Below the pieces are notes generated by a model. The model searched no databases. It was not told the DNA's origin and saw only the letters and a program-made list of their open reading frames with translations. A DNA stretch of 64,000 nucleotides from the IMG/VR virus record IMGVR_UViG_3300027770_000026, positions 201,893 to 265,892 of that record; one strand, 5' to 3'. The translations under genes were made by a program, and so were the position numbers. How positions within the stretch are numbered: the first letter of the stretch is position 1; every line of letters begins with the position of its first letter. Positions 1-64,000 of the stretch are shown here, piece after piece.

Positions 1-7016: not shown

Positions 7017-9869
7017 ATGGCTAACTCAATAAACATTAACGGCACAGAATACAGGATAGAAGGCGACGACCTCGCTACTGAGGCAACCCTACGAAGTTTA
7101 GTTGCTGCAATGAATCGTCTGGCTAGTGCAAGTGCCCGCAGCGGGGGAGGTAGTAGCAATGCCGGTGGCGGAGCTGCAGATGCCGGCGCCGCACTAAATC
7201 AAGGACTCGATGAAGTTGCAGGTAACCTAGATGATATGAGCGGATCTGTGATTCGAATGAATACTCAAAATAATGAGATTATACGATTACAGGGCGGAAC
7301 TGCTAAGGGATTTAATATATTAGGCGGTGCAGCTAAGGCATTAGGCGGCGCGTTTAAGCTAGTCCAAGGCGCATTCATGATTGGCGTTGCTATCGTTAGT
7401 GCAGCATTTGGTGCAGTTGACAAGATGGCAGATACTGTTAAAGAGATGAATGCGTCTGGTATCAGATTTCAAGGTGGATTTGCCGAACTAGCAGCCGCTG
7501 CAGGATCTGCAGGTTTAAGTGTAGAAGAACTTGGACGATTAATGACGCAGAATCATGCTGCGGTTGCTCGTTTTGGCGGCGGCAATATGAATGAAGGAGC
7601 TAAAAGATTAACAGCATTTAGTCGAGAATTGGTATTTGGCAAAGCTAAGTTAGCAGGATTGGGCATTGGAGTTAGCGAAGCAGCGCAATATCTTGCCGAC
7701 TATGCTGATATCCAACAGAACTTAACACACCAAGATATTACTCGAGCACGTGCCGGAGAAACTGCAGCAGATGTTCAAAAGAGAGTAACAGCAAGTACTG
7801 CCGATTATGTTTCGGACTTAGACTCCCTTGCAAGATCCACAGGTAAGACCAGAGAAGAAATGAATAAGATGATGGCAGATTTTGCAAAGAATCCAGATTT
7901 TACTGCTACCCTTGATATGCTTGGTTTAGCAGGCGAAGAAAAAAATAGTGTAATGAAATTTGCCACAATGTTACAAGGTTTACCAGGAGGCGAAACATTA
8001 GTAAGTGCTTTTGGTGATTTATTACAGTTTGGTACTATGACAGGCGATACTGCTGCAGCATTTGCAACAGTAGGTCCGCAACTTCAAAACACATTCACTG
8101 GAATTGCAGATAAATTGAAATCTGGTGCAATAACAGAAGAACAAGCTCGCGACGAAATGGCAAATGCTATGGGAGACAACGCCGAGCAAATATCTAAGAC
8201 ACTTGGTGCTATTCCACAAGCACAACGTACTCAGGCACAAAAAGATTTACTCATGGCAGCAAATGCGGCCAAAGCAAACAAGGCTGCAAGAGAAGGCGAA
8301 GTTATAGAGTTTATGAAGACAGCAGCGGGCAGAAATAAAACATTTGCCGAAGCAGAAAAAGCAATGAACGATCAGCGCAGTGCAGAGCTAGAGTCACAAA
8401 AGCAATTACAAGATATCAAGACTAAGTTTGGCGGCATGTTTGAAAGTTTGATACTAAAGATATTTGGCAGCAAGGTCTTTCTGACGTTGTTTGATAAAAT
8501 TACAACAGGATTTCAAACTCTCGCAGATTTTATCTATTCCGCAATAAAGAAAGTGGATCCTTATATTGCAAAGTTTGATACAGTAGTAATGCCTATTGTA
8601 AACAAGATGATAAAATTCTTCTCGGACGTATTTGGCAAAGTATCTGAAATTTTAGGAAAAATTGATATCACTAGTGCATTAAGCATACTTGGTGAAATTT
8701 TTGATCAGATATTAACGTTCGCTAACACTGTAGTTAATGCTATTGACTTTAAGATGATTGGAGACATATTTACACAGGTATTTGGAACAGTATCTGATGT
8801 TCTTCAGAATTTATGGGGAAGAGTTAAAGATATATTCTCAAAACAAGAAGGCGGTATGGGCGGAACTCTTGCCAAATTGGGCGAAGCTCTTGGTAAGATT
8901 GTCAATGCACTGGGTAAGGTCATTAAAGTAGTAGTCAAAGTATTTAAACTTCTGTATGATTGGGTATTACAACCCATTATGGACATACTTGGACCAATCA
9001 TTGGAACTATTGTGAACGCCCTTGTTGGAGTAATTGATATATTCGGAAGTCTTGCAGACTACTGGACAACGCTCATTGATTTCTTTATGGGCGATGCATC
9101 GTTCTCGGAAGTCTTTGACAAATTTATGGCTGTATGGACAAGTATTGGAAATTATCTGATAAACGGATTGAAAGATTGGGGCAAAATGTTAATGAGTCCG
9201 TTTGTTTCAATATACAATCATTGGGTACGAATATTCAACACTGTTGGCGACTTTGTTAAAAATGTATTTGGCGGGTTTGATATTGGGGTAATATTGACTA
9301 AGGTAACAGATTCTATCAAGAATGTATTTGCCGGCATCGCCAAATGGTGGAAAGAATTCTCATTCATGGATATGTTGAACTCCATTACTGATGCGATCAA
9401 GGGACTGTTTAGCAGTATTGGCAATTACATCAAGGACAAGTTAAATCCTCTCAATTGGTTTAAGAAAGATAAAAAGGGCGCAGCAGCAGCACCGCCACCA
9501 AAAGATCTTTCTAAATCTACTATTCCGGCAGAAATTAATACAATACCTGAAGGGCAGCGCACACCTATTCAGAACCGAATACTAGAAGTACAAAAAAATC
9601 CAATGGCGATGCTCAAACCTTTGCCAGCTGCACCAACAACTCCTGCAGCAACAGGCGCACCTGCAGCCGCTACAGCGTTAGCGAAACCAGCAGCTGGCGT
9701 AGGGAAAGTAGTAAATACAGATGACTTAGTAAAAAAGATATCTGCTCAAATTGATATGATGACTCAGGTGTTAATGGCGATAGAAAAACAAGGCGAGGAG
9801 AAACCAGGTATGGTATCTGGTGCATTTTCCTCGCTGACAAAGAAAGCTGCGGCTCTCGGACTTCCTTAA
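7017..9869 (+). CDS. tape measure-like protein
   Basis: 950 aa, Ala/Gly-rich helical N-half, periodic aromatic amphipathic repeats in C-half. Confidence 0.65.
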   Translation: MANSININGTEYRIEGDDLATEATLRSLVAAMNRLASASARSGGGSSNAGGGAADAGAALNQGLDEVAGNLDDMSGSVIRMNTQNNEIIRLQGGTAKGFNILGGAAKALGGAFKLVQGAFMIGVAIVSAAFGAVDKMADTVKEMNASGIRFQGGFAELAAAAGSAGLSVEELGRLMTQNHAAVARFGGGNMNEGAKRLTAFSRELVFGKAKLAGLGIGVSEAAQYLADYADIQQNLTHQDITRARAGETAADVQKRVTASTADYVSDLDSLARSTGKTREEMNKMMADFAKNPDFTATLDMLGLAGEEKNSVMKFATMLQGLPGGETLVSAFGDLLQFGTMTGDTAAAFATVGPQLQNTFTGIADKLKSGAITEEQARDEMANAMGDNAEQISKTLGAIPQAQRTQAQKDLLMAANAAKANKAAREGEVIEFMKTAAGRNKTFAEAEKAMNDQRSAELESQKQLQDIKTKFGGMFESLILKIFGSKVFLTLFDKITTGFQTLADFIYSAIKKVDPYIAKFDTVVMPIVNKMIKFFSDVFGKVSEILGKIDITSALSILGEIFDQILTFANTVVNAIDFKMIGDIFTQVFGTVSDVLQNLWGRVKDIFSKQEGGMGGTLAKLGEALGKIVNALGKVIKVVVKVFKLLYDWVLQPIMDILGPIIGTIVNALVGVIDIFGSLADYWTTLIDFFMGDASFSEVFDKFMAVWTSIGNYLINGLKDWGKMLMSPFVSIYNHWVRIFNTVGDFVKNVFGGFDIGVILTKVTDSIKNVFAGIAKWWKEFSFMDMLNSITDAIKGLFSSIGNYIKDKLNPLNWFKKDKKGAAAAPPPKDLSKSTIPAEINTIPEGQRTPIQNRILEVQKNPMAMLKPLPAAPTTPAATGAPAAATALAKPAAGVGKVVNTDDLVKKISAQIDMMTQVLMAIEKQGEEKPGMVSGAFSSLTKKAAALGLP

Positions 9870-9880
9870 AGGGTATATAA

Positions 9881-11611
9881 ATGAGTAGTTGGCGTAAACA
9901 TTTTAACGTATATCAAGACCCAAACAAGGGCAATAACAGTCCTATCTCGGGCAAAAAGACCACTACTCCCAGTGTAATGAGTCGCAAGAACTTTAACACG
10001 TTCCTACCTGAAGTATACAGTGGACAAAGTAATCGTGTTGATCGGTACTATCAATACGAGATCATGGACCAAGATCCTGAAGTTAACAGCGCACTGGATA
10101 TCATTGCAGAGTTTTGCACAGAAGTAAACCCAGACAACGGCACACAGTTCAACTTTCACTTTCTAGAACAGCCAACAGACGTTGAAGTTAAGATTCTCAA
10201 GCAAGCACTGGTAAGTTGGTACAGACTCAATGAACTGGATCGCAGAATATTCCGCTTGTTCAGAAACGTGATCAAGTACGGCGATGCGTTCTTTATCCGT
10301 GACCCCGAGAACAACAAGCTGTATCACTGCGATGCACGTAATGTTGACAAGGTAATTGTCAACGAAGCAGAAGGTAAGAAGCCCGAGCAGTATGTTGTTC
10401 GTGACATTAACCTAAACTTGCAGTCATTGACCACAACACAACTATTACCCAACAACACCAGCAATACAAGTTATACACAAACACCTGCAATACTAGGCGC
10501 AACCTCCCCAAGAGGCAACAACTATAATTTCAGCGCAGGTGGTAGTAATGGTGGTAGATTCAGCAATACACAAAGTCAGATGGCTGTTGCCGCAGAGCAC
10601 GTTGTACATCTGAGCTTAAACGAAGGTCTCGACGCAGCATGGCCATTTGGTTATAGTATTCTAGAGAATGTATTCAAGACGTTCAAACAGAAAGAACTAA
10701 TCGAAGATGCTATCATTATCTATCGCGTACAACGTGCGCCAGAACGTCGTGTGTTCAAGATTGACACAGGCAATCTGCCCAGCCACTTAGCCATGCAGTT
10801 CCTAGAGCGTGTTAAGAACGAAATTTATCAGCGTCGTATTCCTAGTCAGACAGGTGGCGGTAGCAACATAAGTGACGCTACCTATAACCCAATTAGCATG
10901 AATGAAGACTTCTTCTTTGCTGTTAATAGTGATGGCAAGGGAAGTGACGTTACTACATTGCCGGGCGGCGAGAATCTAGGTCAAATTGATGACCTCAAGT
11001 TCTTTACTAACAAGCTGTTCCGCGCATTGCGTATTCCTAGCAGCTACATGCCTACGGGACCAGACGATAGTGCTGCAACTTACAATGACGGACGTGTGGG
11101 TACATCACTAATTCAAGAACTGCGTTTTAACAAGTATTGCATGCGTTTGCAAAGCTTAATTGTGCCGCAGCTGGACCTAGACTTTAAGATTTACCTTAAG
11201 AAGCGTGGTATTAATATTGATACCAGTATGTTTGAATTGAAGTTTACCGAGCCACAGAACTTTAGTCAGTTTAAGACTGTGGATGTGGATAGCAACCGTA
11301 TCAATAACTTTAATCAGATGGCACAGTTGCCCTTTATTGCTAAACGTTGGGCAATGGGACGGTACTTGGGCTTAAGCGAACAAGAAATTGTGGATAACGA
11401 AACACAATGGAAGAAAGAAAACGCGCAGGCTGAAGCAGAAACTAGCGGTTCAGATCTACGTAACGTAGGTGTTACCCCAGGTGGCATGGAAGCAGATATG
11501 GGTGCAGTGGATCAGGCTATGGCAGGCCCACCGGGCGGCGAAGCCCCCCCAGAAGGTGCACCAACTGCACCAGGAGGCGAAATGCCCCCGGGAGGAGAAC
11601 CTGGAATTTAA
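9881..11611 (+). CDS. gp20: portal protein (T4 gp20-like)
   Basis: IEDAIIIYRVQRAPERRVFKID, TLPGGENLGQIDD, L.IP.S motifs. Confidence 0.93.
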   Translation: MSSWRKHFNVYQDPNKGNNSPISGKKTTTPSVMSRKNFNTFLPEVYSGQSNRVDRYYQYEIMDQDPEVNSALDIIAEFCTEVNPDNGTQFNFHFLEQPTDVEVKILKQALVSWYRLNELDRRIFRLFRNVIKYGDAFFIRDPENNKLYHCDARNVDKVIVNEAEGKKPEQYVVRDINLNLQSLTTTQLLPNNTSNTSYTQTPAILGATSPRGNNYNFSAGGSNGGRFSNTQSQMAVAAEHVVHLSLNEGLDAAWPFGYSILENVFKTFKQKELIEDAIIIYRVQRAPERRVFKIDTGNLPSHLAMQFLERVKNEIYQRRIPSQTGGGSNISDATYNPISMNEDFFFAVNSDGKGSDVTTLPGGENLGQIDDLKFFTNKLFRALRIPSSYMPTGPDDSAATYNDGRVGTSLIQELRFNKYCMRLQSLIVPQLDLDFKIYLKKRGINIDTSMFELKFTEPQNFSQFKTVDVDSNRINNFNQMAQLPFIAKRWAMGRYLGLSEQEIVDNETQWKKENAQAEAETSGSDLRNVGVTPGGMEADMGAVDQAMAGPPGGEAPPEGAPTAPGGEMPPGGEPGI

Positions 11612-11644
11612 TCAAATTGATTAAATACAGCGTGAGGAAATTGT

Positions 11645-11875
11645 ATGCATTTACGTGACTTAATGGAAAATACCGAGAAAGTACCCGATCAGAGGTATGA
11701 TGCTAAGGATGACGAAAGTGTACAGCGTCCAGACGATACACGCAAGATACGTCTCACACTGGAACAAATAAACAAGTTACGTCGAATGCAAGAAGTTCGT
11801 AAAATGGAACAGAAAAAACAAGAAGATTTCTTTAAGACCATTTACGGCGCACCACCTGCAGCACCTGCGGGTTAA
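11645..11875 (+). CDS. small head-module hypothetical protein
   Basis: Between portal and core genes; preceded by TAAATA. Confidence 0.65.
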   Translation: MHLRDLMENTEKVPDQRYDAKDDESVQRPDDTRKIRLTLEQINKLRRMQEVRKMEQKKQEDFFKTIYGAPPAAPAG

Positions 11876-11884
11876 AAAAATACC

Positions 11885-11912
11885 AAAAAACCGGCCGTTT
11901 GAGCCGGTTTTT
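11885..11912 (+). terminator. hairpin/terminator
   Basis: AAAAACCGGC...GCCGGTTTTT inverted repeat. Confidence 0.55.
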
Positions 11913-11960
11913 CTATTCTTTTGATAACTAATTACACACTTAGCTAAGGAGATTTTAAAC

Positions 11961-12710
11961 ATGTCAAAGAAATTTGAGCAATTGCTTGAATATGTTGTCA
12001 ATGACGAAACAGAAAAGGCTCAGGCCATTTTCCACGAAATCGTTGTTGCAAAGAGCCGTGAAATTTACGAAAATCTAATCGCAGACGAAACAGCAGAACT
12101 CGACGAAGAAGAGTTTGGCGGTGACGAAGTTGAAGGTCTAGTAAATGAGATCGAAGCCGAAGAGTACGATATGTCAGAAGCTGACGAAGAGATGGGCGAC
12201 GAAGAGCCACTCGACGACGAAGGCGACATGGGTGACGATATGGGCGACGAACTAGATAGCTCAGAACACGACATGGGCGACGAGGGTGGTATGGAAGATA
12301 TGGAAGACCGTCTCGTTGACCTAGAAGATGCACTAAGCCAGCTGAAGTCAGAATTTGACGACCTAATGGCAGGCGAAGGAAGTGACGAAGATCACGAAGA
12401 AACAGACCATGAAGACATGGGCGACGAAGCTGCAAGCGCAGATATGGGCGACGAAGAGATGGACGAAGCTTCAATCTTCGAATACAAGGAGCATGCTCCA
12501 AAGCCAGTTCTGTCGGAACCAGCCGGTACTCATGCAACGAGCCCTCTGGCAAAGAATGCTAAGAGCCCAACAGGTGCTGGCAAGCCAGTATCTATTAAGG
12601 ATGGCAGTCAGGGAAATCATGGTGTTAAGAGTCCAGGTAAGCTAACAAGCTACGATACCAGGGGCGAAGGCACCAAGATGAAGAAAGTCCAGGACATGAA
12701 GAAGGTCTAA
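11961..12710 (+). CDS. highly acidic prohead core protein
   Basis: D/E-rich with DMGDE repeats; directly upstream of prohead protease; strong SD AAGGAG. Confidence 0.65.
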   Translation: MSKKFEQLLEYVVNDETEKAQAIFHEIVVAKSREIYENLIADETAELDEEEFGGDEVEGLVNEIEAEEYDMSEADEEMGDEEPLDDEGDMGDDMGDELDSSEHDMGDEGGMEDMEDRLVDLEDALSQLKSEFDDLMAGEGSDEDHEETDHEDMGDEAASADMGDEEMDEASIFEYKEHAPKPVLSEPAGTHATSPLAKNAKSPTGAGKPVSIKDGSQGNHGVKSPGKLTSYDTRGEGTKMKKVQDMKKV

Positions 12711-12713
12711 GAT

Positions 12714-13346
12714 ATGTCAGCTCTACTGCGAGAACATCTCAGCTACGAGCGTGCCCAGGCAATACTGGAAACCTCCGGTGAAGGCAATCTTAAGAGCTTG
12801 TATCTTAAGGGAACCTTCATCGAGGGTGAAGTAAAGAATGCCAACCAAAGAGTGTATCCGTCTCACGAAATCAAGCGAGCAGTTGAATCCATGCAGGAAC
12901 AACTGAAAAACGGATACAGCATTCTTGGTGAAATTGACCACCCAGATGATTTAAAGATTAATCTTGATCGTGTAAGTCACATGATCACAGATATTTGGAT
13001 GGACGGAAATAACGGTATTGGCAAGTTGAAAATACTTCCAACACCGATGGGCAAGATTGCAGAATCAATGCTGCAAAGCGGCGTTAAACTGGGTGTAAGT
13101 TCTCGTGGTTCGGGCGACGTAAACGATTCAAATGGCAAGGTTTCAAATTTTGAGATCTTGACCGTAGATATTGTGGCTCAGCCATCAGCTCCAAATGCTT
13201 ATCCTACTCCTATATATGAGGGACTAATGAACTCTAAGCGGGGAAAGATAACATTAGAGATGGCGGCGGAAGCCACGTATAACCCCAAGGTACAGAAATA
13301 CCTTGAGAAAGAGATCACGAATTTGATTCGTGATCTGAAACTATAG
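12714..13346 (+). CDS. gp21: prohead core protease (T4 gp21-like)
   Basis: NANQRVY, GEIDHP, GVSSRGSG, DIVAQPSAP motifs. Confidence 0.93.
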   Translation: MSALLREHLSYERAQAILETSGEGNLKSLYLKGTFIEGEVKNANQRVYPSHEIKRAVESMQEQLKNGYSILGEIDHPDDLKINLDRVSHMITDIWMDGNNGIGKLKILPTPMGKIAESMLQSGVKLGVSSRGSGDVNDSNGKVSNFEILTVDIVAQPSAPNAYPTPIYEGLMNSKRGKITLEMAAEATYNPKVQKYLEKEITNLIRDLKL

Positions 13347-13357
13347 AGGAACATGCA

Positions 13358-14449
13358 ATGCTAGACGCCTTGAAAAATATCGTCGACAATGGCATGCTTT
13401 CCGAAGATACCAAACTAGCCATCAATGAAGCCTGGGAAAGCAAAGTTCGCGAAATTCGTGAATCAGTTGAAACAGAACTACGTGGCGAATTTGCTCAACG
13501 TTATGAGCACGATAAGAGTCAGATTATTGAAGGACTCGATCGTATGGTATCTGAAAATCTGCAGAAAGAACTAGGTGAATTTGCTGAAGACCGTAAGGCT
13601 CTTATCAGCGAGCGCATCCAGTACAAGAAGCAGACTAAGGAGCATGCTGCCAAGCTCCAACAGTTCGTGTTGGAAAATTTGGCAAAAGAATTAAAGGAAT
13701 TTAAGGCCGAACGTGATGCATTCAGAAAGGATGTAGCCAAGCTAGAGAGTTTTGTGGTTAAGAACCTATCAAAGGAAATCATGGAATTCTCAGAAGACAA
13801 GAAGGAATTGGTTAACGCCAAGGTACGTCTTGTTGCAGAAGCTAAGAATCAGCTGAACGCCGTTAAGAAGCAGTTCGTTTCACGCGCTGCCGCTGCTGTA
13901 GAAACAGCAGTCACTGAAGGTTTGAAGAAAGAATTAGTGCAACTTAAGGAAGATATCGAAGTTGCTCGCAAGAATAACTTTGGACAACGCTTGTTTGAAG
14001 CGTTCTCAAAAGAATTTGCAAGCAGCCATTACAGCGAAACAACAGAAATCCGCGCATTGCGTGGTAAGCTGACGCAAGCTGTACGTGTGATGGAAAATCT
14101 TAAGAAGCAGTCAGATGCTGCAGCACATCTAGTTGAATCAAAACAAAAAACGATCAACGAAATGCGCGACAGTTCTGTGCGTTTGGAAGTTATGAGCGAG
14201 TTGTTTACGCCACTAGGCAAAAAGCCACGCGCTATAATGGAAGATTTACTGAGAACAGTACCAACTGCAAAACTCAGAGAGTCTTTTGACAAGTATTTGC
14301 CGAGTGTTTTAAACGACGGTACACAAAGTGCCCCAGTAAAGAAGCAATTGGTTGAATCGAGAAAGGAAGTTACTGGTGACAAGCCAGTGCAAATTGACAG
14401 ACCAGCAGCGGAAATCTTTGATCTCCGTAAGCTAGCTGGCTTGAAGTAA
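13358..14449 (+). CDS. gp22: prohead scaffolding protein (T4 gp22-like)
   Basis: Coiled-coil protein between protease and major capsid gene. Confidence 0.8.
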   Translation: MLDALKNIVDNGMLSEDTKLAINEAWESKVREIRESVETELRGEFAQRYEHDKSQIIEGLDRMVSENLQKELGEFAEDRKALISERIQYKKQTKEHAAKLQQFVLENLAKELKEFKAERDAFRKDVAKLESFVVKNLSKEIMEFSEDKKELVNAKVRLVAEAKNQLNAVKKQFVSRAAAAVETAVTEGLKKELVQLKEDIEVARKNNFGQRLFEAFSKEFASSHYSETTEIRALRGKLTQAVRVMENLKKQSDAAAHLVESKQKTINEMRDSSVRLEVMSELFTPLGKKPRAIMEDLLRTVPTAKLRESFDKYLPSVLNDGTQSAPVKKQLVESRKEVTGDKPVQIDRPAAEIFDLRKLAGLK

Positions 14450-14472
14450 CACATTAAAAGAGGAAATTTAAA

Positions 14473-15663
14473 ATGTCTAACACACTTCTTGAACATCGTT
14501 GGAACGAGACCAAGGAGGCGTTGCTGGAAGGTCTCACTGGCTCAAAGAGAAATTCTATGAGTGTAATGCTGGAAAACACCCGCAAGTACATCGCAGAATC
14601 GGCATCGTCAGGTGCTACATCAGCCGGTAACATCGCAAGCCTCAACCGCGTAATTCTACCAGTAATTCGTCGCGTAATGCCAACAGTCATTGCAAACGAA
14701 CTAGTTGGCGTACAGCCAATGACAGGTCCTGTCGGACAGATCCACACATTGCGTGTGCGTTATGCCCAGACACACACTGGTTCAGTTGCCGGCGACAATA
14801 CTACAGCAGGCGAAGAAGCACTAAGCCCATTCAAGATCAGCCTAAGCTACTCCGGTACAGCACCGTCAGCAACAGCAAGTGATCAAAGAGCAGGTGCAAC
14901 AGCAGGCCTAGAAGGTACCGGTGGTAATAAGGTATCGGTACAGATTTTGAAGCAACCAGTAGAGGCACGTACACGTAAATTGTCAGCTCGCTGGACCTTT
15001 GAAGCTGCACAGGATGCACAATCACAGCACGGTCTGGATCTAGAAGCAGAAATTATGGCTGCACTAGCTCAAGAAATTACTGCTGAAATTGACCAGGAAA
15101 TCCTAGCAAGCCTCCGTTCACTGGCACCAACAGAAGAAACCTTCGACCAGTCAACAGTAAGTGGTACTGCAACATTCGTTGGCGACGAGCATGCTGCTCT
15201 AGCTATTCTAATCAACAGAACCGCTAACAAGATTGCTTCACGCACACGTCGCGGTGCAGGTAACTGGGCAGTTGTAAGCCCATATGCATTGACTATCCTA
15301 CAGTCAGCAACAACAAGCGCATTTGCACGTACCACAGAAGGTACATTCGAAGCACCAACAAACACCAAGTTTGTCGGTACATTGAACAGCAGCATGCGTG
15401 TATATGTTGACGCATATGCAGCTGACACACAGTCAGTACTAGTTGGTTATAAGGGTTCAACAGAGACAGATGCAGCAGCATTCTACTGCCCATACATCCC
15501 TCTAATGAGCTCAGGTGTAATCCTAGACCCAGCAACATTCGAGCCAACAGTTGGCTTCATGACACGTTACGGCTATGTTGAACTAACCAACACAGCATCG
15601 TCACTTGGCAATGCAGCAGACTACCTCGGTGAAGTTGTAGTTCAGAACGTAAGCTTCCAGTAA
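14473..15663 (+). CDS. gp23: major capsid protein (T4 gp23-like)
   Basis: GVQPMTGPVGQI, RKLSARWT.EAAQD, EIDQEI, FYCPYIPL, GFMTRYG. Confidence 0.95.
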   Translation: MSNTLLEHRWNETKEALLEGLTGSKRNSMSVMLENTRKYIAESASSGATSAGNIASLNRVILPVIRRVMPTVIANELVGVQPMTGPVGQIHTLRVRYAQTHTGSVAGDNTTAGEEALSPFKISLSYSGTAPSATASDQRAGATAGLEGTGGNKVSVQILKQPVEARTRKLSARWTFEAAQDAQSQHGLDLEAEIMAALAQEITAEIDQEILASLRSLAPTEETFDQSTVSGTATFVGDEHAALAILINRTANKIASRTRRGAGNWAVVSPYALTILQSATTSAFARTTEGTFEAPTNTKFVGTLNSSMRVYVDAYAADTQSVLVGYKGSTETDAAAFYCPYIPLMSSGVILDPATFEPTVGFMTRYGYVELTNTASSLGNAADYLGEVVVQNVSFQ

Positions 15664-15688
15664 TAAGAAGTTCAACGTTAGTTGATAT

Positions 15689-15717
15689 GACAGGGGCAGA
15701 AATGCCCCTGTCTTTTT
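15689..15717 (+). terminator. rho-independent terminator after capsid gene
   Basis: GACAGGGGCA-GAAA-TGCCCCTGTC-TTTTT. Confidence 0.9.
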
Positions 15718-15753
15718 ATGTCTAAGTAATAAATAATGATAGAGGGTTAAACA

Positions 15754-16164
15754 ATGTCGCTAACAAATAAAACACAAGGTAATATTACGCAGATTGCATT
15801 AGGCACGGGTACTAATGCTGGTAATGCAAATGGTACAATCAATCTAGTTGGCGGAGAGGTCATTGTAACCGGCGATTTAACAGTATTAGGCACATTAAAT
15901 GCTACTGTTGATCCGTTACCTAACTTTGATAGTCCTATACTTTACATAAATGACGTAGATACACCAACAGATACCATTGGTGGATTGGTATTAAGAGGCG
16001 ATACAGATAAAGAATTACTTTGGTACGACACTACCGATGCATGGTCTAGTAATGTTAACTTTGACTTAACAACTAACGGCAGCACTTATCAAATTGAAGG
16101 TGTAACTGTGCTAAGTGCTACCGCATTGGGACAGGGAGTTGCAGTGGACGGCGGAACGTATTAA
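15754..16164 (+). CDS. probable virion structural protein
   Basis: Beta-rich, TGDLTVLGT, C-terminal DGGTY typical of fibre-associated proteins; TAAATA upstream. Confidence 0.55.
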   Translation: MSLTNKTQGNITQIALGTGTNAGNANGTINLVGGEVIVTGDLTVLGTLNATVDPLPNFDSPILYINDVDTPTDTIGGLVLRGDTDKELLWYDTTDAWSSNVNFDLTTNGSTYQIEGVTVLSATALGQGVAVDGGTY

Positions 16165-16838
16165 AATCTTACAAAGTGATAGTCGCCGTCAACACCTAGA
16201 CCACCGGACGAGAACATACCCGATACGTCAGTAAATCCAATAGTTTTTAAATATTCCCGTACTTCGTTTACACTAGGTGCACCAATATTAAAATCTACAT
16301 GTTGTAATTCTAAAACTAGATGTTTGCAGTGTTCTAACATCTTAGTTGCACCTTTGATAATATCTAGTTCTGCACCTTGCACATCCATCTTAATAAGATC
16401 AGGCAAGGGATATCCTTTGTTAGCAACTATAGTATCTAGAGTCATTGCTATCTTTGCAACAGCAGTGCTATCGGGGAATACACAGTTGCCAAATGTATGT
16501 GCTACATTTTCTTGATAGTATGAATTGCCACCTGGCTGTTCTACATTTTCGTAGAACTTAACTTCCTTGTTGTCTTGATCGGATAACACACCAATGTTAT
16601 ATTTGTATCCACTTTCTTGATATAAAAATTCTGCAGCTTCCATACCGTCAAACAAGATATATTCTGCATTAGGCCAGACAGGCTTCATTGAGTTAGTCCA
16701 ATGCATAACACACGCACCAATGTCGTATATTACTTTTGGTTCAAAATTTAGATCATCACGTAACTTTTTCAAGTAATCAACATGTGATTTTGGAAAAAGT
16801 TCTAATCGTTGTCCCAATTGTCTTAGATGATCTTTCAA
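16161..16838 (-). CDS. FkbM-family methyltransferase
   Basis: YDIGAC, LIKMDVQGAELDIIKG. Confidence 0.85.
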   Translation of the reverse strand: MKDHLRQLGQRLELFPKSHVDYLKKLRDDLNFEPKVIYDIGACVMHWTNSMKPVWPNAEYILFDGMEAAEFLYQESGYKYNIGVLSDQDNKEVKFYENVEQPGGNSYYQENVAHTFGNCVFPDSTAVAKIAMTLDTIVANKGYPLPDLIKMDVQGAELDIIKGATKMLEHCKHLVLELQHVDFNIGAPSVNEVREYLKTIGFTDVSGMFSSGGLGVDGDYHFVRF

Positions 16839-19750
16839 GTCATACTCTTTTTTTTAGTATCCACAGGAGCGTAACCGGTCATTAGCCCAACCTTAAACGT
16901 AAATGCTCCTAGATGGTCGCACTTAATACTAGTGTCTACGTATATCCTGAATCCCTTGTTACGTGCTTTAGCACAGAAGTCGGTATCTTCGCTTATTGTA
17001 TCCTTGTGATCTAGTGCAACATGATATTCAAATTGCGGATATCCTACAGCACTAAATATCTCTCCCTTTGCCAACACACAACCAAATCCACATCCACCAA
17101 TTTCAACAAGCGCATTATCGGGTAAATTTTGTAGTTCTGCACGATTCATACCGCCCCATTGATTAGGTAGGTAGATTTCCAATGCATGTGTGCCCGGAAT
17201 ACGCTGTATATACAACCCGCTTACTATATCCACATTGTGGGATAGCATTTTCTTTAGTGTGTCGGGCGGGAATACGATATCGCTATCAACTGAGAACAGA
17301 TAGTCGTAGTTTGCGGCCCAACTTGCGATTAGATTTCTTACCTGATCCACACGGTATCCAAACGTATATCTAAATTCTGTTTCATATCCATCTGGTATTT
17401 CAAGATCGTAAATGCTCTTGAACGTATCTACTTCAATATTACGTGCTGTTGGAATAGCAATCAGAATCTTCTTCTTTTTTGAAGTAGGTAATACAGTATT
17501 GCTAGCCGTTGGCATAGTTATAGTAGTAGTAGGAACTACTGGAGGCGTAATAGCAAGAGAAGGTGTTGCGGTTGGGTTAGTGAGCGATACACCTAGTTCT
17601 CTGAGAATTTCTAATGCTGGTTTCCTCGCCTCAGTTCGTGGCGGCGGGTTTGCCGGCGGCAATTCTGGTATCGTAAACATTGGTCCGTCTTTCATTTTAA
17701 TAATGTTCCTTGCATTTCTTGTTTGCTCGTCGCCGTTGATCTTGTAGTCGTTAAGTGGACTAGCATCATTATAATTATAAACAACTCTAGACACAACCGT
17801 AATTTTGTCTGGATCGGCTTGTTCTAGTACAGAGTAGAAAATAGAGCCGTCACCGCCAGCCTTAAACCAATTACCATCTGCATCTTTAAACATCTTGTCG
17901 TCCACAGCATTGAGTAGACGCTTTCTGAAAGTACGTAAATGGGTGTAGGGCATGATCCAATTGAAATGATGATTGCGATAGTTTTTGGTATCACGCACAT
18001 GTTTTGGATATGGTTGCGATATCAACGGAATGTTATCAACTATACTCCAGCACGACCCATAACTAAATTCTGTGCCTTCGTGATAGATATTATTATAGTA
18101 GTGGAATATGTCGGGATCGTTAACTAACCAGTCGTCGCCATCTAGGATCATAACTATATCGTCATCTCCAAGATGTTCTCTAATAGCTGATACCTGATTG
18201 CATACAGCACCAACATTTGTTTCACTTTCTATTAGAGTAAACCTACCGTCTAATTCGTCTGGTAAGTCCTTCATTACATCCATGATAACATCGACACTAT
18301 TGTCGGTTGATGCATCATTGATCAAGTACAGATGATAGTTATCGTAGTTCTGCTGGGCAACACTTTCAATACACTTGCGCAGATAATTTGCTGCATTATA
18401 AAATGTGCTAATAACTGCAATGCGTTGTTGTACGCCACGTGTTGGAGTGCCCCACTCTTCGTTGTTACTAAATCTACGTCCAAACACTTGATGTACTTTA
18501 GCATTAATATCTGCAGCTCTGCGGTAGTCTGTTACTGGTAAGAATTGATTTAGCTTCTTATAAAAATGCTGCTTCCACTGTACTGCAACAGTATCCCATG
18601 TACAGATATCGCGTATCTGATTACATGCATACATCTTTTGCTGATGTAGGTATGTGTTGCGGTATGCATTTATAGTCATTTCCGCAAACTTCTGAGACTG
18701 TGTTTCCGGATTGATCTCGGGGAATAGTCCGTTTGGCTCTACGGCATAGTCTAGCTGATAGCAAGCTAGGTTAACAGCAGTTTCTTCCAGTGCACCAAAA
18801 CGACTGCAAAGTACTGGAGTATTGTAGTATAAGGATTCTAAAGTGGAAATGCCAAACGTTTCGGGAAACGCACCAGGCATGATCATAAAGCTTGCACGAC
18901 TGAGCAACTCTGCAATTTCGCTTTGCTTGATAATACCAGTAAACTCTACCGCTAACTGCGCATACAATGGATTAGCTGCATACTCGCGTAGCTTCTTTTC
19001 CTGTGCATCGGGTTCTGCATTATCTCTGAAACGATAGTATCCCCCTACTACTTTGAGCTGTGCATCGGGAATGTTAGCTTTAACTTGTGGCCAAATACGA
19101 TCTAGTAATGGGACAAGTCCCTTGGTTACGCTAGCATTGTACACAAAAAGATTGCGGTCTTTGGCAGCAACATCTACTTGATCAATATATTTTGTCATAC
19201 CATTACGTGTAACAAATACCTTGTTCTTGAGTACTTCAAAGTTACGACGCTTACCGCCGTGGTGGCAGTTAGTGACATACGCTGTGTGGAAGTCGCTCAG
19301 AGTAAAGATCTCATCGATTTGCCTATTCAACAGCAGATCTTCTAGTATCTCGTCCCCGCCGCAGAACGTGTCGTGCATCCACAACACTTTATGTTTGGCA
19401 TTTTTAACCAGCTGCTGATATCTTTTGCAATGATATCCAAACTGCGCCCAGTGTGCCCAATGATGTTCTAATGAGAAAGGAACAACAGTACGCGACCCAA
19501 TCACAATGTCCGCAGTATAATCATTTGGTACATCAAGTCGAGTATGATCTACATATGTCACACCGTCAAACACACCTTCCTGCGCATGAGAATCTATGCA
19601 GTTGTTGAATACCGTGACTTTAAATCCTAGCTTTGCAAGCTCTTTGGATATCAAAATTACAGCACTTTCACTACCGCCTAACCCGCGTTTGCTTAACGTA
19701 TTACCATCATAGGTAAGTCCAAGCACGTCAATTATTGCTACAGATAACAT
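16835..19750 (-). CDS. three-domain glycosyltransferase (GT-B/GT4 + two GT-A/GT2-like domains)
   Basis: GLGGSE and ETFGISTLES (GT4); NDASTD, LDGDD (GT2); SVDSD, GFGCVL, SEDTDFC (GT-A); Pro/Thr linker. Confidence 0.85.
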   Translation of the reverse strand: MLSVAIIDVLGLTYDGNTLSKRGLGGSESAVILISKELAKLGFKVTVFNNCIDSHAQEGVFDGVTYVDHTRLDVPNDYTADIVIGSRTVVPFSLEHHWAHWAQFGYHCKRYQQLVKNAKHKVLWMHDTFCGGDEILEDLLLNRQIDEIFTLSDFHTAYVTNCHHGGKRRNFEVLKNKVFVTRNGMTKYIDQVDVAAKDRNLFVYNASVTKGLVPLLDRIWPQVKANIPDAQLKVVGGYYRFRDNAEPDAQEKKLREYAANPLYAQLAVEFTGIIKQSEIAELLSRASFMIMPGAFPETFGISTLESLYYNTPVLCSRFGALEETAVNLACYQLDYAVEPNGLFPEINPETQSQKFAEMTINAYRNTYLHQQKMYACNQIRDICTWDTVAVQWKQHFYKKLNQFLPVTDYRRAADINAKVHQVFGRRFSNNEEWGTPTRGVQQRIAVISTFYNAANYLRKCIESVAQQNYDNYHLYLINDASTDNSVDVIMDVMKDLPDELDGRFTLIESETNVGAVCNQVSAIREHLGDDDIVMILDGDDWLVNDPDIFHYYNNIYHEGTEFSYGSCWSIVDNIPLISQPYPKHVRDTKNYRNHHFNWIMPYTHLRTFRKRLLNAVDDKMFKDADGNWFKAGGDGSIFYSVLEQADPDKITVVSRVVYNYNDASPLNDYKINGDEQTRNARNIIKMKDGPMFTIPELPPANPPPRTEARKPALEILRELGVSLTNPTATPSLAITPPVVPTTTITMPTASNTVLPTSKKKKILIAIPTARNIEVDTFKSIYDLEIPDGYETEFRYTFGYRVDQVRNLIASWAANYDYLFSVDSDIVFPPDTLKKMLSHNVDIVSGLYIQRIPGTHALEIYLPNQWGGMNRAELQNLPDNALVEIGGCGFGCVLAKGEIFSAVGYPQFEYHVALDHKDTISEDTDFCAKARNKGFRIYVDTSIKCDHLGAFTFKVGLMTGYAPVDTKKKSMT

Positions 19751-19773
19751 ATAGTCCTTTTAAAATTTAGAGC

Positions 19774-19779
19774 TAAATA
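19774..19779 (+). promoter_or_regulatory. putative late promoter TAAATA for giant fibre-like gene
   Basis: CTAAATAC upstream of 19836; a divergent TAAGTA faces the glycosyltransferase. Confidence 0.5.
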
Positions 19780-19835
19780 CGATACTAATACTTATTTTTC
19801 ATCTCCGTACAGAGAAAAATTTCGTAGGGAACGCT

Positions 19836-22800
19836 ATGGCTACTTTTAACTTAATTCAGATGAAGCGCAGTGCAACTCCGGGAAAAGTCCCCACAACACA
19901 GGACTTATCGCTGGGAGAATTTGGTATAAACACTTACGATGGTAAGGTTTTTATCAAAAAGGACGACGGTACGCCTAGTATCGTTGAAGTTGGCGTCAGA
20001 GGCGCCACTGCAGTTCAAAATGTATTTTATGTAAGTAAAAGTGGTAATGATGCAAACGACGGAAAGAGCCTAGATAAGTCCAAACTTACAATTAAGTCTG
20101 CTGTAGCAGCAACTCGCGCATTAGTTGCAACTGCAACTGCGACCGTAGCCAATGGGTCAATTACTGCATTATATGTAACAAATCCAGGCGCCGGGTATGA
20201 ATTACCCTTAATCCCAACCGTCACAATCTTTGGCGACGGTACCGGAGCAAGAGCAGTACCTATTATCAGTAGCGGATCAGTTATAGGTTTTACAATACTA
20301 GATAGAGGTATTGACTACACTTACGCCGATGTATACATAACACCGGCTGGCGCAGGACGCACTGGTGCAGGCTCAACCATATTTGTCAAGAGCGGCGACT
20401 ATACAGAAGATAATCCAATTTACATCCCAGCCGGAGTAAGCATTGTTGGCGACAGTTTGCGTTCGGTGACAATTCGTCCGCAAAACACAACGCTGGACTT
20501 GTTTTGGGTTAATAACAAGAGCTACTTTACTGAAATGACTTTCAGAGATCATAAGGCTCCGGCTGCAATTATCGCATTCCCCTCAGTTGACATTACTGGC
20601 ATTGAAAATACCAATCCTGCCCGTGTAACGTTCTCGGGAGTATTCATATATGACAGAGTTAAATGTTCACGTGACGTTGGACTTATTGTAGATGCTCTTG
20701 CACAAGACATTAAATTTCCTGGTCTAGATGGCACAAGCCAAAGCATGTTTGCTGGCTTGCAGTACTGGACACAAAGTGGATACAGTATTCCAAATGTGTA
20801 CCCAACATCAGAAGTAACAGCAACACTGGGCGCACTTGCTCAACTTAAACTAGAAATTGCTGCGTTGCTTGGACCGGTGATGACTATAACTACGGACTCA
20901 CTAGTTGACGTAATTATTAACATATTAAATGGTACAACAAATCCTGCTACAGTCACGGATCTGATAGTACCAAACGGTACAACAGCAATTACAGCAACGG
21001 ACGTTGTTAACGCATACGCTGACATACAAGCAGCAAAGACTACAATTATAGATAATATTATTAACTGGATTAACACTGTTGGTGCTCCGGGCATAACTTA
21101 CGACGAAGCCCTTTGTCGCAGAGACCTTGGTTATATCATTGACAGTGTGTGCTACGACTTGTTGTACGGCGGCAACCGTCAAGTAATTCAAAATGGTATC
21201 TACTACTTGGGGTTCTCGGAAACGGACACAGCAATTCCAGGTGAGATTCCTCAGGTAACTGCTGCATATAACTATCTAAAGAGTATTGTTCCTTTGGTCA
21301 TTGAAGGAACAGCAATTGCATCACCTCGTCAGACTAAGGTTGTACAAGTTACAACAGGTAGTAATGGCACCGTAACACAGTCTAATCTAGCAACTAGCAA
21401 TATTGACATGATATTAGATATTATTAATACCGGACCAGCTGCATACGTAACTGCTGGAACACGTACACCAATTGGTCTAGTTGCAGCAAGCGGCAATGCT
21501 ACCAATGCATATAACAAGTTAATAGCTAATAGAGATTTCCTACGTGCAGAAGTAATTGCTTACATTGATCAGGAGACAATTTCGTTTGATCGTGCCAAGT
21601 GCTATCGTGACCTTGGACTCATTGTGGATTCTATTGCAACTGACGTGACATTCACCGATAGAACACAAACAACTTTTGCAGGTATCCAGTATTGGAGTCA
21701 GGCTGCACTAGCATCGTCTAGCGAAATAAATCCGGGTGAGATTGCAGCTACAATTAACGCATATACATATCTTAAAGCAATTGCACTAGATATTATTCAA
21801 GACATATCAACACATGTTCTATATACACCGGTGTCGTATCCTCGAGTGACAGCAGCATCTATACCTACATCTGCAGTAACCGACCCTACAGTTATTTCTG
21901 CTATTAGTGACAATTTTGATCTGTTACTTGATATATTGACCGATGGCAATACCAATAACGTAACAGAGCGTATTATTTCAAGTGGTTTGATTATTGCAGG
22001 CAATACAACGCAGCAATATCATGCGGCATTACTCTTAAATGCTAACACAGATTTCTTTAAGGAACAAGTAACATTAAGAATTGCTAACCAATTCCCGTTG
22101 TTAGTATACAATACCGCTACTTGCGAGCGAGACGTACAATATGTTACTAGTTGCATAAGCAGAGACAATCTATTTGGTGGCAATCGCCAGACTGTGCAAG
22201 CAGCAGTATACTATTATAGCTATCTAGCAGCTAGTACAGTACCAACAGAAATACAGCAAATTGAAAAAGCTTACAAGTATATCAAGATATTAGCTAGCTA
22301 CATTATACGTGGGCTACCAATGCCTTATGTATATCAAACTGGAGAATTACAAGACTTTGTAACTGCTTCCGGTGTTGGTACATTGACGCAAGTCACAGTG
22401 GCACAGAACCTAGTAGATTATATGTTGGGCATCATCAATGATAAAACAACAGCAGATGCACCTGGATACGCCGGCATCTCAGAATTTAGTACAACGTATC
22501 GTCGTGCGGGCGAGCAATTACTAGCCAACAAAGAATTCATTAAGGCAGAAGTTGTTGCGTACCTAGAAGGATACACGTATAACCGTACAACATGTTCACG
22601 TGACACCGGACTCATTGTGGATGCGCTGGTACAAGACTTATTGTTTGATGGCGATAGCCAATCAACATTTGCAGCAATCCAGTACTGGAGTCAGACAGCA
22701 GAACGTTCAATCCCAGCAGGAGAGATTGCAGCAACAGTAGCGGCAATTGACTTTGTTATCACTCAGACTAATGCATTGTCTATTAGAACAGCAGACAAGA

Positions 22801-25800
22801 CTAATATTGAAAATGGTTTTGACTTAATAAGAAATCTATTGGATGAAACTGTTAACGTAGCAACAATCACCAGCGGCATAGTTCCTAACAGTATTGAACC
22901 TGATCGCGATGCGCAAGCTGCGTATGATGCGCTACAAGCAGCCAAAGCAACAATCATTGACGATACGATTGCAGACATTGCAGGTACGTTCCCGTCATTT
23001 GATCAACCAATTACGGGCGCAACTGCAGCAAGTCCTGTTGTACTAACTATTACAGGTCACGCCTTTGCAGATGGTGACTCCATTAGAATCAACAACATTG
23101 AAGGCATGGTTGAGCTAAACGGCAATCGTTACTACACTAAGAACACTGGCGCAAATACCGTAGAGCTATACTTAGATGCTACATTGCTAACTGCTCTAGA
23201 CGGTACAGGATTTACAGCGTACGAGACAGGCGGTTATGCAGATACACAGACTGCAGCGAAATGCCGCAGAGATTTGGGCTACATGATTGACAGTGTTAGC
23301 TTTGATTTGTTGTATAACGCTGACCCAACTAACACTGTTCAGTCTAACAGACAAGCAGTACAATCAGGCGTTTACTATTGGAATCACTCAACTACTGTAA
23401 GCATAGTACCTGGCGAAAAACCAATTGTAACAGCAGCATACGATTACATCAAGACATTGTCGTCGTACATTGTTGAAGGACGCGAGGTTCCAACAGTATA
23501 CGGTACAGTGCCACAAGTGATGCCAGAGGGGCCAATGGCAATTGGTACAACACAAGACGTTAACAAGATTACTGACAAGCTTGACCTGATGATTAACATT
23601 ATCAATGCAGGCCCAAGTGTTGCACCAAATCCAGAACCAATTAGCCTAGCACGTATCGGTTCATTTAATTACAACCGCACCAAGTGCTCACGTGACTTAG
23701 GACTGATCGTAGACGCCATTGCACAGGACATTAAATTCCCAGGCACCAGCGGCGACAGTCAAACAGTGTTTGCTGGCCTGCAATACTGGACACAGAACGA
23801 CGGGTATAGTATCTCAAACATTGCACCAAGTGCAGAAGTTGCAGCAACAGTTGGTGCACTAGTGCAGTTGAAAGCGCAAATCACTGCAGTTGCTGCAGCT
23901 ACATCTGCTACAACAGATGAACTAATTGATCTTATCATAAACATTATCAATAGAATTATCGATCCAGCTGATGTTACCGATTTGATTATACCAAACGATG
24001 CGATCGCTAACACCGGAGCAATAGCTACAGCCTACGCAGCAATACAATCGGCCAAGACAACAATTCGCGCCAACATAGTTACTTGGGTTAACACTAACTA
24101 TCCAGCATTAGTATATAACTCTACAACTTGTAGTCGAGACGTTGGTTTTATAATTGACAGCGTATGCTATGACTTGTTGTATAACGGCAACCGTCAGGCA
24201 ATTCAAAGCGGTATCTACTATCTAGGCTTCTCGTCAACTGATAGTGCAGTGGCAGGTGAAATACCACAGGTAACTGCCGCTTACACCTATCTAAAGAGCA
24301 TACTGCCTTCTATCATTGAAGGGACACCATTGGCTACAACATATCAAACAGACGTAGCACAAGTTACATCGGGTAGCAGCGGTACACCAACACAGTCTAC
24401 ACTTGCAGCCGACGCAGTAGATATCATACTAGACATTATTAATAATGGTCCTGGTACATACCTTGACGCTGGCACACGTACTCCAATTGGTCTAGTTGCC
24501 GCTGGCGGTAATGCTAATAACACTTATACACGGTTGCAAGCTAATAGAGACTTTATCCGTGCAGAAGTAATTGCTTACATTGATACTACAGTTGTAACGT
24601 ACGATCATCTCAAGTGCTCACGCGACCTTGGGTTGATCGTTGACGCACTAGCACAAGACTTGAAGTTCCCAGGACTAGACGGCAACAGCCAAAGCATGTT
24701 TGCTGGCTTGCAGTACTGGACTCAAGCAGATGGTTATAGTGTTCCTGATGGATCTCCTAGCGAGAAGGCCGCTACACTTGATGCACTAGCATATCTCAAG
24801 TCGCAGGTTGCAGGATTGGCTGGTGTAACAATTGATTCAACTACAAATGCACTATTTGACACTATCATCGATATACTAGATGGTACAACACCTCCGGCTA
24901 GCGTAACTGATCTGATTGTACCAAACGGAACAACAGCAAGTGTTGTTACTGCAGTAACTGATGCATATGCTGCAATTCAAACAGCAAAAGCAACACTACC
25001 TGCTGCTACAGTTGCATACATACAAGGACTACCTGCGTACTCGGGTCTAGTATTTGATACAGGATTGTGCGAGCGCGACGTTGGTTACATATTAGACAGT
25101 ATTTCATATGACGTACTGTATGGCGGTAATCGTCAGGCAATACAAAGCGGTATCTACTATCTAAACTTCTCAAGTACAGTGACTGCAATTCCAAACGAAG
25201 TACCGCAGGTAACTGCTGCGTATGAATACTTGAAGTCAATTATCCCATCTATTGTTACAGGTACACCGGTTGCAACACTATATCAAACAGAAGTTGCACA
25301 GGTAATCTCAGGTAGCAGTGGTGCAGGTGCAGCAGCATCCGTACAGGCAAATGTTGATTTGATATTGGATATCATTATCAACGGACCAAACGCTTATATT
25401 ACTCCAGGTACAAGAACACCAATTGGACTAGTAGCAGAAACAAACGCAACTATACTGAATGCCTATAACAAGTTGGTAGCAAATCGTAGTTTCTTACGTG
25501 CAGAAATCATTGCGTATATTGACTATGTACTACAGCAGAAGTATCAAACAACAGCTAACGCTGCATATCTACTAAACGCTAACCGTGCGTTCATTGTATC
25601 AGAGCTAATTGGATTTACGGACGAAAACTACGCAATACAGCACCCATACTCGAGCGGAGATACTATTTCTATTCGTCAGGTTGTTGGTATGACAGAAGTC
25701 AATAACGGTTATATACATCAGATCACCAATGCAACCAACACCAACCCAGTTAGACTAACATTTAATAAGGGTCATGCCTTTGGAGATACTACTTCGATGA

Positions 25801-27653
25801 GACTATCTGCTGTAGGCGGAATGAACGAAGTTAATGGCAATCGTTACTATGCACGTTTCTTTAATACTACAGAAGTTGAACTGTTCAATGACGTTAAACT
25901 AACAGATCCTGTTGATGGAACACTGTTTGGTTCATACACCAGCGGCGGCCAGGCAGAAACAGACAGCTTCTATTATGTACGAAAGATAGATGGCGACAGC
26001 ATTGATCTGTATCTTGATCGTGCGCTAACACAACCAGTTGATGCAACTAACTGGGGTTCGTATATTACCGGTGGTATTGCTGGAACTGGCGCATTACCAG
26101 TAAGCCCATACGTACACAACTGCTCCAGTATCACTACAACTGGCACAGGTATGCGTGTTGACGGTAACTTGAGTACTGGATTGAAGTCTATGGTCCTCGA
26201 CTCGTTTACCCAAATTAACGAAGGTGGTAACGGGATTGAAATCATCAACCGCGGTTACGCACAGCTCGTATCCATTTACACCATTTGTACTGACATTGGT
26301 ATTTTGTGTAAGGGCGGCGGCTTCTGTTCCGTTGCTAACAGTGACAGCAGCTTTGGTACATACGCACTAGTTGCGGATGGATTAAGTGAAGTATTGTATT
26401 CGGGTGTAACAGACGGCGACTTGCAAACAGGCAAGGCTATCAACCTTAAGGGGCTAACGCACCGTCCAAACTATGGCGATGCGATGGACGTCACTAGTGA
26501 ATTAATTGTCGCAGACGCATATATCGTAGCAGCTAGTGCAACTATTAACGATCCTGGCACAGGTTATAAGCCGGGCGATTTGATGGAACTCGACGGCATA
26601 GTAGGCACTTCGCCAAAGTTCCGCGTATCAACAGTTAAGATTGTTAGCGCATCCGTTAATACCTTAGTATCGGGGTCACTTGCAATAGGTGATAGATTTA
26701 CGTTCTCTAAGGGATATAGTACATCTGCTGTGCTTGAAGTAGCAACAGTTACGCCATCGGTTACATTTACTATTATCGAAGCTGGCGTTAAGAACACGGG
26801 AGTAACAGCTCTAACAAATATTAGTCCCGATATCTCGTCATCGGCTGCTGTAATAACAGTGGATCTGGTGTACGGAATTGAATCGGTCGGAGTTGCAGCA
26901 CCATTTTATGGCGAACTAATAGAAACTCCATCAAACCCATCTGTTACTATAACATCTACTGGTATTGGCGTAGATGCACTGCTAGACGTAATTTATTCGG
27001 TACGCTTGACTTTTGACGATCCGCACTACTTTAGGGGCGACGAGCAGATTGTAGCTAGTGGGTTTACGGGTAGTAATAATCAATCGTTGCTAAACGGTAA
27101 TACGTATTTTATCAAATTAACTAACAATGCGTACAAAGCAGATCTACACATAGACTCTGCTCTAGCACTGGGAGTTGATACATCACTGTATACTGCATCA
27201 TATGATGGTGGTGGCACCGCTACACTACACGACTACTATACCGTAGTAACAGCAACAGAAGGACCAGTTGCAACTGCAGGCACATACGAAGGATTACGTC
27301 AAAGTCAGATTGGACTAGAAATTGCTGTTAAGCGTCCAATTGTAGATGAATCTGCAGTTGAGTTCCGCCAACGTAGTATTGTATCGTCCTCGGGCCATAC
27401 ATTTGAGTACATTGGTTCGGGAAATATACTAAGTACAGCAACACCAGAAGCGGGTGCTTATCCAATTGCAGCCAACGAAGTAGTTGAGCTGCGTGGAGGT
27501 AAAGCATACTTTACTGGAACTAACGAACAAGGCGACTTTAAAATCGGTACTGAACTGGTAATTAATCGCGATACTGGTACAATCTCTGGTAGAACATTTA
27601 ACAAGAGCTTGTTCGCAGTACTAACGCCATACATATTGGCACTCGAGGGATAA
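19836..27653 (+). CDS. giant virion fibre/spike-like protein with beta-helix scaffold and ten phycobiliprotein-like CxRD repeats
   Basis: N-terminal fibre-type domain (MKRSATPGKVP...GEFGINTYDGK); YVSKSGNDANDG and IFVKSGDY beta-helix start; ten CxRDx[GQ] repeats; beta-helix resumes at SPYVHNCS. Confidence 0.75.
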   Translation: MATFNLIQMKRSATPGKVPTTQDLSLGEFGINTYDGKVFIKKDDGTPSIVEVGVRGATAVQNVFYVSKSGNDANDGKSLDKSKLTIKSAVAATRALVATATATVANGSITALYVTNPGAGYELPLIPTVTIFGDGTGARAVPIISSGSVIGFTILDRGIDYTYADVYITPAGAGRTGAGSTIFVKSGDYTEDNPIYIPAGVSIVGDSLRSVTIRPQNTTLDLFWVNNKSYFTEMTFRDHKAPAAIIAFPSVDITGIENTNPARVTFSGVFIYDRVKCSRDVGLIVDALAQDIKFPGLDGTSQSMFAGLQYWTQSGYSIPNVYPTSEVTATLGALAQLKLEIAALLGPVMTITTDSLVDVIINILNGTTNPATVTDLIVPNGTTAITATDVVNAYADIQAAKTTIIDNIINWINTVGAPGITYDEALCRRDLGYIIDSVCYDLLYGGNRQVIQNGIYYLGFSETDTAIPGEIPQVTAAYNYLKSIVPLVIEGTAIASPRQTKVVQVTTGSNGTVTQSNLATSNIDMILDIINTGPAAYVTAGTRTPIGLVAASGNATNAYNKLIANRDFLRAEVIAYIDQETISFDRAKCYRDLGLIVDSIATDVTFTDRTQTTFAGIQYWSQAALASSSEINPGEIAATINAYTYLKAIALDIIQDISTHVLYTPVSYPRVTAASIPTSAVTDPTVISAISDNFDLLLDILTDGNTNNVTERIISSGLIIAGNTTQQYHAALLLNANTDFFKEQVTLRIANQFPLLVYNTATCERDVQYVTSCISRDNLFGGNRQTVQAAVYYYSYLAASTVPTEIQQIEKAYKYIKILASYIIRGLPMPYVYQTGELQDFVTASGVGTLTQVTVAQNLVDYMLGIINDKTTADAPGYAGISEFSTTYRRAGEQLLANKEFIKAEVVAYLEGYTYNRTTCSRDTGLIVDALVQDLLFDGDSQSTFAAIQYWSQTAERSIPAGEIAATVAAIDFVITQTNALSIRTADKTNIENGFDLIRNLLDETVNVATITSGIVPNSIEPDRDAQAAYDALQAAKATIIDDTIADIAGTFPSFDQPITGATAASPVVLTITGHAFADGDSIRINNIEGMVELNGNRYYTKNTGANTVELYLDATLLTALDGTGFTAYETGGYADTQTAAKCRRDLGYMIDSVSFDLLYNADPTNTVQSNRQAVQSGVYYWNHSTTVSIVPGEKPIVTAAYDYIKTLSSYIVEGREVPTVYGTVPQVMPEGPMAIGTTQDVNKITDKLDLMINIINAGPSVAPNPEPISLARIGSFNYNRTKCSRDLGLIVDAIAQDIKFPGTSGDSQTVFAGLQYWTQNDGYSISNIAPSAEVAATVGALVQLKAQITAVAAATSATTDELIDLIINIINRIIDPADVTDLIIPNDAIANTGAIATAYAAIQSAKTTIRANIVTWVNTNYPALVYNSTTCSRDVGFIIDSVCYDLLYNGNRQAIQSGIYYLGFSSTDSAVAGEIPQVTAAYTYLKSILPSIIEGTPLATTYQTDVAQVTSGSSGTPTQSTLAADAVDIILDIINNGPGTYLDAGTRTPIGLVAAGGNANNTYTRLQANRDFIRAEVIAYIDTTVVTYDHLKCSRDLGLIVDALAQDLKFPGLDGNSQSMFAGLQYWTQADGYSVPDGSPSEKAATLDALAYLKSQVAGLAGVTIDSTTNALFDTIIDILDGTTPPASVTDLIVPNGTTASVVTAVTDAYAAIQTAKATLPAATVAYIQGLPAYSGLVFDTGLCERDVGYILDSISYDVLYGGNRQAIQSGIYYLNFSSTVTAIPNEVPQVTAAYEYLKSIIPSIVTGTPVATLYQTEVAQVISGSSGAGAAASVQANVDLILDIIINGPNAYITPGTRTPIGLVAETNATILNAYNKLVANRSFLRAEIIAYIDYVLQQKYQTTANAAYLLNANRAFIVSELIGFTDENYAIQHPYSSGDTISIRQVVGMTEVNNGYIHQITNATNTNPVRLTFNKGHAFGDTTSMRLSAVGGMNEVNGNRYYARFFNTTEVELFNDVKLTDPVDGTLFGSYTSGGQAETDSFYYVRKIDGDSIDLYLDRALTQPVDATNWGSYITGGIAGTGALPVSPYVHNCSSITTTGTGMRVDGNLSTGLKSMVLDSFTQINEGGNGIEIINRGYAQLVSIYTICTDIGILCKGGGFCSVANSDSSFGTYALVADGLSEVLYSGVTDGDLQTGKAINLKGLTHRPNYGDAMDVTSELIVADAYIVAASATINDPGTGYKPGDLMELDGIVGTSPKFRVSTVKIVSASVNTLVSGSLAIGDRFTFSKGYSTSAVLEVATVTPSVTFTIIEAGVKNTGVTALTNISPDISSSAAVITVDLVYGIESVGVAAPFYGELIETPSNPSVTITSTGIGVDALLDVIYSVRLTFDDPHYFRGDEQIVASGFTGSNNQSLLNGNTYFIKLTNNAYKADLHIDSALALGVDTSLYTASYDGGGTATLHDYYTVVTATEGPVATAGTYEGLRQSQIGLEIAVKRPIVDESAVEFRQRSIVSSSGHTFEYIGSGNILSTATPEAGAYPIAANEVVELRGGKAYFTGTNEQGDFKIGTELVINRDTGTISGRTFNKSLFAVLTPYILALEG
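20640..25560 (+). repeat. five A/B pairs of ~150-170-aa helical repeats
   Basis: Cys codons at 20664, 21114, 21600, 22122, 22593, 23262, 23685, 24129, 24615, 25068. Confidence 0.85.
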
Positions 27654-27656
27654 TAC

Positions 27657-28004
27657 ATGGCTTCCACTATACCTTTAAATACGTTTAAAACTGTTGCTTC
27701 TGCAATAACTACGGCAGACGTAGACATCTATACTGCACCTGTAGGCATTACTACTATTATATTGATGGCGCAAGTCTCTAATATGAACGTAGGAACCCCG
27801 CTTGATAAATGGGTAAGTGCTGCTCACAATGATGGCTCCACAATGAGATATTTGGTACGCGAATTTGGAGTCCCACCAAACGACAGTGTAAGTGTATTAA
27901 CTGGTAAATTAGTATTGGAATCAGGACAAAGTATCACTATGTCGGCAGAGGATAACGACTATCTAGAAGTTGTGTTAAGCATACTAGAAACATCAAACGA
28001 ATAA
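27657..28004 (+). CDS. small probable structural protein
   Basis: Beta-rich, GKLVLESG, ends SILETSNE; between two fibre-like genes. Confidence 0.65.
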   Translation: MASTIPLNTFKTVASAITTADVDIYTAPVGITTIILMAQVSNMNVGTPLDKWVSAAHNDGSTMRYLVREFGVPPNDSVSVLTGKLVLESGQSITMSAEDNDYLEVVLSILETSNE

Positions 28005-28005
28005 T

Positions 28006-30147
28006 ATGGCCAAATTACTTACAACACTTAGCGGTAGAGTTAAAAAGGTAGCTGCAACGACTGCTGGCTATCCTCTAGCAGCGGACCCAACATGGATCAG
28101 TCTAAGAGAAGCTGAACCAAATTTAGGCGTACCTCCGGGCGTAAGTTATGTTTTGTCCAGTGATATAACTGGAACAAGATTTTGGACTCCAGCGATAGGC
28201 GATGTTGGCCCACAGGGCCCACAAGGCTTTACTGGATCAATAGGGTTTACCGGATCACGTGGACCACAAGGTCCACAAGGATTCACTGGTAGTAAAGGTC
28301 CACAAGGATTCACTGGTAGTATTGGACCACAGGGTGTAGGATTCACTGGATCTCGCTCTACTGTAGAAGGATTTACTGGATCAATAGGATACACCGGATC
28401 TCGCTCTACGGTAGAAGGATACACTGGATCAATAGGATTTGTTGGATCACGTGGTCCACAAGGCTTCACTGGTTCAGTTGGATTTGTTGGTAGTACTGGA
28501 TCAGGTTTCACTGGATCAATTGGCCCACAAGGCTTTACTGGTTCGATTGGTGCAGGCTTTACTGGCTCGCAGTCAACTACACTTGGTTACACTGGCTCAA
28601 CAGGCCCACAAGGCCCAGTTGGTTTTGTTGGAAGCTTGGGAACTGGTTTTACTGGATCTAGAGGCGCAGGCGCGCAAGGCCCGCAAGGTCCGTTGGGTTT
28701 TACTGGATCAATTGGTCCAACAGGACCACAAGGTTTTGCTGGATCGGTGGGCGGCACAGGTGGTTCAGGATACACGGGCAGTGCAAGTACAGTATCAGGT
28801 CCACAAGGCTACACTGGTAGTATTGGATATACCGGCAGCATCGGTGTACAAGGTCCACAAGGCTACACCGGTTCACGCGGCGCAGGGGCGCAGGGCCCGC
28901 AAGGATTCAATGGCTCACAAGGTTTTGTTGGCAGTGTTGGTCCACAAGGACCACAAGGACCACAAGGTCCACAAGGACCAATTGGCTATACAGGATCGCG
29001 TGGTTTTGTTGGTTCAGTTGGTGCACAAGGTCCGCAAGGATACACTGGCAGCATTGGCTTTACCGGCTCAGTTGGGGCACAAGGACCACAGGGCTATGTT
29101 GGCTCAGCTGGTAATACAGGCTCACAAGGTGTTGATGGTGCACAAGGTCCACAAGGCTATACAGGTAGCACGGGCGCACAAGGTCCACAAGGATATGTTG
29201 GCAGCATTGGCGCACAAGGTCCACAAGGTCCACAGGGCTACACCGGCTCTAGGGGCGCAACTGGCGCACAAGGTCCACAAGGTCCAACTGGCTTTACCGG
29301 ATCAGCGAGCATTGGATTCAGTGGAAGTGGTGTAGTTGGAGCACAAGGTCCACAGGGCTACACTGGTAGCCTTGGCTATGCTGGTAGTGTTGGATCAACA
29401 AATCCAAATGCTGATTTATTAGATGGGTATGACAGCTCAGAATTTGCTTTACTTGCAAGAGTAGAAAACAAATTCTCAGGCGACCTAAGAGTGTACATTG
29501 GTACAAACGTTAATAATGGTAGAATATATTTTACCGAGACCCAGCAAACATATCTAGCATATAATAGTTCAGACTGGGTAGTTAAGAGAAATGGCGGTTT
29601 ACTCGACGATACTGTATGGGATTCTGGTAACGATGGTGCGGGTTCGGGCCTAAACGCAGACTTATTAGATAGTTACCAAGGCTCACATGTTCTGTCTCAC
29701 GTAAATGCAACTAATACAACAATTACAGGTAGTACATATTATCCTGTAGTAGTAAGCACTAGTGGATCAAATACATTTGCTCGTGTAGACACTACAAACT
29801 TTAGCATTCAAAGTGGTACACTATATGCTACAGACTTTGCTTCTACATCGGATGCAAGACTTAAGGATGTAGTTGGATACCTAGGTAGTTCACTAGATCG
29901 TGTTAAGAGTATTAGTGGTGTAAACTACTACTGGAACGAAGCAGCTAAGAATCAAGGTATACTTGACAAGAAGTTGCAAGTTGGTGTTTTAGCACAAGAA
30001 GTGCAAAAGATACTACCAGAAGCGGTACACGAGCACGATGGTAGACTACATGTAGTGTACGATAAGTTGATTGCACTGTTAATTGAAGCTATAAAGGAAC
30101 TTGACGCTAAGATAGAAAACAAAGGCTGCAACTGTAGCTGCAAATAA
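28006..30147 (+). CDS. collagen-like tail fibre with C-terminal intramolecular chaperone (peptidase S74-like)
   Basis: Long G-X-Y tract (GPQ, GFT/GYT, GS-x), NADLLD repeats, SDARLK...GVLAQEV...EAIKEL. Confidence 0.85.
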
Positions 30148-30150
30148 AAT

Positions 30151-30172
30151 AAAGCCCCTTAATTGGGGCTTT
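30151..30172. terminator. bidirectional terminator between convergent genes
   Basis: AAAGCCCC-TTAATT-GGGGCTTT. Confidence 0.75.
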
Positions 30173-30175
30173 ACT

Positions 30176-31006
30176 TTATCGCTTATTACGTGCTATCGCA
30201 GCACCCCATTTTTCGTTAAACTCTCGCCATTCTCTTGCACCCATACTGTAGTATGTTGCATCATTGCGGAATATACCACTGATCAGATCATCTACAGCTC
30301 GTACTTCACCTGCACTGAGTGTTACAGCATTAAATCTGTAATCTTCAAAAGCTTCGCATGCAATCGGCAAGCGGGACTTGACCATATTGTACATAGCAGT
30401 AGCATAGTCGCAAATCTCTTCCTGCGCATGATTATCCATACGCAAGCGAATGTAGTGAAAGAAATTGTGTAGGTCAATCTTCCAATACATTTCGGTATAG
30501 TTAGCAACAGGTAACACAATACGTGCCAGTTCCCGTGTAGTGTCTACATTGGGATCAATCATGTGTCGATATTCTCTGTGTGCCTTTTCAAACGTTGAGG
30601 ACATGGCGTGTTGTACACTTTCCGCTTCAGCTACAGTATAAGTGCCATCTCGCCCTTGCTTGTTGACTAAACTTTGAGGTTTGATTTTATCTAACGGGGG
30701 TAAGTAAAAATCATCGCTCATTACACTGTATCTGCCACTGTACTCGTTCACGCTAGCGGTACGATGACGTAGGTGCTGGCGTGCTATGAAGATTGGCATC
30801 TTGAGTGCAAATTTAAGTTCAACCATCTCAAACGGGGTGGTATGCCAATGGCGCATTAGATAGCGAATCAATCCTCGATCGTCGCTAATACTTTTAGTAC
30901 CTTTGCCGTAACTAATACGGGCAGCATCTGCAATATCGTGATCACTGCCCATAAAGTCCATTAGTACAACACGCCCATGCTCGTGAACCTTAATCTCTTC
31001 AATCAT
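30176..31006 (-). CDS. thyX: flavin-dependent thymidylate synthase
   Basis: AARISY, HTTPFE, RHRTASVNEYSGRY, HAQEEI. Confidence 0.95.
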   Translation of the reverse strand: MIEEIKVHEHGRVVLMDFMGSDHDIADAARISYGKGTKSISDDRGLIRYLMRHWHTTPFEMVELKFALKMPIFIARQHLRHRTASVNEYSGRYSVMSDDFYLPPLDKIKPQSLVNKQGRDGTYTVAEAESVQHAMSSTFEKAHREYRHMIDPNVDTTRELARIVLPVANYTEMYWKIDLHNFFHYIRLRMDNHAQEEICDYATAMYNMVKSRLPIACEAFEDYRFNAVTLSAGEVRAVDDLISGIFRNDATYYSMGAREWREFNEKWGAAIARNKR

Positions 31007-31343
31007 CCTTTGATCCTTTAAGCAAAATTCTAACGTGTTCGGATATGTCGGAATGAAGTTCGTCTAGATCAATAACAAACTCAACAGCAGATATATCACC
31101 TATCTCTTCACAAACTCTCTCAATCAATGATTCAACATGTTCGTCATTATGATTCTTAAGTTCGTATAAATGTATCTTACCATTCTTAGCGTGGAAGCGA
31201 ATATCATTTACATATTCTAAAGGAACTTTTTCAATACTAATTTGACTGAGTGTTCGCTTCCACTGCTCTGCTGTTGAGCCTACAAACTTAACCCACCGTT
31301 GCAGTCTTGGGCGGCCTGCCCCGCTTTTTTTGGTCTTTGACAT
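30999..31343 (-). CDS. hypothetical protein
   Basis: ORF in operon with overlapping neighbours. Confidence 0.55.
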   Translation of the reverse strand: MSKTKKSGAGRPRLQRWVKFVGSTAEQWKRTLSQISIEKVPLEYVNDIRFHAKNGKIHLYELKNHNDEHVESLIERVCEEIGDISAVEFVIDLDELHSDISEHVRILLKGSKDD

Positions 31344-31902
31344 CAGTTACAGTAGTTGTAGTTGCAGTACTTGCTGCAAGTTGACGCAGTCTAGCTGCTT
31401 CCCTTTCATGGAACTCTGCTTGCATTAGCAATACATTATCGTTGGCAGCAGCTGGTACTACTGGTGTTGATACTATTGCTGCTAGTTCGTCTGAAACTAG
31501 ATTTCCGTAGAAAGGCTTTGATAGCATGTCTGCGTCCACTTTTTTCACATCAGTCTTGTTTAGAAGAATCTGATTAACTTCGTTTAGTGGAACAGATGTA
31601 GAAACATTAGGGGTTAGCAACACATTTTTAGTGTTAACTTTCTTAATGAATCCTTTAGAATGCAATACGTTTAGGATGTTATTACCATCACTAAAGAATC
31701 TACGACCTAATAGGTCTGCTAGATCAGCCGATTGCTGTCCTTCGTCGCTTTCAACTAGTTCCATGATTCGATCATGGTATGCTCTCGGAAGGTTTGCAGT
31801 TTCAGTAACTAGACAGTTGTGTGTCTCGTTTGGTACAGTCTTAAACAGTACTACTACTTTCTGTCCTGAATTCATCTTCCCTACGTGTTTAACATTAGCC
31901 AT
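31288..31902 (-). CDS. hypothetical protein with C-terminal AT-hook-like KKRGRPPK
   Basis: 204-aa ORF with SD GGAG. Confidence 0.7.
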   Translation of the reverse strand: MANVKHVGKMNSGQKVVVLFKTVPNETHNCLVTETANLPRAYHDRIMELVESDEGQQSADLADLLGRRFFSDGNNILNVLHSKGFIKKVNTKNVLLTPNVSTSVPLNEVNQILLNKTDVKKVDADMLSKPFYGNLVSDELAAIVSTPVVPAAANDNVLLMQAEFHEREAARLRQLAASTATTTTVTDVKDQKKRGRPPKTATVG

Positions 31903-31904
31903 AA

Positions 31905-32111
31905 TTAGGCTCCCTTAGTTTCTTCGGTTGGAGCAGGTTTAGGTTCTTTTGAATCTAAGAATGCTTCTACCTTTGCGTAAATCTCGCCAACGGCAACAAA
32001 TTCCTTAGTTTGGAATGCTCCCCTTTTAGAGGCAACGTCAACGATAGCAAGAAGATTCCTGATATCGGCGATACTTAGTGTTGGCTCTGGTGCTGTTGCA
32101 TTTTCTGTCAT
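31905..32111 (-). CDS. hypothetical protein
   Basis: SD AAGGAG; IVDVASKRGAF motif. Confidence 0.7.
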   Translation of the reverse strand: MTENATAPEPTLSIADIRNLLAIVDVASKRGAFQTKEFVAVGEIYAKVEAFLDSKEPKPAPTEETKGA

Positions 32112-32165
32112 AATAAACTCCTTAAAGTTGCATGCTGAATATTTAAGCATGCAACAGTGGCCAGT

Positions 32166-32191
32166 CAAAAAAAAGCCCCGTTGCCGGGGCT
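32166..32191 (-). terminator. rho-independent terminator after ligase
   Basis: AGCCCCG-GCAA-CGGGGCT then T-run on minus strand. Confidence 0.85.
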
Positions 32192-32202
32192 AAGGTAAAT
32201 CG

Positions 32203-33513
32203 TTAAATCTTTTCGCCTCGTAGGTTACGGAAGCGCACAAAGCGAGGGAAGCGTAGACTGTAACTGCCGTCCTGATTCTGTGTTACGGCATCGGCCATCA
32301 CTTCAACCAGTTCGCCAGTAACGGAACTAGCATTAAGCCAAAAATCGTCACGCTGTTCATCGCTAAAGCCACTGCCTACGTTAACCTGGATAGTGCGTCC
32401 GTTATCCACGCCTTCACATACCAAAGCACCCAAACGTCCTTCATTCTTACCCGTTCCTTCTTCTAATCCCGTAACTGCAAGATCCACAGTAATTACAGGT
32501 TTGACCTTTAGCCATGCATGCGATCGCTTAAGTTCATAGAGCGCGCCGGGGTCCTTGACCATAATGCCTTCATAACCACCTGTAATGGCACTTGCGTTGA
32601 TCTCACGGAAACGCTGCTGCCCTGCATTGCTACTGAGATCAACCAACTCCTGTTCCACTACCCGCACGTTTGGCAGTGCAGATGATACTAAACTGTACCA
32701 AGTCATCAACTGTTCGCTGCGATTGCTCTGTACTTGAATACCAGCATCCTCAACGAACTCGTTCAATGGAATGATGTCAAACAAGTATAGCACTGCATCG
32801 CTAGCAGCAACATCAGTCTTACGATGTATCTGCTTCATGAGGTCTTGGAAGCTATTGCTCATTACCTCACCATCTAGTACCATTGGCTCTGTAAACTGCC
32901 CTGCAACCTTAGCAAGCTGACGCTTGATCCGTTCGAAGTTTACCAGTTCCTTGCCGCTGCGGCTGTACTGATCTACTCGACCATTGGGGTACACAATAGT
33001 GAGAACACGCACCCCATCCAACTTGACTTCGATAAACTTTTCGCCTGTCATCCGCTTGGGATGGTCAGTCCCATCGTGCGCCAACTGGCAAGTGAATACC
33101 GGTACCCGAAGATCCCCCCTGCCGGCATCTGCCAGCACGTCGTTGATAGTCTTTTCAGACGTACCACAACGCAAATCTTTAATAAGGATACGACGGTACC
33201 AATGGTTCCATTCGTTGTTAGTAGCACAGTCCATTGCTGCCTTGATAGCATCACGAGCAGCATGACCAGTCAGTTCGCGCTGACTAAGTTGGAAAGCGAG
33301 GTCACGGAATTCTTCCCAAGCAAGCCCCCGACCATTAACACCGCTACGCTCTGGCACTTGCTTAACACCAAAGGTAGTCAGTGCATCGTAGGTCAAACGC
33401 ACGCCGTGGAAAAACTCTTCGCAACCTTCTGTCAGTGCGCGAGAGACAATAGCAATTTTGTCCTTGCGTCCTGACGTAGCCTGCAGATCCAATACAACCT
33501 GTTCTGGTTTCAT
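32203..33513 (-). CDS. ATP-dependent DNA ligase
   Basis: EVKLDGVR (KxDG), LDGE, EGIMVK, WLKVK, SLRFPRF. Confidence 0.93.
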   Translation of the reverse strand: MKPEQVVLDLQATSGRKDKIAIVSRALTEGCEEFFHGVRLTYDALTTFGVKQVPERSGVNGRGLAWEEFRDLAFQLSQRELTGHAARDAIKAAMDCATNNEWNHWYRRILIKDLRCGTSEKTINDVLADAGRGDLRVPVFTCQLAHDGTDHPKRMTGEKFIEVKLDGVRVLTIVYPNGRVDQYSRSGKELVNFERIKRQLAKVAGQFTEPMVLDGEVMSNSFQDLMKQIHRKTDVAASDAVLYLFDIIPLNEFVEDAGIQVQSNRSEQLMTWYSLVSSALPNVRVVEQELVDLSSNAGQQRFREINASAITGGYEGIMVKDPGALYELKRSHAWLKVKPVITVDLAVTGLEEGTGKNEGRLGALVCEGVDNGRTIQVNVGSGFSDEQRDDFWLNASSVTGELVEVMADAVTQNQDGSYSLRFPRFVRFRNLRGEKI

Positions 33514-33905
33514 AGTGTGTAATCTACTCCCATATTAGCTAACTGTTGACGTGTTTCCGTAATCATTGCGTGTGGTACCTTAAAGGTAATCTTATTACTC
33601 TCGCTAAGGTCTTTGGCTTCCTTGAGCCCAATGTTAGTGCAGACACGAATCAATTTGATTAGTGCTACCTTGTGATTAGCAGGATAGTATTTGATATGAC
33701 AGACACGTTTAAATTCGCTAGCACCAGTTATCATTGAGAAGAATATAGATGACCGCACATCTTCTCCCAGTGTAGCCGATACGCTATCCCAAATAACCAT
33801 ACCCTCTTCGCTACCGTAGATTTCAGTAACGGTAGCAATGAAGCTTAATGAGCTATCAACTAACTCATTCTTTTGATTAACAGTGAGCTCTTCCCAGCTA
33901 GTCAC
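33510..33905 (-). CDS. protein with ribosomal bL12 C-terminal-like domain
   Basis: KVALIKLIR...IGLKEAKDL resembles bL12 KI.VIK.VR...LGLKEAK. Confidence 0.65.
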   Translation of the reverse strand: MTSWEELTVNQKNELVDSSLSFIATVTEIYGSEEGMVIWDSVSATLGEDVRSSIFFSMITGASEFKRVCHIKYYPANHKVALIKLIRVCTNIGLKEAKDLSESNKITFKVPHAMITETRQQLANMGVDYTL

Positions 33906-33914
33906 AGGAACTCC

Positions 33915-35147
33915 TTAGTGCTTCTTCTCAATGGGATAGTAAGCATGGTTACCAAAGGGCGGAACAATGCTCTCGGTGCCATGGATGATGAACACGGTAT
34001 CACAGTAGTCCGGCTTGCCCCATGCACCCCACGGATAACCGTCAGTGAACATGATGAACTTCTTAGGACGGATGTCATTCTCTTCCATCCAGTTCCAGTT
34101 AGCCATGAACTCAGTACCACCACCGCCGTGAATCTCATACGAGTTGAGATCGTAACGATTGCACTCGTCATATTCCTGCGGATTGTACACCTGAGTATCA
34201 AAGCACCATATCTTCAATTTGAAGTCACGGAACTGATCCATGATGCCCTGGATTTCGCCGAGGAAGTCACGCACCATCTGTTCCGAGATGCTACCGCTGA
34301 CGTCAATCGCAACACAGATGTCTACCGTCTCTTCGGGAAGCGAGCCGGGCAAGTAAATGCCGCTGCTCCAAGTCTTACGGTTGGGACGCTGCCAAGTGTA
34401 GTCTGCACGGATCAAGCTCTGGATCTGCTGACGCAGTAGTTCACGCCAGGAGATCTGCGGCTCCGTAAAGTCCTTGATCAGCTTCTTAACGAAGCCGGGA
34501 ATGTTACCAGCACCAGCACTCTTAGCAGCAGCAAGCACTGCCTCGCGGAACTCGTCACGCAGTTCCTTAGCCAACTCCTTGCTAATAGTAGGAGCCTTAC
34601 CGTTGCCGCCACCATCGCCGGATTCGCTGTCGCTCTTGCCCTTGCCTTCCTCGTCGCCTTCGCCGTCGCCAATCTCAAGATGGATGTCCAAGGTACTCTT
34701 ACCCTTGTACTTCTCTTCGTCCTTCTTGACGAGGTCATAGACCTCTTCGGTGAACATGCCGCGGAACTTGCGGTCATACAAGGGGGTGACCACCTTGATC
34801 AGTTCGCCAACACCACCGTCAACCAACTCTTGGTTAATCACGTAGTCGCCAGCCACGTTCCACAACACTTTGTCGCGGTCGCCTAAACGACCAAAGTGGT
34901 CAAGAACGCAGTGGCCAATCTCGTGACCTACCAAGAACTGTGTTTCTTTGATGCTGAGTTTGTTCACAAAGTCACGGTTGATGAACAAGCTCTTGCCGTC
35001 GGTGGCAGCAGTGGGGCACCAGCCCTCATCGGTCACATCGCAAATCTTGAGTCGCGTTGCAAGGTTGCCCCAAAAGGGTTGATTCATCAGCAAGCCAACG
35101 CGGGCTGTGATAATCTTCTTTTCAATTTCTGCGTAGCTCACTGTCAT
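33915..35147 (-). CDS. HExxH metallopeptidase + VWA domain protein (DUF2201-like)
   Basis: TAATDG, HEIGH, acidic linker, MIDAS DVSGS, GGGTEF, FTDG. Confidence 0.85.
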   Translation of the reverse strand: MTVSYAEIEKKIITARVGLLMNQPFWGNLATRLKICDVTDEGWCPTAATDGKSLFINRDFVNKLSIKETQFLVGHEIGHCVLDHFGRLGDRDKVLWNVAGDYVINQELVDGGVGELIKVVTPLYDRKFRGMFTEEVYDLVKKDEEKYKGKSTLDIHLEIGDGEGDEEGKGKSDSESGDGGGNGKAPTISKELAKELRDEFREAVLAAAKSAGAGNIPGFVKKLIKDFTEPQISWRELLRQQIQSLIRADYTWQRPNRKTWSSGIYLPGSLPEETVDICVAIDVSGSISEQMVRDFLGEIQGIMDQFRDFKLKIWCFDTQVYNPQEYDECNRYDLNSYEIHGGGGTEFMANWNWMEENDIRPKKFIMFTDGYPWGAWGKPDYCDTVFIIHGTESIVPPFGNHAYYPIEKKH

Positions 35148-35172
35148 TGCAATCTCCTTACCTTATGTTCGT

Positions 35173-35201
35173 ATTATACGAAAACGCTCAAAGAAATGCA
35201 A
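35173..35201 (-). promoter_or_regulatory. sigma70-like early promoter
   Basis: TTGCAT-17 bp-TATAAT. Confidence 0.7.
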
Positions 35202-35214
35202 CAACTAAATTCTC

Positions 35215-35269
35215 AATAGAATCAATGACTTACGCAGCCTAGAAAAGCTAGTAAAATCAATGACTTACG
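35215..35269. repeat. two direct copies of AATCAATGACTTACG
   Basis: 35220-35234 and 35255-35269. Confidence 0.85.
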
Positions 35270-35794
35270 CTAGAGTGCAGCGTACGGGATAGTGTTAGCT
35301 GATTCCATTTCCTGTTTGAGCTCAACCAAATCGTCAAATGTCAACCTGTTTGGGTCCAAACGCGGACTGTAAATAGCACTATTCTTTTCAGCTTCGATCA
35401 TCTCGCAGCTCACAACCCAATTACGACCACCGTTTTGTTTCTGCAGCATGTCGTCTACATACTCGCCAACATACTGAGCAAGCCCTTCGCAACTGATTAA
35501 GGGGAAGGTCTGCAACTTGCAATGACCCTTAACAGTAAGCTCGCGGAACGTGGTTACCAGTGGATCGTCTGCTTGGAGGATTACCGTATGGTCAAACCAA
35601 TCTTCCAGTTGACGCTTGATAGCCTTAAGGCCACCAAAATCCACAACAAAGCCCTGCTTGTCTAGATTGTCGCAACCAAATACAAACTTGAAGCTGCGGT
35701 CGTAACCATGCAGCATGTAGCAATCGGTATCACTCTTCCAATTGCGATAGGCACATGGGCCAATCTCCTTAAAGAACTTGGTACTAGTATACAT
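35270..35794 (-). CDS. queD: 6-carboxy-tetrahydropterin synthase
   Basis: C..LHGY, VVDFG, FDHT, SCEGLA, E..KNSA. Confidence 0.8.
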   Translation of the reverse strand: MYTSTKFFKEIGPCAYRNWKSDTDCYMLHGYDRSFKFVFGCDNLDKQGFVVDFGGLKAIKRQLEDWFDHTVILQADDPLVTTFRELTVKGHCKLQTFPLISCEGLAQYVGEYVDDMLQKQNGGRNWVVSCEMIEAEKNSAIYSPRLDPNRLTFDDLVELKQEMESANTIPYAAL

Positions 35795-35832
35795 AAAAAT
35801 TCCTGATGTTTAGATATTGTACTTATACAGCA

Positions 35833-36330
35833 TCAGGCAGCAAAGCCTAACAATTTCATAGCATAGTAATCTCGCAAGCCAGACCACTGCGACGAGTAGA
35901 TAGTAACGTACACTGTATATTCACGAATGGTAGATTCCCACGGACTGGTGTTACCAAAGTACTTGCCAGCCCCCCGCCGCCAAGTACCCATCTTTACACC
36001 AGGGATAGCGTTAAAGAAGCCCTGCACAAAAGAGTCCATTTCGTGTACTAAACTATCTTCAGCAGACCCATAAACATATGCGCTCATTATAGCAGTAACA
36101 TATCCCTCTTCCATAAAAAAAAGAGTAGAATCCTCGTCATCTTCGTTGAGACTACTATACTGTAGTCTCTCATCAAATTGAATGCGACTCATATACATGA
36201 AAGGAACGTTAGGGGCAAACAGGTGCTGCTTCTTGACCAGTACCGTAAAGACATCCTGAATTGGAATAATCTTTGGTTGGAGAGTCTCCAACAACTTAGT
36301 CAGCTTACGCTTGTTTGCCTGCTTGGTCAT
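35833..36330 (-). CDS. hypothetical protein
   Basis: 165-aa ORF coupled to upstream ORF (TAATG). Confidence 0.6.
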   Translation of the reverse strand: MTKQANKRKLTKLLETLQPKIIPIQDVFTVLVKKQHLFAPNVPFMYMSRIQFDERLQYSSLNEDDEDSTLFFMEEGYVTAIMSAYVYGSAEDSLVHEMDSFVQGFFNAIPGVKMGTWRRGAGKYFGNTSPWESTIREYTVYVTIYSSQWSGLRDYYAMKLLGFAA

Positions 36331-36518
36331 TAGTGAATCAACTCGCTAGCCGGCACTTCCAGTACAGCAGGAATACTGGCAATGTTTTGATTGCTGCGCA
36401 GCACCTTGAATACCGTGTCTGCACCTAGCTCTTCATCAATGAGAAGAGTGTCGCCGTCCCACCTTGCCAGAATTAGATTCTGTTCAAGGCACTTGAGAAT
36501 AGTGTTACGATAGCTCAT
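36330..36518 (-). CDS. hypothetical protein
   Basis: SD-like AAGGGG before ATG 36518. Confidence 0.55.
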   Translation of the reverse strand: MSYRNTILKCLEQNLILARWDGDTLLIDEELGADTVFKVLRSNQNIASIPAVLEVPASELIH

Positions 36519-36528
36519 ATGTTTCCCC

Positions 36529-36912
36529 TTACCAACTGGCCTGATAGTGAATGGTGCGTAGCAACTTAGTGTCTTCTTTGAGCCAATCAAGCACCTTACC
36601 CAACTGCTCTACGTCGAGCGCAATTTCGTCCTCGTCCATGTAGCTCTTGCCAAAGAAGGCTCCTTCGGTATGCGGTAACGATAAACCTTTTACTGCTTCA
36701 ACAATGTCCAGCAAGTCCGTAGCCGTTAGCGGAATATTCTGGCACTCGTCTACACCTCCCGCAAACTGCTGCACGATGTAACCGTGCAGGTTAGGATGCT
36801 TACGCCAGTAGGCCAGTTCGAGGTCATCGCCCGATTCTACCAAGTCAGTCGCGTCCGGATCCGTAGTCCAAACGCGATGCTCCTTACCAAACATCCACAT
36901 GTCAAGTCCCAT
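36529..36912 (-). CDS. conserved phage hypothetical protein (MGLD...YWRK...Y.ASW type)
   Basis: MGLDM, YWRKHPNLHG, YQASW. Confidence 0.7.
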   Translation of the reverse strand: MGLDMWMFGKEHRVWTTDPDATDLVESGDDLELAYWRKHPNLHGYIVQQFAGGVDECQNIPLTATDLLDIVEAVKGLSLPHTEGAFFGKSYMDEDEIALDVEQLGKVLDWLKEDTKLLRTIHYQASW

Positions 36913-36923
36913 GTCCTTACTCC

Positions 36924-38027
36924 TTACTTGGCGCTGACCGCAGCAGTGATGTACGCACCGTACTTCTTAGCAAACTCAGGGTAGGTCGTCATCTTGCTAC
37001 CCTGGAACACCAAACCGTACTGCTGCATCGCAACCTTGACAGCAAGGATGCAGATCTCGGTGTTGAAGTTATCCATCATGTAACGGAAGAAGCAGTCGAC
37101 CATGCCGTGCCACTCCTTGTCGTTAAGCTTACCCTTGTTCTTGGTGTAGTAGTCGCGCAGCTCGTAGCAGAGCGAAGTCATGAGACTGTACTGCGCACTG
37201 ATCTCCTTGATCTTGAGGTCCTTGACCTTACCCGACAACACATCGCCAGGATTAGGCAACTGACCGTTGGTCTTGCGGTGCGCCATGAACTTTACAGCCA
37301 AGCCTTCACCAACTGCGCCACTGACCAAGTCCATCACCGTGCTGTCGCTAGCAGCCTTGTCCTGCAGCATGTCGCTAACGAAATGCCAGCTACGGGGCGT
37401 AGCGAACGCACGACTGGCGCTGTTGGGGCTGAAGTCGTAGAGGTCGCCCTTAGCGTAGTTAAGGTAACCAACCACGTCCGGGTGGATGTTGTTATCCACA
37501 GCCCACAACATCCACGTATCAAAGTCTGCACGGACCTCCAAGTGAACGAAGCGATTAGCCAACGGAGCCGGCATGCGATACGTGACGCCACGGTCACCTT
37601 CGCGGTTACCTGCGGCAATGATCACCACGTTGTCGGGCAGTTCGTACTCGCCAATGCGGCGATTCAGCACCAGCTGGTATGCGCTGGCCTGCACCGCAGG
37701 AGCAGCAGAGTTGAGCTCGTCCAAGAACAGCACCACGTAGGGGTACTTCGCAGCCTGCTCCTTGCTGGGCAGTTCAGCCGGGGGAGCCCAACGCATACGA
37801 CCGCTAGTGCCGTCGAAGTACGGCATACCCTTGAGGTCGGTTGGGTCCAGCAACGCCAAACGCAGGTCAATCAGCAGACCGCCACCTGCGCGAGCAATCT
37901 GCGCAGCCATGTCGCTCTTGCCCAAGCCCGGCGGACCCCAGATGAAAACTGGACGCTTCGTGCGCATGGCCACGTCAACAGCCTTGCGGGCTTCGGTCAA
38001 CGTCACAGTGCGAATTTCGTGGGACAT
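36924..38027 (-). CDS. MoxR-like AAA+ ATPase
   Basis: GPPGLGKS, LFLDE, AAGN, LANRF, TPRSW. Confidence 0.9.
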   Translation of the reverse strand: MSHEIRTVTLTEARKAVDVAMRTKRPVFIWGPPGLGKSDMAAQIARAGGGLLIDLRLALLDPTDLKGMPYFDGTSGRMRWAPPAELPSKEQAAKYPYVVLFLDELNSAAPAVQASAYQLVLNRRIGEYELPDNVVIIAAGNREGDRGVTYRMPAPLANRFVHLEVRADFDTWMLWAVDNNIHPDVVGYLNYAKGDLYDFSPNSASRAFATPRSWHFVSDMLQDKAASDSTVMDLVSGAVGEGLAVKFMAHRKTNGQLPNPGDVLSGKVKDLKIKEISAQYSLMTSLCYELRDYYTKNKGKLNDKEWHGMVDCFFRYMMDNFNTEICILAVKVAMQQYGLVFQGSKMTTYPEFAKKYGAYITAAVSAK

Positions 38028-38056
38028 ATTCAACTCCTTGTTCTAACTGTAGGACT

Positions 38057-38085
38057 AGTATAAGTCCAATTTAATTCCGTGTCAA
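38057..38085 (-). promoter_or_regulatory. sigma70-like early promoter
   Basis: TTGACA-17 bp-TATACT, then SD AAGGAG. Confidence 0.8.
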
Positions 38086-38399
38086 GCCAAATTCAATTTG
38101 GGTTTGCGTTTTGCAATCAGCTCGCGCTCACGTTGGTGAGCCCAAGCCTTACCACGCCCCGTTTCCAGGATGGTGAGTTCAAAAGCCTCTGGCCCATACT
38201 CGCGCATCGCTTCGTAGAGGGGCCAGGGGCGGTGCTCACTGCGAGCACGATAAACGTGTTTCATAAAACGAGACTTTACACTGGAAAGCACCGTAGAGCA
38301 AGTCTTAGCAGTAATACCAATGTACTGCTTCTTGCCCAAACTCAGCATGTAAATTACATGAGTCCGATCGGTACGCTTTTTACGCTTCTTGCTTTCCAT
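38082..38399 (-). CDS. short GIY-YIG-like nuclease domain protein, probably leaderless
   Basis: HVIYML...QYIGIT, R..H, E.ELI, LN; ATG 6 nt after TATTAT. Confidence 0.65.
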   Translation of the reverse strand: MESKKRKKRTDRTHVIYMLSLGKKQYIGITAKTCSTVLSSVKSRFMKHVYRARSEHRPWPLYEAMREYGPEAFELTILETGRGKAWAHQRERELIAKRKPKLNLA

Positions 38400-38445
38400 G
38401 TTCGTATAATAGCGAACTGCAAGCGAAACCACAAGAAATATAATC

Positions 38446-38532
38446 CTAATAGAATCAATGACTTACGTGATCTGCGTGTAAGTTGTTGATTTTGTTGGGA
38501 ATTTAAAAGTCTAATAGAATCAATGACTTACG
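38446..38532. repeat. two CTAATAGAATCAATGACTTACG copies flanking an inverted variant
   Basis: 38446-38467, 38511-38532; inverted GTAAGTTGTTGATT at 38478-38491. Confidence 0.85.
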
Positions 38533-38535
38533 CAA

Positions 38536-38925
38536 TCATGCGTTTAGGGACACAAAAACATCCCAATTTCCACCACTCATAATCCAACTGACCTGCATCT
38601 GCTCGTCCCAATGGGAGACTTCAAACTTATTGTGCCGCTGGGTAAGGAACCAGGGCTTGCCTTTGATATAGGTCAGCAAGTGAAACATCTTGCTACCGGT
38701 CATGATCTCTTTGACTGTAATGGTGTAAGGGGTATAAAGAGATTGAAGACATTTAAATCCATATTCGGTTAATCTCAGATTAGGATTGTCCCGGTGATAC
38801 CAAATGTTTCGATTGCGAGTAGATTGAGAGTGTACAGCTACACTCTCGGGTGATTCACTGAGCAGCAACCCAATTTCAACTTCAAGTTGCTGCTTAGTTG
38901 TTCGCCAATCTTCAAAAATCTGCAT
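38536..38925 (-). CDS. hypothetical protein
   Basis: ORF with LRLTEYG motif. Confidence 0.6.
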   Translation of the reverse strand: MQIFEDWRTTKQQLEVEIGLLLSESPESVAVHSQSTRNRNIWYHRDNPNLRLTEYGFKCLQSLYTPYTITVKEIMTGSKMFHLLTYIKGKPWFLTQRHNKFEVSHWDEQMQVSWIMSGGNWDVFVSLNA

Positions 38926-39160
38926 TCAAGTTGGTCGCCAGATGGCTTTTGATTAGGTCTTGGAATCCACCAATACGTTCACCATCTACATAGATCTGCG
39001 GAACGGTGCGCACACCATTACCTACGCTTTCGTAAAACTTCTGACGTTCGCTGTCGTTATCTATTACGATTTCTTCGTATGCATAACCCCTTTGCTTGAG
39101 CCAGTTCTTAGCACTAACGCAATATGGGCAATTGGTCTTTGAATATACCTTAATGTTCAT
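38912..39160 (-). CDS. glutaredoxin
   Basis: CPYC, TVPQI, IGGF. Confidence 0.93.
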   Translation of the reverse strand: MNIKVYSKTNCPYCVSAKNWLKQRGYAYEEIVIDNDSERQKFYESVGNGVRTVPQIYVDGERIGGFQDLIKSHLATNLNADF

Positions 39161-39387
39161 GTAAATTTTCCACCTTGTAATTCTACTTCAGTGACCAAGC
39201 TAGTGGTCACTTGTTCTTGCAGTTTAATATTCTGCTCTTGACTCTGCGTTAGCTGAAGCATAAGATATGTAAGATCGTCTGCCATGCGACGGGCAACATC
39301 GGTGCTAAACCGAACTTCTTTTTTATTACTTCGTTCCGCGGCACTTACAGTGGCTACAAATTCTCGTAAATTAGCAGGATTAAACAT
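39157..39387 (-). CDS. hypothetical protein
   Basis: Coupled ORF ending GGKF. Confidence 0.6.
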   Translation of the reverse strand: MFNPANLREFVATVSAAERSNKKEVRFSTDVARRMADDLTYLMLQLTQSQEQNIKLQEQVTTSLVTEVELQGGKFT

Positions 39388-39399
39388 TAGTATACTTAG

Positions 39400-39858
39400 T
39401 CAGTTATTAAGCGACTCTGCTTCTTCTTCGGTGTAGAAAGGTCCCCAAAAGCGATTACGGTTAAGTGTTAGCAACTTGGGACAAAACTCCTGCTTAAACT
39501 TGTTACCATATTGAATACGATACCAACCTGCTGCAAAGAAACACTTGCTGTTTGGTACCTTAGTAAACAAAGGCAAACGTCGCTTGGCTTCGATCATGGG
39601 ATCGTAATATGTATCGCAGTCTGTTGCATAACCCGCAAGATCATTTACACTTTGCGAGTCAATCTCATTGGATTCAGGCTCCCACTCTTCTACACCCAAC
39701 TGCTTGCGTACTGCTTTTACAGTCTTAGCAGGAATTACACTGCCCTTACATGCAACAATGAATCCTTCGTCCGTCTTATGAACAGACGCAACTTTAATGT
39801 CTTCATCATAGACCAGCCAACTGCGTCCAGGTGCAGTAGTTTTAATTGTTACATTCAT
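39400..39858 (-). CDS. hypothetical protein
   Basis: LPLFTK..SKC.FAAGWY..FCPKL..GPF pattern. Confidence 0.65.
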   Translation of the reverse strand: MNVTIKTTAPGRSWLVYDEDIKVASVHKTDEGFIVACKGSVIPAKTVKAVRKQLGVEEWEPESNEIDSQSVNDLAGYATDCDTYYDPMIEAKRRLPLFTKVPNSKCFFAAGWYRIQYGNKFKQEFCPKLLTLNRNRFWGPFYTEEEAESLNN

Positions 39859-40820
39859 TTGAAAATCTCCATATATGCGTGTGCGCTTTGACTAATATTA
39901 TCGAGCCCGTGCAATCCACAAAACTTCATAAAGTATGCGCCTGCTTGTGCTCGTGGCATTATAGCAGCTTTTGCAACTGTGATTGTATTATCTAGTTCTG
40001 TTTTGATCCAGTCTGGTTGTGCAGTAAGATCAATTAGGTGCCGATTACGCTCGTAATCTTCAATCACACGATGCTCAACTTCCTCGTGATCAACCCAACG
40101 CTGTAGCATAAGATTGTTCCACTTGAAGCCACGATCCTTACGGTCAGTAAAAGCTTCTAGAAGTTGAGTCTTGCGAACGCGAGGAAAAGCACTAAACACA
40201 TTATCGCTAGAATCCCCTCGCATACACTTCTCAAAAAGTAGCCATTCAGGATCACCCAACACTTTAGGCTCGCTAGTTTTCTTGTCAATGACTGGCTTAA
40301 ACTTGTCATCTGTGATACCGTCCTTTGAGATAATTTCTTTACTAATGCCGTTGAAAATCTTTACATTATCCGTAACTAACTGATAGAAGTCGCGGTCGCT
40401 GCTACAAATAATGTGTTCGTCTTCGGGATGCAGTTGCGTCCATCGCGCAATAAAATCGTCAGCTTCACACTGCGAATGACGTAGTACTAGTGCACCACTA
40501 CGCTCTTGTAGGAACTTACTGAATTCATCTAGCTTGTCCCAGAAAGCCTTGTCCTCTTCTTGTTCGCGAGGAGTTTGTGCGCCTCGTGCGTCTGTGCGAT
40601 TCTTCTTGTACTTGGCGTATACATCCTTGCGCCAACTGCGCCCCTCGAGGCAGTATACCACACGATCTGCTGAGAATAGTTCCTGCGCTCGCTTTACGGA
40701 ACTGAGTAAGATATGTAGTGCCATGCTGGTACGCATCTCAAGATCATCACCTTGAGCTACGAACCGAGCACGACTAAAAGTATTAGCGGTATCGACTAGT
40801 AGATATTTCATAATGTCCAA
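39855..40820 (-). CDS. rnh: RNase H / 5'-3' flap exonuclease (T4 rnh-like)
   Basis: LLVD, YKKNR, EADD, SSDRDF, GDSSDNV. Confidence 0.88.
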   Translation of the reverse strand: MDIMKYLLVDTANTFSRARFVAQGDDLEMRTSMALHILLSSVKRAQELFSADRVVYCLEGRSWRKDVYAKYKKNRTDARGAQTPREQEEDKAFWDKLDEFSKFLQERSGALVLRHSQCEADDFIARWTQLHPEDEHIICSSDRDFYQLVTDNVKIFNGISKEIISKDGITDDKFKPVIDKKTSEPKVLGDPEWLLFEKCMRGDSSDNVFSAFPRVRKTQLLEAFTDRKDRGFKWNNLMLQRWVDHEEVEHRVIEDYERNRHLIDLTAQPDWIKTELDNTITVAKAAIMPRAQAGAYFMKFCGLHGLDNISQSAHAYMEIFK

Positions 40821-40882
40821 ACATAATTAGTGTATAGACATATTAAACTAGTACTATCGCAAAGTCAAACTTATTTTGGACG

Positions 40883-41302
40883 TTACTTAAACCATCCAAT
40901 CTTCTCACCAGCAGCGACACGACGTTGCCATTCTGCGAGACTGCCTGGATAGCGTATTGCCCAAATCATCCAGAACGCCATGAATGCACTTACGCCCATA
41001 ACCAATTTCCAGTTGTGGGTAGTAAGCCAAAGTATAACCAAACTTGCATCCATGCAAATGAACATGATCCATTTGGCCTTGCTTGGATAAACTTTTTTGT
41101 CTTTCCAGTTTGTAAGAAACGGGCCAAACAGCTTGTGATTCATCATCCAATTGTGCCATTTATCGCTGCTCTTAGCAAAGCAATATGCTGCTATGATTGT
41201 TGGTGTACTCCAGGGAATACCGGGAGTAACCATACCAATATACGCAATACCCAAGCATATCATGCCTGCAACGAAAAACAATGCCTTCTTGATCTTGTCC
41301 AT
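40883..41302 (-). CDS. YbaN/DUF454 inner-membrane protein
   Basis: G...PGIP.TP..IAAYCFAKSS...WM..H.LFGP. Confidence 0.8.
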   Translation of the reverse strand: MDKIKKALFFVAGMICLGIAYIGMVTPGIPWSTPTIIAAYCFAKSSDKWHNWMMNHKLFGPFLTNWKDKKVYPSKAKWIMFICMDASLVILWLTTHNWKLVMGVSAFMAFWMIWAIRYPGSLAEWQRRVAAGEKIGWFK

Positions 41303-41321
41303 AATTTAATCCTCTAGGCAG

Positions 41322-41335
41322 TATTTACATAAGTA
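41322..41335. promoter_or_regulatory. back-to-back late-type motifs (TAAATA minus, TAAGTA plus)
   Basis: GTATTTACATAAGTAC between divergent ybaN-like and heme oxygenase genes. Confidence 0.55.
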
Positions 41336-41340
41336 CTACT

Positions 41341-41895
41341 ATGAGCCTAAAAGAACTTACCAAAGACAAACATACTGCTGCGGAACATACGCCATTTATG
41401 CAGTCAGTGTTCAAACGCACAATGCCCGTTGAAATTTGGGCAGACTATACCCTAAACAAGATGCATTGGTACAATGCTATCGAAATGCGAGCAAGAGCTG
41501 CAGGTCTATTGGAAGACCTTCCGGGGCTCGAACGTACATATCTACTGTATCAGGATTACAGAGCTATGTGTAAAGTTCCCAATCACTTCTACACTGTTAG
41601 CACCATGCGCTACTACACATACATTATGGATTTAGTTGATGTTGATGCCATCATGGCCCACTTGTATGTATGGCACATGGGCGACTTATATGGCGGGCAG
41701 ATGATTAAGCAGATTATGGATCATGTGTCGCATCGTAATTTAGATTTTGATAATCCTGACTTGCTCAAAGCAAACATCCGAGTTAAGTTGCATGATGGCA
41801 TGGCCAATGAAGCTAACTGCGCATTTGATTGGGCAATACGTATTATGAACGAGTACAATGAGGCATTGACTAGTGGACATATGGCAAAAGGCTGA
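41341..41895 (+). CDS. heme oxygenase
   Basis: LKELTKDKHTAAE (proximal His), HLYVWHMGDLYGGQ distal helix, EANCAF. Confidence 0.88.
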   Translation: MSLKELTKDKHTAAEHTPFMQSVFKRTMPVEIWADYTLNKMHWYNAIEMRARAAGLLEDLPGLERTYLLYQDYRAMCKVPNHFYTVSTMRYYTYIMDLVDVDAIMAHLYVWHMGDLYGGQMIKQIMDHVSHRNLDFDNPDLLKANIRVKLHDGMANEANCAFDWAIRIMNEYNEALTSGHMAKG

Positions 41896-42544
41896 AGCTT
41901 GTGGCGATAGAGTCGTGCAATTATTGCAGGGCATTGGCCCAGCAGTTGATCATCCTAGTAATCCTCCTACTACTTTTGGTTGGCACAGTTATATACACTC
42001 GTCTGACCGTGTACGCCGTGCCCACGTTGACATCATCGATGCAAGAGAGACACACAAATTATGGATCATGCACTGTTGCATATTTCCCCACGTAAATGAT
42101 AATAGTCCTATTTTTGGTTTTGACATTATTAGCGGTCCTAGTCGCATTAGTGGAGCATTTCTAGACTTCTCTTTTGCAGGCGTTAATGACCATTCAATGA
42201 TGAAATGGTTTGACCAACGTGTGACAAACTTAAATTGGAAGAAAGAGCGTCAACTGCCAGACTGGGCTGCTGCTATCTTTAGTCCTGCAATGGTAGCCGC
42301 AGGTGCAATAACTGACGAACAGGAAGTTGATCAGTTAACAGGACTTGGTGTTGAATGTTTGGAGTACTATTTAGAGCATGTAGGCCGTCAGAGAAACGAT
42401 CACAAGGACAGTTATCACGAACAAAATAATTACTGTATAAACCAAAAGCGGAATCCACATACTCCACGGACTATGAATATATTGGGTCTTACGCCGGACC
42501 AAGTCACAGAGTTTTTCGAACACCTAATGTTTCCGGAACTTTAA
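41873..42544 (+). CDS. ferredoxin-dependent bilin reductase (PcyA/PcyX-like)
   Basis: MHCCIFP and PIFGFDII give His67/Asp84 with the same 17-residue spacing as PcyA His88/Asp105; LPDWA..IFS; YC..QK.NPHT. Confidence 0.85.
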   Translation: MDIWQKAEACGDRVVQLLQGIGPAVDHPSNPPTTFGWHSYIHSSDRVRRAHVDIIDARETHKLWIMHCCIFPHVNDNSPIFGFDIISGPSRISGAFLDFSFAGVNDHSMMKWFDQRVTNLNWKKERQLPDWAAAIFSPAMVAAGAITDEQEVDQLTGLGVECLEYYLEHVGRQRNDHKDSYHEQNNYCINQKRNPHTPRTMNILGLTPDQVTEFFEHLMFPEL

Positions 42545-42903
42545 AAGTATTCTGCTGTTCCGTCGTCGTTTGCTCGCTTGTTAATCTTAGGTTTAGCTAG
42601 TGCATCAACGTATTCGTCGTTTTCGCCTGCAACAAACGTACATAATGCTTTAACATATTGGTCCATGATATCACCGTCTGTTTCACCGGTATATCCTTCT
42701 ACTTTTAGTTTGTCAATGAAAGCAGCATTCCAATCTAGTTCAAAGTAACCGTTGTGTGGCTGATCTGGATCAACATGCATCTTAACATCAACCCAGGGCT
42801 CGCCTTTCTTTGTGGCTTGATCCTTAGGTGATAGTACACGCTTCTTTTTTGGTGCGGGAGTGTTCTCTTCCCCTTGCGCTACACTAGTCTTCTTTCGTGC
42901 CAT
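42541..42903 (-). CDS. conserved phage hypothetical protein
   Basis: AT.KGEPWV, GYFELDWN..FI..L...GY.G. Confidence 0.7.
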   Translation of the reverse strand: MARKKTSVAQGEENTPAPKKKRVLSPKDQATKKGEPWVDVKMHVDPDQPHNGYFELDWNAAFIDKLKVEGYTGETDGDIMDQYVKALCTFVAGENDEYVDALAKPKINKRANDDGTAEYF

Positions 42904-42941
42904 TTTCTTTTATCCTCTTGAGATATTTAGCGAACGACTCT

Positions 42942-43205
42942 TCACTCACCGTATCTAATTCTGTACCAAAGCGTTGCTTCATCATCCAACTGTGCCCAGA
43001 TTCTAACTTGGTAGGTTTGGGTGTCGTGTTCTGCTGCCACAGAGATTTCCACCGGGATGTCAAGCGATCTAACATATTCAATTTTACTCCTCTGTGGTTC
43101 TTGCTTACAACAATGATCTACATAACTGCCTGGGTCCATACTATCGTATGAAATATCATCAATTTGAAATAACGCTATTACCGTATGCGTCATCAAGTAC
43201 CCCAT
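42942..43205 (-). CDS. hypothetical protein (start uncertain)
   Basis: ORF filling gap downstream of queE. Confidence 0.45.
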   Translation of the reverse strand: MGYLMTHTVIALFQIDDISYDSMDPGSYVDHCCKQEPQRSKIEYVRSLDIPVEISVAAEHDTQTYQVRIWAQLDDEATLWYRIRYGE

Positions 43206-44059
43206 GCATTCTTAAACAAGTCACATTGTAGTCGTGGGCTATACCACCAACCTTCCTGCATGGCAAGTTCTGCTACCTGACGTGCATTAAGGAAGTATGA
43301 ATCCACAGTGCCACCAACCGGCATTAGATAGACCGGACAATGTACACCAGCAGCTTGATAAAGGCTAACAGCACGACGAACATCATCAAGATCATGCATA
43401 TTACTAACCACAAACTTGAGATAAAAACTGCTCCCACCGCCAGACACCATATTATAATAACTTCTAGCAATGTCAGGTTGTATAGCCTCTTCCCAAGCTT
43501 CACCACTGATTGATAGTTTGGGACTGCAACTCCACGTAACGTGGATGTTACTTTGCGTCTCAAAAAACGTAGCCAACTCCTTGGTGATCTTTTGCGTAGT
43601 GTTTGTTTCAAACGTGACATTCTTTAGGTCTGCAAGCAATGGGTGTTGCAATAATTGTATATAGCTCTTTTGCCATCCTAGCAGTGGTTCTCCGCCAGTG
43701 ATAACCAAATGAATGTCTCGTCCGTTATCCTGTGTCCACTTGCCATTAGGAATAATGTCCACAAAACGTTTTGCAATTTCGTCAATAGTTAGTGTGGGGC
43801 TAAACTTCTTAAATTTAGGATGCCAACTTGCATAACTATCACATCCAGTTGGTGCAAGCGGCAAAGAATCATAACTATCGTACTTGCTAAGTTGATTAGC
43901 AATACGTTCGGGCTCATCGCTGCGTTCACCAAGCGGTAAGCCAAATCCTCTACACTGGAAGTTACATCCAAATGTACGGAAGAACACACTGGGCACACCT
44001 GCCCAACGTCCTTCACCTTGTATGCTGTAAAAGATTTCTGCTGTTTTAATCTTGCTCAT
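43193..44059 (-). CDS. queE: 7-carboxy-7-deazaguanine synthase (radical SAM)
   Basis: EIFYSIQGEG, GCNFQC...CD, TGGEP, FETN, SPKL. Confidence 0.88.
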   Translation of the reverse strand: MSKIKTAEIFYSIQGEGRWAGVPSVFFRTFGCNFQCRGFGLPLGERSDEPERIANQLSKYDSYDSLPLAPTGCDSYASWHPKFKKFSPTLTIDEIAKRFVDIIPNGKWTQDNGRDIHLVITGGEPLLGWQKSYIQLLQHPLLADLKNVTFETNTTQKITKELATFFETQSNIHVTWSCSPKLSISGEAWEEAIQPDIARSYYNMVSGGGSSFYLKFVVSNMHDLDDVRRAVSLYQAAGVHCPVYLMPVGGTVDSYFLNARQVAELAMQEGWWYSPRLQCDLFKNAWGT

Positions 44060-44907
44060 GGTAAGTTGTTCTCTATTAGGAATTTTTCATATACTTCCTG
44101 CCAGGACTCGGATTGCAATATATTGGTACTGGTCATTTGTGTATTGAGTGGACGCTTTGCTGGTTTATTTAGGTTAGCTAGTTTGCTAGGTACAATTTCT
44201 GTAGACAGATTATACGCTAGTTTAATGCACTTTGCAAATTCATAAAAGCTATCGCCGTAATTTGCTCGCGGTACAAGATGATTGAGCCCGCGGTCCAACT
44301 TCAAACGTTCCCATGTCTTCCTTGCAATCCAATCACTACTAGTTGGAACGGTGAATTGATCATTAACTACTTCTATTCTATCCTTAGTTGCAGCCGCACA
44401 TAGTATTGCAGTATGAAAGTTCTTATTACTTGTAGAATATACTGCAGATACTCGATAGATGGTATAGGAGGTGGTATATGACATCACTTCTTCTTCGCCA
44501 TCAGACTTGCTGCTCCCATAAAAGTTTACGGGATTCTTATCCGACTGTTCAACATACTTTCCGGTTAAATCAGTAAAACCGTCAAACACATAATCAGTAG
44601 AATAATGTACTAGATGAAAGCCCATGTTATTACTGAGCCGTGCAAGCTGTGCAGGAAATTGAACATTAGCATGCCAGCAAAGATGCCTATTCATCACATC
44701 TTCGGAGCCGTCTACGTCAGTATATGCAGCAGCATTGATTACGTATTTAGGGGCAACTGCACGAACAAAACGTTCAACTGCAGGCGAGTCCACAAGATCA
44801 AATTTGGATCTATCATGCGCAATGATTTCATAATCACTAGGTGCAAACTTTTGTAGACTAGTGCCTACTTGACCAGTTGCACCAAAGATTAGTACACGGT
44901 CACCCAT
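44056..44907 (-). CDS. rmlD: dTDP-4-dehydrorhamnose reductase
   Basis: GATGQVG, NAAAYTDVD, STDYVFDG, YGSSK. Confidence 0.9.
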   Translation of the reverse strand: MGDRVLIFGATGQVGTSLQKFAPSDYEIIAHDRSKFDLVDSPAVERFVRAVAPKYVINAAAYTDVDGSEDVMNRHLCWHANVQFPAQLARLSNNMGFHLVHYSTDYVFDGFTDLTGKYVEQSDKNPVNFYGSSKSDGEEEVMSYTTSYTIYRVSAVYSTSNKNFHTAILCAAATKDRIEVVNDQFTVPTSSDWIARKTWERLKLDRGLNHLVPRANYGDSFYEFAKCIKLAYNLSTEIVPSKLANLNKPAKRPLNTQMTSTNILQSESWQEVYEKFLIENNLP

Positions 44908-45460
44908 AATGTACTGCCTGCGTAACATCAATGCCCGTGCGGTCCTTATCAGCTTGAATTATCTGATTACGCATTGGAAGTAGATAACTTGTAAACTCGT
45001 CAACACTCCAAAAGTTGATGCAATACTCGTCGTCCTTCTGCCATAAGCTCTTAGTGACACCATAGTTAAAAATAGTGTTGTCTTCTAGCGCAAGGAAGCC
45101 ATGCGCGTATCCGGGCGGCACATAGAGATAATTGAGATTCTCCGTACTAAGTTCAAAGATACCAGTGTTTAGATAGGTTGGTGAATCCTTACGCAGGTCA
45201 ATAACAAAGTCAACTGCACTACCTTGAATCACACTTACTAGCTTACCCTGTGGATTCTTTAGCTGGTAATGCAATCCACGTAGCACATACTTCTTGTTAT
45301 ATGAAGTGTTTTGCTGCAGTACTTCAAACTCTTTTTCCCAACCAAACCACGAATGATTATATGTTTCTTGAAATGATCCACGATTGTCTGCAAAGTTCTT
45401 AAACTGATACAGGCGTAGGTCGTTGAGATTTTCAAACATTTCGTAAGTTTTTTCATTCAT
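44900..45460 (-). CDS. rmlC: dTDP-4-dehydrorhamnose 3,5-epimerase
   Basis: DNRGSF, VLRGLHYQ, QGKLV, DLRKDSPT, GYAHGF. Confidence 0.92.
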   Translation of the reverse strand: MNEKTYEMFENLNDLRLYQFKNFADNRGSFQETYNHSWFGWEKEFEVLQQNTSYNKKYVLRGLHYQLKNPQGKLVSVIQGSAVDFVIDLRKDSPTYLNTGIFELSTENLNYLYVPPGYAHGFLALEDNTIFNYGVTKSLWQKDDEYCINFWSVDEFTSYLLPMRNQIIQADKDRTGIDVTQAVHYG

Positions 45461-46344
45461 CGAATTAGTTTCCATAGGTATTGTCCGTAAGGGGTCTTGT
45501 CGCATAGTTTAGCAGTAACTGCTAGGTCTTCGTGTAATATCCATTCATTTTTGAATGCAGCCAAATGTGGAGAGCCTATTAGTACATTCTGCGTAGTCTG
45601 CATTATATGTACATATTCAGCAGCTTGCAAGAGCGATGGTGCATTACCCGTGTCAAACCAAACAGTACCTTCGTCTAGAATTGTTACAAACAGTTCTTCG
45701 CGATTGGCATACTCTTTGTTAACATCGGTAATTTCAAACTCGCCTCGATCGGATGGTTTTAAGTTAGCAGCAATTTCAAATATGGACGTTGGATAGAAAT
45801 ACAATCCAGTTACTGCGAGGTCGCTCTTTGGTTCCTTTGGCTTTTCTTCCAAAGAAAGCACACGACCATGATCATCTAATTCTACTACGCCAAATCGTTC
45901 TGGATCCTGTACATGCATGGCGAAGCATACTGCATTCTTTGCAGCTCGTGCTAACTGCAATGCTATATCAAACTTTGACCCATGGAATAGATTGTCTCCA
46001 AGTATCAATGCAATACGTTCAAATTGATCATATCCATCGATTTGGTCTGCTACAATAGTAAATGCTTGTGCAATACCACGTGGCTTTGGCTGTACTGCAA
46101 AATGCAAGTTAATGCCAAACTGTTGCCCTGCACCCTCGAACAATTTTTTAAATACTGTTTGCTCGTCTGGGTTTGTGATTAGTACAACGTCCCTAATACC
46201 TGCAGTAATTAGTGTAGTTAGTGCATAGTAGATCAGTGGCTTGTCGTATACAGGTACTACCTGTTTAGTACATGCTAGTGTTGCAGGGAAAAGACGTGAA
46301 CTCTTGCCCGCGGCAAGAATAATGCCCAGTGTTTTTCTATCCAT
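45457..46344 (-). CDS. rmlA: glucose-1-phosphate thymidylyltransferase
   Basis: GIILAAG..SRL.P, VYDKPLIYY, LGDN, EEKP, RGEFEITD, WFDTG. Confidence 0.92.
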   Translation of the reverse strand: MDRKTLGIILAAGKSSRLFPATLACTKQVVPVYDKPLIYYALTTLITAGIRDVVLITNPDEQTVFKKLFEGAGQQFGINLHFAVQPKPRGIAQAFTIVADQIDGYDQFERIALILGDNLFHGSKFDIALQLARAAKNAVCFAMHVQDPERFGVVELDDHGRVLSLEEKPKEPKSDLAVTGLYFYPTSIFEIAANLKPSDRGEFEITDVNKEYANREELFVTILDEGTVWFDTGNAPSLLQAAEYVHIMQTTQNVLIGSPHLAAFKNEWILHEDLAVTAKLCDKTPYGQYLWKLIR

Positions 46345-47318
46345 TATTGAAACCTTTCTGGTCGTTGTAAGTACCAATCAACGGTACGCTCGAGTCCCTG
46401 TGTAAAACTCATGTTAGCTTGCCAACCTAATGATTGTAGCTTGCTACTATCTATCGCATACCTAAAGTCGTGCCCTGCTCGATCAGTAACATAACTGATT
46501 AGGCTTTTGGACTTGCCCATGATCTCAAGTATGCGCGTGGCAAGGTCAATATTATTAACTTCATTATCGCCGCCAATGCAGTATTGTTCGCCTAGATTAC
46601 CATGCAGTAGTAGTGTTTCTAGTGCAGTGCAATGATCATCTACCCATAGCCAGTCGCGTATGTTCATACCATTGCCGTATACAGGAATTGGTTTGTCTGC
46701 TAGCGCATGGCGTATAACAGTAGGAATAAACTTTTCCTTGTTCTGTCTTGGTCCATAGTTATTACTACAGTTACTAATCATTGCAGGAACATTGTGTGTT
46801 TGATAGTACGAACGCACAAAGTGATCACTAGCTGCTTTGCTAGCACTGTATGGACTATTAGGAGCATACTGACTTAGTTCATTAAATGGTTCATCATGTT
46901 CACGTAAAGACCCAAAAACTTCGTCTGTACTTACATGCAGGAATCGAAATTCTTTGCTTACCTTTCTCATGTAAAAACGTACACTATCTAGAAAGTTAAC
47001 AGTGCCCATTACATTATGTTTAACAAATGGTCCACTACTTTCAATGGATCGGTCTACGTGACTTTCAGCAGCAAAATGTACGATATAATCTGGTTCAAAG
47101 TAGCATAGAACCTTCTTGTTCATAGTTACATGATTGATATCGTCTTTGAGGAATATATAATTGGGATGATGTTCGAGCTCTGCAACATTATCTATATTAG
47201 CAGCATAGCTCATTATGTCCAAATTGACCAAACGCCAGTCTGGATAATTCTGCGCCCAATGCAGTAGGAAGTTGCTGCCAATAAAGCCGCAACCGCCTGT
47301 GATAAAAATTGTTTTCAT
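46344..47318 (-). CDS. rmlB: dTDP-glucose 4,6-dehydratase
   Basis: TGGCGFIG, AAESHVDRS, STDEV, YSASK, NNYGP. Confidence 0.95.
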   Translation of the reverse strand: MKTIFITGGCGFIGSNFLLHWAQNYPDWRLVNLDIMSYAANIDNVAELEHHPNYIFLKDDINHVTMNKKVLCYFEPDYIVHFAAESHVDRSIESSGPFVKHNVMGTVNFLDSVRFYMRKVSKEFRFLHVSTDEVFGSLREHDEPFNELSQYAPNSPYSASKAASDHFVRSYYQTHNVPAMISNCSNNYGPRQNKEKFIPTVIRHALADKPIPVYGNGMNIRDWLWVDDHCTALETLLLHGNLGEQYCIGGDNEVNNIDLATRILEIMGKSKSLISYVTDRAGHDFRYAIDSSKLQSLGWQANMSFTQGLERTVDWYLQRPERFQ

Positions 47319-47319
47319 A

Positions 47320-47535
47320 CTAGGATTTATTTGACTTACGAGCAGTGTGCCAATTTAAACTGCAGTTGGGACTACAGAACACTATAGTTACAATATCTTT
47401 GGGAGTAGGACCTGCAATCCAGTACTTTGGGTAACCGCTATCAACATAATGTTCATTCCATGCTGACAACAGTAAACCGCATTGACCGCATGTTAATTGC
47501 TGATCCACCAATTCTCCCATGGGTAATCTACCCAC
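47320..47535 (-). CDS. small Cys-containing (zinc-binding-like) protein
   Basis: CGQC and FCSPNC. Confidence 0.45.
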   Translation of the reverse strand: MGRLPMGELVDQQLTCGQCGLLLSAWNEHYVDSGYPKYWIAGPTPKDIVTIVFCSPNCSLNWHTARKSNKS

Positions 47536-48056
47536 ACATCTTCTTCTGCCTTGTTGATTTCTTGTCCAATAAAGTCTACTTTAATCTTGCTCTGACTGGC
47601 CAAATTATCTAGTAGTACAGCAAAGCAAACATTGTTGTTCCATACGTTCTTCCAATGTTCGTCCATTGAAATGCCAGCGGTCATCCAGCTGTTCATAATA
47701 GCATTGATGGTTGCACCGGTATCGTTGATATCATCTACGATGAGAATATTTTTAGGAATAGCATTAGCTAATAGCTCAGTAGGATCGTCATTGAAGAAAT
47801 CAATTTCTTCGTTGGAGTCGCCTAGTGCATCATCAATCATCCACTTATGAACTTCAACTTCACTAGCGTCTCGCAGACTTACTCGCAATGTGTGACATGG
47901 TACTTGATAATACTGACTGATCATTACAGCAGGAATCAAACCACCACGAGTAATGCCAACCACATAGTCTGGCTTCCAATTGTTCAGCGTCATCTTTCGG
48001 ATGATCTCGCTTGTTAGATTACTAACGTCCTGCCAGGTAACTTGTTGATGTTTCAC
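47493..48056 (-). CDS. type I phosphoribosyltransferase (purine PRT-like)
   Basis: ITRGG, PRPP motif LIVDDINDTGAT, YPWE. Confidence 0.85.
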   Translation of the reverse strand: MKHQQVTWQDVSNLTSEIIRKMTLNNWKPDYVVGITRGGLIPAVMISQYYQVPCHTLRVSLRDASEVEVHKWMIDDALGDSNEEIDFFNDDPTELLANAIPKNILIVDDINDTGATINAIMNSWMTAGISMDEHWKNVWNNNVCFAVLLDNLASQSKIKVDFIGQEINKAEEDVWVDYPWENWWISN

Positions 48057-48427
48057 TTGGATTGTCCGGTTAATAGTGCTTCGGTAATACGATATACATT
48101 ACACGCTTCTACTACATCTTCCCATTGCTTGCGAAGAATTTCATATTTTTCCATTGCTTCCCAATTTGGGATAGGTACCGGACTCTGCTGTTCTTTCATG
48201 AAATGTTTGAGTAGCTGGATGTGCTCGTACACTTCATTTAGATCAATGGTGTATTTGTCAGTACCGATGGTGCTACACAATTCCCCCGTTTTTGTAAAGT
48301 AGCTACTGGCGCTAGCAACACCAGTAGTACCTGCATTAGTAATATAATATCCACCATTTGGAGTGGCGCCAATGGTCCCACCTGACCATACAGAATCAAC
48401 GGTTGGAATTGAGTTTGAGGATGTCAT
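48053..48427 (-). CDS. hypothetical protein
   Basis: Ser/Thr/Gly-rich N-terminus with helical C-terminus; coupled. Confidence 0.55.
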   Translation of the reverse strand: MTSSNSIPTVDSVWSGGTIGATPNGGYYITNAGTTGVASASSYFTKTGELCSTIGTDKYTIDLNEVYEHIQLLKHFMKEQQSPVPIPNWEAMEKYEILRKQWEDVVEACNVYRITEALLTGQSK

Positions 48428-49073
48428 AAAATTCCTTCTTAAGTGCTGCATCAGTATTAAACGCGCCTAGCATGATTGCAGTTACCATGTCGTTTTCGTG
48501 TTCACGAACACCACGATGTGTCATGCAGTGATGTTCTGCTTTGACTACTACTGCAACGTTTGGAGTCTTTGCATACTCGCTAAGTGCATTAGCAATCTGT
48601 GTAGTCATCTCTTCCTGAATCTGTGGACGTTCCGCAATATGATGCACAATACGATTGAACTTGCTTAGACCAATAACTTCCCCTTCGGGTACAATACCAA
48701 CCCATGCACGACCTACAATGTTTTGAAAGTGATGTGCGCAAGTGCTTCGAATACTGATTGGGCCACTAGAGTACAAGCTCTTGTATCCCATGTTTGGGAA
48801 GCTGGTAATACGTGGAGCCGGAGCATAACGTCCACCAAATGTTTCCTTGAGGAACATCTTAGCAACACGACGTGCAGTATCCTGAGTGTTGTGATCGTGT
48901 TCGATATCAATAACCAGAGAGTTAAGTACTCCGGTCATTTGCGTGGTAACTTCGTCTATAAGCAAGTCTAGCTCGCCCTCTTCAATATGTTGACTAATGT
49001 TATCGTTTGCAAAGAAACGATCGCCGCTTGTCACTAAACGCTGACGAATGCGCTGGCTAATTAGATCTGACAT
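48396..49073 (-). CDS. folE: GTP cyclohydrolase I
   Basis: STCAHH, GLSKF.R, RPQIQE, HHCMTHRGV. Confidence 0.93.
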   Translation of the reverse strand: MSDLISQRIRQRLVTSGDRFFANDNISQHIEEGELDLLIDEVTTQMTGVLNSLVIDIEHDHNTQDTARRVAKMFLKETFGGRYAPAPRITSFPNMGYKSLYSSGPISIRSTCAHHFQNIVGRAWVGIVPEGEVIGLSKFNRIVHHIAERPQIQEEMTTQIANALSEYAKTPNVAVVVKAEHHCMTHRGVREHENDMVTAIMLGAFNTDAALKKEFYDILKLNSNR

Positions 49074-49074
49074 T

Positions 49075-50151
49075 TTATTTTCCTATTTGATTGATTAATG
49101 AATCACAACTAAAGAAGTCGTTGTGTAACTTGTCTACTAATTTATTTAGGCTTGGGGTATGGTAGTCATAAAATTTGATAGCGTAATCAATTTTATCAAC
49201 CAAACTCTTACGATTCAGTTGATAGCTATCCCATGACTCAGTCCACTCGCTTGGATACTTAAAGTTTAGCTCATACATTTCTGTATAACTTAGTCGGTCT
49301 GGTACCATTGGTATTGCACCCACCAGCGCACCTTCATACACACCTATACCCAGTGTTTCCTGCAAGTTAGCAGAGAACACTACCTTTGACTCTGCAAGTA
49401 GCTGATGATACTCTGCTTTGGTTAGTTTGGTATCCTGACATACTACAAACTCGTACTGTGGCAATTGAGTAGCAAGGTCACGGAAGATTTCCACCTGCTT
49501 CTCGGGTGCAATACGATGCGGGAATATCACACGGTTCTTCTTGGGTGTGCTTGCTAGTGGTGCTAGCTTTTCACGCAGGTATTCCATTGGCCACCCTGTA
49601 GTTACAATCTTGCTATCATATCGTGTAACTGCTGGAGTGAATCGCAGCAATTGTTCACAGAAGATAACGGCATGAAAATGCGTAGCAAAGTAGTTATGAT
49701 CATAACAATCATACATACTACGCTCTGCATTACGTACCCAAGGCTTGTTACCAATTAGTCTACCTAGAAAGTCTTGTGGATCATAACTGCCCGCATGCCA
49801 AAGTCCGTGTAAGGTCCAATTATAACCTAGCAGTTCCTTCATATACTTGAGCTGCACTACTACAGGATTCCAAGCATCAGTTAGCAGTATGTGATCGTTT
49901 GATCCAACATTACCCTCATTCAACTGTGACAAAAACTGGCACAGTTGTGAACTCTTCCAATAGTTTGTATCACTAAAGTTTAGAAAAGCACCCGGAGTAA
50001 GCTCGCTGTTTACCTGTATGCCATTTACTTGACATACATCAAATCGATCACCTAGCTTTTCTTCTAGGATATTTGGAACGTGCGTGAACCATTCTCCAGT
50101 ATACCTGGTATCAATTGGCTCAAGCGAGAAGATCCAAATCTTAGGCTTCAT
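49075..50151 (-). CDS. GT-B fold (GT4-like) glycosyltransferase
   Basis: FPHRIAPEK, QETLGI..YEG, P.RLSY.E. Confidence 0.75.
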   Translation of the reverse strand: MKPKIWIFSLEPIDTRYTGEWFTHVPNILEEKLGDRFDVCQVNGIQVNSELTPGAFLNFSDTNYWKSSQLCQFLSQLNEGNVGSNDHILLTDAWNPVVVQLKYMKELLGYNWTLHGLWHAGSYDPQDFLGRLIGNKPWVRNAERSMYDCYDHNYFATHFHAVIFCEQLLRFTPAVTRYDSKIVTTGWPMEYLREKLAPLASTPKKNRVIFPHRIAPEKQVEIFRDLATQLPQYEFVVCQDTKLTKAEYHQLLAESKVVFSANLQETLGIGVYEGALVGAIPMVPDRLSYTEMYELNFKYPSEWTESWDSYQLNRKSLVDKIDYAIKFYDYHTPSLNKLVDKLHNDFFSCDSLINQIGK

Positions 50152-50374
50152 TGTTTGGCTGTTGCTCATTGTTGTTACGGCGCCGATATGAACGATCTCT
50201 ACGACGTAGGAATGCTTCATACTTGCCCCATGTGGTCTGTGGCTTATACAAGTCTGCTTCGTTAAATGGCTTGCCCTCAAATCTGCACCAATTCTTATAG
50301 TCTTCTAGATCTTCAAAGATCTGTATAACAATAGGGGTAAAGCCGGTTTCGTAATCTGTCTTACGCTTCTTCAT
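50141..50374 (-). CDS. hypothetical protein
   Basis: IFEDLE.Y..WCRFEG..FNEADLY. Confidence 0.6.
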   Translation of the reverse strand: MKKRKTDYETGFTPIVIQIFEDLEDYKNWCRFEGKPFNEADLYKPQTTWGKYEAFLRRRDRSYRRRNNNEQQPNNEA

Positions 50375-50892
50375 TATTCTCCATCCTTAATGATTTGGTC
50401 ATTTGCATAGTCGTCCCAGTTAGTAAAACGATCTCGATCCATGAGATCGCGTAGTGGCCAACACCAGACGCCTGGGTTGGTTGAATCAAATCCTATGTCA
50501 TCAATCTTTACAGTTGTATTATAGTTGAATTTTTCAACATGTGCAAGCTTAACACTGATCATAGGAATAAACTTTCTATGTGTAGCATATGTAATCTTGT
50601 CTTGCACAAACTGTGCCTTTTCTACTGTGAAGTCAAGTGTAACCCAAAAGTTTGCATCGATGAGACCGGTAACCATTTGATCCCACTTCTTCCAGCTTTC
50701 TAGTGATGCGGGATTAAACGAACAGTCTGCACCTAGATACACACCCTTAATCCAATTTTGATCTGCTAGTTTAATAATGGTATCTACTGGGTGTATACCA
50801 ACTACAAACAATAGCTCTTTACCAAAAAGTGGGGTATGTTCAATTTCAACCCCAGTGAAGAATTCTGATTGACTAGTATGTTTCACTTCCAT
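50374..50892 (-). CDS. conserved hypothetical protein in deazaguanine cluster
   Basis: FFTGVEIEHTP, KIDD.GF..TNPGVWC. Confidence 0.7.
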   Translation of the reverse strand: MEVKHTSQSEFFTGVEIEHTPLFGKELLFVVGIHPVDTIIKLADQNWIKGVYLGADCSFNPASLESWKKWDQMVTGLIDANFWVTLDFTVEKAQFVQDKITYATHRKFIPMISVKLAHVEKFNYNTTVKIDDIGFDSTNPGVWCWPLRDLMDRDRFTNWDDYANDQIIKDGE

Positions 50893-51233
50893 TCCTTTTC
50901 GCAGCCGTTTTCGTTATCTTCGGATACAGAGATACGCACTGCTCGCTTGGGATAACGTTGATTAATAGTCAAGTATAGCGTGTCTGCTAACATCTCGCAA
51001 CTCAGATAACTGAGTGTAAGTGTGCCATTACCATATAGGTCTTCTAACCAACGCTTAAACTGAATAAACTCGATATCCCTGTCGTTATGAAACACTTCAA
51101 TCCATACCTTAAAGTGAAAGATATGGCGATGTGGATTTGCCAAAAAGCTTACGTCAAGTAGCTTTGGATCTGTTGCTGCTGCCGGATAACAGTGAATGCC
51201 TTCCTTTTGAAAACTAACCCAAATGTAATTCAT
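50883..51233 (-). CDS. second QueD-like / T-fold protein
   Basis: H..YP, HRHIFH, SCEM, SEDNENG. Confidence 0.55.
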   Translation of the reverse strand: MNYIWVSFQKEGIHCYPAAATDPKLLDVSFLANPHRHIFHFKVWIEVFHNDRDIEFIQFKRWLEDLYGNGTLTLSYLSCEMLADTLYLTINQRYPKRAVRISVSEDNENGCEKEWK

Positions 51234-51568
51234 TAACTAATCCTCAAGGTTTCGTTAAACACAATCTCTCGAACACGTTCGGACAAATCCGTGCCTTCGC
51301 CAATTAGATGAACACTGGTATGATCTTCTGAATTGCGCTTGTTTTTAACATCAGGCTTGCGTGAACTAACTTCTACAACTTGTCCTCCGTGTAGATAATG
51401 TATAGTTAGATGCAGTCTACTACAACTATCAAAATCTACACCGTGATGGCCAGACTGGCCGATAGTCATATCATCGCCAAGACAATCCATACTATCATCG
51501 TCGTATACCTTCAAACGCTTGGCTACAGTAGCTAATTGATACGCTAGCCAATTTCTAAACTTGTTCAT
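51233..51568 (-). CDS. hypothetical protein
   Basis: Coupled ORF. Confidence 0.55.
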   Translation of the reverse strand: MNKFRNWLAYQLATVAKRLKVYDDDSMDCLGDDMTIGQSGHHGVDFDSCSRLHLTIHYLHGGQVVEVSSRKPDVKNKRNSEDHTSVHLIGEGTDLSERVREIVFNETLRIS

Positions 51569-51576
51569 GCATCACC

Positions 51577-53034
51577 TTAATTAAAAAAGTCTTCAAACAT
51601 AGTTTGACCGTTTTGTGCCTTTGTACCGGTCATACCTCTTGTTCCAATAATGTCCATCCAGTAGCGAGTATGATCATCGATTAGTTGCAGACTTTTGTCG
51701 CGTGAACCTAATGAAAAGATGTCATCTACTAGCTGTCTAAACGATACTAGATCAAAATCATGATTAACTAACATGTCGGGCACAATACCCTGATCGTACA
51801 TTCGATTGGCGCGTTGTACTGATTCGATGTGCATGTATGTATTATGCGCCATAAGGATGTTGTATGTTAACGTATCCCACGATGTCTTGCCTTCCTTGCC
51901 AATCTTATTCAAATCGCCAGGTGCATATGTACAAATATCCTTGATCATGCAACGTGCAGTTACCGGACTGTCTTCGAAGTGTGCATAAATCCTATCGGCA
52001 TCGACTGCTTGCTTTAATGGGCGAGTATCACTCGAATACTTTTTATTATCAAGTCCACCTTCCATTCGATATGTCCATTTCTTTTTGTCTTCGATAACAA
52101 TTTCTCTGTACACCTGTCCGTTAGCAGCAGCAAGGAAGGGACTAGCACAGTCAAAGCTAATAGTAAAATTAGAATTGTGATACTTTCTAACTGCACGTTG
52201 GACGTCCGTTAGCAAAGTAGCCCATTCTAATTTACTGGTTCCGAGAAAGTGCATCCAATCTTGCTTGCCTTTTTCCAATAACCCGTCGTGCATGATAATA
52301 ACAATACGTCGAAGAGCCAAATGGATATCGCACATGTTCTGTCCACCCATTGCCCATCCGTTAAAGTGATTTTCGTGTATAGCAGGATCACAGTAGTGCT
52401 TCATGGTCTCATACCACTTGTCGGCTTGCCTGTGTGTTTCACCCTGCAGTACATTTAAGAATTTACACTCACCTGTACGATTTTGCAAGAAGTAATTGTT
52501 ATTAATATTGGTGGCATCAACAGCATCTTGATAGTCTTTGATACCAGTTTTTTCTTTTGCTATGGCATTTCTACCTACCCATACTGGAACGTCTAGGCTC
52601 ATCCCATAGTCCATATAAGTGTCCATCCACTTGAGCACTTGCTCGCGTTTCTTTTGAGCTTTTGGACAAGCAGGATTAGCCCAGTCGCCTTCCCAAACAC
52701 CTTTACCAATTTGGAATCCACCCGAGTCGCCTATTAACCAAGTACTAGCACGATCTCGATCCCGTACCATGCTTTCGCCCATGTCAATTTTGTTGACATC
52801 TAGATTAGCATGACCTGCAGAATATAGATTCCACTTATAGTTGAAATAACAATCTTTGGGTTTAAGCCAATCCAACCCATCTATACCGTATTCAAATCCT
52901 TGTGGGACGCGAGACGGTGGATAGTAGTTTGGATCGCTACGTGTCTTTCCAATTGTACCGGTAAAGGCATTTGAGATAGCAGGCAAAAAGATTGCGTAAT
53001 CGTTCTGCTTGCTAGTTAGGTCAACGATTTCCAT
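51577..53034 (-). CDS. tRNA-guanine transglycosylase-like (DpdA-type) protein
   Basis: DSGGFQ, SLDVP, VLQG, GWAMGG, HFLG, SFDC: TGT catalytic motifs in order. Confidence 0.75.
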   Translation of the reverse strand: MEIVDLTSKQNDYAIFLPAISNAFTGTIGKTRSDPNYYPPSRVPQGFEYGIDGLDWLKPKDCYFNYKWNLYSAGHANLDVNKIDMGESMVRDRDRASTWLIGDSGGFQIGKGVWEGDWANPACPKAQKKREQVLKWMDTYMDYGMSLDVPVWVGRNAIAKEKTGIKDYQDAVDATNINNNYFLQNRTGECKFLNVLQGETHRQADKWYETMKHYCDPAIHENHFNGWAMGGQNMCDIHLALRRIVIIMHDGLLEKGKQDWMHFLGTSKLEWATLLTDVQRAVRKYHNSNFTISFDCASPFLAAANGQVYREIVIEDKKKWTYRMEGGLDNKKYSSDTRPLKQAVDADRIYAHFEDSPVTARCMIKDICTYAPGDLNKIGKEGKTSWDTLTYNILMAHNTYMHIESVQRANRMYDQGIVPDMLVNHDFDLVSFRQLVDDIFSLGSRDKSLQLIDDHTRYWMDIIGTRGMTGTKAQNGQTMFEDFFN

Positions 53035-53037
53035 AGA

Positions 53038-53769
53038 TTACTTGGATAGTCCCATGATATAGTAGTTGTACTCGACTAGTCCACTGTCTAGTGTCATGCA
53101 CATTAGTCCACGCTCGGCTATCTTGAGGCTTGCGCTTTGTGCATGTGAACTGAGATTTAGTACCTTTTGAAACACTGGTACAGAGAATGGAAGGTCGCCT
53201 ACAGTTTTACCAGTAATATTATTTGCAAATACAAAGCGTCCACTGTGTGTTGCAGGTGTACCAAAGCTTACTTCAAGATTAGTTTTCACAGTCTTGATAA
53301 CAAAATTAGTTTCGCCTGGATTCATTGCTGCTTGTAGATTAAATCTCTGTACGCTGGCAAGCGGCGGAGCAAAATCCACACTCCACTTGGCACCAACAAA
53401 CTTAGTTGGTGGTACTAATGTTTCAATTAGTGCTTTGCTCATTAGTCGATAGTTATTGGTAAAGTCCCCTGACGCATTAGCAAATTCAACTCGATCTAGC
53501 TTGTTGCCTTCGTGGCCTAGGCCAATAGATACGTTTTCTTCATACTCTGGACAGTCAAGCAATCGCTGTAGCAGATCTAACTGCCCAAGACCAAATGTGG
53601 TCTCTTCGTTATTAAACTTTAGCTTACTTGTTGCTGTTAGCACCACAGTCTTTTCTGGATTGGTGCTGCTTAGTGTAATACCGTTTGCATCTTGGTCTAC
53701 TCTAACAGCGGGGAATACACCCACGCCATGTACGTACTTGATAACATCTCGAAAAATATCCTGAATCAT
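53038..53769 (-). CDS. sliding clamp (T4 gp45-like)
   Basis: 243-aa alpha/beta protein directly downstream of polymerase; C-terminal YNYYI. Confidence 0.6.
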   Translation of the reverse strand: MIQDIFRDVIKYVHGVGVFPAVRVDQDANGITLSSTNPEKTVVLTATSKLKFNNEETTFGLGQLDLLQRLLDCPEYEENVSIGLGHEGNKLDRVEFANASGDFTNNYRLMSKALIETLVPPTKFVGAKWSVDFAPPLASVQRFNLQAAMNPGETNFVIKTVKTNLEVSFGTPATHSGRFVFANNITGKTVGDLPFSVPVFQKVLNLSSHAQSASLKIAERGLMCMTLDSGLVEYNYYIMGLSK

Positions 53770-53824
53770 ATATAACCTCGTTGTGTATAGTAATTAGATG
53801 TTGATGCTGGTCAGCATCAATTAT

Positions 53825-56491
53825 TTAGGCAAAGAACGAACTAAACAAATCTTCTTGTTCGCGACTGCGAACGTTCCACCCTAGTACACCCAATAGGTTT
53901 TCTAGTTTGGCATCAATAATAGCCTCTTCCATTGCAGTAGTATCAAATGGCAATTCTTTGAACCAGTCTGGTAAACTGGATTGGTCAATAGGATATGCAA
54001 CCGATGTCATGCCCAACAAGTTATCTTTGAGCTTGCATACAATAACTTTCTGTCCATCGGTAATATCTAGACTGTAACGATCGCTGTTGATCTTCTTCAG
54101 TCTATTCCAGTTTAGTGCAGCACGAACGTGTCCGGGCATGTTGGTCTTGCCTTTGCTTTCTTCCTGCTTGCGGAACTTGGTTAGATTGTTAACACGCTTT
54201 GGTGTGCCAATTTGCCATGCGTTCTTACTGCGGAAGTCTGCACGAAACTTGTCTACTGCACCAATAACATCCTTCTCAGTGCTATCTGTTAGCACCATCA
54301 TGAGTACACGTTGCAAGAACTGCTGCATGAACTCGGGAGTGTCTGCACGTCTAAGGTCCAATCCCTTAACCTTAGTTTCGCCTGGACTACCATTCACATC
54401 CTTGCGCTTGCCTTCCTTGTCATAAGTTAGTACAGCATAACGCTTCTTGGTAATGAACAAGCCAGTTTCCGCAACCAGTTCACGACCGTTACGTATAATC
54501 TCGCCCTTGCTGTGTGGCACATGAAATGTACGATACATAAAGTCTGGAAAGCTAGCATTGATTTCTTCGGCTACTTGGTCATACAACTGTACCACAGTGT
54601 CCTTTGTCCAGGGAATCTTACCCTCGGCAACATCCTTCTTTAGTGCAGGATATGCAGAGAAGAAGCAAGAGTCAGTGTCACCGTAAATGATTGCATCACC
54701 TACGTGGTCATACGTGCCATGGAATAGCTCGTTAATGGTACCCGCCATGTGTTTAACCACTTGGCGTCCATTTAATGTAACGCTTTGTCCCAGTCTGCGG
54801 TCTTCAAACCTGCAGCCTGGATTAAGGATTGCACCATACAAACTATTCAACTGAATCTTACGCACGTTTTGGATACGATCCCAATGCTCTGCATCTTTGG
54901 GATCTGTTGCTTCCTTAGCCTTCTTCTGCATGGCCTTACGTTCCTCATACCAACGTTCCAGCAAGCCAGGAATGATGCCTGCCTTCTCATAGGTAAAGAT
55001 AGTACCGTTAGCACTCAGTGCCCAAGGCTTGTTGCTATCATAGATTAACTTGTACAACTGTGCAGCACTGTATGTTTCAGTGATGCCGGTTTCCCAATCA
55101 ACAACGATCTCAACGCCCGGATCCTTAGCATGTACTGCATCAAACTCAAGCGTGGCAAAGATACCTTCCCATGCTTTGGCACGTGATGCCTTTTCGGTCT
55201 TCATCTTGTTAGCAAGATATGCTTCGGTAGTGTCTTGTCGTATCTGCCCAACAATAGTTTCGGGACCCATGTTGAATGCACGGATCACTGACGGATACAG
55301 ACTGTTAACGTCTACTGCACCAATCCATTTATGTAAACCTTTCTTAGGATATGCAACATATGCACCAGCGGCACCATCTTCTTCCTCGCCATCCTTTTCC
55401 ACAAGATCTCGCTTGCGGTCGGGAATTACCAAACCCTGTGCATGAGCTTCGTTAATGATAGCCTGCTCAGTTGTAGCAACTGCACCCAGCGTTGTGGGCA
55501 ACAGCACAGTGTTTTGATGTGCAATGGCATTAACTAAGTCAATCAACTTTAGCTTGCGATTGATCTTAACCAACAACATAACGTCTTGTCGATTGTACTC
55601 GATAAACTTCTTAAAGTCCTGCTTGTACAGTTGATCCAGTGTGCCTTCGTATGGTGTCTTACGTTCGTTTACTTCGTATTCACCAATTGAGTCCAGGCTG
55701 TAACTGTGACGTTCTTCATATGTAAACTTGCGGTATAACTGCAAGTAGTCCAGGTGTACACGCCCAATGAGGTCGTAAGTATTTTGGACATTGCCAAACT
55801 TTTCGTACTCACGACCCTTGGGTAGTTGGTCCCACAGACATAGTCTGCGTGTGTCATTCTTGCTTAACACTTGAGCGATGCGATTAACAATGTAGGGAAT
55901 GTCGTATCCCTCACTGTTCCAACCTGACATGATGTCTGCATTATCAATCAAGTCTAAGAAGGTGCTCAACAGTTCTGCTTCACTGGCGAACAGCATGCAG
56001 TTATCAAACGTCTTGGTAAACTCGATTGCCTGCTCCATTGAGATGGTGGGCGGTGGCAGTGCAAGTGTAACTGCTTGATCTAACCAACTAAGATACACAG
56101 TGATAGCAGTAACTGGAGCAAACGCATCGTCTGTGGGACTGAATCCACGATCTGGGTCAAAGTCAACTTCGATGTCGAAGAATGCTATATGTAGGTCAGG
56201 TTGATCCTTGCCCAAATAGTATTCTTCTAGACAGCGATTAACAGCTTTGAAGTCTGATTCATACAGCTTCTTGCCGCTATACACACGCCGCTCCTTGTTG
56301 AACTCTTTGAGACTTTTAGTCGCAAAACGAGTGCAAGGAGTACCAAATAGTGTTCTATGCTTGCCCTTGGGGTCATCGTAGTAGAACACGTACTTGGCTG
56401 GATAGTTAACGAACGTGCGCTGACCGCCCACACGCTCTACCACCTTGATGGTATCTGTGTCACGATCATGTAATGCATCTACGTAAGACAT
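53825..56491 (-). CDS. gp43: family B DNA polymerase (T4 gp43-like)
   Basis: FDIE exonuclease, DVNSLYPS, KIQLNSLYG, YGDTDS, KKRY. Confidence 0.96.
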   Translation of the reverse strand: MSYVDALHDRDTDTIKVVERVGGQRTFVNYPAKYVFYYDDPKGKHRTLFGTPCTRFATKSLKEFNKERRVYSGKKLYESDFKAVNRCLEEYYLGKDQPDLHIAFFDIEVDFDPDRGFSPTDDAFAPVTAITVYLSWLDQAVTLALPPPTISMEQAIEFTKTFDNCMLFASEAELLSTFLDLIDNADIMSGWNSEGYDIPYIVNRIAQVLSKNDTRRLCLWDQLPKGREYEKFGNVQNTYDLIGRVHLDYLQLYRKFTYEERHSYSLDSIGEYEVNERKTPYEGTLDQLYKQDFKKFIEYNRQDVMLLVKINRKLKLIDLVNAIAHQNTVLLPTTLGAVATTEQAIINEAHAQGLVIPDRKRDLVEKDGEEEDGAAGAYVAYPKKGLHKWIGAVDVNSLYPSVIRAFNMGPETIVGQIRQDTTEAYLANKMKTEKASRAKAWEGIFATLEFDAVHAKDPGVEIVVDWETGITETYSAAQLYKLIYDSNKPWALSANGTIFTYEKAGIIPGLLERWYEERKAMQKKAKEATDPKDAEHWDRIQNVRKIQLNSLYGAILNPGCRFEDRRLGQSVTLNGRQVVKHMAGTINELFHGTYDHVGDAIIYGDTDSCFFSAYPALKKDVAEGKIPWTKDTVVQLYDQVAEEINASFPDFMYRTFHVPHSKGEIIRNGRELVAETGLFITKKRYAVLTYDKEGKRKDVNGSPGETKVKGLDLRRADTPEFMQQFLQRVLMMVLTDSTEKDVIGAVDKFRADFRSKNAWQIGTPKRVNNLTKFRKQEESKGKTNMPGHVRAALNWNRLKKINSDRYSLDITDGQKVIVCKLKDNLLGMTSVAYPIDQSSLPDWFKELPFDTTAMEEAIIDAKLENLLGVLGWNVRSREQEDLFSSFFA

Positions 56492-56494
56492 TGT

Positions 56495-56755
56495 TTAGAT
56501 CTTACGTCCTACAGTAATTAGAATGGTTTCGAGATCTTCCATTTCGCTTTGCTGCTCAGTAAAGCTGCTCTTGTGCGCAGTCTTGATTGCCTTGCTTAGT
56601 AGGCTGGGCTTTACATTTAGCTCTTCTGCAATAGCCTTAACAGTATCGCGAAGTCCTTCCTGCAGGTCGGTTACTTCCTGTAGTACACGCATACCCTCGT
56701 TAATTAGTTGTACGAGTTTGGCCTTCTCTTCTGCGTTAAATGTCTTGTCACTCAT
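56495..56755 (-). CDS. T4 DsbA-like small dsDNA-binding protein
   Basis: Short helical protein with L.D..KAIAEEL..KP..L.KAIK pattern. Confidence 0.6.
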   Translation of the reverse strand: MSDKTFNAEEKAKLVQLINEGMRVLQEVTDLQEGLRDTVKAIAEELNVKPSLLSKAIKTAHKSSFTEQQSEMEDLETILITVGRKI

Positions 56756-56804
56756 TTGTGAACCTCTTGTGATAAAAAATGCCGGTTACCATGATCCGGC
56801 AGCA

Positions 56805-56833
56805 AGTATAACGTTCTTGCGGTGAGAAGTCAA
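56805..56833 (-). promoter_or_regulatory. sigma70-like promoter
   Basis: TTGACT-17 bp-TATACT. Confidence 0.6.
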
Positions 56834-56857
56834 CGTCTGCTTGCGCAGAGGTAGGGA

Positions 56858-57088
56858 TTAGACCTGACCAACCTTACGACGGCTGATGGCATAATTGGTC
56901 GTGCCAACTGTGTTTGGGCGAGTGCGAACACGGAATCCCTCCTGACGAATCTCGCTCATGCGAGCACGTAGATTTTGGATGCCATATGTTGCAGCAGCCT
57001 GGGCAGCAGTTAGCTCACGACCAGTACCACGTAGGTAATCAACGAGGAACTCAGCCTGAGGCATGGTTAGTGTAGTAAATGAACGCAT
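56858..57088 (-). CDS. winged HTH DNA-binding protein
   Basis: LT..QA...YGI.NLRARMSEIR..G. Confidence 0.7.
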   Translation of the reverse strand: MRSFTTLTMPQAEFLVDYLRGTGRELTAAQAAATYGIQNLRARMSEIRQEGFRVRTRPNTVGTTNYAISRRKVGQV

Positions 57089-57188
57089 GTGTTGTCTCCT
57101 TTGTAATGTCTAACACAGTAATAGTTACTGCATTAGCAAGGAGCACATCAAATTATCTGAACACATTCTTTTAATTCAGACACGATGA

Positions 57189-57956
57189 TTACTCCATCTG
57201 CATTAATGTTAATGTCACGGTGATAGTTCTAGTTGCTCCACTAAGATTAGTTACAGCAATCGGGATACTTGTAGTTGGCGATGTTTCATTATTAAATCCA
57301 ATTGCTGCAGGTGATACGACTATAGTTTCTGCACCTGTAGTAATCACTTCCGCTATGACTCCTGAATTTGGCGAAGGGTCAACAGTTTGTAAACGCGAAG
57401 CATCAGCAGTTCGAGTAGCTGTAGTAGTGTATAATCGCACCCAGCATGCAGCCGAAGTAGTAATTTTATACAATAGATACGTCTTATACCCGGTAATATT
57501 AGGATTGTTAGTTGCCCCGTTCGCTATACTTGTAGTAGTAACAGACGCAGTTGTTCTTGTACCTGACAAAACACCAGCTGATCCGGCATATCCCGCAGCC
57601 GTACTAGCCGACCCAGTATACCCTGCACCCGTTGATCCGGCATATCCCGCAGCCGTACTAGCTGACCCAGTATACCCTGCACCAACTGAACCAGTAAATC
57701 CTACCGCAACAGATCCAGTATATCCACGAACAGTACTAGCTGAACCAGTGTATCCACCAGATGGACCGCTCGGTCCTGCCGAACCAGTATATCCATTACC
57801 TACTACATCAGTTTGCAGTGCAGTAATTTCTGTTGCTGCTTTATCCAGATTAGCTTTAATAGATAAAAAGTTATCTCTGAATCCCTTAGTATCATTACTT
57901 ACTCCCGCAACCGGGAAAGCAACGTCGATTCCTGATGTATTGATTTCTGAAGTCAT
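57189..57956 (-). CDS. short collagen-like fibre protein
   Basis: GYTGS repeats including a 54-bp duplication; N-terminus paralogous to 58430-59377. Confidence 0.7.
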   Translation of the reverse strand: MTSEINTSGIDVAFPVAGVSNDTKGFRDNFLSIKANLDKAATEITALQTDVVGNGYTGSAGPSGPSGGYTGSASTVRGYTGSVAVGFTGSVGAGYTGSASTAAGYAGSTGAGYTGSASTAAGYAGSAGVLSGTRTTASVTTTSIANGATNNPNITGYKTYLLYKITTSAACWVRLYTTTATRTADASRLQTVDPSPNSGVIAEVITTGAETIVVSPAAIGFNNETSPTTSIPIAVTNLSGATRTITVTLTLMQME

Positions 57957-57975
57957 AAAACTTATCCTTTAATTA

Positions 57976-58428
57976 TTATTTGCCTGGACCAGATCCGCTA
58001 AAGTCATTACCAATTGCAGACGAAGATAGCGCCACAAAACAACTAGCAATAATGGGCGATCCAGTAGAGGATGAACTGATGCTAAGTGTTCCAACTATAA
58101 AGTTATCGCTGATAGCATAAATGGTACTACCCCATTGGCGCGTAGTCGATAGCTGATACCATGTGTCGGCGGCGGCAGAGTTGATTGGATCCAAATAACC
58201 AGACGATAACGCTAACTGTGCCCAGTAATTAGCTGTAGTTCCGCCGCCCGTTTTCCATGTACCGCTTGCACTGCTGAATCCGTTTGTGTACCATGTACCG
58301 CTATTAGTTACATACAGGTATAATGTAGCTGAACGTCTTCCTTCAATTTGATCGGTAATGCCGTCAGCAGGTAAACTAGCACGTAATACGTTGCCAGCAT
58401 TGATGTTTTGTCTAACAGCAAATGTCAT
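57976..58428 (-). CDS. probable structural (fibre-tip-like) protein
   Basis: Ser/Thr/Gly-rich beta protein between fibre genes. Confidence 0.5.
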   Translation of the reverse strand: MTFAVRQNINAGNVLRASLPADGITDQIEGRRSATLYLYVTNSGTWYTNGFSSASGTWKTGGGTTANYWAQLALSSGYLDPINSAAADTWYQLSTTRQWGSTIYAISDNFIVGTLSISSSSTGSPIIASCFVALSSSAIGNDFSGSGPGK

Positions 58429-58429
58429 G

Positions 58430-59377
58430 TTAGCTGAAATTCGTTAGCAAGGTTACATACCACTTGCTGGTAGTTGACAAGTATGTTGCTACCAACAGGT
58501 CAACTGATCCCGTAGTGCCAGTTGTTATAGTTCCATCTATACCATCTGCCCATAACAAACTAGTGGGTAATGCCACTGTGTAGTTAGTGCTGGATGGTCT
58601 GATAATGAACCAGTTGATTGTTTGTCCGTCTGTTGGATTGTTTAGATTAATAGTGGCAATGTTGTGCCCTACGTTTGTATAGAATACATTAGATAACGAA
58701 CAATCTATATTGACTGTTGTGCCCGATGCGGCAAGCACAGCAGGAGTACGTGCAGCACCGTTTGATACTAATGCCGAAGTAGCGGCTGCTGCAGTTAGCG
58801 TAACTGCAACACCTACGCCTGGTGCGAATGCAGCAGCACCTGCATCGGTTATGCTTGCAGTTGTCTCGCGTAATAGCTTGCCTGTTGTATCATCAAATAT
58901 CGCAATACAATTTGCTGTACTAGATGCAGGTCCAACGACATCCCCGCTACTAGCTGCTGCCGAACCTGTATAGCCAACAGCGGTACTCGCTGAACCTGTA
59001 TAGCCGGAACCTGCGCTTCCTGTGTAACCAGGAGTGCCACTTCCAACACCTTCACTTCCTGTATAACCAAGTGGACCTTGTGGTCCCGATGGGCCCTGTG
59101 GTCCACCGGGCGCACCCTGCGACCCAACAAATCCCAAATCTCCTTGTGATCCGTTGAACCCATTGGAACCATTGGTACCAGCTGAACCAACAAATCCGGT
59201 ATCTCCGCGAGATCCAGTAAAGCCTGGATTATCTTGCAAATATGTAATTTCAACAGCAGCAGTATCAAGACCTAGCTTAATAGCAGCCCAGTTGTCATAA
59301 AAGCCAACGCTGCTGTTATCTTCACCTTCGACGGGATAACTTGTGTCAATTGTTGATGTAATAATACTAGACGTCAT
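58430..59377 (-). CDS. short collagen-like fibre protein
   Basis: N-terminal YPV.G.DN.S.GF.DN..IK..L..A..EIT.LQ, G-X-Y tract, beta C-terminal domain. Confidence 0.7.
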   Translation of the reverse strand: MTSSIITSTIDTSYPVEGEDNSSVGFYDNWAAIKLGLDTAAVEITYLQDNPGFTGSRGDTGFVGSAGTNGSNGFNGSQGDLGFVGSQGAPGGPQGPSGPQGPLGYTGSEGVGSGTPGYTGSAGSGYTGSASTAVGYTGSAAASSGDVVGPASSTANCIAIFDDTTGKLLRETTASITDAGAAAFAPGVGVAVTLTAAAATSALVSNGAARTPAVLAASGTTVNIDCSLSNVFYTNVGHNIATINLNNPTDGQTINWFIIRPSSTNYTVALPTSLLWADGIDGTITTGTTGSVDLLVATYLSTTSKWYVTLLTNFS

Positions 59378-59407
59378 TGATATGCTCCAACTATGCAGTA
59401 TTTAGTC

Positions 59408-59437
59408 AAAAAAAAAGCAACCACCGGGGTTGCTTTT
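59408..59437 (-). terminator. rho-independent terminator
   Basis: AAAAGCAACC...GGTTGCTTTT flanked by A/T runs. Confidence 0.7.
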
Positions 59438-59456
59438 ATTTATTTTACTGTATACG

Positions 59457-60017
59457 TTAGTACTCTGTGTCAAAGAAGAATACCTGAAATAATCGTCCGT
59501 TTTCTAAATTGTCCCCAAAGTAATCCAAACTAGCATGGAATAGATCACCACGGTACATGATCAATCGATTGTATATGTTACCTATACGATCGGTCATTTC
59601 CCATTTTGTATAATCGTAGCAGTTGTAGTTGGTATCATCTTGGCGGGATAACGGGCGAGTTCTGCCTGTTACTTTATGTCGATATAATCCCGTACCACTG
59701 CTCAACGGTGCATCTGGGGTCAGATAGCACACAGCAGCCCACGTATTAAAATTATCAGAATGAATCCAAGTACGATCCATTGCAGTTGCAATTTGAAATG
59801 ATCCCGTTAGTCCGTCAATGTCAAACCAATTTGTAATTTTGCCTCCCGCATGTTGTACAAGTTGCTGTATAGTGCTTTTAACACCATCGTTAATGAACGT
59901 TTTAGTACGCGCTCCGGGATAGTTTCCCTTAACATCAAATGGTTGACTTAGCGCGAACGCTCGAACAGCATCAGCGTTACTATAAAAATTATCTACGGTG
60001 ATCGAAGTTACTTGCAT
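59457..60017 (-). CDS. 2OG-Fe(II) oxygenase-like protein
   Basis: HSD, YLTP...SGT, YNRL, FHAS, RLFQVFF. Confidence 0.75.
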   Translation of the reverse strand: MQVTSITVDNFYSNADAVRAFALSQPFDVKGNYPGARTKTFINDGVKSTIQQLVQHAGGKITNWFDIDGLTGSFQIATAMDRTWIHSDNFNTWAAVCYLTPDAPLSSGTGLYRHKVTGRTRPLSRQDDTNYNCYDYTKWEMTDRIGNIYNRLIMYRGDLFHASLDYFGDNLENGRLFQVFFFDTEY

Positions 60018-60071
60018 GCTTTTTCCTCTATTCCTTGTATAATTATATGTTTGAAGAGTGTATCAGACCCT

Positions 60072-61079
60072 TCAGTAGTTTTCCGCATAAAAATCTGATC
60101 GTATAACTTTTCTAAGGTATCGATCTAGTTGTTCGTGAACAATAGTATTGGTAAATTTAGACTCTGCCCAAGCGCGACATGCAGAGGGTTTAATCTGTCC
60201 AATATTATTAACAGCAGTAATAAAGTCACTCCAATCTCTGCAACGATATCCTGTAACACCATGTAGATTGGTATCAGTGAAACCACCCCAGTCACTGGTG
60301 ATAACAGGTGTTCCGCTAAATAACGCTTCAACAACCATATTACCAAAAGGTTCCACATACATAGTGGGCGCAAGTAATGCTTTGGCTCTACTCATTAGTG
60401 CGCGACGTTGGTCTGCATTACACGACCCCACAACACTAACAAAGGGTGGGGCTTGATCTATCCCACAATCTGCAAGATTGCCCGGTCCGGCGATTACTAA
60501 TCTATGTCCAGTATATTCTGCTAACTGTACAGCTAATGCAATTCCTTTGGAACCAATTAATCTTCCAAAGATTAGCAAGTAGTCTTCTTTCTCTGCAGAA
60601 TATTCAAATTCGTCAACTTCAAAACCATTTGGTATTACAGCATCAAACCAAGACGGGTTCATCAGCATGTTCTTATGCCCGTAGTACATGTGCATATGAG
60701 AATAGGAAGTAAACACACGATACGGGGCAAACACGGTATCAACGGCGTAACCAATTGCAGGTTCTACAACCTTAAGTTCGCTGTTAAGTTGCGTAGCACC
60801 AATATTACCAATGCCATAACAGCATATTATAATGTCGTTGGGTTGTTTACGTTGAGCAATTTCTTGGCCTGCAAGAGCATTTGCCTGATCGTAGTTTTCA
60901 AAAGGAATATCCACATGTTCACATTGTGGAGTTGAACCAGGTTGTCCGTAGTGTATCATGCGCCAACCGCAACGTCCCATATACTCGATAAATCTATATA
61001 CCGATACCGAGAATGGGTCTGTCCTGTGATCAAGATTTGTAGGTGTAGCAAAGTTTGGCAATACGTGTAGTGTTGTCAT
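60072..61079 (-). CDS. GT4 glycosyltransferase
   Basis: GRL..SKG, EPFGNMVVEA..SGTPVI. Confidence 0.88.
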   Translation of the reverse strand: MTTLHVLPNFATPTNLDHRTDPFSVSVYRFIEYMGRCGWRMIHYGQPGSTPQCEHVDIPFENYDQANALAGQEIAQRKQPNDIIICCYGIGNIGATQLNSELKVVEPAIGYAVDTVFAPYRVFTSYSHMHMYYGHKNMLMNPSWFDAVIPNGFEVDEFEYSAEKEDYLLIFGRLIGSKGIALAVQLAEYTGHRLVIAGPGNLADCGIDQAPPFVSVVGSCNADQRRALMSRAKALLAPTMYVEPFGNMVVEALFSGTPVITSDWGGFTDTNLHGVTGYRCRDWSDFITAVNNIGQIKPSACRAWAESKFTNTIVHEQLDRYLRKVIRSDFYAENY

Positions 61080-61690
61080 TTAAATTTTGGACCTGTAAGC
61101 CATACAACTAGTGTTCTTCTCTTGCCTGCAGTCACTGGTGTAACTCGATGTAAAGTATAGCTAGGAAATGCGTACAGTAAACCTTGTTGTTTCTTTAATA
61201 CTAACGGCTGATTACCTAGTAATAATTCTAAGTTACCTCCTTCGTATTCGCTAGGATCAGATAACTGTATCACAACAGATAACTTTCTAGGTGCTTGAAC
61301 GGCATTCCCCTTATCCACATGCCAGGTATAGTGACCACATTCGTTGATATCTGTGCTACCTTCATATGTTGTGTATTGCAATTCTTCTGTAAACCCAAAT
61401 AGATCAAATTGAAAAAACTGTCCATTTAGTTCCCGTACAATCCAGCCAATTCTATCGTATATCCATTGCGTATCTGGACCAAGTGTAATCCAGGAAACAT
61501 CAGAGTTTCTAACGGAATGATTTGGCGCACCATTATCGCCTAGTGTACTAGCAGGTTGTAATCTTAAATACCGTTCGCCTAGATCAACAATCTGTTTAAT
61601 TTCTTCTTCGTTGAAAGAACCAGAACGAAATACGTATGTAGCTTCTCTGCATGCTAGGTCGGGGCACGGCGGTAATGCATAGCTGATCAT
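61076..61690 (-). CDS. 2OG-Fe(II) oxygenase (prolyl-4-hydroxylase/PKHD-type)
   Basis: WHVD, RKLS, YEGG, FPSY.LHRVTPV..G.R. Confidence 0.85.
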   Translation of the reverse strand: MISYALPPCPDLACREATYVFRSGSFNEEEIKQIVDLGERYLRLQPASTLGDNGAPNHSVRNSDVSWITLGPDTQWIYDRIGWIVRELNGQFFQFDLFGFTEELQYTTYEGSTDINECGHYTWHVDKGNAVQAPRKLSVVIQLSDPSEYEGGNLELLLGNQPLVLKKQQGLLYAFPSYTLHRVTPVTAGKRRTLVVWLTGPKFK

Positions 61691-62076
61691 TTTTTTGCCT
61701 TTTGCTTTTTTGGTAATACTAATGGAATAGTAATTGATCTTGGATCTTGTCCAGCATCATCGTGCATTCCAATATCAGGCCTGAGATGAATAAATTTGTC
61801 ACCATAAATGTATTGATTGATTATAAGAGTATCTTTTTCTAATGCAACAATTTCGTGAGCATGTTCATGTTCTGCAAAATGAAAAATTGCACCAGCATGC
61901 ACAACATAAGACCAAGCTTTGTTTGGCCCATATATTTCACATGTTCCTCTTAGTACAATAACATTATGTTTATCTTCTTCGCCATGTGTGTGCATGGGAA
62001 TACCGTCACCAGGATTAGGAAAATGATACTGTATGCCTAGCATCGACCCTACTCTGTATATTTTCCAGTTGTACAT
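61687..62076 (-). CDS. cupin-domain protein
   Basis: PMHTH....H, HEIVALE. Confidence 0.7.
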   Translation of the reverse strand: MYNWKIYRVGSMLGIQYHFPNPGDGIPMHTHGEEDKHNVIVLRGTCEIYGPNKAWSYVVHAGAIFHFAEHEHAHEIVALEKDTLIINQYIYGDKFIHLRPDIGMHDDAGQDPRSITIPLVLPKKQKAKK

Positions 62077-62120
62077 ACTTTTAGTTATGTAAGAACGTAA
62101 TACAACTCAAAAATATTAAG

Positions 62121-62714
62121 TTATATTATATTGCATTTACCATCGAGCGGTGCTATCAGATCAGGTGTTAATAGATTTTTCCATTCTTGAGCAGTTTTAC
62201 CGTTGTGTGGTGCAAATTTTTCATAGTTGCCCGGGATAGTAATATAGTGTACTACGGTTTCTGCTATGGTTCTTAGATGTGTTGCCAATTCTAAACATTC
62301 AGAATCTGCCAGACAAGGAGTAACATCTTCTGTTATAGCCCATTTGATTTTGTCGTTGGTTCCAACTCCTAGTATTGATTTAGCTTGATCTTTGCCCTGC
62401 GAAGTAGTGATGTCTAGATCATATATAGGTATTGCTGATTGTGTTATTTTATTTGCTTGAATCCAGGGCGAAGTATCTACAGCACAAATTGGTCCTAGTC
62501 CCATATTAGTCCATTCTTCGGCTAACCAACCAAAACCTGCACCTATTATTAATATAGTATCACCCGGTTGTGGCTGAAGAACATTTTTAAATAGGATATG
62601 CTCGGTCTGATTGAATATTGTAAATCTGTTTTCTCTAGTATATGATCCAAAAATTTTATAAGTTTTACTATAGTATTGTTCATTAAATTCAAATATAGGC
62701 ATGATTAACTCCAA
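62121..62714 (-). CDS. class I SAM-dependent methyltransferase-like protein
   Basis: LIIGAGFG, AVDTS. Confidence 0.55.
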   Translation of the reverse strand: MELIMPIFEFNEQYYSKTYKIFGSYTRENRFTIFNQTEHILFKNVLQPQPGDTILIIGAGFGWLAEEWTNMGLGPICAVDTSPWIQANKITQSAIPIYDLDITTSQGKDQAKSILGVGTNDKIKWAITEDVTPCLADSECLELATHLRTIAETVVHYITIPGNYEKFAPHNGKTAQEWKNLLTPDLIAPLDGKCNII

Positions 62715-63355
62715 GTGAATATGACTAGTCCTGTCCCACCAGGTTGCCCGTTGTTAACACCAGCAGTTGGGGCGGTACCACCATTTCCGCCAGCTCCTCC
62801 GCTAGACGATGGTGTTGTTCCTGGTGGACTAGTTCGTGCAGCTCCACCAGGAGATGTTGGGGCACATAGTCCACCGGTAGTACCAGCATTACCATTAATG
62901 TTAAATCCGCAATCACCACCTGAAGCAGGACTACCTCCCGATCCTCCTGTTCCAGGGAGCCCGTCAGTTCCGAGCAATCCGCCCGGTGCCGCAATTGTAG
63001 TAGGTATAGTAAATGTGCCACTACTAACTGAAGTATTTCCTCCAGGAGTAGATGGACTTGGAAGACTACCTCCGTTTCCTGCAGTACCCACAGAGTAACT
63101 AATATTATTCCCCCAATTTGCAGAAGGAATAGTTAGCGTTTTTCTTACATATGCGCCACTGCCACCTCCACCGCCGGTGTTTACCTGACATCCTTTACTA
63201 AATCTTGTCAATCCTCCACCACCACCACCACCCCATGCTTGCACTTGCACTTGCGCAGCACCAGGCGGAATGCTCACTGTGGTAGTACCACTAGTGAATG
63301 TTTCGGAAAAACCACTAAATGAAATCTTTGCAAACAGCATCTGATGCGCCGACAT
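62705..63355 (-). CDS. glycine-rich tail/adhesin-like protein
   Basis: WGGGGGGG, GGGGGSGAY, VG.AG.GG, G.VI. Confidence 0.75.
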   Translation of the reverse strand: MSAHQMLFAKISFSGFSETFTSGTTTVSIPPGAAQVQVQAWGGGGGGGLTRFSKGCQVNTGGGGGSGAYVRKTLTIPSANWGNNISYSVGTAGNGGSLPSPSTPGGNTSVSSGTFTIPTTIAAPGGLLGTDGLPGTGGSGGSPASGGDCGFNINGNAGTTGGLCAPTSPGGAARTSPPGTTPSSSGGAGGNGGTAPTAGVNNGQPGGTGLVIFTWS

Positions 63356-63356
63356 A

Positions 63357-64000
63357 TTAGGTCAATCCTGCTCCGGATATAACAGCTTCTGTGCCTGAGT
63401 TAAACCATATGGTGCAAATACCACGTTGTGCTAGTGTTCTTGTTGCACCTGTTGTTGATGTTCCTGCTAGATAAGTTGTAGTCGTATTACAAGTAATAGT
63501 AATGTTTCCTGCAGTATTATTGAATATACTAACGATGTCGCCAGAAGCAAATGTACTGTTTGGTACTGTAATAGTACTAGTTGCTACTACCGTCTTACCA
63601 ACATCAGCAGTAGTTAGCGTGGTATTGGATGATGCTGGAACATTTTGTACTCCACGTGATCCGGTGTAACCTTGTGGACCCTGTGCACCAACACTTCCGG
63701 TGTAACCTTGTGGACCCTGTGGTCCAGCTACGGTACTAATCGAACCGGTGTAACCTTGTGGACCCTGTGGTCCAGCTACGGTACTAATCGAACCAGTGTA
63801 ACCTTGTGGACCCTGTGGTCCAGCTACGGTACTAATCGAACCAGTGTATCCCTGTGGACCCTGTGGTCCAGCTACAGTACTAATCGAACCAGTGTAACCT
63901 TGTGGGCCCTGTGGTCCAGCTACGGTACTAATCGAACCAGTGTAACCTTGTGGGCCCTGTGGTCCAGCTACGGTACTAATCGAACCAGTGTATCCCTGTG
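63357..64000 (-). CDS. collagen-like fibre protein, 5'-truncated by window edge
   Basis: Repeats of [16 protein letters not shown] followed by a domain ending [11 protein letters not shown]...ISGAGLT-stop. Confidence 0.75.
63700..64000 (-). repeat. 48-bp coding tandem repeat, at least 6 copies
   Basis: GGTCCAGCTA recurs at 63721, 63769, 63817, 63865, 63913, 63961. Confidence 0.9.

Follow-up and report, generated by a model that had tools for sequence, protein, structure and literature searches.

A 7-deazaguanine DNA-modification module with a partner glycosyltransferase in a freshwater jumbo phage

What does a phage gain by interleaving 7-deazaguanine genes with a glycosyltransferase and a full dTDP-rhamnose pathway, and could the product be a guanine analogue in DNA that carries a sugar? 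In this study, we investigated this question in a window of 64,000 nucleotides (positions 201,893 to 265,892 of the IMG/VR record IMGVR_UViG_3300027770_000026), which belongs to a freshwater jumbo phage related to Pseudomonas phage PA5oct. The initial annotation described one co-oriented, tightly coupled run at 43193-53034, downstream of the polymerase and clamp, consisting of TGT/DpdA-like, QueD-like, glycosyltransferase, folE, PRTase, rmlB-A-C-D and queE genes, and this observation was confirmed, as all the named genes are present on the minus strand with gaps or overlaps of only a few bases. Five further small ORFs were also noticed in the run, and a canonical QueD was detected outside it, at a distance of 8 kb. 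The genes of the module and their immediate context are as follows.

53825-56491, minus strand: family-B DNA polymerase, head of the conserved module
53038-53769, minus strand: sliding-clamp-like protein
51577-53034, minus strand: DpdA-family (TGT-fold) guanine transglycosylase, 485 aa
51233-51568, minus strand: unknown 111-aa ORF, lineage-specific
50883-51233, minus strand: DpdL, a 116-aa QueD-like T-fold protein, proposed CDG decarboxylase
50374-50892, minus strand: conserved unknown 172-aa protein of the module
50141-50374, minus strand: small conserved 77-aa ORF that precedes the glycosyltransferase in relatives
49075-50151, minus strand: GT4-type GT-B (retaining-type) glycosyltransferase (GT), 358 aa
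48396-49073, minus strand: GTP cyclohydrolase I (FolE)
48053-48451, minus strand: unknown 132-aa ORF
47493-48056, minus strand: type-I purine phosphoribosyltransferase (PRTase, XPRT/HGPRT-like)
47320-47535, minus strand: unknown 71-aa ORF
46344-47318, minus strand: RmlB, dTDP-glucose 4,6-dehydratase
45457-46347, minus strand: RmlA, glucose-1-phosphate thymidylyltransferase
44900-45505, minus strand: RmlC, dTDP-4-dehydrorhamnose 3,5-epimerase
44056-44931, minus strand: RmlD, dTDP-4-dehydrorhamnose reductase
43193-44059, minus strand: QueE (7-carboxy-7-deazaguanine synthase), a variant with a long insert between the second and third cluster cysteines
35270-35794, minus strand: canonical PTPS/QueD (CPH4 synthase), which completes the pathway

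With reference to the context genes, the polymerase was recognized by Pfam DNA_pol_B (1.6e-38) together with the exonuclease domain, and is 47% identical to the PA5oct polymerase. The clamp-like protein has no Pfam hit, but hhalign gives 99.9% to the protein of Sinorhizobium phage Phosso annotated as sliding clamp, and its position between the polymerase and the DpdA-family gene is conserved in 79 of 80 loci. The DpdA-family protein itself recorded no Pfam (including Pfam TGT), PHROG or NCBIfam hit. However, its AlphaFold model (pLDDT 92.5) returned only tRNA-guanine transglycosylases among the top 50 Foldseek PDB matches (best E 6e-7), and D103/S104/G106 of DSGGFQ, D148, and D295 of FDxASP are invariant or nearly so in 50 diverse relatives, with the DSGGFQ and FDxASP aspartates being invariant. 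Comparison by hhalign gave 98.3% to a TGT-domain phage protein, 95.6% to the annotated TGT of Xanthomonas phage X1, and 96.5% to the DpdA-like gene of Acidovorax phage ACP17, which lies next to its DpdL.

The gene described as QueD-like in the initial annotation was identified in this study as DpdL. It carries the DpdL signature LxxxHRHxF (LANPHRHIF), as do 60 of 65 relatives, a motif defined in bioRxiv 10.1101/2023.04.13.536721, and it is 59% identical to its ACP17 homologue ASD50405.1 and 34% identical to CGPG_00067 of Cellulophaga phage phiST, which is DpdL, while Atlas feature and structure links lead to PTPS clusters. The expected base is therefore 7-deazaguanine (dDG), as in phiST, and not the 7-carboxy-7-deazaguanine (CDG) named in the initial annotation. 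The canonical QueD at 35270-35794 scores 52.8 bits with Pfam PTPS, above cutoff, though its motif reads CYMLHGY rather than CxxxHGH. FolE was recognized by Pfam (1e-45), PHROG (7.9e-52) and NCBIfam (2.6e-48). QueE was recognized by PHROG 2076 (6e-49) with partial NCBIfam QueE hits, displays C32-x3-C36...C73-DSY, and is 31% identical to PA5oct QueE. The PRTase was recognized by Pfam Pribosyltran (8.5e-14) with xanthine PRTase as the best NCBIfam match, the PRPP motif ILIVDDINDTGAT being visible in the translation, and it is conserved in the module in 29 of 80 loci and in PA5oct. The claim that no queC lies in the window holds, and a search of the rest of the genome, which had been proposed beforehand as a check, disclosed a weak QueC-like PP-loop gene at genome positions 139752-140342, whereas QueF and QueA were not found in the 265,892-base record, which is about 80% complete.

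The GT model (pLDDT 85.5) matched BshA, glycogen synthase, PglA and MshA by Foldseek (1e-8), and the EX7E motif (E271...E279) and H218/R219/K224 are invariant. These fold matches are generic GT4 enzymes; the tRNA-queuosine mannosyltransferase is among them, but T4 DNA glucosyltransferases are not among the top 50 PDB matches, and a cyanophage 'DNA alpha-GT' is only rank 50 in the viral library. Among the rhamnose genes, RmlB scored 417.6 bits with TIGR01181, above the equivalog cutoff of 365, while RmlA scored 334 bits with TIGR01207 against a cutoff of 361 (Pfam NTP_transferase 7.8e-62), RmlC 140.8 bits with TIGR01221 against a cutoff of 155.8 (Pfam 3e-43), and RmlD 208 bits with TIGR01214 against a cutoff of 224 (Pfam 2.2e-63).

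Having established the genes, we asked whether the GT belongs to the module or merely lies beside it. FolE, QueD, QueE, DpdL and DpdA form the published route to 2'-deoxy-7-deazaguanine in phiST. What is new here is the GT. The module, in the order PolB, clamp, DpdA, DpdL, GT, ... FolE, PRT, QueE and RNaseH, is colinear in PA5oct and in 80 IMG/VR loci. The GT family sits beside the DpdA-family gene in PA5oct, ACP17 and X1 and in 38 of 39 informative metagenomic relatives. Of the 39 loci with at least 5 kb downstream of DpdA, 38 have both DpdL and the GT family, and the single exception, locus L030, lacks both. The same family was observed within the deazaguanine genes of phage lineages with other genome sizes and gene orders, namely ACP17 (QueD, FolE, a homologue of the 172-aa protein, DpdA-like, GT, DpdL, QueE), X1 (FolE ... 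GT, TGT, DpdL, QueE) and Phosso (DpdL, GT, FolE ... QueE), where the DpdA-like gene lies elsewhere. Again, seven alphaproteobacterial genomes hold DpdA-like and GT genes side by side, four of them showing with these a Vut_1/YhhQ-like gene (the 7-deazapurine-precursor transporter family), and no FolE, QueE or DpdL lies nearby. Each gene is rare in that order, being found in 1 and 2 of 301 genomes. The GT of this phage is 49% identical to PA5oct EST35_0317, 43% to the ACP17 copy, 52% to that of Phosso and 43-49% to the bacterial copies, which sit beside a DpdA-like gene. The functional link rests on synteny across several phage lineages and bacterial islands, and not only on adjacency in this window.

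Relatives carry different sugar-metabolism genes in the same slot. Of 29 relatives with at least 8 kb downstream, 19 hold sugar-type genes there, in at least five combinations, including UDP-Glc/GDP-Man dehydrogenase, GFO/IDH/MocA with ADH, a nucleotidyltransferase-cupin, SDR epimerase/dehydratase and an extra GT. However, the slot also collects homing endonucleases and IMPDH/GMP-reductase genes, indicating an insertion hot-spot. The rml operon occurs only in this phage (locus L005 is a second record of it) and in its nearest, 87%-identical relative, where it keeps its place between PRT and QueE.

Taken together, the interpretation in the initial annotation is partly supported. That this is a 7-deazaguanine DNA-modification module, and that the GT belongs to it functionally, is supported, and no glycosylated deazaguanine in DNA turned up in the searchable literature; a sugar-bearing 7-deazaguanine in DNA is thus plausible and apparently undescribed, but unproven, and the identification of the sugar as rhamnose is weaker still. 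In the view we tentatively favor, FolE, QueD and QueE would turn GTP into 7-carboxy-7-deazaguanine, DpdL is proposed to decarboxylate it to 7-deazaguanine, and the DpdA-family enzyme would swap this base for guanine in phage DNA after replication. The GT would then add a sugar from a nucleotide-sugar donor to the deazaguanine, on DNA or, less likely, on the base before insertion. In this lineage the donor would be dTDP-L-rhamnose made by the phage's own RmlBACD, and related lineages would use other sugars. The PRTase most likely would re-capture the guanine released by base exchange as GMP, feeding GTP back into the pathway. The result would be a bulky G-analogue that blocks restriction enzymes. 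Of these statements, the gene identities, folds (from predicted models), motifs and synteny are what our data show, the dDG pathway of phiST and the G-specific restriction resistance of PA5oct DNA come from the literature, and the acceptor and donor of the GT, the timing of its action and the role of the PRTase are inferred from sequence alone.

Several published findings are consistent with this view. PA5oct DNA resists enzymes in a pattern that points to modified G, and is hit by nucleases specific for hypermodified DNA (PMC12191111). Expression of dpdA with dpdL from phiST or ACP17 in E. coli gave no dDG, and the authors suggested that further enzymes may be needed. Glycosylation of 7-deazaguanines has precedent, as huimycin and dapiramicin are glycosylated free bases. 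In addition, no ThyA-type hydroxymethylase that could provide a pyrimidine acceptor was found, the one weak hit being a Rad50-like protein, and the phage uses ThyX. Nevertheless, 7-deazaguanine has no side-chain hydroxyl or amine at C7, so that the attachment point would have to be unusual (a C-glycoside, N2 or O6), and phiST makes plain dDG with DpdL and no such GT, indicating that the GT is an add-on and not required for base replacement. Complex prediction for DpdA, DpdL and GT gave no answer.

The closest competing reading, which the initial annotation had itself raised for the rhamnose, is that the DNA carries only plain 7-deazaguanine or another non-glycosylated derivative, and that the rml operon, and possibly the GT, serve glycosylation of virion proteins such as collagen-like fibres or capsid decoration, or of the host surface, lying in the replication module only because that stretch is an insertion hot-spot expressed early. 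This alternative has real support, since the genome holds at least three other confident glycosyltransferases that could use dTDP-rhamnose, one of them at genome positions 17387-17743 and two in this window.

16835-19750, minus strand: 971-aa three-domain glycosyltransferase (GT4+GT2+GT2), followed by an FkbM methyltransferase at 16161-16838
60072-61079, minus strand: GT1-family glycosyltransferase in a collagen-like, 2OG-oxygenase cluster (58430-61690)

The former (Pfam GT2 1.8e-24 and GT1-family 2.4e-11, with FkbM 1.5e-12 on the neighbour) lies beside the gp23 capsid gene at 14473-15663 and a 2605-aa ORF, the latter (Pfam Glycos_transf_1 7e-15) has 2OG-FeII_Oxy_3, DUF6445 and a Collagen-repeat protein as neighbours, and a collagen-repeat fibre gene lies at 28006-30147. 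The lineage-specific nature of rml, the mixed content of the slot and the production of dDG by phiST without this GT also favor this reading. However, it explains rml but not the GT, whose family accompanies the deazaguanine genes in the relatives and phages described above and in seven bacterial chromosomes that have no virion genes nearby, and is lost together with DpdL in L030, while rml keeps the same position inside the deazaguanine genes in the nearest relative. We consider it less likely than the favored view, though more likely than the other alternatives.

Less probable again is the possibility that the GT acts on a soluble intermediate, glycosylating the free 7-deazapurine base, as HuiG does in huimycin biosynthesis, or a pterin, as in cyanobacterial pteridine glycosides, the glycoside being either the true substrate of the DpdA-family enzyme or a separate small molecule. 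Huimycin uses UDP-GlcNAc, and dapiramicin carries a 6-deoxy sugar predicted to be made by Rml-like enzymes; FolE with a PTPS-like protein and a GT resembles pteridine-glycoside synthesis; the DpdA-family protein is about 100 residues longer than TGT and lacks its zinc site, so its pocket may differ; and a YhhQ-like base transporter sits between DpdA-like and GT in bacteria. Yet the bacterial units have no FolE or PTPS nearby, which ties the GT to the transglycosylase and not to pterin chemistry, TGT-family pockets bind the guanine face tightly, so that a bulky N-glycoside would be hard to fit, and no such metabolite is known from phage infection. Very unlikely, in our view, is the entry of the deazaguanine before replication, whereby the PRTase would convert the free base into a nucleotide, as ToyH does in toyocamycin synthesis, to be reduced, phosphorylated and used by the phage polymerase, the TGT-like protein having another role such as tRNA modification. 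The conservation of the PRTase, the IMPDH/GMP-reductase genes that join it in relatives and the location directly beside the polymerase and clamp agree with this, but every phage known to carry 7-deazaguanines encodes a DpdA, and the conclusion of the field is insertion after replication. Moreover, ACP17, X1 and the bacterial units have DpdA-like and GT without a detected PRTase, both catalytic aspartates of the transglycosylase are invariant, and guanine salvage explains the PRTase more simply.

With regard to the smaller features, no family was assigned to the 172-aa protein, which is present in 41 of 80 loci and is 26% identical to ACP17 ASD50402 (6e-10), and the 77-aa ORF is 41-49% identical to a cluster that lies between DpdL and the GT in 46 related ORFs. 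The other three ORFs have no family hit; the 111-aa ORF was found elsewhere only in L005 and weakly in locus L104, and the 132-aa ORF has weak homologues in five loci. The GT starts at 50151 (MKPKIW) and not at the upstream TTG, and the likely start of RmlA is the ATG at 46347.

The viral contig of 265,892 bases, of which bases 201893-265892 were analyzed in this study, is classed by IMG/VR as linear and about 80% complete, and the same sequence recurs in freshwater and lake metagenomes from 2017 to 2025. A second IMG/VR record, here L005, is 100% identical across the region, whereas a megablast of the region against phage records gave no match. The window encodes a T4-type major capsid protein, a family-B polymerase, ThyX, a DNA ligase, an RNase H-type 5'-3' exonuclease, collagen-like fibres, and a heme oxygenase with a PcyA-like bilin reductase pair, and its replication module is colinear with that of Pseudomonas jumbo phage PA5oct. 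The gene run described in the initial annotation was confirmed, as every gene listed there exists on the minus strand with gaps or overlaps of only a few bases. Its interpretation, a 7-deazaguanine DNA modification that may be decorated with a sugar such as rhamnose, was partly supported and could be sharpened. FolE (1e-45), the PRTase, RmlB/A/C/D and QueE (PHROG 6e-49) are clear from profile searches. Among the Rml proteins, RmlB scores 417.6 bits, above its equivalog cutoff, while RmlA (334 against 361), RmlC (141 against 156) and RmlD (208 against 224) fall just under theirs, but each best-matches its own model, so that all four enzymes of the dTDP-L-rhamnose pathway are present. A promoter and terminator scan returned counts no better than those of shuffled sequence, and attempts to assign a function to the 172-aa protein (u172) and the other small ORFs of the run gave no result. 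The features on which the following comparisons rest, beside the 485-aa TGT/DpdA-like protein, are:

50883-51233, minus strand, DpdL, 116 aa, listed as "QueD-like" in the initial annotation
start at 50151, minus strand, the GT, a predicted GT4-type retaining GT-B glycosyltransferase
50141-50374, a conserved 77-aa ORF, because of which the true start of the GT is placed at 50151
35270-35794, a canonical PTPS/QueD, 8 kb away

The 485-aa protein hits no curated model, including Pfam TGT (PF01702), which had no hit in the protein or anywhere in the genome, and no PDB sequence, even as a profile. Pfam, PHROG, NCBIfam and PDB-sequence searches on this protein and on the GT gave nothing useful, and the identities of both therefore came from structure prediction and family alignments. 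A model built on 50 diverse relatives has a pLDDT of 92.5, and all of its top 50 PDB Foldseek matches are tRNA-guanine transglycosylases, with a best E of 6e-7 and a TM by target of about 0.53, indicating a predicted TGT-type TIM-barrel fold. D103, S104 and G106 of the DSGGFQ motif (D103-S104-G105-G106) and D295 in ISFDCASP are invariant in the 50 relatives down to 26% identity, and the two aspartates are taken as equivalent to the catalytic Z. mobilis D102 and D280, the latter being the nucleophile in an FDC-like motif, on motif resemblance rather than on a residue-level superposition. The zinc site CxCxxC...H of tRNA TGTs is not conserved, as no conserved Cys/His cluster lies downstream of D295, the best-conserved candidates being C368 at 70% and H397 at 84%. 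Profile links exist only through intermediate phage proteins, namely the GR7B TGT-domain protein (98.3%) and the annotated TGT of phage X1 (95.6%), and the DpdA-like gene of phage ACP17, which lies next to its DpdL homologue, matches at 96.5%. With phiST CGPG_00065 of the DpdA3 subfamily (phiST, Campylobacter phages), hhalign gives 77.9% with an E of 1.8e-5, but over only 90 columns. That the enzyme acts on DNA rather than tRNA is inferred, with only indirect support from its position between the clamp and replication genes and from the G-specific restriction resistance of PA5oct DNA.

The GT model shows a two-Rossmann GT-B fold close to GT4 members, with Foldseek matches that include BshA, PimB', PglA, MshA and glycogen synthase at E 1e-8 to 1e-6 and a TM of about 0.6. 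The EX7E motif (E271 and E279 in ETLGIGVYE) and the basic residues H218, R219 and K224 (FPHRIAPEK), which are assigned to binding of the donor diphosphate, are invariant in 24 relatives. The protein does not match Pfam Glycos_transf_1, and its only hit is a sub-threshold one to Glyco_transf_61 at 17.9 bits. No specific similarity to the DNA glycosyltransferases of phages was observed beyond the shared fold, since the T4 enzymes are not among the top 50 PDB matches and a cyanophage 'DNA alpha-GT' is only rank 50 in the viral library.

With reference to the gene listed as "QueD-like", our data identify it as DpdL. It carries LANPHRHIF at residues 31-39, which is the LxxxHRHxF signature that Cui, Hutinet et al. 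2023 use to separate DpdL, their proposed 7-carboxy-7-deazaguanine (CDG) decarboxylase, from QueD with its CxxxHGH, and 60 of 65 relatives carry the motif. A tblastn search gives 34% identity (6e-7, over 91% of the query) to phiST CGPG_00067, the founding DpdL, and the protein is 59% identical to ACP17 ASD50405.1, an ACP17 dpdL having also been tested in that paper. Atlas links lead to PTPS clusters with a score of 0.95 and a TM of 0.88, although direct hhalign to the window's own QueD is weak, at 19%. The canonical PTPS/QueD scores 52.8 bits on Pfam PTPS, but its motif is atypical. It has CYMLHGY where QueD has CxxxHGH and AYR where E. coli QueD has AHR, so that two of the three usual zinc-binding histidines appear to be tyrosines. 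Thus FolE, QueD, QueE, DpdL and a DpdA-family enzyme are all present, which is the published gene set for 2'-deoxy-7-deazaguanine (dDG), the base that replaces all G in phiST. The dDG peak is reported at 267 Da, with the protonated base ion at m/z 151. No QueF or QueA was found. QueC is needed for preQ0/ADG. A search of the rest of the genome for queC, which the initial annotation had named as a check, returned one 196-aa PP-loop protein about 100 kb away, outside the window, at G000:C1:139752-140342 of the genome (L002:1105-1695, plus strand). It has an SGGLDS motif and a C-terminal Cys cluster, and scores 34 bits on Pfam QueC but only 26 bits against an NCBIfam QueC cutoff of 150. It lies among genes that are not part of the module, is absent from the related modules and is only marginally similar to the PP-loop gene of X1, and consequently we left it out of the mechanism.

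The main result of this study is that the GT is the constant partner of the transglycosylase. Both proteins are extremely common in metagenomes, each having about 8,000 or more 90%-identity clusters in public metagenomes; each search returned about 8,000 hits among the 8,000 candidates scored, often on contigs of 200-350 kb, and with no Pfam domain recorded for any listed hit. In 80 IMG/VR loci fetched with the DpdA-like protein, the order PolB, clamp, DpdA, DpdL, GT, FolE, PRT, QueE, RNaseH recurs. A second GT cluster in these loci is the same family (hhalign 100%), and among 39 loci with at least 5 kb downstream, 38 have both the GT family and DpdL. The one exception, L030 (IMGVR_UViG_3300032284_000725), lacks both, but keeps DpdA, FolE, PRTase and QueE and has none of the sugar-type genes, and it would serve as a natural comparison lineage. 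The same GT family lies inside the deazaguanine genes of Acidovorax phage ACP17, Sinorhizobium phage Phosso and Xanthomonas phage X1, whose genome sizes and gene orders differ from those of this phage. Contigs binned as Neomarinimicrobiota (335 kb), Fischerella, Legionellales and a Methanobacteriota archaeon (loci L105, L106, L107 and L108) also carry the full phage module from PolB to RNaseH, and are almost certainly jumbo-phage contigs mis-binned into MAGs.

The GT family also occurs in bacterial chromosomes (loci L109-L115), namely those of Devosia, two Pelagibacterium genomes, Ochrobactrum, Shimia, Sulfitobacter and a Rhizobiales isolate, where it sits next to a DpdA-like gene. In four of the seven loci a Vut_1/YhhQ-like gene is called with the pair, of which two were scanned and scored just under the Pfam cutoff. 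No FolE, QueE or DpdL lies nearby. The units lie next to a resolvase in Pelagibacterium, or a two-component system and a second GT in Shimia and Sulfitobacter, and conserved neighbours of 311-895 aa have no family hit. Both genes are rare in that bacterial order, at 1 and 2 of 301 genomes sampled, and repeated adjacency is therefore not chance. The YhhQ family imports queuosine precursors, which ties the GT to the base-exchange step and not to pterin chemistry. These units could be a bacterial DNA or tRNA modification island of a new kind.

Sugar genes were noticed in the same slot of many relatives. Of 29 relatives with at least 8 kb downstream of DpdA, 19 carry sugar-type genes there, in at least five combinations, including UDP-glucose/GDP-mannose dehydrogenase, a GFO/IDH/MocA oxidoreductase with a zinc-ADH-like gene, a nucleotidyltransferase-cupin protein, SDR epimerase/dehydratases beside QueE, SGNH/DUF6071 proteins, and an extra GT1-family enzyme. 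The rml operon, in contrast, occurs only in this phage (the window and L005, a second record of it) and in its 87%-identical relative, where it keeps the same place between the PRTase and QueE. The pattern recalls the lineage-specific sugars of T-even phages, though the slot also holds homing endonucleases and IMPDH/GMP-reductase genes, so that it is partly an insertion hot-spot. An IMPDH/GMP-reductase gene (Pfam 2e-68) recurs in the module of relatives next to the PRTase, at positions 14250-15368 of locus L010 and in 16 other loci, which hints that these phages manage the guanine nucleotide pool around the base exchange.

Compared with the dDG system of Cellulophaga phage phiST (FolE, QueD, QueE, DpdL, DpdA3; Cui, Hutinet et al. 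2023), the enzyme set is the same, including DpdL with its signature and a distant TGT-like transglycosylase, there is no QueC in the module, and the genes lie next to replication genes. However, phiST has no homologue of this GT, no PRTase and no sugar-nucleotide genes, and its DpdA3 of 259 aa matches only part of the 485-aa protein; its product was measured, whereas that of the present module is predicted from sequence. In PA5oct (Wroclawvirus), the genes PolB, clamp, DpdA-like (34% identical), GT (49%), DpdL (55%), PRTase, QueE and RNaseH are colinear with those found here, but there are no rml genes and no FolE in that stretch; the host of PA5oct makes dTDP-rhamnose itself. Its DNA is reported to resist restriction in a way that points to modified G, and the phage is also restricted by nucleases that target only hypermodified DNA, with the chemical nature of the modification not reported in the papers that could be searched. 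The T-even phages share the logic of a non-canonical base put in DNA and then decorated by a GT-B enzyme using a nucleotide sugar, as an anti-restriction measure, with a sugar that varies between lineages. There, however, the base is a pyrimidine with a hydroxymethyl handle made at the nucleotide level, hydroxymethylcytosine glucosylated by alpha- and beta-glucosyltransferases, and the GT families differ.

Glycosyltransferases whose acceptor is a 7-deazaguanine derivative are the tRNA-queuosine mannosyltransferase (QTMAN/GTDC1) and HuiG of huimycin biosynthesis. QTMAN is a GT4-type GT-B that acts on the base within a nucleic acid, and it appears at rank 6 of the Swiss-Prot fold matches of the GT (E 1.8e-8, TM 0.57), though this match is no better than for generic GT4 enzymes. 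Its acceptor is the cyclopentenediol of queuosine in tRNA, and no QueA or other queuosine-completing gene was found here, which speaks against a queuosine-type acceptor. HuiG glycosylates a preQ0 derivative, but works on a free base in a secondary-metabolite cluster without a transglycosylase; dapiramicin, with a 6-deoxy sugar, is another glycosylated free 7-deazapurine. The bacterial Dpd system (DpdA/DpdB/DpdC, inserting preQ0/ADG into DNA) likewise has a TGT-family enzyme that inserts a 7-deazaguanine into DNA and occurs on mobile islands, and the alphaproteobacterial units of DpdA-like, YhhQ-like and GT resemble it in outline. In the present case, no DpdB or DpdC homologues were identified, the partner is a glycosyltransferase, and the transglycosylase is too distant to hit Pfam TGT. 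A hydroxymethyl-pyrimidine acceptor for the GT was also considered and rejected, because the only thymidylate-synthase-like hit is a chance match inside a Rad50/SbcC-like ATPase at 854-2629 and the phage has ThyX.

In the mechanism that we consider most likely, GTP would be converted to CDG by FolE, QueD and QueE, DpdL would yield 7-deazaguanine, and the DpdA-family enzyme would exchange it for G in phage DNA. The GT would then add a sugar, in this lineage probably from phage-made dTDP-L-rhamnose, and the PRTase, joined in relatives by IMPDH/GMP reductase, would recycle the released guanine. The presence of the enzyme set, the motifs and the synteny are results of this analysis and the folds are predicted from models, whereas the decarboxylase activity of DpdL, which is a proposal in the literature as well, the action of the transglycosylase on DNA, and the acceptor and donor of the GT are inferred. 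A 7-deazaguanine DNA modification as such is likely, and that the GT works in that pathway is only slightly less so. That the sugar is on the DNA base is tentative, somewhat less likely than not, and that this sugar is rhamnose here is doubtful, each of these claims containing the ones before it. The core is the known dDG-type system, while the conserved pair of DpdA-family enzyme and GT, with lineage-variable sugar genes, has not been described and predicts a new DNA hypermodification. We found no paper describing a glycosylated deazaguanine in DNA.

Several points weigh against this reading. 7-deazaguanine has no obvious handle for a sugar, phiST manages without this GT, and the GT shows no special likeness to known DNA glycosyltransferases; complex prediction for the DpdA-like protein, DpdL and the GT gave no answer and is not evidence either way. 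Moreover, the phage has other plausible sinks for dTDP-rhamnose, including a further glycosyltransferase elsewhere in the genome and those of two regions of the window:

14473-15663, gp23-type capsid gene
16161-16838, FkbM methyltransferase
16835-19750, 971-aa protein with three glycosyltransferase domains
19836-27653, 2605-aa ORF
28006-30147, 713-aa collagen-repeat fibre with an endosialidase-chaperone domain
58430-59377, minus strand, collagen-repeat protein
59457-60017, minus strand, DUF6445
60072-61079, minus strand, GT1-family glycosyltransferase
61076-61690, minus strand, 2OG-Fe(II) oxygenase

The triple glycosyltransferase and the FkbM methyltransferase lie between the capsid gene and the 2605-aa ORF. 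The cluster at 58430-61690 looks like a hydroxylation and glycosylation system for a collagen-like virion protein, and its GT and DUF6445 pair is conserved in the nearest relative. Hence the alternative offered in the initial annotation, that the rhamnose feeds virion or host-surface glycosylation, stays open, while the GT itself is hard to detach from the transglycosylase.

The furthest-reaching possibility, which we regard as less likely than not, is that phages of this very abundant jumbo-phage clade, together with ACP17-, Phosso- and X1-like phages and some alphaproteobacterial islands, carry a glycosylated 7-deazaguanine in their DNA, made by a dedicated pair of DpdA-family transglycosylase and GT4 glycosyltransferase. 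The sugar would vary by lineage (L-rhamnose in this phage), and the linkage would be unusual, such as a C7 C-glycoside or an N2 or O6 glycoside. Glycosylated DNA bases described so far are pyrimidine derivatives, namely glucosyl- and arabinosyl-hmC, base J and related hmU derivatives, and this would be the first sugar-bearing purine analogue in any genome. It would explain the unidentified G modification of PA5oct, a therapy-candidate phage, and may also explain why co-expression of dpdA and dpdL from phiST or ACP17 in E. coli gave no dDG, for which the authors suggested that other enzymes may be needed. Given the abundance of the two proteins, the modification would be common in lakes and seas, and would affect restriction, CRISPR and glycosylase-type defences, and how well such DNA is sequenced. 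The same pair is carried by the cultured phages PA5oct, ACP17, Phosso and X1.

Other genes lie close to the module. QueD is flanked by an AAA/MoxR-like ATPase (36924-38033) and a DUF2201 metallopeptidase/VWA protein (33915-35147), within 33915-38033, which is a known two-gene pairing of unclear role in phages. Within 40883-42544, the heme oxygenase (41341-41895, plus strand) and the PcyA-like bilin reductase (41873-42544, plus strand) are inserted on the opposite strand between QueE and RNase H, with a DUF454 gene beside them at 40883-41302, and these genes suggest a cyanobacterial host.
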